A DNA stretch of 64,000 nucleotides from Prorocentrum cordatum (lineage: Eukaryota). The stretch is from NCBI GenBank assembly GCA_963575745.1, contig CAUYUJ010000002.1, positions 1,302,001 through 1,366,000 of the forward strand. Direction: 5' to 3'. The position numbers and the translations under genes are program-made. Positions 1 to 64,000 of this stretch are shown here, in pieces; the stretch's first letter is position 1; each line of letters starts with the position of its first letter. A model generated the notes under the pieces. The model was not told where the DNA came from and did not search any database. It saw only the letters and a list, made by a program, of their open reading frames with translations.

Positions 1-11429: not shown

Positions 11430-13181
11430 TCCTTATACGGCCTGCACGGCAGGTCTTAACGACCTCCTTGCTGCCTCAAAACAAGTAGTGCCACCCCTGG
11501 CTGGATGTGGCAGCGCAACAGCAGCGTCCTTAATCCTGAAATGACGACTGTGCTCCGCAAGGTCCAACCGCCCCTCCTTCCAAGGAGTCTCTATGATGTT
11601 CCTGTGCTGCTCCGATAACCCTCCCACTGCGTGCGCTACCTTGATCGACGCTTTGAATGCGCGCAAGAAAAAATGCCCTAGTATGTCGTGACCCTAGCCA
11701 CCCGATCAGGTCTAGCACACTTATACATGGCATGGCGACAAGCAGCTTGCTAACAGGACAAAACATATTCACGCAAATGGACATTGATCCGTAAAATACC
11801 ACAGTGACATACACATCCGTACGTCTCTGCACTCGCTGAATATGCGTAGGCAAAGACCTGCAAGAATGAAGCGCCGACGAGCAGGGGTCCCCGCTTCATC
11901 CTCAAAGAAACACTGCCAGAGCCCCCATCCCTGTTCATGGGTGCTTTCCCCATGTCCCGAGCCCCCCAAATGCCCGCATCCACCAACTCCTCTTTCGCCT
12001 CCGTTTCACAGAACAAGTCCATAAGAAAGTCGGGTCTGCCGTCGCGTCTACGCGCGGCTCCGATAAAGTACTTCTCGGCATCTTCCAGCGCAAGTGGAGC
12101 CTTCAGGTCCACGAGTACCCTCCAAGCCCAAGGGTTAGCACTCGCCGTCAGCCTTCCGCCCTCCGCCATCGCCCCTTCCCCCTCCCAGCCCTTGACCCCG
12201 AAGTGCGCAGCCAACCACTGGCGGTGACGAACCGGACGTTTAGATATGGCATGCAGCCGCTACAGCCTGCAAACCCGAATTTCAACATCAAGCATGCATA
12301 GCCTCCAATGTTTCTGACGCACTCACTAGACCACGGTGCGTACATTCCCTCAGCTCCATTGTATGCCAGGCCCCTGAGAGCCTTCCGATCAATGATTGAA
12401 TCCGTACCTGCCCGAAAGAAAATGAGAAGGTCGCATCTGGCCGTCACAACCGTCATGCGATGGCTCTGGAGAACCTCTCAAAAAAAACAGCCCCGTCAAG
12501 TACTTAACTCTTGCACCTGGAAAACAACACTGTCGCATCCACCATTTCATTCAAATCACACATTGTCACAGGAACCGACCTGGAAGGACCTACGGCCAGC
12601 TCTCGAGAAAGCCACTGCGTGATAGCCCTGGCAATTCGCTTGTACGTTGGTTGCTTCTTGGTCTCCGTCACCTTCGGAGGGTGGTACTGCGCCCACATCA
12701 ATTCAAATATCCTCCATCACCGTTCTGACCCGAGCCACCAAGCACCGACCGCTGCACCCCGAACAGCCCGAACGCATGCATCGCGAAAACGTCCATGCAG
12801 AAACACAGCCACACCACACGACTTTCGAATCGGACGCTCCATCAACAAACGCCCTCGAACTCAACACCGTTGGATGCCAAACTCGCTGGCTTTCAGCTGG
12901 GTTCCCGTGATCGCCACCGCCTCCACATCAGAGAACTCGGAACATGGCATCTATGCGACCAGCACGTGTACACGCCAATAATGTATACTGCACACACTTC
13001 CATGAAGAGCCTGCGAAGCTCTGATGTGTACGCCAGAGCGGCATAAGGAACAGGCAGATACAACATAGCATCTCATTGGGCCCACCTCATCTCCCTGTGT
13101 CACCCGTTGGCCAACTGTTCAGTAAAGGAGAACATGTGCGTCAGGAGGTCTAAGCCGCCCCGTTGCTGAAGCCAGAACGGC
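11430..13181 (-). pseudogene. Degenerate, probably internally deleted LINE remnant (APE endonuclease fragments)
   Basis: Minus-strand fragments occur in APE order: EAVAITGTQ (~12938-12891), KSCGVAVFL (~12825), AQYHPP and PSRSVPVTMCDLN (12700-12545), then TDSIID. Downstream is RLTASANPWAW and Cys-rich fragments. No RT core seen. Confidence 0.55.
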
Positions 13182-13186
13182 AGCTA

Positions 13187-14590
13187 GGAGGAGGGGGAGG
13201 AGGAGGAGGAGAAGCAGGAGGAGAAGGGAGGAGGAGGAGAATGAGCAGGAGGAACACGAGGAGTAGGAGGGAGGCGGAGGAGGAGGAGGCCGAGGAGAGG
13301 AGGAGGAGGAGTTCGAAGAAATGGGGCGGGGGCGCGGCGCGTTCACCGTCTGCGCCCCGCTCCCCTCGGTACACCCGTGCTCCCACGCCTGCTCCCGCGG
13401 TCCTGCTGCTGCCCCCTCCTTGTGCCTCTTGCTGCCCCTCCTCCCGATCTTGCTCCTTCCTTCATCCCGTCCTCCCCCGCCTCGTGCCCTCCTGCTGCCT
13501 CCGCTCTCTTCTCTCCCCCCGCCCCTCCTACCCATCACCCCCCCGTTTCTCTCGTTCTCTCTCTCTCTCGGCCTCTCTTCCTCAGCTTATTTCCCTCTCT
13601 CTCTCTCAATCTCTCTCTCTCTCTCTCTGTTCCATCTCTATCCCTCGTTTTCCCTATCCTCATCCCTCCCCTCCTCCTCCTGTTCCTCCTGTCTATCCTC
13701 CTGTTCCTCATCACCCTCCCCTATGCCTCCTCCTCCTTCTCCTCCTCCTCCTTCCGAATCCCCCTCCTCCTCCTCCTCCTCCTCCTCCTCCTCCTCTTCA
13801 TCCTCCCCTCCTCCTCCATCTCATCAACACCACCGGCATCACCACCGATATCGCCATCACCGCCACCGTCATCACCATAGCTGTCAGCAGCACACGCATC
13901 GGCATCATCATCATCATCATCGTCATCATAATCGTCATCGTGATCGTCATCCGCGTCATCATCATAATCATCATCGTCGTCATCAGCATCATCATCATCA
14001 GCAGCAGCATCATCATCATCATCAATCATCATCATCATTTTCAATATCAGCATCAGCAGTATCATAATGTGCATCACCGTCATCGTCTTCAGCATCGTCA
14101 TCATTACCATCAGCATCATCATCAACAGCAGCGACGGCAGCATCATAAAATTCATCAGTACCGCCATCATCGTCACCACTATGGACACCGCCATGATATC
14201 AACAGCCACGATATCTTCGTCACCACCACCAGCACTACGCAGCGTGAACATTATCGCCATCACCATCAACAACATATCCATGTGCAACGTAATCGTGACC
14301 CTATTCTCATCATCAGCAGCAGGTGAATCACCATCATTAGTAGTAAGCATCATCATAGCCAACATCACCATCATCAACATCATCATCATCATCACCAGCC
14401 TCATCAGCATCAGCATCATAATCACAATCGGAATCATCATCATCAGCATCGTCATCATCCAGAGACTCATCATCCTTATCACCATCATCGTCATCAGCAG
14501 CAACGACATCATCAGCATCATCATCACCACCAGAATCATATTCATCATCCTCGACGCCATCATGGCCATCACTACCATGATCACCATGAT
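13187..14590. repeat. Compound low-complexity region: (GAG)n, (CT)n, (CCT)n, (CAT)n
   Basis: Direct inspection. Confidence 0.95.
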
Positions 14591-14848
14591 AACATCCCCC
14601 GTTCTCGTCCATTCTCACTCGTTTCCCATCCTTCCACCCTTGATTCTCTGGCATCCTCCTGTCACTCCTGTTCTTTCCACTTCACAAACGTCCATGTTCC
14701 TGCTCGTCCTCTGAAGCGCTCGCATGGCACTCTTCTTGTTCCCAACCATCCTGTGGTGTTGGGTCCTCGTTTTGAAGAGACGGTGCCCCGCGTTCTCCTT
14801 CCTTCCTCCCGCTGCCTCCTCCCCCCTCCCCATCATCATCATCATCAG

Positions 14849-16219
14849 CACCCATTTCGGCACACCCCTCACACGTTTCGTGGCTCCATAGGGAGCTCCA
14901 CCGAAGGCCCCAGTGCCCGCGGCCGCATGCGTCCCCCACACCCATTTCGGCACACCCCTCACACGTTTCGTGGCTCCATAGGGAGCTCCACCGAAGGCCC
15001 CAGTGCCCGCGGCCGCATGCGTCCCCCACACCCATTTCGGCACACCCCTCACACGTTTCGTGGCTCCATAGGGAGCTCCACCGAAGGCCCCAGTGCCCGC
15101 GGCCGCATGCGTCCCCCACACCCATTTCGGCACACCCCTCACACGTTTCGTGGCTCCATAGGGAGCTCCACCGAAGGCCCCAGTGCCCGCGGCCGCATGC
15201 GTCCCCCACACCCATTTCGGCACACCCCTCACACGTTTCGTGGCTCCATAGGGAGCTCCACCGAAGGCCCCAGTGCCCGCGGCCGCATGCGTCCCCCACA
15301 CCCATTTCGGCACACCCCTCACACGTTTCGTGGCTCCATAGGGAGCTCCACCGAAGGCCCCAGTGCCCGCGGCCGCATGCGTCCCCCACACCCATTTCGG
15401 CACACCCCTCACACGTTTCGTGGCTCCATAGGGAGCTCCACTCGAAGGCCCCAGTGCCCGCGGCCGCATGCGTCCCCACACCCATTTCGGCACACCCCTC
15501 ACACGTTTCGTGGCTCCATAGGGAGCTCCACCGAAGGCCCCAGTGCCCGCGCCCGCATGCGTCACCCACACCCATTTCGGCACACCCCTCACACGTTTCG
15601 TGGCTCCATAGGGAGCTCCACCGAAGGCCCCAGTGCCCGCGGCCGCATGCGTCCCCACACCCATTTCGGCACACCCCTCACACGTTTCGTGGCTCCATAG
15701 GGAGCTCCACCGAAGGCCCCAGTGCCCGCGGCCGCATGCGTCCCCCACACCCATTTCGGCACACCCCTCACACGTTTCGTGGCTCCATAGGGAGCTCCAC
15801 CGAAGGCCCCAGTGCCCGCGGCCGCATGCGTCCCCCACACCCATTTCGGCACACCCCTCACACGTTTCGTGGCTCCATAGGGAGCTCCACCGAAGGCCCC
15901 AGTGCCCGCGGCCGCATGCGTCCCCCACACCCATTTCGGCACACCCCTCACACGTTTCGTGGCTCCATAGGGAGCTCCACCGAAGGCCCCAGTGCCCGCG
16001 GCCGCATGCGTCCCCCACACCCATTTCGGCACACCCCTCACACGTTTCGTGGCTCCATCGGGAGCTCCACCGAAGGCCCCAGTGCCCGCGGCCGCATGCG
16101 TCACCCACACCCATTTCGGCACACCCCTCACACGTTTCGTGGCTCCATAGGGAGCTCCACCGAAGGCCTCAGTGCCGCCGCCCGCATGCGTCACCCCCAC
16201 CCATTTCGGCACACCCCCC
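14849..16219. repeat. 90-bp tandem array, 15 near-identical units plus a partial unit
   Basis: Unit CACCCATTTCGGCACACCCCTCACACGTTTCGTGGCTCCATAGGGAGCTCCACCGAAGGCCCCAGTGCCCGCGGCCGCATGCGTCCCCCA, starting at 14849, 14939, 15029 ... 16108. Confidence 0.98.
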
Positions 16220-16221
16220 GC

Positions 16222-16703
16222 ATTTCTCGCACGGCAGGGTCATCACCACGGTGGCGTGCCAGGGGCGCACCATGCGCGAAGGCGACGGGGCGGGGGAACG
16301 GCGCTCCGGGGGCGGCCAGACCTCCGGGGCGCGAGCAGTCCGCGGCCAGACCATCTCTCGGTCCTGTGGACTCTCGCCCTGGGCCGTCGGCTGCCCGGCG
16401 CGCTGCTCCCTCGGTCGACGTCGCCCAGGCGTGATCCTGGATTGCGGCCGCCACGAGGTAGGGAACGGCAAGAAGGAGGACGACGACTGGTGGCTGGAGC
16501 TCTACGTGCTGCTCTCGCGCGCCACGCGCCACGAGGACCTCCTGCTCATGCGGGCGCCGCGCATCGAGTTCTTCCTGGCAGGGCCGCCGCAGGGCTTGCG
16601 GAAGCAGCTGGAGCAGTTTGCGGCGCGCACGAAGCGGTGCAGGAGGGAAGCGACGGCCCTCGCCAGGGAGCTCGGCTTCACCGAGTTCATCCGCGAGGCC
16701 TGA
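16222..16703 (+). pseudogene. 3' fragment of Pif1-like (SF1B) helicase, motifs V-VI, with a 147-bp insert
   Basis: TTVACQGRTM (motif V-like) and LYVLLSRAT (motif VI). Homologous to the 33-34 kb and 38-39 kb copies. Confidence 0.88.
16282..16428 (+). other. Putative GC-AG intron with complementary ends
   Basis: GAAG|GCGACG...CGTCGCCCAG|GCGTG. Removal gives QGRTMREGVILD, collinear with uninterrupted QGRTMHRGVIVD in the 38.7-kb copy. Confidence 0.75.
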
Positions 16704-17899
16704 CCTGAGGAGCGTCTCCCCCGAGCCGCGCCTTCTCTCGACTGCCCGACTAATTGTTTGGCCTCGCGCCGCGGACGACCCGCGCGCGTCGCTGGGACCC
16801 TCTCGGGGCGACCAGCGCGCGTCGCGGGAACTCCGTGCTGCGGGGGGCCCGGCGCCTCGTTCGCCCGTCGTCGCTCTGCCCAGCGGTCAGAGACTTGCCC
16901 GCTATCAGCCAGCCAGTTAGCTAGTCAGCTCTCTCTGCTTCGCGCAGCGGACGACCCGCGCGCGTCGCTGGGACCCCGCCCGGGGCGACCAGCGCGCGTC
17001 GCGGGGACTCCGCGCTGCGCTGCGCCCGCAGCCTTGGATTTTGGAGTGCGCGGGCAAAGAGGAAGGAAAAGAAGAGCCGAAAGCGGGCGCGATCCTCGCA
17101 AGAGGCGTGCCGACATGGGCGTCGCGACGTGCGGACGCTGCCGTCGGGGTTCCCGCGGAAGCTGCCTGCGGCGGCCACGCCCAGTGTCACGTGTGTTCGG
17201 ACAGGCATGCTCGACACTTACACTAGGCGGTTCCATGATCGCATTCATGCAAATATATTCACTCGCGCGCAGACCCATTCATACTCAGATTCCCTCGCGC
17301 TCTGACTCACCCGCGTTCTTTCTCTCGTAATCAGATCTATCGTATTCCTTTGCGTTGTGTACCCCGCCACATTTCGGCACACCCCTCATGCGGTTCGTGG
17401 CCCCATAGGGAGCGCCACCGAAGAAGATACTCACAATTGCGATACTCACAACTGCATATGGTTGGGTCCTTCGCCAGGATAATTTTGACCGTGTAGGGTA
17501 CTTCTTCCGGTCATCCTCTTCTGCATCCTCCTGCTCATCCTTATAATCTTGTCGTTGGTTGATGGCATGACAGAGAAGGGTCTCGGGAAAAACGGGTAGG
17601 TGGACCTCAGGGACCCCTTCCAGACAATGCTGTTCCTCCAGAGCCGATGGTTGACGGCGCCGGGGCCCGTGAAGGGCCCCGGGAGGCAGACGACGGCACG
17701 CAGGGAGCACTCTCCCCCGAGACGTCGTCTCGTCATGGTGGCTCTTGGCCCGCTCGGTTTTCCTCCTCCCCCGTCTCCCCCACCTCCGCACCCCACCCCT
17801 ACCCTCTCTACTACAGCTCCCCCTCTTTCTCCTCCACCCCCCCTCCGCTCCTCCTCCTCCTCCTCCTCCTCCTCCAGTTCCTCCTCCTCCTCCCTCCTC

Positions 17900-17916
17900 T
17901 AGCCGTTCTGGCTCAG
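17900..17916 (+). other. Relic of dinoflagellate spliced leader at the 5' end of LINE-B
   Basis: TAGCCGTTCTGGCTCAG versus DinoSL ...TAGCCATTTTGGCTCAAG: 14 of the first 16 positions match. It lies exactly at the microsatellite/unique-sequence junction. Confidence 0.6.
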
Positions 17917-18048
17917 ATTGATTCTGAGCTTGGTCGTGCAAACTTCAGAACGGCGCTGCACGACCGAGCCTTTGGCTTTGTCCCTCAGCCTACCGTTTGC
18001 AGGTGGCGCCTGCTCTGTTTCAGCCTACCGTACGCAGGTGGCGCCTGC

Positions 18049-18234
18049 TATGTCTCCCTCGTATCACGACGAAGTCATGTCGCCATGGTCCAGCAGGCCA
18101 GCACCCCACCGTGTCTTCAAGTGGAGGTGCCCCTGCGGCTGTGCCAAGAACCTCTCGAGCTGGTGGTACTGCAAGCACTGCAAGGAGCAGTGGAGACCCA
18201 AGACGTGCAACGAAGTTTCTTTTGCTGCTCGCCG

Positions 18235-18315
<81 letters not shown>

Positions 18316-19418
18316 CGACGCCCTGCAGTCATGGGGCAACGAGGCCCTTGTCCCACCTGGACAGCAGCCTGGCCATCCTCTTCCGCCCAGCCGGTGCTGG
18401 TCGAGCCCCACGGCCTGGAGGCATCAACACGGACTGAATCAGCATCGAGGACCTCAGCACTCTGGCGGCCATCGCGACTAGCCAGGGTCAGGTTGCACTC
18501 GCAAAGCAGTACGACGTGGCTCGTGAGAAATTGGTTCAGCAGACCAAGGCGAAGGTGCTGCCCCTAGTCTCTTTGCACCCACGGGCCTCTCAGGCTCAGT
18601 CGAAGATCAAGAGTGTGGAGAAGCACCTCGAGAAAGAGCTCGCGAAGTTGGAGCGATGGCGAGCAGACGTCCTCGCCCTGGAGAAAAACTACTCGGAGTT
18701 GGTGTCGCAGATCAGCTTGGAGCTCCAGCCGCCCGCCCCGAAGAAGGATCCTGTTCCGAAGGGCCCATACATCAGCATCCGCGCCCTGGTGGAAGCGGAG
18801 GAGATCAACTTCATCTTGGAGGACGACCTGCTGGAGGCCCTGCCGAAAGAATACGAGATGTCGCCACAGGACAAAGAGCAGCTGGAGACTCGCAAGAAGT
18901 TGCTCCAGAACGGGCTCAAAGACATGGCGAAGAATCTGTTTGGCGCGGTCTCCGAGCAGTTCCAGGCAGCGCGCAAGGAGCACAATGATCACCTCACTCG
19001 GATGTCCAAGAAGAAGCGCAAGAACGAGGAGGGTGAAGCTGTGCCTGGTGACGACACTGCAGCTGCCGGGGGAGAGCGTCCTGAAGCTGGTTCCGATGGA
19101 GATGGCCACCAGCGTCGCCCCCTGAGGCTGCAGGCGGAGCCTCAGCCGCCGCTGCCGTTTCTTCCTCCACGGGCTCTGCGAGTTCAGCTCCTGCGGCCAG
19201 GTCTCGGCCCTCGGGGGCTGACCCAGAGCTGCGTGCCAGGCTTGCCAAAGTATTGCACAAGAAGGAGGCCCCCTTTCAGCCCCCCCGCAAGCCTCGGCCT
19301 GAGGAGTCGGGGGAGAACGCCTTTCATTCGGGAGGGGACGCCCCCCTCGGACTCGCACACTGGCCTCGCAGCTCAAGCTACCTCGGCTGCTACCTGCTAC
19401 CTCCTTCAGGGAGGCTAG
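18049..19418 (+). pseudogene. LINE-B ORF1 (zinc finger plus coiled coil), disrupted
   Basis: KWRCPCGC...WYCKHC finger, an in-frame (GAT)26 tract, then the coiled-coil ORF 18516-19418. Confidence 0.75.
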
Positions 19419-19546
19419 GTTTTGTCGGTCGGGGCTCAGCTCTAGGCCAGGTTGTGGTGGACTCAACATTTTCCAGTATCTCTCGGGCCCGGGAGTTCCA
19501 GGCCCAGGTCCCAGACCAGAAGACGATAAGATCGAGCTGGCTATCA

Positions 19547-22500
19547 TGACTGCTAACTGCAACAGCTGGGGTACGCTGCGAGACTAGCCCGGCTAAATAC
19601 CCGCACGTTATTCTAGTTCAGGAGCATCACCTAGTGGATGATGAATACATTGGCCGCGCCTCGAAGTTTTGCTTGGATCATTGTTGGAAGAGTCACTGGG
19701 GACCTGCTCTGCGTACGCATGAGGGAGGCTCGTCTGGCGGGGTGGCCATCCTGGCCAAGTATTTCTTGGGGCCCCAGCAGCCGCATTAATTATATTCGGA
19801 ACGTGCCCTGGGAGCGATTGCCCATCTTCCTGGAGGTGCTCAACTTTCCCTGGTTTCGGTTTACTGGTTCGACTCTGAAGGCGTGACAGGCAGGCAGCTC
19901 GACGCTAAAGTCTGCTGGCACTTGTTTGTCTCTCGAAGGAACGGCTTATATTGTAAGAAGAAACTTCAACCTGGAGCCAGCGGTTGTCTCGGACACGGGC
20001 CTGCTCGAGAAATGTCACGGTGAGATTGCGAACACAGGTGCTCCCACTTGTTTCGGGATAAAGCAGTCGGACTATGACTACTTTTTTGTTTCAGGTGGCC
20101 TCGCCCGTGGTGTCAAGTTCGCGACGAGATTCTCAGTCGTGGGCGAACCTCTCGGAGCACGAGCTTGCCTTGAGAATGGGGGAAGATCTGGCGCATCGTG
20201 GGGCTCGTGGGAAGGGCCCTCAGATAATCTGGAAGCCGATCCTTCGGAAAGACTATCAGCTGTGCAGGTACCCAGAGCTGCGGGCGATGAGGTGGCTCTG
20301 TGCTCGTTTCAATTCAAGGCCATCGTGCAGATGATGCCCTCGATTGCTGCTGGTGCTGCCTCGCCCGAATCTCGTCGCATGATCAGTGAGCTGATCGATG
20401 CAATCAACCAGTCGGAGTGGCTCCCTCAGAAGCTGATCCACTTTGACAACAAACAACACCTTCTAGCCATCAGGGACCTGCTCAAGGACTGGGAAGTGTC
20501 AATCTCTCCTCCTCACGTTGAGCTCGACGCTACTCCGAATATGTTTGCATCAGGACGTCCTGCCTCTATTGAGGCAGGGAACGGAGCACGTGGCGGGAGA
20601 TCCTTCCTATGGAATTCTAGGAGGCCCCGCGGGCCTGTCACCCCCTTGGCTCGACAGGCTGGAGGCCCTTCTGGCTCGCCAGAGGTGCTCGAGACATGCG
20701 CCACACACTACCAGGGGGTGGCCAGAAAAGACTGGCACGCCTGGTTGACCGAGAAACTCAGTCAGGGTGCTCGGAACGCTCACTGTGCTATCAAAGACCC
20801 TATGGTTTGGAAGCCCAGCACCACGCTGTCCGCCGAAGGGCAGCTGGTCTCTGACCCCCAACAGTTGCTCGATGCTGAGGTCAAAACGTACTCTGGCCTC
20901 TGGCAGATTCGTCAAAACCCCCTAGGGGAAGTGCAAAAGTTCGGAGCCCCTCCCCCCTATAGATACCGAGTATCTCAGGAAATTGAACAGGAAGTACCCT
21001 TCGAGGGGCGCGGTCTCCTTCGATGGATTTCACATGACGCACTTCCAACACTTGAGCGACGTCAGTCTGGAGGTGCTCGTTTCGATTCTTTCTCTGTCGG
21101 AACGGTCGGGCATCCTTCCTACTCAGCTGTCTGCTGTCCTGGTGGCCCTCCTGGCCAAGGAAAAGGGGGGCTTTCGCCCCATCGGCGTTTTCTCCCTCGG
21201 TCTTTCGACTCTGGGGGCGGGCTCGCAGGCCTCTGGCTGAGGCCTGGGAGACCCGGTTCTCTAGGGACTACTGGGCTGCTGGAAAACACAGGGGCGCCCT
21301 TGACTGCGTCTGGCGTCAGGCTTTCAGGTCCGAAGCAAGGGTTAGGAAAGGCTCTTACGCGGCCACACTTCTCTGGGACATGTATAAATACTACGAATTG
21401 GTCGATCTCGAGGCCCTCGGAATTCGCGGTCGCAAACACCAGTTTCCCCTGGGCATCCTACACATGTGTCCCGCCGCCTATCGCTCTTTGAGATATGCTT
21501 GGGGGTCGCGGTCGGCCCTCTTTATGCCACTCGTGGTATCATTGCTGGATGCAGTATGGCTACTACTCTGATTAGGGTGCACGCGCTGGATGCCTTCGAC
21601 ACTGCCCCTCGGTCGTTTCATCTGCACACCATCGATCGAGAAGCGAATGAGTTCACATCGTTCGATGCCTATATCGATGACGCCAGTCTATCTGCCATCG
21701 GTTCGAGGTATTATGTGCGTGAACCTATCCTGAACATGGCCGCTTCGCTCCTCGCTGGCATCAGGCAGATGCTTGGAGGTTTTGTTGCGTTGGGCAAAGT
21801 TGCTCTCGTCTGCTCGTGCCATGCTCTCGGCAAGCAGCTGGAGGCTGACCCGGGCCAGTTCGGAGCGCTGGAGGCCTCCGCTGTTAATCTTGGCTGTGGC
21901 GACATGGCAAGAAAGACTTTCAGGATGGAAAAAAGGAGAACACGCACGAGGAAGGAGAGGAAGAGGAAAACTCTCAGGAAGGTCAAAATATTAATGAAGA
22001 TACGGTCTCACGTTGGCAGGAAAGCAATGGAGGTGTTTGTTTCGGGGCCGATGCCTGGCTATATCTGTGGATGCGAGGTCCAAGGCCTCACCGACGGTGG
22101 AGTGCACGGTCTCAAGCGGATGGCTGCCAGCGCCATCAAGCCCGACGCGGCGAGACGTTCCCTCACGGTGCTTTCGCTCCTGCAAGGGGACCCTGTCTGG
22201 TACGGTTCTGTTGCTCCCATCCTTCGGTATGTCAGAGAAACCTGGCCCCTTCGGACGCTCGGGTTCCAGGGGGCCATCGACTGGGCCACGATACGTGCGT
22301 CCTGGGAGAGTGTTTTCGCTCGCCGTCAGCAGACTGTTACCTGGAGGAAGGTTTCGGGGCCCATGAGTGCGATGTTCATGAGTCTCAAGAGGACAGGATG
22401 GGGCAGAAATAAAATTGCAGTTTTTGTTGACGACATGGGCCGCGAATTCACTTGTACCCAGCGGTCGCCTGCTATGTTCAAGGTGCTGTACAGGCAGGCT

Positions 22501-24070
22501 GTTCTTCGCCAACTGGAGAGGTCTGCATACCACAAGCTGGTCGAAGGTGGCCTGTTCTGTGGTCTTGCTGCTCCAGAAGCCGACGCGGACGTAGTTTGCC
22601 CCAGCGAGCAGTTGGCCCCCGATCGCACTCCCCCCGAGTTGTCGGATCGGGTCGCCTCTGTTTTGATCTCGTCACGGCTGGTCCCCGCTCGAAAAAAATT
22701 CTCCGCTCGGGAAAAAAGGGTTGCCTGATATTGTCTGCAATGCTATCTGGACCAACTCGCGTGCTCTGAGGTGCGGCTACCAGGTCAACCCCTTTTTGTG
22801 CTCTTTGTAAAACTCAGGCGGGCAGCATGTTTCACCGTCTCTGGGGGTGCGAGGCCTGCCAGGACGAGTGAGTTGAGTTGGTTGGGACTGATGGGATCCT
22901 GTGGGTCAGGGAGGCCCTCATGAACAATTCCCCCGACCTGATCGATGTCCTCATTGGTGCTTTCGCTCACCCTGGAGACCTGGTTCCTCCCCCTCTCAAG
23001 CAAGATGGGATGGCTGGCGTGACTGTGGAGCACTTCCAACAAGGATTCCTGGATTCTGGTTTGGAGTATCCTGGGCCCAAGTCTGTTAAGTCCCAAGGAA
23101 GTGTGTTGTTAGACGGCAATTGTTTTTTGTTCCAAAAACCCGCGAGCTCTCAAGGGTTGGTTGGGCGTTTGCAATGTTATTTGGCCAAAGCCACATGTTG
23201 GCCCGTGTGTACGGGCCCGTGTGGGCCCATGTGCCTCCAACCCCGCAACAAGGACAATTCGCTAGCCTGGCTGCTGCAGGTGTCAATCTAGACGGGCAGT
23301 CCGTGCTATACTCCGATTGTGCCTCTGTTGTTTCCGTGACTTCCCGGGCTCCTCGGGACCGCCTCGGGGGACAGAGGGCCTACGCTGGCTCTGTGCTCGA
23401 AGCCACCTCGGGTGCGGGGCCTCGCCTAGAAGGCCTGGTCAAAGTTTCGGCGCGCAAAGATCTGGACGAAGAAGGCATCTCTGCTCTAGAGCGATGGCGC
23501 AGAACTGGCAACCAGCTGGCCGACACAGCGGCCAAGAGAGGAGCATACCTTCACCCTCAGGCGGAGCCTGAGGTCTTGCAGAGCATCGATCGCGCTGTCA
23601 AGATAGCCAGATCTGTCATTTCACTTGCGGCGAAACTGCTGCCGAAGTGGCCTCGCCTCGACGTTTCGCAAGCTGAATTCATCAGGCCTCCGAGAGACGA
23701 GAGATCCTCGGAGTTTGAGGCCCACGTGTGGGCCTGGACGGGGGAGCTTTGGCAGTGCATGGCATGTCTGCGAGGAAGGCGAAGTGTTGTTTGCCCTCCT
23801 CCTGTCTGATGTGTTACCCCACCAAGCTCAGCCCAAAGCTTATCGAGCAAAACGGCAACCAATGCGCGGTTGTGGACTGCTCGGGTGGCTCCTTCCTCTG
23901 TATCTGTCGTAGATGCGGCTTTTACAGCACAGGGGGCCGCGTGATGAAGTGTCCCGTCTAAGACAGGGGGCGGGCCACACTGCCTGGAAATACTTCTCGT
24001 CAGGCAGGCACCCACAGCAGACCAAGAGGGAGAATAATGTCAGATTCCTCCCGTCTCCCTGGACTGTACA
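19547..24070 (+). pseudogene. LINE-B ORF2 (APE-RT-zinc finger-RNase H-Cys/His tail), fragmented
   Basis: APE: MTANCNSWG, LVQEHH, SGGVAIL, DYDYF. RT: LAKEKGGFRPIG, WDMYKYYE, RGIIAGCS, YIDD, VNLG. Finger: CALC...FHRLWGC. RNase H: LYSDC, GNQLAD. Tail: WQCMAC, ICRRCG, SGRHP. Confidence 0.9.
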
Positions 24071-26799
24071 GTAGGGAGGTTCAGCAGAGGGTCCCCTGAG
24101 GAGCGGGTCTAGGGGCAGTGGAGCGTGAACAAAAAATCCTCCCCCCCCTCTCCCTTTTCCTCCCGCCTGAATCGAACCGACCAGCGCTCGCAGGAATTCA
24201 TCCCCAGGCGCCGCTCCGGGCAGGCTGTGTTGCTCGGCGGATGGAATTGGTACGAAGACCCTACACAAACAATGTGCATCTCTACGTTCCTTGAATGGCT
24301 CGGTTGCCATTGCTGAAATGAGCCTTCCGCGATGCGTCCTCACGCAGCTCAACAGCTCAATGGTTTAGTTGAACGTCGCTGAATGCGATTGATGCGACTT
24401 CAAGTCCCATCAGCGGCTCAGCGCCCCCTCGTCCCTCCTGCCTCCTCTTTCTGCCTCCCCCTCCTTGTCCTCCTCCTCCTCCTCCTCCTCCTCTGCTCCG
24501 CCTCATCCACCCCCTCCTCGCTCCCCATTTACCTCCTCCACCTGTTCCTCTCGCCTCCTGCCTGGCCGCGGACGAAGGGTCCATCGACGGGCTCCGACCC
24601 GAGGCTGACTCCATCCAGAGGGGCTTTTGTCGCCGCTGACGGAGGTCCCATCCCCCCGCCAGCAACCCGACAAAGGCCGACCTCAGGGAGCCGCCCCTTA
24701 CTCAGGCCATGCCCGGAGATCGGGTGGCAGCTTACCAGCAGAGAGGCTGGTGATACAGTGATAAGACCCTTCCCATGGATTGAGACCCGTGGGAGACAAT
24801 GACGCCCAAGCTTCTGGAGTCCTCCTCCTCCTCCTCCTCCGCCTCCTCCTCCTCCTCCTCCTCCTCACTCCCTCGCTCCCCGCCTCTCCCAGGCGCACCT
24901 GGCGCAGGTCTTGGCGGAGCCGAACCAGGAGCCCGCCACGGTCTTCCCGTCCAGCCGGTGCCCTCGGGCGCCAGCCCACAGCGCCGGGGGCGTCGGCCCC
25001 GGCGGCTCGGCGGAAGAGGGAGGGAGGGAGGGATGAGGATGGAGGAGGGAGGGAAGGGAGAGGGGTGGAGGGAGAAGGGAGGGAGGTGGGGTGAGGAGGA
25101 AGGAGGGTGGGGCGAGCCGAGAAGGAGGGGTCGGGGTGGACGAGGAAGGGGGAGGAGTGTGAGGAGGGACGCGGATGACGGAGGGAGGGAAAGGCGAGGA
25201 GGAGAGGGGAGGGAGGAGGGAGGCTGGAGGAGCGGAGCAAGAGGCGGCATGGCGAACCCAATCCTCGACTTTGTGGGGTTTTCCAGTGGGTCGAAAATTC
25301 GAGAACAAACTCGGGGATATCTGGTGGGGGCCGTGCGTTCTCGATTGAGAGTGGACGAAAAATTCGGACACAACTCGGGGATATATGGTGGGGGCCGTGC
25401 GTTCTCGAGAGGGGTGCGTCCGAATAGCCTCCTGGGCCCCTGGGAATGTATCCCCGAGCTCCCATTCTTATCTGAGGCATGTTATTTGGAGGGAACTCGG
25501 GGAAGAGGCATCGCCTGCGATGGGAGGATGGATGGGGGGGATGCAGGAGGGAAGAGGGACGACCAATATCCCTCGAGACGTTGACAAGATCATGATGGGA
25601 ATGTGTGGCCCTTCTCTTCCTCTGCAGGCCTTCACTGGGCCCCAAGGGCGTCAAAAAACAACTCTGAAAAAACAAACAATCCCCGGGAAGGTGTTGGTAA
25701 GGAGGAAAGAGGGAAAGCGTGTCGTGGACGTTTGCCTGGACAGAAACACCTTGACACGTTGGAACTGGGGGGCGGGGGTGGGGGGGCCAGACAGAAGATT
25801 GAGCGCCCCTGGAGAACTGAGCCTGGGCACTGCCCTCCCTAAGTGGGGGCGCGTGCGGGAGCCTTGCAAGGGGGGAGGGGGTCGAACAGGGGAGGGGGGG
25901 GGCGCCTTCCTGCCTAACGCGAGGGGCGGGGGAGGGGAGGGGGAGGGGGAGGACGAGGAGGAGGAGGAAAGAGGAAGGACGATGCATGGATATAGTTTTC
26001 CGGTTTCTACGTGCTGACCGCCGCTGTCCATGGGTGGCATACTCGCATAGGTACTCGCAGGGATTCTCACATGAATTTCGGCCGGATATAGCATGGTGCG
26101 TTCCCCCTCTCCAGCGCCTGGATTCCATGTGGTTTCAAACGACCTTGCAGCGGGCCCGATCCAGACAGACTCCACACACCAATCCATACCAACTGTTGTT
26201 TAGTTATGTTCTGTTGCTCGCGCCGCGGAACCCATGCGCAAATCCACGCCATGGATGGAAACAATCATACAAAATCCACTCAGAATCCATACGGCAGAAC
26301 GCCCTGCCTGACAAGAGGCCCCAAAACTGTCCCCGAGAAGCCCCCGAGAGCGTCCCGCCTCGACGCCGCGAAGACTTCGATGGAAAGCAGCGCTCCCCCC
26401 CCCAGGCGCGTTCTTGCCTCGCGTCACGCTGTGGATCTCCGCGCGAGCGGGCGACTTGTCGCCATCGTCCGAGCTGCGTGCACACACCGCTTGACAAGTG
26501 GCGTACCCCGGCGCGGCCGCGGCGCACACGTTTCGTTCGCCGAAGCGCACGACGGCTGCAAGCGGGGCCGCACGGAAGCAGGCCAAATGTTGTCCTCGCC
26601 CATGCGCCGCGCAGCGGCTACTCGTCCTCCCATTCCTCCTCCTCCTCCTCCTCCTCCTCCTCCTCGTCCCCGTCCCCGAGGATGTGTGAAAGAGGCAGTG
26701 CTGTGCCTACACGGCCCATGCTGCGTCTTCGCCGCGCTCATCGGAAGTGTTGCCTATCCTGCCATTGACCGGCCAGTTACCTCCTCATCTTCCATTCCA

Positions 26800-26810
26800 T
26801 TCATCATCAG

Positions 26811-26857
<47 letters not shown>

Positions 26858-26909
26858 CCACCATTACCATCACCATCACCATCACCATCACCATCACCAT
26901 CATCATCAC

Positions 26910-26945
<36 letters not shown>

Positions 26946-27570
26946 AATCATCATCATAATCAGCATCATAGTCGTCGTCAGCATCATCAGCATCATCAGC
27001 ATCATACTCATCAGCATCAGCAGCAGCGTCAGCATCAGCATCAACATCACCATCATTATCATAATCATCTTCATCACAATCCTGATCCGACTCATCATCA
27101 GAAGCACCATCATCAACATCATCAGCAGCATCATCATCATACTCATCAGCACCAGCATCAGCATCAGCATCAGCATCATGAGCATCGTCATCAGCATAAT
27201 CATCATCAGCCTCATCCTCAACAGCATCCTCATCGTCATCATCATCAGCATCATCATCAACATCATCAGCATCATCATCATAACCAGCAGCAGCACCATC
27301 ATCATCAGCGGCAGCAGCATCATCGTGAGCAACATCAATATCATCATCATCAGCATCAGCATCAGCATGAGCATCATCATCATCATCATCATCATCATCG
27401 GCATCGTCAGCATCATCCACATTGTCATTATGGTCAGTATCATTACCAGCATTTCCATCAGCATCAGCATCAGCATCATCGTCATCGTCATCGTCATCAT
27501 CATCGTCATCGTCATCGTCATCGTCACCATCATCATCATCATCATCACCATCATCAGCAACAACATCTGC
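26800..27570. repeat. Degenerate (CAT)n tract
   Basis: Direct inspection. Confidence 0.97.
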
Positions 27571-28499
27571 TATCCTCCCTCCTGGAATCAGATTCCCACC
27601 TCCTCCACCCCCCCCCCATCGACGTCCTATTCCTCCATCTACAACTTCGACACACTTGGCAAGTTTCCTCGTGCGCCTTCTCCCCTTCGTCCTCCTCCTG
27701 CTCCTCCTCCTCTTCCTTCGCAACATACCCCCTCCCTCCCGTCGATATGAATATCCTCCTGCTCCCTCTTGTGTGCGTGTAGCAGTATTTATCCTCCCCC
27801 TCCACCCCCACCTCCGCCATCCCCCCTTCCTCGCCCATCGAAGGCGGGGCGCGGCGCGGAGCGAAACCTTTCGGGCACGTAGGTGATGGCCGCCAGCCCT
27901 AGCGGGCGCGCTGCGGCGAAGCGAACTGACGTGGGGTGGGGGCAGAAACGGCATACAGAGGACACCCTACCCCCCACGATATTTGCCTTTCGTTCTTCAT
28001 GATGGTTTGTGCATCCTCCTCGCCCTCCCGGTCGACGGGGGGGGCATCTCTGCGCACCCGCGCCACGCACGCCATGGAATTACGGGAGTGGGGCTGTTGT
28101 CTCAGCAAGCATGTATTGTTGCCTGCTGTCGGTGTGGTGGTCCTGGCGCGGACCACTACAGATGACCGGGAAACGTGTGCAGGAGTCCGAAGCCCCAACC
28201 CGAACGGCATTTCAATATTTGCGAACGCGAGAGAAGACCCGGGCGCCTGGCCACATGGATTTGGCCAGGAGAAAGTAACTGGCACACGTGGCCACGAGGG
28301 GCAACGCACAGCGCATCGTCGAATCTGAATTAATCCCCTCTCCCACCGCACCCTCCAAAACGTCATGTGTTTCCCTCCTTTCGCTCTTCGTGCCACTCTT
28401 CGTCCTCCTCCTGAAAAGATGGTGGTGGATCTGTTGCGAGAAAACATACGGAACTTGAGCTAAAGACAGTGCAAGCCAGTTCGGTCGCACACAAGCTGG

Positions 28500-31400
28500 C
28501 TTGCCTTCTATGGTTCACCACATCCGTGCACCTGCTCACCCAGTCGCAACGCTATACTCTGACACGCCCTCTCGGCACACAAGCCGAATATGAAGACGGG
28601 TGGGCTATAAACAGCGAAATGGACGAGGCAACGGAAGATTGCGAAACACATGAGCAGCGCAACGAAGCAAGGATTCCATCTTAAGCAAATCAAGATGTGC
28701 GTAGAATACAAAAAGTGGTAGCATAGCTGGTGCACGCAAGAGGAGACTACGATATGGGCGTAAAAGGCGCAGCGGCCTCCTAACACGCGTCACGCGATAA
28801 TGAAGAAACGCGAAGCACCCAGCCATGCAGTGCCTTAACAGCTTCTGTAGAACATGTATCCCACCGCATAGATGAGGACCTGGATTCGACACATCCTGAC
28901 CTCAAGTCCCCAGCACAGTGGCTCGCGATGAGAACTCTGATGTGGATTGGCCTGGCACTCCGTAGCGGGAGCCAACTCGCGCCCAATGGTTCTCACATAT
29001 GTACCGAAGCACCCGCACCAAGCTCACGAGGGCCTGCTCTGATCACTCTGCCGTCCACTCGTCTCACCGCCCATTGTTACCAATGCTGGCGATTTTCGAA
29101 GTGTCTGACTTTCTCCAACACGCGACGACGGCTCGCAATGGCATCGGCGGCACTTGCACCACTCTTTAACGGAAAGCCGCAATCAACTGCGAAATCCTTG
29201 GGAACGGAATGCAATCCGAACCTTGTGAGACAATTACAGCAATTCCGTGCCTCTCCGCTTCTCCACAAGCAAATGCCACGACAATGCGAATGAGACTTAT
29301 CGGCTTCATGAGAAGCCTCCCCCCACGTCGTTGCACCTCCGCCTGCTAATTTCTGCAATCTGCGCAGCCGGTGTCTATGTGCACACGTCGCTTCCCATGG
29401 CGCCTTCAAAAGCCAGTGTCTATGCGCTCGCGTCCCATAGGAACGTTGCCGTTCAATCCTGTCATGGCCCCGGAGGAAACTGTCCCATGTTGCGATTGTT
29501 CCGCGCCTTCCCAGCTCGGGGCTGACGCGAAGTGGGCAGCTCTTTAACTGGCAAGTGCAGATCGGAGGAGCTATTTGACAAAAAAGTTCCACCAAGCGAC
29601 TGGAGGTTGGCATCGCAGGCTCCTCATATTCTGGGCAACTTTGCCTTCCACCTGGCATGTCACATCTCTCTTTGCGCTGATCCAAGCATGCCGCTTCGAT
29701 GCGTATCACAGCGTGACCGTGGCCCACTGCGTGACATAATCCATCGCCGTTCCATTCCGCGGTTCGGGTCGGAATCCCGAGCAACTCCAGATACCCTGGC
29801 CATGTCTAGTCTGGTTGACGCGCGAAATCGACGCGCCAATCTCCCAACTAACGGCGGCGCCCCTGGCACCGTGCACTGACATGAACAGAGTCTCCCACGC
29901 GCGCCCGGGCCGCAAATTTCATCGGGCAGCCCGACTTGGGCCTCGGCGCGCAGAAATCCCGACTAACAAGTATACGCCCAGCTTTGAACCCTGTCTAGCG
30001 CTGCCTCGGCAACTGCCATGGGGGCCAACTCTGCGGGAGCTTCGAATGGAGAGGTGGCTGCAGATCTGTTCTTTTCATTGGGAATGCATTCGGTTGGCTG
30101 GGCCACCCGCCGGGATTGGCACTCGGGTATCGCCTCGTCGCCACTGTGCGACCGGGGGGGCTTTGCCGGCGACGGCTCAGCAATTGCCCTCGCTTGCTTC
30201 CCTGAAAACCACGCGCTTCGCATGTTGCCCCATCTCCTCGCCCCGCGCCTTGCGAGAATCTTCCCCGCGCGCCGCCCCGAGCCCGCCCCCGCTGACGCGC
30301 GGCTGCGTTTCTGCAGAACTTCCACATGCCGCGCGCGCGCGCCCTGGAACCCCTCAACCCACCCCTAGCGTCGGCGCGCCCAACCGGCTAAACGCAAGAG
30401 TGACCCTGGGCAAGAGTGACCTTTGGCGCGCAGCTTTTGGGGGCGCGAAAGGGCCAAACCCAAGGGGTCGGGCCGCCTATGTCGCATCGTGCTCGGCGAT
30501 CGGGGGCAGCCCGATGAGCCCGCGCCAAGGGCCACTCGGGCGAAGGGTCACTCTTGCGCGTAGTCGACCCAACAGATCCACAGGCGTGGCTGGATGTCCC
30601 GGGCAACGCGGCATGTCAGTTTAGCGGCGATACTGCGCGCCCCTCCTGTAGATCCCCCCTTCCGCTCCCGCCCCCTCAATCCCACCGCCCCCCCATCTTC
30701 AAGCGCATGGCCGGCGTCGAAGTCAAGAGTGACTCCGCGCAGGGCTGGGCTTAACTTGTTCTTTTGCCTGCGTCGAGCCCCCTGGTTCAAGTTAACGCTG
30801 GCCCATCGACGCCGCCATTTCGTTCGTGCCCGGTCATAAATTTCCGTTCTTTCGCTGGCTCACTTCAGTTGACTTGGAGCTTTGCGTGGGCGCCCTAATC
30901 GGTCGTCGGCGATCGCCCATGTAACTGGACCATCGAATATAGATCGACATAGTCGGTCGGGGCACCCCCCTGACATCATCGCTTGCCCTCCTGCAGCTCA
31001 CTAAAATGAGTCGACGCTGACCATCACGACTCACGTTAGAGGCCCCTTCGACGCAGGGGCTGCCGGCCATGAATCGCGCGATTTCCACGCGAGCGCCTCG
31101 TCTCCATTGGCAATCTGGCCCCAGTCATAACAGCGCAGATGCCCATCGTATGTCTGCGCGACATCGCGCTTCAGCAGTCTCAACATTGGCGACGCGGTTC
31201 ACGCGGTGCCTCCCGCAAGGCGCCCAAATGATCTCATAATCCTTTTATCTTTGGGTCTCACACAGTCCCACCGCACATTTGAAGCGACCGTCTCCGTCGC
31301 CGTCGCCATTGGCGGCCCAAGTCTTTCCGAGCTGACGGCCCGCGACCTGCCCCGGGCCGCGCGTTGTGGAAACCAACGTGACGTCAAGGCTGCTTTGCTC

Positions 31401-32540
31401 TTGATGTGTTCCGTTACTGCTGCTCGCGTCACCTCGCAGATTATGCGCCGTGGACAACCGCAGCATGATTCTCTCTTCCGCCATGCCAATAGCTCGGGTC
31501 GGCGACTGATGCCCGAACACACTGGACTGCACGCGGGGCGGATCTGCGCCGCATGCCCTCACGGGCCTCCTAACTTCAGTGGCCTTTGAATTGTGTCCAA
31601 GCCGGCGCCGAGCAATCACTCCGCTGCGTCGGTGTCCGACCCCGTCGTGCATATCCTGGTGCATGCCTCATCGGTGGTCACATCGCCGTGGTATTCCCGT
31701 ACTTGCTCGGTTTAATATCATTCCATCTTCTCGCCGTCGGACTCCCTGCCTTCTCCGACATCAAGGTTCTCTCGTTGCGTCATCGTCCTCGTGTTCTTCC
31801 GCTCGAACTTCCCCGGTCCTCTCGTCGTCTCCAAGATCCTCTGTCCTTCTGTTTGCCGCCGCTGACTTTGGTGGATTAGCGTTGGTCAGGTACTCGGCGC
31901 GGCTGCTATCTAGAGCGGTGCGAACCTTGCCCCATTCATCCACGGCCCCTGCAACTCCCTCACAACACCATGCTTGTCTGAAGGGAAAAAATCCGATGTG
32001 CCATCTAACCGAGTTCCTGATGCATTGCGCGCGGTCATCTCTCGTTGCTCAACAGCTCAGGGGATCGAACCCCGCGCGTCGGGGAACGCGCGTTTGGACG
32101 ACCGGCTCGCGTCGTCGTTGGATATATACCCTTTCTTCGACGGCCCACTTGCCCGCCAACGCTTCCTCCATCTCCTGGGTGTCAAGGTCATCTTGCCTGA
32201 TGCGCCAACTGGCGACAGGTTCTCGACACTCCGCGCTGGGGTTTGCGGGCGGAGCCCCCTCTGGCAATTTGGCCGCAACCGAGACGTCCTGGCGCGGGCC
32301 CCACGGCCACGCGCGTCGACTTCATTGCCGCGACCCCCCGCGCCACTTACGGCCGGGCATCCGAAGCGAAACCGTAACTTGGCGCTACCACTGGGATGCT
32401 CAGTCTGTCTTTGACATCCAATCCAAGCACGCTGGGGTCTGGTTGCCAGGGTAACCCTTTCATGTTGATGACCTCCCCTAAGTTCCACTTTTCCTCATCT
32501 CCTCTTGCGCCTGAGCGCTCGAGACTGGATGGCCCACCCT
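28500..32540 (-). pseudogene. Possible very old LINE remnant
   Basis: Only weak, frameshifted APE/RT-like peptides on the minus strand, such as FPQRAARGRSRAV and PTDYV. No intact catalytic motif seen. Confidence 0.25.
30385..30566. mobile_element. MITE family B (182 bp, 23-bp imperfect TIRs, ~7-bp TSD)
   Basis: CGGCTAAACGCAAGAGTGACCCT versus reverse complement of the right end CGACTACGCGCAAGAGTGACCCT. Flanks are GCCCAAC and ACCCAAC. Confidence 0.7.
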
Positions 32541-32611
32541 GGAGAGCCGACGGCTAGCGACTAACTTGTGGCTTGCTTCGCGCGCTCCGCCACCTTGCTC
32601 CGAGGCCGTTG

Positions 32612-35226
32612 TTTTCCCAACCATACTGCGGCGTTGGGCCCTCGTTTTGAAGAGACAGCGCACCGCGCCCCACCTCTACAATTACTCAATATGAATACTA
32701 CTTTCCCTCTTGCCCTGATGACGTGTCGGGCGTTCGCCCCCACGCCCCCCCCCACGTTTCGTGGCCCCACAGGGAGCTCCACCGAAGGCCCCAGCGGCTG
32801 CGCCCACATGCCGCCCCCGCACCCATTTCGGCACACCCCTCGCACGCTTCGCGGCCCCATAGAGAGATCCACCGAAGGCCTCAGCGGCAGGGCCCGCACG
32901 CCGCCCCCGCACCCATGTCGGCACGCCCCCTCGCGCGCTTCGTGGCCCCATAGGGAGCGCCACCAAAGGCGCCTGTGGCTGCGTCCGCATGCCTCCCCAC
33001 CATCCATGTCGGCGCACCCCTCATCCCTCGCACGTTTCGCGGCCCCTGGCCCCGCGTCGAGCTCCGCCGAAGGCCCCAGCGGAGACTTTCGCCCCCCGTG
33101 GGCCTCTTGAAACAGTGCGCGAACGCTCTGCCGGTGAGAGAGACCCGCCACAGGCCCTGTGTAATGTAATTCACGCAATATCGCTTGCTCTAATGTTTTT
33201 TGTTCAACGGAGCTGCCACCTGGCCGGATGCCTATCGTGATCCACCTGGGGGACTTCTTGCAGCTGAAGCCGATAGGAGGCAAGGTGTCGCGCATCTCCA
33301 TATTCGAGGAACTCGCGGCGGTGCGCACCAACCTCGCTCCAGAGTACCAGGCCGCGATGAAGTTCTTCTGCAACGCACCGCCGTGCTTCGTGCTCCAGGC
33401 GCCCAGCCGCTTCAAAGACCCGAAGCTTCGGGATATGATGGCGTTCTTGCGCAGGCCGGGGAAGCAGGCCCCTCCGGCCACCCGGGCCACGTGGAACGCC
33501 ATGCAGCTGAAACTGGAGGATCGCCGGCTCGGGGAGGGAAGGTTCCAGAGCGGCCACATGATTGGGCCCTACTGGGGCATCGTGGCGCGGCGGATGAACA
33601 TGCGTGCCCAGCGGGGCGCGGACGTCCTGAAGAAGCCCCTCTTCCTCGCGCAGGCCGCCGACAGGTCTGCTCCGACGATGAGCGTCAAGGACGCCGCCAA
33701 GATGATGAACTGCGCCTGCCCGAAGAACACTGGCGGCGTGCGCGGACTCCCCCCGGTGCACGCGGGCACGCGGATCCAGCTCCTGGAGGCGCTCGACCTC
33801 ACGAACGGCCCCGTCACGGATGCAGAGGGGCAGATCGCGCACATCGTCGTGGGCCCGCGGGAGAGGGGCAACGCCGACAAGGCCGAGAGACACGGGGAAA
33901 AGAGGATCCATCTGAAGCGCTTGCCGCTGAGCGCCGCTGGGATTCTGGGCGCGCATGGACAGGCGCGCGAGCGCGCCCTTCGTGGACGACCTGAAGCGCC
34001 GCGACGACAGCCTCACGGGAGACCTCGCGGGCCCGCTGGTGTTCATCGAGCCCCGTGCGTCGGGGCCGTTCACCTTCCGCGCCTCGAAGGTCACCCGGGC
34101 GGGCCCCCCGCTTTCGCACGGCACGGTCGTCGCCGCGGCGGCGTGCCAGGGGCGCGCCGCGCGGGAAGGCGGCGGGGCGGGGGAACAGCGCTCTGGGGCA
34201 GTCTACGGCCAGACCTGCTGGGCGGGAGTAGTCCGCAGCCAGACCTTCTCTCGGCCCCGTGGACTCTCGCCCTGGGCCGTCGGCTGTCTGGCGCGCTGCC
34301 CCCTCGGCCGACGTCGCCCGGGCGTGGCCCTGGGCGGCGGCCGCCGCGAGGTGGGGGGTGGCAAGATGGAGGACGACGACTGGTGGCTGGAGCTCCTGCT
34401 CACGCGGGCGCCGCGCATCGAGTTCTTCCTGGCAGGGCCGCCAGAGGGCACGCGGAAGCAGCTGGATCAGTTTGCGGCGCGCGTAAAGCGGCGCAGGAGG
34501 GAGGCGACAGCCCTCGCCAGGGAGCGAGGATTCACCGCGTTTATCCACGAGGCTTGACCTGAGGAGCGGCCCGTCCGAGCCCCGCCTTCTCTCGACGGTC
34601 TGACTGTTCGGCCTCGCGCCGCGGGCGACCCGCGCGCGTCGCTGGGGCCCTCTCGGGGCGACCAGCGCGCGTCGCGGGAATCCCGCGCTGCGCTCTGCCC
34701 AGGGCCTCGCTCGCCCCCGTCGTCGCTCTGCCCAGCGGCCACAGCCTTGCTCGCTATCAGCTAGCCAGCTCGCTCTCTGTGCTCCGCGGAGCGGGCGACC
34801 CGCGCGCGTCGCCGAGGCCCTTTCGGGCCGACCGGCGCGAGTCGCGGGGGCCCCGCGCGGCCCCGCGCCCGCGGCCGCGGACATCGGCGCGCGCGGGCAG
34901 AGAGGGGGAAAAATAACGGGAAGGAAGCGGGCGCGATCCTCGTGAGGACCCTGAGGAGCGCGCCGACATGGTCGTCGACATTCATGCGCGTAGACTGATA
35001 AGCACGCAGACTCGTTCACAATCAGACGCGCTCGCGCTCAGGCTCACCCGTTCTCAGTCTCTCGCACTCAGACTGATCGTCTGTGTTCGCGCGGCGTACC
35101 CCGCCGCGCACTTCGGCGCGCCACTCGCGCGGCTCGTGGCCCCGTAAGGAGCGCGGGCGAAGATTATGTGCACATTGGCGGTATTCACAGCTGCATTTGG
35201 TTGGGTCCTTCGCCAGGCAATTTTTT
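32612..35226 (+). mobile_element. Helentron/Helitron2-like element H2
   Basis: 5' end is TTTT-CCCAACCAT...GTTGGG (32612-32638). About 4 degenerate 90-bp units follow (32740-33100), then the helicase and a 3' region homologous to H1. 3' end is TGGTTGGG (35198-35205), CCT-tcgcc-AGG, then a T-run. Confidence 0.8.
33228..34557 (+). pseudogene. Pif1-like helicase, motif III to C-terminus, frameshifted
   Basis: IHLGDFLQLKPI (Pif1 motif III), SRFKD, VHAGTRIQLLEALDLTNG and ACQGR. Frameshift near 33940. Motif VI is deleted. The 153-bp intron homologue at 34169-34321 has its acceptor mutated to GG. Confidence 0.9.
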
Positions 35227-36786
35227 CTTGGGGGGGCTTCAATTGCGCGGTGCGTTTTCGGAACTCGGGCAACGTCTTGCGAAATGGCCGCGACCGTCGC
35301 CTGTCGCGGACCGTCTTGCCATCGGCATCAATGTAAATCGTTAACTCGTTGATGGGTGAAGATGTAACATCTGCCCGCCAAGGTGCAAACGCGCCCCCCC
35401 CTCGCCGTCTATGTTATTCGCGTAGTCCAGAGACCAAAGCATCTCTGAATATGCCTTCTCCTGTGCCCCTTGCCCCTTCGACTTTGCCAAGGGTTTGGGG
35501 CGTCTGCCAATGGGCGCGCACCCGCTTCTGCGTTGAGTTCGCGCGAAACTTCAACCGCCTCCTCGGGCGGCGCAATGCCCGACCCCCATCGATCTCGAGA
35601 TTCACTCTTTCGGGGCCAGCGAACGCAGGCATCTCCAAAAACGCGCCGACTGAACGCGGGGCAACGCCTTTAAAAAGCACGAGTCTCCAGGTAAACTCGG
35701 CGCACCGGCCGCGCGGCGACGATTCGGTCTCCGCTGCCGTCTTCCTCGCGGCCCCCTCGCGCCCCGCTCAACCGCGCGCGGAAAAACTGGCGCGACCGGC
35801 GCACCTTGCCCGGGCGCCTGAAACGCACGCCCGCGCGACGACCCCCCTGCCCAACCCCCGGCGCGGCGGGGGCGCCGGCTTCGGCGGGGCAAATGGTTTC
35901 ATTGCTCGACTCAACTTGTACTTTGCGTCGTCTAAGATCAGGCATAATCCCCTCGGGCGCCCCGGCCCCCTCCCCGACGCGAGCGCCCCCCTCGCCACAC
36001 GCGTCGCTGCCCTCGCCCTCGCCCCCGCCCGCCCCCCCCCGGACTCACGACTGGGCCCCGACCGGGGCTGGCGGGCCCAGCCGGACTCGGCGGGGCAGGC
36101 CCGCCGCTATAGCCACCTGCCCGGAGGCGCCGCCCCGACCATTAACAGCCTTCCTCTGCCCCTGCCCCCCCCCTCTGACTCGCCGCCCCCGCCGGGGCCC
36201 GCGCGACGGACTCTCGCGCGATGCGACCCGAAGCCCAATTGCCCCGGGCGGCGCCGCGGTCGCATTGACGCCGCACTCGCGCGAAACAGACTTCCTCTTT
36301 CCACCAGGCCTTGCCTGCCAACTCCCCTCTCCGCCGCCTGGCGCTGCGCCCTCCACCCCAGCGCCCGTTAACTGGCCCAGGCAGTGGGGCGGCCCCACTT
36401 CCATCGGCAACTTCGCCCAGCACGACGCTGTGGCACCCCTGCCCTGGCAGAGGCAACTCCAGCTAATGCGCGGGCTCTCCGCGGCCTCCTGCCCCCCCAT
36501 CGGCCGGAGGCGACCTCGTTGGCGTTCGCGGGGCCACAGGCCACAATGCGACCATTCTCGCCGCTTCTTCAACGCCCCCTCTCGCAGATCGGCGCACATC
36601 CTCCGTCGCCCCCCATGCCAAGCTCGGGGCAATGTGCCCAAAACTTCCGCGCATGTACCGCGTGGGTCACTTGCCCGTTCCTCTCCTGACTTGATTCGCG
36701 CCGCCAGTCCCGGCCACGTCCCCCGCGCCCCGCGACCAGCAGTTGCCGGCCTCGTCGTAATAACCTGCCCCATGGCCGCTGGTGTC

Positions 36787-37510
36787 TTATATTTCCACCG
36801 TCGTCATCGTTGACTCTGTCGATGCCAAATGCATCGGCGCTCTCCGTATCGGATCGATGATGTTATTCCTCGTCCAATCCTTGAACTCAGCGGATCGACT
36901 GCGGTAGGTGTCGATGCCCCGGGGTATTGGGGCAAACTTGTTGCCAGGGCAGTGGTAACGAACAGGCATGTCAGGGTATTACGGTATTACGAACGCGCTC
37001 TACTGTACGAGTTGTGCAAAAACCTCCTTAAGTTTATTCGGCATGTCAGGCTTCATGGTACGACCCACCTTCTGCGACTGTGTAAATCTGGTCACCTCCG
37101 TATACCCTGTGTAAATTTTGTGACAAAGCACCAACCCGTCTCCTTCATGTAGACCCTTCGAGATTCCCGGACGGCCCTTCTCCCAAGATTCTGTCGTTGA
37201 ACAAATACCAAAGGTCGTCGTCCAGCTTATCGGAATCACCGCCATGTAACTCGTAACCCTTATTTGCATCGTCGTCTTGCTTCTCCTTTGCCTGCGAAGC
37301 TGGCAAAGGAACTACCAGAGGGTGAAGCTTCCGTTCGCTATCTGCATAAAAACGATGGTCCTCGTCATCGGGTACGGCTCCATACACGGTTCCAAGTCAA
37401 TCCCTTGCATCATTGAATTCTTTCCGATAGTCAAGTGGTACCTGCGCGAATACGTTCATGAATTTCACGCCCATTCCCTGAAAGCGGCTCTGTCGCCGTA
37501 GAAGCCTTAA
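36787..37510 (-). pseudogene. Decayed coding-like segment of unknown identity
   Basis: Consecutive minus-strand ORF pieces with ordinary protein composition, separated by stops and a frameshift. No motif recognised. Confidence 0.3.
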
Positions 37511-38415
37511 CGCAATACATGAACATCCCATCTTCTCCCTCCTCCACCTTCTGTCCTCCTCCTCCTCCTCAACCTCCTCCTCCTCCTCCTCCCCCTTCTC
37601 CACCTCCCCCTCCTCCCCATATCCCTTCTCATCCACCCCCCTCCCCCCTCCTCCTCCCCCTCGCGTCCGTTCCCCTCGTCTTCCTTCTCCCCCCTTCCTC
37701 TCCACCGCCCCCTCCGCCCCTAGTCCCTGTGAATAACTCCTCCCTGTCGTGCCCCGACACCGGTCGGTAGGGCGGACCTGGCCGTTTCATGATCGTCGTG
37801 GAACTTGAAATTTGCGACAGCCTCACGGATGGAAAGCGGATCGTTTTCGAAATGCGTCTTTCGCATCAGCGCCGCGCACACGCGCTTAAACTTCGCCAGG
37901 GCTTCACGGATGAAGGGCGGGTGTTCAAAGTGCGTTCTTCGCCTTGGCGCCGCGTGGAAGGCGACTCCATATTCAGAAGTTGGTTATCGTTTCAGTGACG
38001 CGCGCATTTGTTAAATTACCCTGCGACGTTCCCAACCCAATGGCATCAAGTGGCAAGCGGATCAGGGAAACATGAGCAGGAACCGTGACAGCGCAGGCGC
38101 GGCGATTTGCAATGCGACCTACATGGGATGCGAAATTATGCACGACTCACCGAACAGCAATCGATAAGACGAGGAGTAGGTCTCAAGGCTTGTTAAACAA
38201 TACCGGGGGCGGGAACGAGGGGCAAGAGAAGGGCGAACCTAATGGGAAGGGGCGAGGAGCCATCGTGGCAACAGCAGCATGAATGCATAAGGTGACAGGA
38301 GGACTAGGGCGGCGATGATGAAAGAGGAAGGAGGAAGCAAGAGACTGTTTCGTTTTTGCAGGAGCTCGGTCAACGCATGCCTGCTGCCTGTCCACAGGAT
38401 CATACCTGCTTATAT

Positions 38416-39090
38416 CTAGTGCAATAAGCGATCGAGACCTAGCTCGCGCGCCAGCTTCTCTGCCTCCTTCCTGCATGTTGCCGTGCGGGAACTGAACTTC
38501 CGCAGTTTCTCTGCAAGGTCTGCCGGTGGGCCGCGGGCGAGAAAGTCAAGGCAGGGGTCGCACACCATCAGTAAGTTGTCTATCGTCGTCGCCCTGGGCA
38601 GCATCACGTAGACGCGCAGCCATAGTGCGTCCAGGTCGTTCGCATCCTTGCACCCTGCGTCAACAATGACTCCGCGGTGCATGGTGCGGCCCTGGCAGGC
38701 AGTGGACGTCAGGACCTCGGCGTGGAAGATGACGAAGCCAGCGCGCGTGACCTTGTACTTGCGGAGGTCGAACGGGCTCGAGCTCGGTGGCTCGATGAAG
38801 ACGAGGCCCGCAACGTTCGCAGCGTCGATGCTGTCATCGAGCTCCTTGAGCTTCTTTCCGCAGGGGCCACCCTTGTACTTGTCCATGCGCACCCACACGC
38901 CGTACGGCAGGTACCGCAGGTACGCCCGACCTCCCTCGGCCTTCGCTCTCTCCACCACGCCCTCATCCTTCGGGTTGATGGCCACGTGCACGACCTCGCC
39001 CTCGGCGTCCTTGACGAGCCCCTTGTCGAGGTCCAGGTGCTCCAGCAGTCGTATGCGCATGCCCACGTGCAGCGGCTGCATCCCGTGAAT
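38416..39090 (-). pseudogene. 3' half of Pif1-like helicase, intronless, open to the stop codon
   Basis: LHVGMRIRLLEHLDLDKGLVKDAEGEV, LTSTACQGRTM and VYVMLPRAT. The C-terminus LARELG is shared with H1. Confidence 0.9.
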
Positions 39091-39961
39091 GGGCCCCTCA
39101 GCAGCCCTCGAAAGTGGCGACAGCTCCACAAATCGCAGCCCCTCAGGGATTGCGAGGTCTAATCTGAGTCTGCGGTGAGTACCCACTGTGCTGGGCCCCT
39201 CAGCAGCCCTCGAGCTTCACAGATCGCAGCCCCCCAGGGATGGCGAGGTCTAATTTGAGTCTGCGGTGAGTACCCACTGTGCTGGGCCCCATCAGCAGCC
39301 CTCGAAAGTGGCGACAATTTCACAGATCGCAGCCCCCCAAGGACGGCGAGGTCTAATCTGAATCTGCGGTGAGTACCCAGTGTGCTGGACCCCTCAGCAG
39401 CCCTCGAAAGTGGCGACAGTTTCGCATATCGCAGCCCCCCAGGGATGGCGAGATCTAATTTGAGTCTGCGGTGAGTACCCACTGTGCTGGGCTCCTCAGC
39501 AGCCCTCAAAAGTGGCGACAGTTCCACAGATCGCAGCCCCCCAAGGATGGCGAGGTCTAATCTGAGTCTGCGGTGAGTACCCACTGTGCTGGGCCCCTCA
39601 GCAGCCCTCGAAAGTGGCGACAGCTTCACAGATCGCAGCCCCACAGGGATGGCGAGGTCTAATTTGAGTCTGCGGTGAGTACCCACTGTGCTGTGCCCCT
39701 CAGCAGCCCTCGAAAGTGGCGACAGTTTCACAGATCGCAACCCCCCAGGGATGGCGAGGTCTAATCTGAGTCTGCGGTGAGTACCCACTGTGCTGGACCC
39801 CTCACCAGCCCTCGAAAGTGGCGACAGTTTCACGGATCGCAGCCCCCCAGCGATGGCGAGGTCTAATATGAAGCCCCGTAAGACGTCACTCTGCTCGCCC
39901 CACAGCAGCCCTCGAAAGTGGCGACAGTTTCACAGATCGCAGCCACCTAAAGATGGCGAGG
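39091..39961. repeat. 102-bp tandem array, ~8.5 units
   Basis: GCGAG(G/A)TCTAAT recurs at 39152, 39243, 39346, 39448, 39550, 39652, 39754 and 39856. Confidence 0.97.
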
Positions 39962-41243
39962 TGGAGGGAAGAGAGGAGCAAGGGAGGAGAGGAGGAGGGA
40001 AGATAGGAGAAGGGAAGCAAGAGAGGGGAGAGGAGGAGGGAAGAGAGGTGGAGGGAGGCGGGAGGAAGGAGTGGAGACCGCAATGCTCTATTCAAAACGA
40101 GTGCCCAACGCAGGAGGGTTGGGAAAAATGTGTAATGCTTCGCTGGTGGATGGCAACTTGTTTTCAATGTGTGGCTCTCGCCCGAGCACCGTGCACATTC
40201 GTCTTCACACATATTGCAAGAGCTTCACGGATCGAGGGCGGCTCCTTCCTCAAAATGTTAATCGAACGTGGTTTTCCTTCAGCATCGCGTACATGCGATT
40301 TGAACCGTTGCAATAGTTTGCCGGATTCCAATGGCTAGGATCCAAGAGACGGTGCTTCGGAAGGATGCAGGACTGTCATGTCAGGGCGCAGCAGTTGCTA
40401 TCACTCGCGGTGTTGGAGTCCCACGGACGGCGAATTTGCACGATTCAGGATTGTCCAGGCGCAAAGGAAATGTGATGCGTGGCGTTGACGTCCCAGGACT
40501 GGTGCTGGCACGCTTCAAGATTTTCACACGGTTGTCTGCCAACGGGGAACTTCCCCCAGTGGATGTGACTTCTTGTAGGGGCCTGTGGAAAAAGAAGCGT
40601 GAAGGGAGGGTTTCGCGCAACATCGTTGAGGAGTCTTGGGTTTGCACTGGTCCTCCTCCTCCTGCACAACGACGGCGACGACCTCCTCCTGGCGGGGCGG
40701 CGCCTGCTTGGTGCCCGGGAAGAGCAAAGGGTCGGCCATGACCGGGGGGAGGCGGGGGGGCGGTCCTCCCCTCCGCCGCGAGCCCCGCGCGCCTCGAGAC
40801 GCACCCCTCCCTTCAAGCCACGGCGAGAGGGATCTGAGGGCTGCTTTCGGCCTCCTGGGGGGAGGAGGGAGAGGGTGCAGTAGGATGGTGGAGGCAAGGG
40901 GGTTTAAGAGCAATGAGGAGGCTGAGGAGGAGGAACAAGACGGAGGGATGGGTAGGCGGAGGGAGAGGACGGACAGGGCAGGGAGAAGGGGAAGGAGGTG
41001 GAGGAGAAGGAGGACGGAGAGGATGAGGGGGAGGAGAGAGACCCAAGGGAGGAGGAGCTTCGGAGAAGGCCAAGTATCCCCGAGAAAGCTCCGTCATCGA
41101 TCATATTCGAATCCACGCACGGTGCGGGAGGCCCGCTGCGAGACGCGCAACTCGGCCGAAACCCGCCGTCTCGCAATCCGAGTGCCCACATCCGATTGAC
41201 CCTCTCCGACTCGTGCGAAGGACGCAGTGCGGGCGCTGTCGGG

Positions 41244-41274
<31 letters not shown>

Positions 41275-41989
41275 TGCAACAGAGAGGAGGAGCATGGAGA
41301 GTGCCAACGGCTGGAGCACCGACGACGGCAACGACACGCCCAGTAGCGGCGTCTGGGGCAACTCGAGCAGGTAGCGAACAGGACAACACGAGGACTCGCA
41401 GCACATGGTGCACCAGGGATCAGGGCGGCGAAGAGGCTCTGAGCAGGAGACAGCACGAAGAACGATGCCTCTGAAAAATAGGTCCTGAGCTGTTTTGCCA
41501 CGCTCAGTCACTTGGGCGCCCTTACCAGGCCCTGGGGCCGTGAAGAAGCGGCTCAGGACCCGGACATCCGACGTCATCTCTGTTGCACACGGCGGACCCC
41601 AGGAGAAGCTAGACCCTCTTTCCCAAGAGCCGGCCTTCCACCCAGAGACTCTGCCCGACGGTCGGGAAGTGGAGCGGCAGGCCGAGGAGCAGCAGGGGGA
41701 GGCGGAACACTCTTGCTGTGCTGCTGGTCTTTCTCACCGCCGCCGGGCGGCGGGGAGAGGACTCAGTCTTCCGCGCCAGACAGCTCGCCGAACAGCGGGG
41801 CCAGGCCCTCGCACGGCCCCTCGTCGCCGTCGTCGCCGTCCTCCGCCGCGCCCTCCGCCGCGCCCTCCGCCGCAGCCGCGAGCCGATCGATGGCCAGCCT
41901 GGCGGGCGGGGCGCGGTTGCCGCCGCCTGCCTGCCTGCAGCTGCTGCCGCCGCCCTCTCTCGGCCTGCCCCTCCACCTTCGCATGCGCC

Positions 41990-43118
41990 TCCTCCTTGTG
42001 CCCACCTCCTCCTCCCCACCCTACCCCGCCGCCTCCTCCCCATCTCTCTCCATTTCCTCCTTCTCCTCCTCCACGTTCCCCGCTGTCTAGTGTTCCTCCT
42101 CCTCCTCCTCCTCCTCCTCCTCCTCCTCCCCTTCCTCCTCTTGTCGCTCCTCTCCGTGCCCCTCCTCCTTTTCCTGCCCTCCTGCCTGCCCCCCTTTCCC
42201 TCCTCCCTCCTCCTCCTCCTCCTCCTCCTCCTCCTCCTCCTCCTCCTCTTCCTCCTCCTCCTCCTCATTCTCCTCCTCCTCCTCCTCCTCCTCCTTCTCA
42301 TCCTGTTGCTCGCTGAGCTTCGCGGAAACGCCTGGCGACGTCCTCGAAGGCCTGGACGGCACCAGCTCTCGGCGTGCCCGGAGGAGACACGCAGATCCAG
42401 CCGCCGCCTGGGGAGTCGCCGTCGCCTGGTCGTCGTCTGGTCGCCATGGTCGTCTGGTCATCGTCGTCTGGTCGCCGTCGTCCGCCCCTCGTCGTCAACG
42501 TCGACGCCGTCGTCGTCTGGTCGACGTCGTCGTCATCGTCTTTGTCGTCCAGTCCTCGTCGTCGCAGTCGGCACCGTCGGTCCTCGCCGTCGCAGTCGGC
42601 GCCGTAGGGGAGGGGGGGGGGCGGCAGTGAGGGAGGGAAGGGGAAGGGGGAGGGGGGAGGAGGGAAGGAGGCGGGAGGAGAGGGCAGGGGCGGGGGGGGG
42701 GAAGGGGAGGAAGGGAGGAGGGGAAGATGGGAAAAATGTGATTAAGGGACGAGGGATGGGGATTCTCAAAAGAGGCAAGGGGGAGACCAGAGGCGAGCCT
42801 TCTCCTGATACCCCCTGCCCTGTTGTTGCTACTCCTTCTCGTGCTCCCCATTCTCCCCCGGGGCGGGGAGTGGACAGGGAGAGAGATAGAGCGATACAGA
42901 GGCCAAGGATACGAGGAGAAAAAGGAGGAGGAGGAGGAGGAGGAGGAGGAGGAGGAGCAGGAGGGCGGCGAGGAAAGGGGGTGGGCGGGAGGGCAGGGCC
43001 TTCTCTTGTACCTCACTGGTTACCATCAACCCTCTGTTCTCGCCCCCCCCCTTGGAGGAGAAAGCGGGAACGAGAGAGAGAGAGAGAGCGAAAGAGAGAG
43101 AGAGAGAGAGCGAGAGAC

Positions 43119-43149
<31 letters not shown>

Positions 43150-43530
43150 GAAGGCAGGAGAGGAGGGGGAAAATGTGGGAGGAGGGGGGGCAGGGGAATG
43201 AGAGAAGGAGGGGGGAATGTGGGAGGCAGGAGAGGAGGGAGGAAATGGGGAGGAGAAGGGGGGGAGAGAGAGAGAGAGAGAGACAGGGGGAAGGATGGAG
43301 GGGACGGCGTCCGGGAGGGGGGAAGCACGACCGGAGGATTTTGGGAGGAGGGCGGTAGCGGGGAAGGAGCATGGGGGAGCAACAAGACGTGACAAAGAAG
43401 GGAGCAGGGGGGAAGCTGCGCGAGGGAGAGCAGCGGGACGAGCGCGAGGCGCAGAGCAAGCCAGGATAGGACGAGGAAGAAAACAAAACGAGTAAAGCTT
43501 GAGAACGAGGAGGAGGAGGAGGAGGAAAGA
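41990..43530. repeat. Compound low-complexity region: (CCT)n, (GTC)n, (GAG)n, (GA)n
   Basis: Direct inspection. Confidence 0.93.
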
Positions 43531-44952
43531 TCAAGCAGACTGAGCAACCCGACTGACTTCTCAACGAAGGTTCGGAGTTACGTGAAAGACAGCCACGCAA
43601 AGGGGTCCAGCTCAACTGTTCCCCTGGGGCGAAACAAGAATAATTGACGTTTGACTCAGGCTCTTGGAACCTCAACCATTCCTTGGTAGGAGGCCCAGGA
43701 GTCGAGAAGGTAGACGAGGTCGACCCGATACGATGCAAAGGCGTTGGAACTCGCTTGCCTCTGATGCGAACCCCCATCTGAAACACGGCTTAATGCAGCA
43801 GGATGCTCAGTGGCCGGGAGCGCCAACAGGAAGATGCCACTTGATTCCAGTATCAAAGACTTGACGTTGCACTAGTGGACCACGTCGTGAAATTTTCAAA
43901 GGCGGACCAACAGCTACGTCGAAAGACGCCACTCTTGATGTAACACAAGGAACACGTCGACGTGGACCCTGGAGAAAACGGTGTTGAGTAGATTAGCTAT
44001 ATACATGGATTGTGGAACGGGCGGTAGCCATCATTCTGCCTGCTGCCTCGTGCCTGCGGCATACATTCATCCACAAGCTTCAATCGATCACACACGTACT
44101 GGCAATGTAATTCCCTGGGCAATTACTTGCGATCAACTGCCCCATCACTATTGCTAGGCTGGTCGGCCAAGACCGAATCTCTGCCATCACGGACAAAGAT
44201 GCAAATCTCGATGTTGTCGCACTGCTGCCTACGCCCAAATATGGCGAAACTTGCCCGGCCCTGCGCCAGAGAAACAGCGTGAACGTGAACGGGCCCATCG
44301 AAACGAAGGCGATTCTAGAAGAGAGAACCTCATCATTGCCTGACATGTGCTTGTGGGAGGAACCGTGCTTCTCATCGGATACCCCCCTGCAAATCGTATC
44401 CTACTAGCTTCCACTGTTTGCTGCCGACAACATGGATGGTTAAGGGAAGGACAGGGGTAAGACGGCTCTTTGTGATTGAAGGTTGATGCAGTCCGGCTAT
44501 GTCGCTTGCTTCAAAATGGAATCATCAATGAATGTGCGCGCCATTGCGACCAAAGCGTCGGGCTCCGCATCCCCGCTTCCCGCTCTCGGCGCTGTCCGTC
44601 TCCACAACCGCTCGAGAAGGCCCACATTAGCGCCACGAATGTGCAGTCAGCTGAATTAGTTGGAAGAAGACAACAAATACGAAGAAGAAGCAGAAGAAGA
44701 AGAAGAAGGAGGCTCAAATACGCGGCAGAAACACAATTGTCGGAGGTCCGCGTGGAGTGCGAAAGGTGCGGCGTGGGTGGCGCCGCCAAGGGGGCTCCAG
44801 TGCCGATCCAAGAGGTCCACGCGGACCGTCAACAATTTTTGTCGAGGCACTTCTACGCTTAGAACCAATGCGCAGTCCGCCTGCCTCCTCCTCCTCCGCC
44901 TGCCTCCTCCGCATCCTCCTGCTCCTCCTCCTCCTCCTGCTGCTGCTCCTCC

Positions 44953-44983
<31 letters not shown>

Positions 44984-45555
44984 GGCTACCTCACTTCAGT
45001 ACGTCTCGCCGTGGCTGCGCTCTCGCGCGGAAGCTGGGTACGGATGCTCTCTTCCGTCGCCAGGGGGCCCAGACCCTTGAGGGAGGCGCGCGCACGAGCA
45101 ATCGGGGGGATCTACTGTGATGGGCAAATTTTCGACCACCACTACCATGTAGGATGAGGAGGTCCTCACCCTCCTCCTCCTTCTCCTCCTCCTCCCCTCC
45201 TACATATGGTAGTGGTGGTGGAAAATGGGCCTATCATACTGACCCCGGGGCCAATGCGAACCAGGGCCAGCTGGGCCTCGCAGAATCCTGCCAGAGCCTG
45301 CAGGACATGCAGGACAGAACGAAAACAAAACGAGGATACATTCGGGTGAGGATACATCGAGAATCTCTGAGATCCGGCGGCCGTGGAGGATGTCTCGGGC
45401 GCCGTGGCCTTCCCGGAGCGTTCCCGAACGCTCTGAGAGCGTTCCATGACGCCCTGGAGCGGATTCCTCCTTGTCATGGCTCCGTCCGGCAGCACCCTGC
45501 GCTCAAGCCAGTGTCAGTGCGACGCTGGCCCTGCAGGAGCCTGCAAGGTCGAGCG

Positions 45556-45705
45556 TTAGGTCGGGCGTGTCCCCCTACGGGCGGATTCTTGGGGGAAAAA
45601 TCAACATATTCCCACATGGTCCAAAGACTAAACAAAAATCGTCCCCAGATTTTTTGTTGGACTATTTTTGTGCATTCCTCCTGTAGATGGACGGGCCCGG
45701 CTTAA
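45556..45705. mobile_element. MITE family A, copy 2 (150 bp)
   Basis: TTAGGTCGGGCGTGTCCCCCTACGGG...CCTGTAGATGGACGGGCCCGGCTTAA. Flanks GTCGAGCG and ATCTAGCG match at 6 of 8 positions (eroded TSD). Confidence 0.8.
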
Positions 45706-45894
45706 ATCTAGCGCCGTGGCGGACCTCCGTTTGCACTGACGCCCGTCTCTCTCTCTCTCTCTCTCTCTGTCTCGCTCGTGAGCCCCCGCAGAGCGTCGAC
45801 GAGGCGAGGCCCGGCCTCTGCCTTCCTGGCACGCACTGCTGCAGCCAGACCTACAAGCTTCCTCAACAAAAAAAATGAGGCGCCGTTCAAAAAT

Positions 45895-46049
45895 GGGCCC
45901 TGGGGCACACAAGAGATAGTCACATATCCCAGGATTCCCCATGTTTTCGAATACTTGTTGGCTTTCGTTTTCCCCCCACTTGCCAAAGTTTCCAACATTT
46001 TCCTGGGAGCGGACGATTCATTGTGTCTGTGTGTTGTTCCCCCTCCTGA
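45895..46049 (+). repeat. Dispersed ~155-bp repeat, copy 1
   Basis: Collinear with 57071-57227 (GGGCCC...CACACAA...TTCCCCCCACTT...GACGATTCATTGTGTCTGT...CCCCTCCTGA). Confidence 0.7.
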
Positions 46050-46982
46050 TTTCAAAGTCGAAGCACCCGATAGTTCGGGCCCTTGTCAGAAAGCGCGTTC
46101 TTCCATGCTGCGAGGGCACTGCGGGATGTTGGACACCCCTGCGCGTGGGCCAAGCGTTTCATGCCAGCACTGACGCAACGCCGACCGCGCAAACACCGAA
46201 AACAACACAGTCTGTTTATATTTGACGAGTCTTGCAAGACAGAGGAACGCCCTTCAAGAACATGAGGCCCTCCGCGGGCCGAAACACACATAATATCCAA
46301 GGGTACCTTCCTCAGGATGCACAGGCACATCCAACAAACACGAAGAACCCGGGGGTACCCTCCCTGAACCGACCTCGGTGTTATACCTCGGTCCGACTGT
46401 ACCATGAAAGAGACCAACGGGAGGCCCCCAAGAGAGGGACAACGCGAACCGAAAGCCCGAGCCTTCCGCTCCGAGATGCCCCCAGGATGCCCCCTGGGGC
46501 GCCCAAGAGAACATCGGGAGGGGCGCCACGCAGAACCAAGTTGGCACAACGGAGCCGTAGAGTGGGTAGTTCGGAGCAACATCCTGGCGCAACAGCGCAC
46601 CATTGTAACACATTGCGGCACAGACGCTTGGTGACATCATACCATTGAGACGCTGCCAGCGGCCGAATCGGAACTTTCTGGGGAATCGCCCAAAGACCGA
46701 CTCGCCTGCAAGACCAGAGCGTCGCGGGGCCTGCAAGCAAGAGGAAACGCACTGCGGAAGTTGGTGAGGCGAAGACGGACGCGGAATTGTAGATGCCATG
46801 GGCCACTTGGGCGGTGCCCTGGTGAACTCTCTGCCAGAGCGAGCGCTCAAGAAGAGTGCTGAAGGGGTGTCTTACTGTGCGCGTGCGAAAGCGGAGCGGT
46901 TGCTCTGGGTGGATCACGCCGCGAAGAACGTTCGCGGCCGCAGTGGGCACAGGGTCTCGCTATGCGAATGTGCGCGTTCGTT

Positions 46983-47740
46983 TCTCCCAACCACCCTGTG
47001 GTGTTAGGCCCTCGTTCTGAGGAGACAGACAGTGCCCGGCGTTCCTTCCTTCTTTCCTCCTTGTCCCCCTCCTCCCTCCTCCCTCATCCACCATGCGCCT
47101 CCCGCGCCCAGGAGAACGGTTCGGGGCTGCATGGGGGCTCAACGAAAGCCCCATCGGCTGCATTCGCATGCGGTTCCCCATCCAGAACTGCGTTTCGCGT
47201 CTCCAAAGAGGTCCCCATCGAAAGCCCCAATGGCTGCACTCGCATGGGTTCCCAGGACAGCGCTACGTGGCCCCGTAGGGAGCCCCACCGAGGGCCCCAG
47301 TGGCTGCACTCACATGCGGTTCCTCCACCCAAGACAGCGAGCGCAACGTGGCCCCGTCGGGAGCTCCACCGAAGACCCTGGTGGCTGCACTCGCGTGCGG
47401 TTCCCCCACGCGTGTCGTGGCCCCGTCTGGAGCTCCGCTGAAAGCCACAGTGGCTGCACTCGCGTGCTCTTCCCCCACTCAGACAAGCGTTCCGTGGCTC
47501 TGTATGGAGTCTCCACCGAAGGCCCCATTGGCTGCACTCGCATGCGGTCCCCCCACCCAGGGCAGCGCTACGCGGCCCCATAGGGAGCTCCACCGAAGGC
47601 CTCAGTGGCTGCACTCGCATGCGGCTCCGCTTCTCAGGTCAGCGTTTCGTGGCCTCATCGGGAGCTCCACCGAAGCTCCCAGTGGCTACACTCGCATGCG
47701 GGTCCCCCACCAGGGAAAGCCCTTCGTGGCCCCATGCGGA
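46983..47740 (+). mobile_element. Helentron-like H4: 5' end plus degenerate ~90-bp array, 3' truncated
   Basis: CCCAACCACCCTGTGGTGTTAGGCCCTCGTTCTGAGGAGAC leader at 46986, then GGAGCTCCACCGAAGGCCCCAGTGGC-type units. Confidence 0.7.
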
Positions 47741-47905
47741 ATTTCTTACTCATCCTACTGCCCCTCCTCCTCCTGCTCCTCCTCCCCCCCCTTCTCCTCC
47801 TCCATCCGCGTTTGTGCCACCCTCCCTCTGGCGCCCTCTCCTCCCAATGGACGTGACGGGATTGCAGGCGGCGCATATCATATTTTTTTCGCAACGGAAA
47901 CTTGG

Positions 47906-48350
47906 AAAATTAGCCTGGCAATGGACCCAACCATATGCAGGTGTGGGTTCCGCAATGTTGAATCTCGTCTTCGATGGAGCTCCCGATGGGTCCACGAAAC
48001 GCTGTCCTGGGTGGGAGAACCGTACGCGAATGCAGCCATTGGGGCTTTCGGTGGACCTCCCGATTGAGCCGAGAAACGCGGTCCTGGGCAGGGGAACCGC
48101 ATGCGAGTGCAGCCACCAGGGTTTTCGGTGGAGCTCCCGGCCACGAACCGCTGTCCTGGGCGGAGGAGCAAGTGCAGCCACTGGAGCCTTCGGTGGAGCT
48201 CCCTACGGGGCCAGGAAACGCTGTCCGGGGTGGGGGGACCGCATGCGAGTGCGGTCACTGGGGCCCTCGGTGGGGCATCCGATAGGAACGCAAAGCGCTG
48301 TCCTGGGTGGGGGAACTGCGTGCGCGTGCAGCCGCTGGGGCCTTCGGCAG
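47906..48350 (-). mobile_element. Helentron-like H5: 3' end plus array, 5' truncated
   Basis: Reverse complement reads CTGCATATGGTTGGGTCCATTGCCAGGCTAATTTT, matching the H1 3' end. It is preceded by ~90-bp units. Confidence 0.72.
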
Positions 48351-49143
48351 AGTAACACGAGCGGTCAGCAGGGGGCAGCAGGAGGAGGATGAGGAGAAGC
48401 TAGCTGGGGTGGAAAGTGAGGAGTGAGGAGTAGCATGAGGAGCACGATGAGGTCCATTGGAACCCTATTCCCGATGAATTGGAATAGCAGGCAGGAAAAT
48501 CTGAACTGGTTTGGGACTGCGCGACATTCCCAAAAAGATATTTTGAGAGGGGAGCAGGGCCCCAACACGCTAGCGTGTACTATGGAACTCTCGTTTTGAG
48601 GCGAATTGAGAAACATTGAGACGGATTGAGAGAATTTGAGATCTTTTGAGAGAAATTGAGATATAATTCTCCGTTCAAACCGTGGATTAAGAGAAAATGA
48701 GACGAGAAAGGCGGTCCAGTTGAGGACAATTGAGACCGTTTGCGGCGTCCAATCGAAATTTTCAAAAGGGTTTGATGGCAATGCGATTTGGGAGCATGAG
48801 GAAAGCAGCAGAAGGATGGGCGGCAGGAGAAGCAGACGGCGAGGACCCGATGGCATAGACCATGGCAACTGGAGCCAAAACATATTTCCCAAACGAGGGC
48901 AAACGGTGGAGGATGCACATGCCACAGGGCCTTGTGCTCGTTAGGGGCGCGCTAGAATGCCAAGGGCTGTCGGGCACGCTTTCTGCAAGTCTTCTCAGGG
49001 GCTGCCGCCACCCCTCTCGCCGCAGAGCGCCGCATGCATCGGGCCCCGCTTCCCCAGTGAAGAATGACTAATATTCACTCCCGCAACAAGGATCCTCCGT
49101 GGAAGTACATCAGGTCCACGCACTCGCGGCAACGATTCCTCGC

Positions 49144-50333
49144 AAATTTGCCTGGAGATAGCCCTCACCACATGCAGCTGTGGGTTCCGCAATTGTGAAT
49201 ATTTCATCTTCGATGGGGCTCCACACGGGTCCACGAAGCGCTGTCCTGGGTGGGGGAACCGCATGCGAGTGCAGCCACCGGGGCCTTCGGTGGAGCTCCC
49301 GATCGAGCCGAGAAACGCGGCCCTGGGCAAAGGAACCGCATGCGAGTGCAGCCATTGGGGCCTTGGGTGGAGCTCCCTACGGGGCCACGAAACGCTGTCC
49401 TGGGTGGGGGGGACCGCATCCGAGTACAGCCACAAGGGCCTTCGGCGGAATCCCCGACTGAGCCGAAAAACTTGGTCCTGGATGGGGGGACCGCATGCGA
49501 GTGCAGCCACTTGGCCTTCGATGGAGTTTCCGATTGAGCCGAGGAACGCGGTCCTGGGCGGAGGGAACCGCATGCGAGTGCAGCCACTGGGGCCTCGTCG
49601 GAGCTCCCGACGGGGCCACGAAGCGCTGTCCTGGGCGGAGGGAGCCGCATGCATGTCCGGCCACATGGGCCTTCGGCGGAACTCTCGATGAGGCCACGAA
49701 GCGCTGGCGTGAGTGTTGGAACCGCATGCGAGTGCAGCCACAGGGGCCTTCTGCGGGGCTCCCCATGGGGCCAAGAAACGCTGTCCTGGGTCGGAGGTCC
49801 GCGTGCTAGTGCAGCCACCGGAGCCTTCGGTGGAGCCCATATATGGGGCCACGTAGCGCTGTCCTGGGTGGTAGAACCGCATGCGAATGCAGCCACCAGG
49901 GCCTTCGGTGGGGCTCCCCATGGGGCCACGAAATGCGGTCGTGGGTGGGGACACGCCTGCGAATGCAACCACTGGGGCCGTCGGTGGAGCTCCCGACGGG
50001 GCCACGAGGGGAGGCGATCGCATGCGAGTGCAGCCGCTCGGGCCCTAGGTGGAGCTCCTTATTCGGGCTACGGAACGCCGGCCTGAGTGGGGGAACCCCA
50101 TGCTACTGCAGCCGTTGGGGCTCTCGGTAGCAACCCCTATGGCGCCACGAAACGCAGTGCAGCCACTGGGGCCTTCGGCGGAGACCCCTACAGAGCCCCG
50201 AAACGTTCTCCAGTGTGCGGGGGACGCATGGTTGAAAAGGGAGGAGGGAGAAGGGGGCGAGGCGGTGAGGAGGAAGGAACGCGGGGCACCCTTTTTGAAA
50301 CGAGAACCTATAAAGCCACAAGATGGTTGAGAG
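49144..50333 (-). mobile_element. Helentron-like H6: non-coding element with both ends and an internal ~90-bp array
   Basis: Degenerate 3' end at 49144-49180. About 11 degenerate units. The 5' leader (reverse complement of GAAACGAG...CCACAAGATGGTTGAG) is at 50298-50331. Confidence 0.7.
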
Positions 50334-51503
50334 AGGCGACGCTGGCGAAGAACAAATTGGGGGATGGCCCCCCAGAACCGCTTCCAAACCCGGGCATTCC
50401 GAAAACATCGGCCCCTTGACCCAGAGCAAAAAAGATATTGATCCCGCCGGTCTCGTTCCAAAGCGCACAATCGCAATGGCGTGTCCAGACGTAGAAAAGC
50501 CAGGCCCCAACCGCTTCAGTCACACGCAAAGCCAACCCAGAGCGACATCGAGGCGTTTTCAAACTGCCGCATGGGCGAAACGTATGGGGGAAACTTTCAC
50601 ATGCGCAGGCCGCCTTCCGAGAAACAAAAAGACGACCTCGCACCAGCAAGCGCGTTCAACTTTCGCCCCCCCCCCGTTGACGCCACCCCCAAGTGGAGCT
50701 GAAGGAAGTTCTGCGTTTCGCTCCAACGGCTCGACAAATGCCCAGCCCATGCTGGCCACCGTGTGCGGCAATGTTACCCATGTCCTCCTAGATTGTGAAG
50801 TACGGACCCTTCGCTCGCCATGCCAGGAACTGATGGCAAACATGGTTAACTGCGAAGCGGGTGCGACATTATTAGCCGTCATGCTCGGCAGCCGCAACTC
50901 TCTCGTGGCCGCGCGCCTAGCGCTCAACAGTGTCAAGATTGCTACGGACGAGGAGGACCAGGATAACGACAACGGGGACGGCGCGGAGGACCAAGGGGAG
51001 GAGCAGCAGGAGGATTTCGACGACGACGGCGACACAAGCCGCCGTCTCCGGCTGGGTTCAAGGGCACGCTCTCGCTGGAGCCGAGGAAAATGCAGACCGC
51101 CTTCATCATGTGCGGATTTCCTCTCAGGGGAGGGAGTTGGGGGAGGAATGGGCAGGGGAGGGGGGAACGGCAGAAGAGAAGGGGAAGGGGTCGGTAATAA
51201 AGGGTGTGTTGTCCGGGGCGAGGGGGCGCACGGGGGATGAAGGAGGAAAGAGGAGGAGGACATAGATGAAACTGTATGGATATACAGGATGAAACTGTAT
51301 GGATATACAGGTACCAGTATGACCATCATAAGATCACGTGAGAGCTAATTCTGCAGCTTGAAGGGTACGGCATGCAAAACACTTTATATAATACACGAGC
51401 GTGTTGGTACAATCATAACAATGAATGGATAGATACATATATATACACATCGTACGTTTACAAGATGTCACCGGCTCGCTGCGCTTCGCCTTTACAATCA
51501 GAA

Positions 51504-52697
51504 GGCTCATAGGGCTCACAGGGCTCAAAGGGCATATAGGGCTCATGAGCTCGTAGGGCTCCGAGGGTACATAGGGATTATAGGGTTCAGACGGCTCATA
51601 GGCCTCATAGGGCTCCAAGGACTCATAAGGCTCAGAGGGCTCAGAGTGCTCATAGGGCTCATAGGGCTCATAGGGCTCATAGAGCTCATAGGGTTCATAG
51701 GGCTCATAGGGCTCATAGGGCTCATAGGGCTCGTAGAGTTCATGTGCCTCATAGGGCCATTAGGCCTCATGCGGCTCATGGGTCTTACAGGGGTCGTAGA
51801 GCTGAGAGGGCTCATAAGGGTCATAGGGCTCATCGCGCTCATAGCGCTCATGGGGCTCATAAGGTTCATGGGGACCTTGAGGCTCATAGGGCTCATCGGA
51901 CTCATGGGTCTCATAGGGCGCATAGGGCTTACAGGGCACATGGTACTCATAGGATTCATAGGGCTCATAGGGCTCATGAAGCTCATAGGGCTCATAAAGT
52001 TCATAGGTCTCACAGGGCTCAGAGGGCACAGGGGGCTCAATTGACTCATAGGGCTCACAGGGCTCACTCACAAGGCTCAGAGAGCTCAGAAGGCTCGAAG
52101 GGCTTATAGGGCTCAAAGGCCTCACAGGGCTCATAGGGCTCATAGTGCTCACACGGCTCATAGGGCTCGGTTGGCTCGAAGGGTTTATAGGGCTCAAAGG
52201 CCTTACAGGGCTCATAGTGCTCATAATGCTCACAGGGCTCACAAGGCTCTCAGGGCTCAGTGGGCTCGTGGGGCACATGGGGCTCAAAGGGCTCATAGGG
52301 CTCAGTGGGCTCAGAAGGCTCTTCGTGTTCGTAGGGCTCATAGGGCTCATAGTAGTGATGGTGGTCATAGGGCTCATAATGCTCACAGCACTCATGGGGC
52401 TCAGAGGGCTCAAGGGGCTAGAACGCCTCATAGGACTCATATGGCTCATAAGGCTAAGAGGGTCATAGGGATCACAGGGCTCGTAAGGTTCATAGGGCTC
52501 ATAGGGCTCATAGAGCTCATAGAGCTCATAGGGCTCATAGGGCTTATAGGGCACATTGGATTCATAGGCTCATAGGGCTCACAGGGCTCATAGGGCTCAC
52601 AGGACAGGGCTTACAGGGCGCAGAGGGCTTCTAGGGCTCAAAAGCCTAATGGTGCTCATAGGGCTCATAATGCGCATAGGGCTCTAAGGCCTCATAG
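51504..52697. repeat. 9-bp minisatellite (AGGGCTCAT)n, degenerate
   Basis: Direct inspection; explains the SPM/YEP/GLI ORFs. Confidence 0.97.
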
Positions 52698-53639
52698 AGG
52701 GTCGGGAAATGGAAGAGGGTGAGCAGTAGTGAAAAGGTAAGGGAGCGGAAGCAGCAGGTGATGAAGCATGAGTGCAAAAAGCGGGAGGACGAAGAGCCAG
52801 AGAAGTTGCGAAGCAGAAGAAGGCAGAAGGTGGTGGAGGAGGAGGAGGAGGAGGGGGAGGAGATAGCGGGGGAAGAGAGACGAAGAGCTAAACGAATGCG
52901 TGGAAAAGGCGGAAAGACCTCGAGAAGTGATGTGCCCCAATCGAGAGGGCCTCGGCAGTGTTCTCTCGCGATATCCTGCTGCTCGTTCGGCGTGCGGTCT
53001 GGGGAAGGTCGGAAAAGCAAGAGCGTGCAGATGTGTGAGCTCAAACGAGGTGAAAGGCTTTACCTTTGGGAACATTGAGGACCTCCGCGGGACCGGCCGT
53101 GAAACGATCCTGGGCCCCTGTCGGGTTTTTTTGAGCAGACGCGCGGCCATCCTGTGCCGTCCTGGGGCTCTTTTGAACTGTGTTGTGGAGATTGGGTCGC
53201 CCTGGGGCCCTCTCGAACTCTGTCTTGGGTCCTCTTGGGGACCTCCTGTGGCTTTATTTGGGCTCTCTTGGGAGCCGTTTGAGAAGTACCAGGGGCCGTC
53301 TTGGGCCATTTGGGGCTCTCTGGGGCCGTCTTGGACTCTTTTGGTCCAAGACGGGCGTTCTGTAGCGCTCCGGGACCGCTTCGGAGCTCCGCCGGACCGG
53401 TCGCGAAATGATCCTGGACCCGCTCGGCCGACGTAGGATGGCCTGAAAGGGCTCCCGGACCCGAAAATTCGAAGTTCACGACGGTGGGAGCCCCCAGGGC
53501 CGAATCCCACCAGCCCTTTAGGGCGTAGGTGGTCTAGAGCGTTTCCTCTGCCAACCCCCCTTCTTTCCCTTCGGGGAGGGGTTTACCCCTCCCCTTACCC
53601 CTCCCCACTGACCTGGACGGGGCGTTCCGCGACGCGTTG

Positions 53640-55995
53640 GGACGCCCAAGATGGCCCAAGACTGCTCCAAGAGCGAAAAGGCGAGAAAGCACAAAACATT
53701 GATTTTCCTTAGGTTTTGGAAGGATTTTGGCCTCTTGGGGGGGCCCAAGAGGCGATCCGAGGCACTCTAGAGGGGCGAGGCTAATTGAGGCTCCCCCCTT
53801 CTTTGATATATATTCCCAACATGGCCCCAAGAGCGCCCCGAAGGCTCCCAAGAGCGCCCCAAGAGCGCCCCAAGAGCGCCCCAAGAGGGCCCCAAGAGGC
53901 GCCCAAGATGCCTCCAAGAGGCTCCCAAGAGACTCCCAAGAGGCCCCAAGAGAATCCAATATGGCCCAAGACGGCTCCAAGAGCGAAAAGGCGAGAAAGC
54001 AAAAAACAATGATTTTCTGTAGGTTTTGGACGGGTTTTGGCTTCTTGGGGGGGGGCCCAAGAGGCGACTCGAGGCACTCTAGAGGGGCGGGGCTAATTAA
54101 AGCTCCACCCTTCTTTGATAGATCTCCTCCAAGATGGCGCCATGAGCACCCCGAAGGCACCCAAGAGCGCCCCAAGAGCGCCCCAAGAGAACCCCAAGAG
54201 GCTCCAAGAGACGCCAAGAGGCGCCCAAGAGGCCTCCAAAAGGCTCCCAAGAGACCCCCAAGAGGCCCCAAGAGGCTCCCAAGATGGCCCAAGAAGGCTC
54301 CAAGAGCGAAAATGCGAGAAAGCAAAAAACATTGATTTTCCATAGGTTTTGTAAGGATTTTGGCCTCTTGGGGAGCCCAAGAGGCGACTCGAGGCACTCT
54401 AGAGGGGCAGCGCTAATTGGGGACCCCCCCTTCTTTGATAGATCTCCTCCAAGATGGCCCCAAGAGCGCCTCGAAGGCTCCCAAGAGCGCCCCAAGAGCG
54501 TCCCAAGAGGGCCCCAAGAGGCCCCAAAAGGCTCCCAAGAGGCCTCCAAGAGGCCCCCAAGAGACCCCCAAGAGGCCGCAAGAGGCTCCCCGAGATACGC
54601 AAGAGGCCCCCGGGAACGCCAAGAGGCCCCAAAGACGGCCCAAGAGGCCCCCAAGCTCGCCATTGTCCTCCTCCTCCTCCTCTTTTTCTTCCTCCTCCCT
54701 CCTCCCCCTCCCCCTCCTCCTCCTCCTCCTCCTCCTCCTTTTCCTTTTCCTCCTTCTCGTCCTCCTCGTCCTCGCAGTCCTCCATATCCTCCTCCTTATC
54801 CTCCTTCTCCTCCTCCGCTTGCTCCTCCTCGCGCTCCTCCTCCTACTCCTCCTCTTCCTCCTCCTACTCCGACGACGACGGCTCCTCCTACATCCTCCCC
54901 CTCTTGGGGGATATGGCGGCTCACCCCGCCCTTTGTTCTTCTGCATGCTCCCCCGCTCGCCCCAAGAGGGGCCCCAAGAAACTCCAAGAAGCGCCCCAGA
55001 GGCTTCCAGGATGATCCCAAGAGACTCCCAAGATGCCAAAATCCATCCAAAACTCTGCAAATCAACGTTTTTGGCTTTCTCGCTTTTTCGCTTCCAATGG
55101 CCATCCGAGGCCTGAAGATGGCTCCAAGATGGCCCAAGAAGGCACCAAGAGAAGCCCAAGAGAGCTCCAAGACGGCCCCAAGAGCGCCCAGGAGCGCTCC
55201 AAGATTGCCCCAAGAGCGCCCCAAGAGCGCCCCAAGAAGGCCCCAAGAGGCCCCAAGAGGCCCCCAAGATGCCCCCAAGAGGCTCCCAAGAGATCCCCAA
55301 GAGGCCTAAATATGCTCCCAAGATGGCCCAAGACGGCTCCAAGAGCGAAAAGGCGAGAAAGCAAAAAACATTGATTTTCCTTAGGTTTTGGACGGAATTT
55401 GGCCTCTAGGAAGGCCCAAGAGGCGATTCGAGGCACTCTAGAGGGGCAACGCTAATAAGCAACCCCCCCTTCTTTGATAGATCTCCTCCAAGATGGCCCC
55501 AAGAGCGCCCCGAAAGCTCCCAAGAGCGCCCCAAGAGCGCCCCAAGAGGCCCCAAGAGGCCCCCAAGAGGCCTCCAAGAGGCCTCCAAGAGACTCCCAAA
55601 AGGCCACAAGAAGCTCCCCGAGATACGCAAGAGGCCTCCGGGACCGCCAAGAGGCCCCAAAGACGGCCCAAGAGGCCCCCAAGCTCGCCATTGTCCTCCT
55701 CCTCCTCCTCTTTTTCTCCCTCCTCCCTCCTCCCCCTCCCCCTCCTCCGCCTCCTCCTTCTCCTCCTCCTCCTCCTCCTTCTCGTCCTCCTCGTCCTCGC
55801 CCTCCTCCATCTCCTCCTCCTCATCTTCCTCCTCCTCCTCCTCCTCCTCCTCCCCCTCCCCCTCCTCCTCCTGCTCCTCCTCCTGCTCCTCGTCTTCCTC
55901 CTCCTACTCCGACGACGACGACTCCTCCTACATCCTCCCCCTCTTGGGGCGTATGGCGGCTCAACCCGCTCTTTGTTCTTCTGCATGCTCCCCCG
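53640..55995. repeat. Hierarchical satellite: 11-bp CCCAAGAG(GCC) units inside ~310-320-bp units inside a ~1.04-kb duplication
   Basis: ATGGCCCAAGA...GAGCGAAAA...GGCACTCTAGAGGGGC block at ~53650, ~53960, ~54283 and ~55322. 54281-54955 is repeated at 55320-55995. Confidence 0.93.
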
Positions 55996-56111
55996 CTTCC
56001 CTCATCACCTCCACTCCCCAGGGCCCATTTCTGGACGGGCTGGTGGGGATACGCGAAGCGTCTAGAATTTCTGTATGTGGGGGGGGTCCCTTATAATAAT
56101 ATTCAAGAAGG

Positions 56112-56440
56112 CATACATATATGTATGTATATATATGCGTATCTATGTGTATGTATACATACAGCCATACATACATCACATTTTACTCTACACTATATTA
56201 AATTACCTTACATTACCTTACCTTACCTTGCCTTACCGTACATTTCACTACACCACATTACATTACATTACATTACATTACATTACATTACATTACATTA
56301 CATTACCTTACCTTACCTTACCTTACCTTACATTCCATTCCATTCCATTCCAGTACAGTACATTACATTACATTACATTACATTACATACACACCTACAT
56401 ACATGTATATATACATATACATACAGACATATGTACACTC
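56112..56440. repeat. AT-rich (TA)-type and (TACAT/TACCT)n pentamer microsatellite
   Basis: Direct inspection. Confidence 0.95.
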
Positions 56441-57070
56441 ACGTTGCTGCACGCATCATGGTCCCACCATCCTCCTGGAAGACCGAAGCAAAAACGCATC
56501 GATTGCTCTGCCGTGTGGACGTGTTGTGGCGTGTGGCGTGTCGATGAAATTGTGGCCTGTGTAATGGGGCGGTGTGCTGGTGAGGCTGCGGGTGTGGTCC
56601 GTGGTGCGTTGTTTTCTGCGTGGTGTGCAATCGAAGCGTGGCGTGTGTGGTGTTGTGTTGTACAGAGTGGAGAGGTGAATGTGGATATGCTGTTGAAGCG
56701 GGGCGTGCGGTGACGGATGGGCGGGCGGCGGGCGGCTCATGGCTACTTCCTTAGAACCTAAGTAGTGAGCGCAACGCCTCGTGTTCCAACGATATCACAC
56801 TCCGTTTGCCCTCCTCGTGTTCGTACGTTACTGCACTCATGCGCAACCACTTCGTCCGTCGCGGCACGGCAGAGGCCCGGCAATCCGCACGGGCGCTCGC
56901 AGGAGCCGAGGACGCTCGACGCACCGATGGTCCGGATGCAGGAGGGGAGGCGCGGGAAGGCAGCGCGCCCGCGGAGAGATCGGGGAGGGGCAGGGCACCC
57001 ACTGGTGAGAGAATTCTACGGCGAGCGCGCCAGTGCGGCCAGCCAGGGCTGCCTCATGCTCAGACTGAAG

Positions 57071-57227
57071 GGGCCCAGGGACACACAAATAAGTAGACAC
57101 AAATAACGGGGATGCCCAATATTTTCCTGTAATTTCCAGCTTTTTGTCTTCCCCCCCACTTCCTGTATGTTCCCATATGTTCTGGGGAATCGACGATTCA
57201 TTGTGTCTGTTTTTTCTCCCCTCCTGA
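57071..57227 (+). repeat. Dispersed ~155-bp repeat, copy 2
   Basis: Collinear with 45895-46049. Confidence 0.7.
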
Positions 57228-58547
57228 CAGACGCATTCGTGAGTCACACCAGCCGCACCCATGCTGAGAGCAGCACTCGAAACTACAGACCCGCGCACGC
57301 AGACTCAACCACACTCAGGCTCAATCACACACAGACGCATTCAGACATTACAGTCAGACTTGACTGGACAGGGCACGCGAGAGGACACAAGACCCTTCCG
57401 AGTGCCACATTGTCGTAGGAATGTAGGAGGTATAGGTCGCGAGACACAGGACACAAAGGGTACCCTTGATTTGGCAGGATCGACCTACTAATCAGTGCCG
57501 ACTGTACTCACACTCGGACTCCTCACGGGGGACCACTGCTCACCGCGATATCGCAGGCGTGGCACCTGGGGCACCCCTGGGAGGAGCCGCCAGGGAAGGG
57601 GGCCTGGTACACTTCGGCTCAGGTCTCGGGCCTCTGGCAGCCTCTCGGGACGACCCAGGCACCCCCGGGAACGCTCTCGACGAGGCGCGGCTGCTGAAGA
57701 GCATCCCGGGGCGAGGAAGCATGCGAGAACCAAGCCCCGACCCCCTCCGAGGCTGCCGAGGCCTGCCGAGGCTGCTCCCTCCGCGACCGGGAGAGGGGCG
57801 GGCACGACCCCGGCGCTCGCGAGGAGAACGCAGGCGGAGGCGCAGGAGATGAGGGGAGAGAGAGAGAGAGAGAACGAGACAGGAGACGAGGAGAGACAGA
57901 GAGGGAGAGAGAGAGTGATGAGGGGGATCGCAGGAGGGAGAGCATGCGAGAACCCAGCTGACAACGGCCTGCGCCCCCCCAAGCCTCACCCCCCCCCTCT
58001 CGGCCTCCTCCGACGGAGCCTCTGTCCTTTTACGCCCCCTGGGACAGGAAGGGGCGGGCACCCCACCGCGCGCGGGCGGGCGGGCGGGCTCCCGGGGGCT
58101 CCCACGAGAGAGAGGGAGGCGGGGAGATGGGGCTGGAAGCATGTACGGAATTCTGGATACTGCGAACGATGGGAAACCCATAGCCAGACGACTGCCTATT
58201 GCGACCAGGTCGGCCACGAGATAACACCAAAGCTTGCCTGTGGCCTGGCCTGCTCAGCTTCTGTGAGCCTTAGGCCAGGCCACCTTGCAGCTCCAACGCG
58301 GCAGCACTACGCGCGAAGATGGGTCCCCTTGCTTGGCGAAACGTTGGAGCACATCGCTTCCGCATGCAACGCAGAACCAAATTCCGAGGAGGGTGGGAGA
58401 GAGGGGGAGAGGAAGAGAGGCAGGTAGGGAGGAGGAGGAGGAGGAGGAGAAAGTGGGGGGTGGGAGGACGAGAGAGGGGGCCATGTGTGGTTCCTGCGCC
58501 CGCGCCCCCCCTACCCACGAGAGGATGCGGAAAGGGATAAGGGGGGG

Positions 58548-58605
58548 GTCATCATCACAGCAGCATCATCATTATCATCAGCATCAGCATCAGCATCAGC
58601 ATCAG

Positions 58606-58657
<52 letters not shown>

Positions 58658-58895
58658 GTCATCAGCATCCTCATCCTCATCCTCATCCTCATCCTCATCC
58701 TCATCCTCATCCTCATCCTCATCCTCATCCTCATCATCCTCATCCTCATCCTCATCCTCATCCTCATCCTCAGCATCATCATCATCATCGTCATCATCAC
58801 CACCATCACCACCACCACCATCATCATCATCAGCAGCATCAGCATCAGCATCAGCAGCAGCATCAGCATCAACATCATCAACATCATCGTCACCG

Positions 58896-58941
<46 letters not shown>
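58548..58941. repeat. (CAT)n/(CATCCT)n microsatellite
   Basis: Direct inspection. Confidence 0.97.
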
Positions 58942-59139
58942 GTCCCCCTGTCGGAAGGGTCCTGGACCGTGATATGGTTTGTCGAGGAGCCTCCCTACCC
59001 TTATGTTATCCAGGGCCATTTTTCCCTACCTAGGCTCTGCCTAGAAGGGTTCTTACTCTCTAGCTTAATGGGGCCGGGCAGTGGAAAGCGCCCCGGGCGG
59101 TTCCCCCAGTCCCCGCCCCGCGGTTCCCCCAGTCGCGCC

Positions 59140-59690
59140 CCCTTAGCTTGGCTTAGCTTATCTCGTCTTAGCTTGGCTTAGCTTAGCTTGGCTTAGCTTA
59201 GCTTAGCTTAGCTTGGCTTACCTTAGCTTAGCTTAGCTTAGCCTAGCTTAGCTTAGCCTAATGTAGCTTAGCTTAGCGTAGCAAAGCATAGCATGGCATA
59301 GCATAGCACAGCATAGCATAACATAGCACAGTATTGCATAGCATTGCTTAGCATAGCGCCCCCTTAGCTTGGCTTAGCTTATCTCGTCTTAGCTTAGCTT
59401 GGCTTAGCTTAGCTCGGCTTATCTTAGCTTAGCTTAGCTTTGCTTAGCTTAGCTTAGCTTAGCCTAATGTAGCTTAGCTTAGCGTAGCATAGCATAGCAT
59501 ATCACAGCATAGCATAACATAGCACAGTCTTGCATAGCATAGCTGTAGCTTAGCTGTAGCTTAGCTGTAGCTTAGCTGTAGCTTAGCTTTAGCTTAGCGT
59601 TAGCTTTGCTTCAGCTTAGCTTCAGCTTAGCTCCAGCTTAGCTTTAGCTTAGCTGTAGCTTAGCTTTAGCTTAGCATTAGCTTAGCTTTA
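59140..59690. repeat. (CTTAG)n/(CATAG)n pentamer satellite with a ~220-bp internal duplication
   Basis: GCGCCCCCTTAGCTTGGCTTAGCTTATCTCGTCTTAG occurs at ~59134 and ~59357. Confidence 0.95.
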
Positions 59691-59733
59691 CTGCTACTAA
59701 TAATGATGCTTTCCTAGGGGCTCCGACTCCTAG

Positions 59734-60801
59734 GTAGGGTCGCACTGGGATACTTTTATTGACGGGTCCTGTCGTAGGCATACCATAAAAGAGCTGAGCA
59801 GAGCCGCTTGGTCTTGCACTGCATTTGAGAATGGAATTGGACAATGTGAAATGCGTTATCCTATCCACGCGTCCTTGCCTCAGACCCCGCAATGTGCCGA
59901 GTTTTCGGGGTTCACGGGTGCCACCATGTGCCTTGGGGGCCCCTCGGACCTCTACACTGACTGTATGAATGTTCCGCAGCAGTACATCGTCCCTCTAGGT
60001 GCCCTGTCGGACTATAAGCGTGTCTATGCGGGTCACATGAACCAAGCTAGGTACGACGACGGTGTTAAGCACATCCAGTCGGTCAGCAACGTGAACGCCC
60101 ACTTGTCGCTGAACGAACCTGGGTTGACCGACGAGGAGCTGTTTAGACGTGTCGGAAACAAATGTGCAGATGAAGGGGCCGAAGAGGCGTTGAACCTGCA
60201 CCCTTGTGACAGGCTAGACGACATCGATCGCCACGTAAAGTATGTTTCGGCCTTTCGTATTTTGGCGATGAAACGTTTGCCGTGCTTCCCCTCCCTGCGT
60301 GAAGATGGGGATGTAGAGTATGTGGCACCTCCTCGGCCAAACAGAGATCCCAAAGTTATGTGTTCCTGGGTCTGGGCCGCTAATTTATGGAGATGTGCTG
60401 TGTGCTGCAAGGCTACCAGAACTGAGACTGTCCAGAGCGTCATGTCTGGGCAGGGAGGCCAACCCCACCCTCGTGTCTGCTCAGGTGTAGTGGTTGGCCT
60501 AGACATGGATAGGATCAACAACAATAACCACACTGTGGTTTGGTTCGCATGCTCGAACAATTCTAACCTTTTTACCTGTGTACACTGCACTGCGTCTTTT
60601 AGCACGTCACCATTGAAGAGCAACCTCTATTTGAAGAGGTGCGATCGAAAAATTGACCTCAAGAGACAATACGTTTGGAGGAAAGTGCTTCTCGGGAAGC
60701 ACCCACACCAGCCTGGAGTTCGAATGTGGACTACCGAACGCAGCCTGGCCGCGCGGCCACCAGCGGAGGATGGCGTTGTCGAGTCAGCCTCTTCCGATTG
60801 A
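59734..60801 (+). pseudogene. LINE-C ORF2 C-terminal fragment: RNase H plus Cys/His tail
   Basis: In frame upstream of the listed ATG is DTFIDGSC...ELSRAAW (59749 onward). Then PQTPQCAE, LYTDC, VNAH, GNKCAD, WRCAVC, FTCVHC and GKHP. Confidence 0.88.
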
Positions 60802-62107
60802 AGCCTGTTCCCCCCGCGTTGGAGCGGAAGACGGCGGGCCCAGTTCGCTCCGACCAGTGGCCAGAGGGCCTCATCTGGAGGGCTCCGCCACGGGGGCACT
60901 GGCTCATCGGCTGAGTGTCAGGCCCACACCAGGGATGGAGCTTGCCTATCGTCCTGGCGTTATTTGCACCAGGGGTAGGCATTGCCGAGTTGTCCTGGCG
61001 TCGCCTAGTTTATTTTAGTACGATCGTGCGCACACGCGGTTGCACGAGTATGAGGCGCCCCAATTGTGGGGGAAAATGCGCCGCACGTTTGTTGGGTACA
61101 TCCTGTGGGTTTGCACGGGGGTGGGTTCCCACCCTGACCGTTGCTACGCCTCGGGGCTTTGCGCGTGTCTTTCCCCAAGCACAGCTGTGTTGACGGTTTA
61201 CCGTCCTGGCGTTCCTTACACCAGGGGTCAGCTTCGCACATTTTCTGTCATCCAAGCAGTCTTTCTTTGTGCGCACGTACGAGCGCGTTTGCACGTGTAT
61301 CAGGCACCCCAACTCGTGGGAGAAGGTGCACTGCACGCGTGGTGAGCTTTCTCAGTGGTCTCGCACGGGGGTGGAGGTCGGACCCAGGTCGTCCGCCCTG
61401 ACCGTTGCTAGGCCACTGGCCCGTCGAGCTCCTGGCTCAGGGCTGGGGTTGTTTTGAGGCTTGGGCTTCTAGGGGAGGTGCAGGTTACGCAGCCTGCCGT
61501 GGTACCCGAGCCTTGGGGTACCTCCTTTATCATTGCCCTCCACCCTTTTTCTTCGTGCTCAGGGGGTGTTGTGGGCTCGGTCGGCGTGGGGGTGCAGGTT
61601 ACGCAGCCTGCCTTGGAACCCGAGCCTTGGGGTTCCCCCCCGCCGCCGTTGCCCCTCTCCCCCATCCCATTTTTCTTTGGGGATCGTGCGTCCCAGTGCA
61701 CGGCCAGGAGGGCCACGCGGAAACCGGGGCGACCGTCGCATGGGGAAGTCAGTGGGAGCTTTGAGCACGGGGGCACTCTGGCCCCGACCGTTGCTCGTTC
61801 CCACTTTCCCCTAGTTGGAGGGGGCTGCCTCCATGGGCGCAACGCCGTCTTGTGTGGCCTGGTTGCGCCAAACGAGCGTTCACAGAGGATGTATACCTCA
61901 GCTGCGCCTTAGCCTACTTGTGGCTAGAGGCGCAGAGGCAGAGTGTTTCAACGCGCTCTCTGCCTCACCCCAGGTCTTTGTCTGCAGGAACCCCCTTCGG
62001 GTCCTGCAGCCTTTGGGTGCATGCTTCTTAGAAGCTGCACCACCTGGCCTGTCCATGGCAGCTCAGTGCTGTCTTTGGCACCGCGGTCGATGTCCACGGC
62101 AAAAAAA

Positions 62108-62585
62108 TCATCATCATCGTCATCATCTTCATCTTCATCATCATCATCATCAGCATCGTCATCATCATCATCATCGTCATCATCATCACCATCATCATCG
62201 TCATCATCATCGTCATCATCATCGTCAGCATCATCACCATCATCATACTCATAATCAGCATCGATATCATCACCACCACCATGATCATAAGCATCAACAG
62301 CACCGTCTTCATCATCATCAGCATCATCACCACAATCATCAATACCACCACCATCATCCTCATCAGCATCAGCATCATCACCATGTTACCATCCGCATCA
62401 TGGTGACGATCATCATCACCACCATCATCAGCGTCAGCATCATCGCCATCATCATTATCGTCATCACCACCAGCACACCAGCATCACCATCATGATCATC
62501 AGCAGCAACCTTATCATCGTCATCATCGTCATCTTCATCGTCATCTTCATCGTCATCTTCAGCAAGACTAGCAACAACATCACCA
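62108..62585. repeat. Degenerate (CAT)n tract
   Basis: Direct inspection. Confidence 0.96.
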
Positions 62586-63169
62586 CCCCCCCCAGGCTTC
62601 CGCAGGCCAGCGAGGTGATGCCGCGCAAGTGCTCCACCGCCCTCACCAGACCCCAGCCGCATGCCTGGCAGAGCCATATCAGGAGCGCGGCTCCGCTGCG
62701 GTTCTTGCCTGGGGTCGTCCAGAACCAAGTTTAACAGTAAGCCTACGCGTCACCTTCATGCCCCCTCCTCGCCCCTCCTCTTCCCCCACATCCTCCTTAT
62801 CCTCCTCCTCCTTCTTTTCCTCGTCCTCCTCCTACTTTTTTTGGATTTCCTCCTGTAGAGGTTGTGTCCGAGCTGTGTGGGCCATGCACACTTGAAACAA
62901 GAAATCGCCAGCTTCCCAACTGATGGGAAGGGGACCCCTCGATGCTACAGCGTCGCACCGAGGCCGGCACAACCAAGGCAAGTCGGCGAGAACGTGGGGA
63001 GGAGGAAAACGAGACGACGACGAGGACGACAAGCGGACCAGCCACGAGACCAGGAAAGGCGAGAAAGACGAGGGACACGAAGAGGAACGACGAGAGGGGG
63101 ACGTCGGCTCATGAGAGCCCGGAGGCCGCAGAACGGCCACAGGGCACGGAGGAAAAAGCCGCGCGCCAG

Positions 63170-63567
63170 TAACCCCAGGAAGCATTTAAGAACCCCCCCG
63201 GCGATATCTTAGCACCGCATTTTTATTCGATATTCCGAGGGGCCGAAATAACCGCACGATAGGTTTAGCACCCGGACACACAACAAATTCGCGGAGGCCT
63301 GGCCCCTGGGCTACTGACAGGCCTTGGGCCCCGAGGGAAGGAGGGGGGCGCGGGAGGAGGAGGAGGAGGAGGAGGAGGAGGAGGAGGAGGAGGAGGAGGA
63401 GGAGGGGGCAGGAGGAAGTTCGTGGGTGGAGGAGAGGAGGAGGAGGAGGATGAGGAGGAGGAGGAGGAGGAGGGCTCCTGGTGCCAGGTAACGCTTCCAG
63501 GGTGCGGAAGGGTTATCGATTTGCCGGAAGGGGGGGGGGGGGGGTTCTTAAATGCTTCCTGGGGTTA
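63170..63567. mobile_element. MITE family C (perfect 30-bp inverted ends including the outer TA; internal (GAG)n)
   Basis: TAACCCCAGGAAGCATTTAAGAACCCCCCC at 63170-63199 and its exact reverse complement ending at 63567. The outer TA dinucleotides may be the TSD. Confidence 0.85.
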
Positions 63568-64000
63568 GCCGCGGCCCGCCCACGCGGCGCGCGGCACGCT
63601 GCGTGCTTCGATGCCTCGGACCAGGCACGCGGGAGGGAACAGGGGAGGAGGGGGGAAAGGAGGAGGAGGACGAGGAGGAGGAGGAGGGGGGAGAAAACAC
63701 AAGAAACTGGACAGACGAAGGTGTGCGGCCCGTCTCTCCGGCGCGCAGACTCGCGACGGCCTGAAAAAAAAAGGGTGCACATTTGTACCGACGGATTTCC
63801 GTACAGAGGACCCGGCACACATGGGGGGAGGAGGAGGGAGGAGGAGAAGGGACGGCAACGGCAGCGCCTGCTGGGGCGCGCGGCAGGACACTTCGCGCCA
63901 GCGCGCGGCCTCCAGAGGAGAAAAGATTGCACCGGCAGCCTCCGGGCCCAGGAGAAGAGGGAGGACGGGGAGGAGGAGGAAGGAGGAGGGGGAGGGAGGA

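What the first reader, a model, noticed from the sequence alone, without database searches (positions are those of the whole stretch)
16280..16431. Introner-like GC-AG intron with base-paired ends inside a transposon helicase, present in two copies and absent in the third
Seen: a 147-bp insert (16282-16428) splits QGRTMRE-G-VILD. H2 has the homologous 153-bp insert (34169-34321), while H3 reads QGRTMHRGVIVD without it. The insert starts GC and ends CAG. It is bounded by a 5-bp direct repeat AGGCG (16280-16284 and 16427-16431). Its ends are complementary: GGCGACG/CGTCGCC is perfect, and CGGGGGAACGGCGC pairs imperfectly with GCGCTGCTCCCTCG. Established: GC donors are common in dinoflagellates, and Introner elements create introns, often with inverted ends and short direct repeats. 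Inference: a transposon-derived intron was gained within another transposon. Alternatively, H3 lost the intron via an RNA intermediate. Both inserts are multiples of 3 and stop-free, so retention would also keep the frame.
Basis: partly seen in the sequence, partly recalled or inferred. Interest (0 to 1): 0.75.

Follow-up and report, generated by a model that had tools for sequence, protein, structure and literature searches.

The report
Hairpin insert, probable intron, in helicase repeat
A 147-base, hairpin-forming insert splits the helicase gene of a very abundant repeat in a GC-rich marine protist and looks like a transposon-made GC-AG intron of a kind already described, but no spliced RNA and no copy at any other site was found.

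Summary
H1 carries 147 bp (16282-16428) and H2 a homologous 153 bp (34169-34321) between QGRTMRE and GVILD. H3 (minus strand, ~38694) is uninterrupted. The insert starts GC, ends CAG and sits between AGGCG repeats.

Corrections:
- H1 and H2 are 79%-identical duplicates of one another and dead fragments, so they are not two independent cases.
- H2's acceptor reads CGG, not CAG.
- The paired ends belong to one hairpin of 57-58 pairs spanning the whole insert. It is exceptional only as sense-strand RNA (z -5.1 sense, -1.3 antisense).

Among relatives, 17 of 20 metagenome loci and 11 database proteins read the site uninterrupted. All insert-bearing copies form one nested clade, which fits a single gain. 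After that gain the downstream exon stayed under purifying selection (8 of 10 H1/L017 differences synonymous). The insert itself took frame-breaking indels.

Best reading (about 0.5): a hairpin-forming, MITE-like (small non-autonomous transposon) insertion that is spliced as a phase-1 GC-AG intron, with both splice sites in the duplicated AGGC, as described for dinoflagellate introner-like elements.

Not shown:
- No contig skips the insert, and two RNA-library contigs retain it.
- No copy was found outside this helicase site, so Introner-family membership is unproven.
- The host taxon is undetermined.

Interest is low to moderate.

The parts
16221..16281 (+). H1 upstream exon remnant (HFSHGRVITTVACQGRTMRE + first G of the Gly codon). 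It directly abuts the 90-bp array.
   Evidence: Translation. tblastn of full-length relatives covers only residues ~530-617 of 623.
16280..16284 (+). Left copy of the direct repeat AGGCG. The proposed 5' splice site AG|GC lies inside it.
   Evidence: Sequence. Empty sites of relatives.
16282..16428 (+). The 147-nt insert: GC...CAG, 78% GC. It forms one imperfect hairpin of 57 pairs (7 of them G.U) as sense RNA. Proposed phase-1 intron.
16427..16431 (+). Right copy of the direct repeat AGGCG. The proposed 3' splice site AG|G lies inside it.
   Evidence: Sequence.
16429..16703 (+). H1 downstream exon (G)VILDCGRHE...FIREA plus stop. 96.3% identical to L017, with 8 of 10 differences synonymous.
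16704..17124 (+). 3' flank shared with H2 and L017. It contains a GC-rich motif repeated at about 16771-16835 and 16947-17012.
   Evidence: Depth peaks.
14849..16217 (+). 90-bp tandem array (15.2 copies, 98% matches) that truncates H1.
33222..34562 (+). H2: a longer helicase pseudogene (residues ~237-618 of a 623-aa relative) with a frameshift near 33930 and a 39-bp deletion in the last exon.
34169..34321 (+). H2 copy of the insert (153 nt). 88% identical to H1's in aligned columns, with a 6-nt insertion. The acceptor AG is mutated to GG.
38422..39096 (-). H3: a distant, 5'-truncated paralogue that reads TACQGRTMHRGVIVD without the insert.

Best explanation
A roughly 140-150-nt hairpin-forming element of the MITE (small non-autonomous transposon) or introner type inserted once at an AGGC(G) site. 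The site lies in the C-terminal domain of a divergent PIF1-like helicase gene carried by a very high-copy repeat family of a GC-rich marine protist.

In members that still make protein, the insert is most likely removed as a phase-1 GC-AG spliceosomal intron. The donor (AG|GC) lies in the left copy of the duplicated target and the acceptor (AG|G) in the right copy. The sense-strand RNA hairpin brings the two sites together. The subfamily then multiplied and carried the insert with it.

The copies in this window (H1, H2) are dead fragments that merely inherit it. H3 belongs to a lineage that never had it.

Shown: the insert and its boundaries, the hairpin and its strand specificity, the single nested clade, and selection on the downstream exon after the gain.

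Inferred: origin by transposition, splicing, and a role of the hairpin in splicing.
For: 1. Precise interruption of a conserved site.
- 17 of 20 metagenome loci read QGRTMR[DES]GV[IVL] without a break. One locus (L017) has the insert and 2 do not cover the site.
- 11 database proteins also read through.

2. Boundaries.
- AAG|GCGACG...CCCAG|GCG is kept in H1 and L017.
- The residues E/Q-G-D at the 5' side and P-G-V at the 3' side, seen in P0004, P0005, P0016, P0031, P0032, P0033 and P0045, are compatible with the same bases.
- The pattern AG|GH...AG|GH, with both splice sites taken from an AGGH target duplication, is described for Polarella ILE classes 12-14.

3. Rarity. The direct repeat plus inverted repeat occurs at 1 of 7,621 GC-rich positions.

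4. Hairpin, sense against antisense RNA z-scores:
- H1: -5.10 against -1.29.
- L017: -4.86 against -2.32.
- H2: -2.70 against -1.19.
- H1 as DNA: -1.75.
- H1 has 7 G.U pairs against 1 A.C mismatch (one-sided binomial p 0.035).

5. Single origin. 7 insert rows plus 10 rows whose ORF begins exactly at the site form one clade (SH-aLRT branch support 80) nested among 23 insert-less rows. One change suffices.

6. Selection after the gain. Between H1 and L017, the downstream exon has 10 differences in 272 nt. Eight are third-position and synonymous (binomial p 0.0034).

7. No coding constraint on the insert.
- H1 against L017: 11 substitutions in 142 aligned nt, 5 of 11 at third positions, plus a 5-nt deletion that breaks the frame.
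- P0033 has an internal stretch read in another frame. P0045's 517-aa ORF runs into the insert out of frame and stops at the TGA just past it.

8. The rest of the gene is uninterrupted. P0033 residues 1-441 match L017 in one frame.
Against: 1. No spliced form was seen. No joint across the insert appears in 1 DNA-type run and 3 RNA runs. X15 contig 14 (16225-16304) and contig 15 (16375-16691) retain the 5' and 3' boundaries at depth 3-4. DNA carry-over or pre-mRNA cannot be excluded.

2. The 6 insert-clade proteins that cover the upstream exon (P0004, P0005, P0031, P0032, P0033, P0045) all read into the insert. None shows the joined sequence.

3. The insert is in frame and open in H1, H2, P0005 and the intact 598-aa ORF P0033, so retention could also give a protein.

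4. The contrast between insert and exon is not significant on its own: Fisher p 0.18 for codon position and 0.10 for substitution rate.

5. Three related copies give no usable covariation. Shuffles reach the observed score in 249 of 500.

6. The 7 G.U pairs all have U in the C-rich 3' arm. Strand-biased C-to-T mutation could therefore mimic RNA-level selection.

7. The perfect terminal inverted repeat includes bases of the direct repeat. The split into target duplication and element is therefore not clean.
Confidence: 0.5

Rival explanations
1. The insert is a retained, translated insertion. It is never spliced, and functional copies carry a 47-51-residue Gly/Arg/Ala/Pro-rich loop between the QGRTMREG motif and the VILD strand.
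For: - The insert is in frame and open in H1 (147 nt), H2 (153 nt), P0005 and the intact 598-aa ORF P0033, where it is 47 residues, about 141 nt.
- Two RNA-library contigs retain the boundaries and none skips them.
- The AlphaFold model gives the stretch pLDDT confidence of 21-28, as expected for a disordered loop. The model as a whole is poor (mean 51.8).
Against: - The frame is broken in L017 (142 nt), P0045 and P0004.
- The peptide is not conserved. P0033 has an internal stretch in another frame, and 6 of 11 H1/L017 substitutions are non-synonymous.
- A -99 kcal/mol hairpin inside a coding region would hinder translation (inference).
- All 28 uninterrupted relatives keep the motif and the strand adjacent.
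Confidence: 0.2
2. The insert is a plain disruptive insertion, or a local palindromic repair product, in a copy that was already dead or non-autonomous. That copy was then amplified passively, for example together with the 90-bp array. It is neither spliced nor translated.
For: - H1, H2 and L017 all carry further lesions: truncation, frameshifts and a deletion.
- The array-to-helicase junction of H1 recurs in P0004, P0005 and P0019, so the truncated composite is itself repeated.
- The family's depth in X1 is in the thousands.
- No spliced RNA was seen.
Against: - 8 of 10 differences between H1 and L017 in the downstream exon are synonymous (p 0.0034). All of them arose after the insert was gained.
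- Insert-clade members as far apart as 72% identity (P0016) keep the conserved motifs.
- P0033 is an intact 598-aa ORF, and P0045 is intact for 517 aa up to the insert.
Confidence: 0.15
3. The insert is an old intron of the helicase gene. Insert-less lineages, H3 among them, lost it, for example by recombination with a reverse-transcribed mRNA.
For: - The three window copies are 5'-truncated at different points with a common 3' end, which would suit RNA-mediated copying.
- If the root lay next to the insert clade, one loss would be as parsimonious as one gain.
Against: - The 23 insert-less rows are paraphyletic around a single insert clade when the tree is rooted on H3.
- The long uninterrupted ORFs come from loci of differing GC content, 0.46-0.56.
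- A direct repeat and a full-length hairpin are marks of insertion, not of an old intron.
Confidence: 0.05
4. The insert is a member of a true multi-copy Introner family that also sits in unrelated genes of the same genome.
For: Structure only: a direct repeat of the AGGH type, paired ends and a GC donor, as in published ILE classes.
Against: - A profile of the three copies finds nothing else in the window or in 20 loci.
- blastn finds only H1 and H2.
- X1 depth over the insert (5,300-6,800) is below exon A (7,170) and exon B (8,750-15,000) at >= 90% likeness. None of the 15 loose ends listed lies at its boundaries (179 more were not shown).
- The viral-contig pattern scan gave 0 hits.
- All these searches are shallow. 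Copies below about 85% identity elsewhere in the genome would be missed.
Confidence: 0.12

Closest known systems
Introner-like elements (ILEs) of dinoflagellates, especially Polarella glacialis classes 12-14 (Roy et al. 2020 preprint, doi 10.1101/2020.10.14.339549; parts 1-2 of 4 of the text read)
   Same: - A short target duplication of the type AGGH (4 nt) or NAGGH/NNAGG (5 nt) supplies both splice sites.
- GC donors are frequent and apparently favoured.
- Exonic AG lies before the intron and GH after it.
- Inverted repeats lie at the intron ends.
   Different: - Those elements are defined by hundreds to thousands of similar copies in different genes. Here every copy sits at one site of one repeated gene.
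- The duplicated word AGGCG (AGGH plus one base) is not one of the registers listed.
- Splicing is not shown.
- The host is not shown to be a dinoflagellate.
Introner elements of Amoebophrya and the pattern definition reused for Prorocentrum cordatum (Farhat et al. 2021, PMC7789003, passages; Dougan et al. preprint 10.1101/2022.07.25.501386, passages)
   Same: - Direct repeats of 3-5 nt overlap the exon/intron boundaries.
- Inverted repeats at the two intron ends form a hairpin that joins the exon boundaries.
- There is no internal transposase, as in MITEs.
   Different: - The definition asks for inverted repeats of 8-20 nt. The perfect one here is 7 nt and continues as an imperfect full-length stem.
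- Many Amoebophrya elements have non-canonical splice sites, whereas this one fits GC-AG.
MITEs and foldback DNA transposons (general knowledge; summarised in PMC7789003, and PMC9860276)
   Same: Small size, no coding capacity, a flanking short direct repeat and the ability to fold into a hairpin.
   Different: - No family of copies was found and no cognate transposase identified.
- The hairpin is significant only as sense RNA. As DNA z is -1.75, and as antisense RNA -1.29.
- The terminal pairing uses bases of the direct repeat.
GC-AG introns of Emiliania huxleyi (Feldmesser et al. 2014, PMC4028052, passages)
   Same: - A GC-rich marine alga in which 56% of 241 curated junctions are GC-AG and intron retention is frequent.
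- This would fit both the GC donor and the retained RNA contigs.
   Different: - No hairpin-plus-direct-repeat introns are described in the passages read.
- A library search for 'introner' with 'Emiliania' listed 7 of 8 papers, none of them on such elements judging by title and abstract.
- The host's identity is open.

Membership tests
Spliceosomal intron | Absent from mature mRNA, shown by an exon-exon junction in RNA that is not present in DNA | tested here: inconclusive
   Read laying on 3 RNA runs and 1 DNA-type run found no joint across 16282-16428. Two low-depth contigs of X15 retain a boundary each. These are contigs, not raw reads, and DNA carry-over is possible.
Spliceosomal intron | G[TC]...AG boundaries whose removal restores the reading frame of uninterrupted homologues | tested here: met
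   H1 and L017 read AAG|GC...CAG|GCG. Removal gives ...MREGVILD..., as in 17 loci and 11 proteins. H2 has lost the AG.
Spliceosomal intron | Flanking exons under coding constraint while the insert is free to vary in sequence and length | tested here: met
   In the downstream exon, 8 of 10 differences are synonymous (p 0.0034). The insert has a 5-nt deletion and 6 of 11 non-synonymous changes. Insert lengths are 141, 142, 147 and 153 nt. The direct contrast is not significant.
Introner / introner-like element in the strict sense (Gozashti 2022; Roy 2020) | Many similar copies forming introns at unrelated loci of one genome | tested here: not met
   The insert was found only at this helicase site: window, 20 metagenome loci, no excess depth in X1. 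The whole genome was not available, so this is a shallow test.
Introner / introner-like element in the strict sense | Target-site duplication flanking the insert, present once in the empty site | tested here: met
   AGGCG lies on both sides. Empty sites read GA[AC]GGCGT, with AGGCG once in L016.
Introner / introner-like element in the strict sense | Terminal inverted repeats | tested here: inconclusive
   A 7-nt perfect inverted repeat continues into a 57-58-pair imperfect stem. It overlaps the direct repeat and is not significant as DNA (z -1.75).
Introner element by pattern (Farhat 2021 / Dougan 2022: inverted repeat of 8-20 nt and direct repeat of 3-5 nt within 30 nt of the intron ends) | Direct repeat of 3-5 nt and inverted repeat of 8-20 nt at the ends of an annotated intron | tested here: inconclusive
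   The direct repeat is 5 nt, which meets the rule. The perfect inverted repeat is 7 nt, one short, and is longer only with bulges. Intron status is not shown.
PIF1-like SF1B helicase (the host gene) | Match to PIF1 or related P-loop profiles, with helicase motifs | tested here: inconclusive
   - The window fragments give no Pfam hit.
- A full-length relative (L003 ORF) scores AAA_19 27.1 bits (cutoff 25.1) and PIF1 22.9 bits (cutoff 25.9).
- The PDB search gives PIF1 5o6b at E 0.0041.
- Atlas neighbours carry Pif1_2B_dom or UvrD_C_2 in 16-33% of their members, which is a lead only.
Helitron (Rep-helicase transposon) | An N-terminal Rep/HUH endonuclease domain fused to the helicase | tested here: not met
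   No such Pfam family at E <= 0.1 in P0044 (1,036 aa), P0036 (848 aa) or P0033, nor at E <= 1 in the L003, L007 and L001 ORFs.

The most novel reading that the evidence does not exclude
The hairpin is maintained by selection on the sense transcript of the repeat itself. A structured, self-pairing intron was captured by a mobile helicase-bearing element, which then acted as its vehicle and spread one intron to hundreds or thousands of loci. The roughly 57-bp RNA duplex may also serve as a Dicer-type substrate through which the host, or the element, tunes expression of the family. If the host is a haptophyte rather than a dinoflagellate, this would also extend hairpin-plus-direct-repeat introns to a lineage where the library searches made here turned up none.
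Probability: 0.1. Interest if true: 0.55.

Novelty: new member of a known kind. Interest (0 to 1): 0.3.

Why it matters
If splicing is confirmed, this is a clean single-event example of intron creation by a hairpin element whose duplicated target supplies both splice sites. The gain can be dated on a family tree with many empty-site relatives. The intron's later fate (retention, decay, loss of the AG in H2) can be followed across many paralogues.

It would also show that a mobile or amplified gene family can multiply a new intron without the intron being mobile itself. That matters for genome-wide 'introner' counts based on sequence similarity between introns.

As it stands, the mechanism is already described for dinoflagellates. 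The copies in this window are dead fragments, so the finding mainly adds an example.

Tried and rejected
- Whole-genome search for further copies: no genome is held for this window.
- Protein search with the insert's in-frame peptide (P0003 residues 22-69): 21 candidates, none at E <= 0.01. Even the known insert-bearing P0004 and P0005 did not pass, so the test was insensitive.
- Representative-library search with the frame-3 peptide of the insert: one hit (P0046, E 1.5e-4), a repetitive unrelated protein. It covers one frame of six, so it is also insensitive.
- Pattern scan of viral contigs with a 28-nt insert word: 0 hits.
- Earlier-findings look-ups by place, sequence and words: nothing.
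- RNA evidence: X16 covers only 16511-16751 and X18 only the tandem array, so neither bears on splicing.
- Ungapped inverted-repeat finder: 0 pairs at seed 9, and one 21-nt, 71% pair at seed 6. Bulges shift the register.
- Covariation on 3 copies: no better than shuffles.
- Rfam: no family on 16000-17500 at E <= 1 and none in the whole window at gathering score. No tRNA either.
- Host identification: no match to the dinoflagellate spliced leader (sequence recalled from memory) with up to 3 mismatches. Pfam on 26 large window ORFs gave only an endonuclease domain of a LINE-like ORF. Atlas taxa were uninformative.
- Structure prediction of P0033 with a 17-row alignment: mean pLDDT 51.8, pTM 0.38. 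This is too poor for a fold search, so none was run.
- The Fisher test printed used wrong counts.
- L019 (homology starts at residue 143, AT-richer upstream) and L020 (weak partial match) do not cover the site.
Full report
**1. What is in the sequence**

At 16260-16440 the plus strand reads ...CAGGGGCGCACCATGCGCGAAG|GCGACGG...GTCGCCCAG|GCGTGATCCTGGAT.... In frame this gives ...ACQGRTMRE-G[49 residues]-VILDCGRHE....
- The 147 nt at 16282-16428 begin GC and end CAG.
- AGGCG stands at 16280-16284 and 16427-16431.
- GGCGACG (16281-16287) is the exact complement of CGTCGCC (16419-16425).
- blastn of the insert against the window finds only itself and 34169-34319, at 85.4% over 151 columns.
- On the minus strand near 38694 a third helicase fragment reads TACQGRTMHRGVIVD without interruption.

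**2. Corrections to the description**

H1 and H2 are not independent.
- 16214-17124 matches 34104-34977 at 78.8% over 929 columns.
- The match continues at 17242-17486 against 34979-35224.
- Both are preceded by the same 90-bp tandem array, at 14849-16217 (15 copies) and 32746-33022 (3 copies).

All three window copies are 5'-truncated fragments.
- Against a 623-aa relative, H1 covers residues ~530-617, H2 ~237-618 and H3 ~407-616.
- H2 also changes frame near 33930 and lacks 39 bp of the last exon.
- H2's insert ends CGG, so the AG is lost.

**3. The host gene**

The window fragments hit no Pfam family. Longer relatives do better.
- The 713-aa ORF of L003 scores AAA_19 27.1 bits (cutoff 25.1) and PIF1 22.9 bits (below its cutoff of 25.9).
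- Its best solved relative is PIF1 helicase 5o6b, E 0.0041.
- Atlas neighbours of H3 carry Pif1_2B_dom or UvrD_C_2 in a minority of members, which is a lead only.
- No Rep or transposase domain was found in relatives of up to 1,036 aa.

'Transposon' therefore rests on copy number. In run X1, at >= 90% likeness, summed contig depth over the helicase part is 5,000-15,000. Over the adjacent array it is 1.6-3.1 million.

The host organism is not identified.
- The window is 53-70% GC.
- It holds a LINE-like ORF with an endonuclease domain as its only Pfam hit among 26 ORFs tested.
- It has no tRNA and no Rfam family.
- It has no relic of the dinoflagellate spliced leader, a motif I recalled from memory.
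- GC donors do not decide the matter. They are common in dinoflagellates and form 56% of 241 curated junctions in Emiliania huxleyi.

**4. Is the insert more than chance?**

- A 5-nt direct repeat at 147-nt spacing together with a 7-nt terminal inverted repeat occurs at 1 of 7,621 positions with GC >= 0.70. That position is the insert itself. It occurs at 3 of 63,577 positions overall.
- The complementarity is not confined to the ends. The whole insert folds into one imperfect hairpin of 57 pairs: -98.8 kcal/mol, z -5.10, and 0 of 200 dinucleotide shuffles fold as well.
- 0 of 1,299 windows of 147 nt across the 64 kb are as stable. After a linear GC correction the residual is only -2.1 SD, because the insert is 78% GC.
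- The same hairpin (58 consensus pairs) is predicted for all three DNA copies.

**5. The hairpin is strand-specific**

| Copy | Sense RNA z | Antisense RNA z |
|---|---|---|
| H1 | -5.10 | -1.29 |
| L017 | -4.86 | -2.32 |
| H2 | -2.70 | -1.19 |

As single-stranded DNA, H1 gives z -1.75.
- The reason is wobble pairing. H1 has 7 G.U pairs against 1 A.C single mismatch (one-sided binomial p 0.035).
- A decaying DNA palindrome should lose pairing equally on both strands. The asymmetry therefore suggests pairing that matters in the sense transcript.
- The caveat is that all seven U lie in the C-rich 3' arm. Strand-biased C-to-T change could give the same picture.
- Covariation among three related copies is uninformative: shuffles reach the observed score in 249 of 500.

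**6. Relatives**

A search with H1's 160-aa read-through translation gave 29 proteins. I examined 28 of them; P0024 was left out.
- 11 read the site uninterrupted: P0017, 18, 20, 21, 22, 23, 25, 26, 28, 29 and 30.
- 6 carry insert-like sequence at the same place. P0004 and P0005 carry it nearly whole, P0016 and P0027 the 3' part, and P0031 and P0032 the 5' part.
- 10 (P0006-P0015) are ORFs that begin exactly at the V/I of (G)VILD.
- The remaining protein, P0019, lacks the GVILD site (array-derived sequence runs into exon B) and was dropped from the tree.

A scan of metagenome contigs gave 20 loci.
- 17 read through the site.
- One, L017, is 94% identical to H1 and has a 142-nt copy of the insert.
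- Two do not cover the site.
- Empty sites read CGCGA[AC]GGCGTC, so AGGCG occurs once (in L016), as expected for a target duplication.

A second search for longer proteins (13 hits) added two more.
- P0033 is an intact 598-aa ORF that reads through a 47-residue, in-frame version of the insert. The middle of that version is in another frame than H1's.
- P0045 is a 517-aa ORF that enters the insert, shifts frame and stops at the TGA just beyond it.
This is an inference.
- Outside the insert the gene is uninterrupted: P0033 residues 1-441 match L017 in a single frame.

**7. Gain or loss**

I built a tree of the last ~90 residues from 40 rows.
- Left out for lack of a usable last exon or coverage of the site: L006, L011, L012, L019, L020, P0019, P0024 and P0028-32.
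- All 7 insert rows and all 10 'ORF starts at the site' rows fall in one clade (SH-aLRT branch support 80).
- That clade is nested among 23 insert-less rows, and one change of state suffices.
- The root was set on H3, a long branch. With the root outside the insert clade this is a single gain.

**8. Selection after the gain**

H1 and L017 both carry the insert, so every difference between them is younger than the gain.
- The downstream exon has 10 differences in 272 nt. Eight are third-position and synonymous (binomial p 0.0034).
- The insert has 11 substitutions in 142 aligned nt, 5 at third positions and 6 non-synonymous in H1's frame, plus a 5-nt deletion.
- The direct contrasts are not significant: p 0.18 for codon position and p 0.10 for rate.
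- The L017-type variants at 16415, 16442 and 16460 are also frequent among X1's contigs (30-41 contigs each). Both subtypes therefore coexist in one organism.
- Insert-clade members down to 72% identity (P0016) keep the conserved motifs.

The lineage carrying the insert went on making a constrained C-terminal domain. That requires either removal of the insert or a tolerated in-frame loop.

**9. RNA**

Laying 1 DNA-type and 3 RNA runs on 16100-17130 at >= 90% likeness showed no joint across the insert in any run.
- X15, an oligo-dT RNA library, has contig 14 over 16225-16304 and contig 15 over 16375-16691. Each crosses one boundary unspliced, at depth 3-4.
- X16 covers only the last exon and X18 only the array.
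- These are assembled contigs, the family is extremely abundant in DNA, and intron retention is common in at least one candidate host.
- This counts as weak evidence against efficient splicing and no evidence for it.

**10. Other loci**

Nothing suggests a dispersed family.
- A profile of the three copies finds nothing else in the window or the 20 loci.
- X1 depth over the insert (5,300-6,800) is below that of exon A (7,170) and exon B (8,750-15,000).
- None of the 15 loose ends listed lies at the insert's boundaries, though 179 more were not shown.
- Peptide and pattern searches found nothing but were insensitive.

**11. Comparison with what is known**

- Roy et al. (preprint; parts 1-2 of 4 read) describe dinoflagellate introner-like elements with terminal inverted repeats and 3-8-nt target duplications.
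- Their classes 12-14 take both splice sites from an AGGH or NAGGH duplication.
- They also report a general AG|GH...AG|GH signature of dinoflagellate introns and a preference for GC donors.
- Farhat et al. (passages) define Amoebophrya introner elements by 8-20-nt inverted repeats at the intron ends plus 3-5-nt direct repeats over the boundaries, forming a hairpin that joins the exons.
- Dougan et al. reuse that pattern for Prorocentrum cordatum (passages).
- Gozashti et al. note target duplications in 49 of 130 and terminal inverted repeats in 72 of 177 Introner families (passage).

The insert works like these elements on every structural count. I do not file it as an Introner, because the defining multi-locus family was looked for and not found, and because splicing is unproven.

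**12. Verdict**

| Reading | Confidence |
|---|---|
| Single insertion of a hairpin-forming element, since spliced as a phase-1 GC-AG intron in functional members; H1 and H2 are dead carriers | about 0.5 |
| Translated in-frame loop | 0.2 |
| Passively amplified disruptive insertion | 0.15 |
| Member of a dispersed Introner family | 0.12 |
| Old intron lost elsewhere | 0.05 |

This is a new member of a known kind. The sense-strand specificity of a full-length hairpin and the clean single-gain history are the parts worth following up.

Noticed in passing
window 14849-16217; also 32746-33022, 47225-47735, 47969-48347, 49208-50007: A 90-bp tandem repeat (15 copies, 98% matches) abuts H1. Related 77/90/155-bp arrays occur four more times, two of them in the opposite orientation. 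In run X1 its summed depth is 1.6-3.1 million, and contigs of all three RNA libraries contain it. The same array-to-helicase junction as in H1 appears in proteins P0004, P0005 and P0019, so the truncated composite is itself repeated.
   Followed up: partly
window 39216-39962: H3 is also cut off at its 5' side by a tandem array, but of a different 102-bp unit (7.3 copies, 90% matches). All three helicase fragments in the window are thus 5'-truncated at different points by arrays and keep a common 3' end.
   Followed up: no
window 16771-16835 and 16947-17012: The 3' flank of the helicase holds two copies of a GC-rich, partly palindromic motif of about 60 nt. X1 depth peaks there (22,500 and 27,200 against 5,000-10,000 nearby), and X1 contigs join the two copies (skips of 210 and 35 nt).
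   Followed up: no
proteins P0028, P0029, P0030 (relatives, no DNA held): These insert-less relatives all end right after DDDWW(L/P). This may mark a second interruption, about 20 codons downstream of the H1 site, in another subfamily.
   Followed up: no
window 2993-6253 (+): A 1,087-codon open frame with an Endonuclease/Exonuclease/phosphatase domain (27.4 bits, cutoff 24.5), as in LINE-type retrotransposons. It was the only Pfam hit among 26 large ORFs tested.
   Followed up: no
window 8458-8557: A run of 100 N, which is an assembly gap.
   Followed up: no
window 51504-52697, 53823-55683, 59142-59690, 9548-10793: Long arrays of short units: 9-bp GGCTCATAG x133, 11-bp CCAAGAGGCCC-type units, 5-bp CTTAG x107, and (TCA)n x414. 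Together with the repeats above, they make the window almost gene-free.
   Followed up: no
L001-L016 (metagenome loci): Uninterrupted ORFs of up to 713 codons of the same helicase family occur on contigs of lower GC (0.46-0.56). The family is therefore widespread in other marine organisms without any insert.
   Followed up: partly
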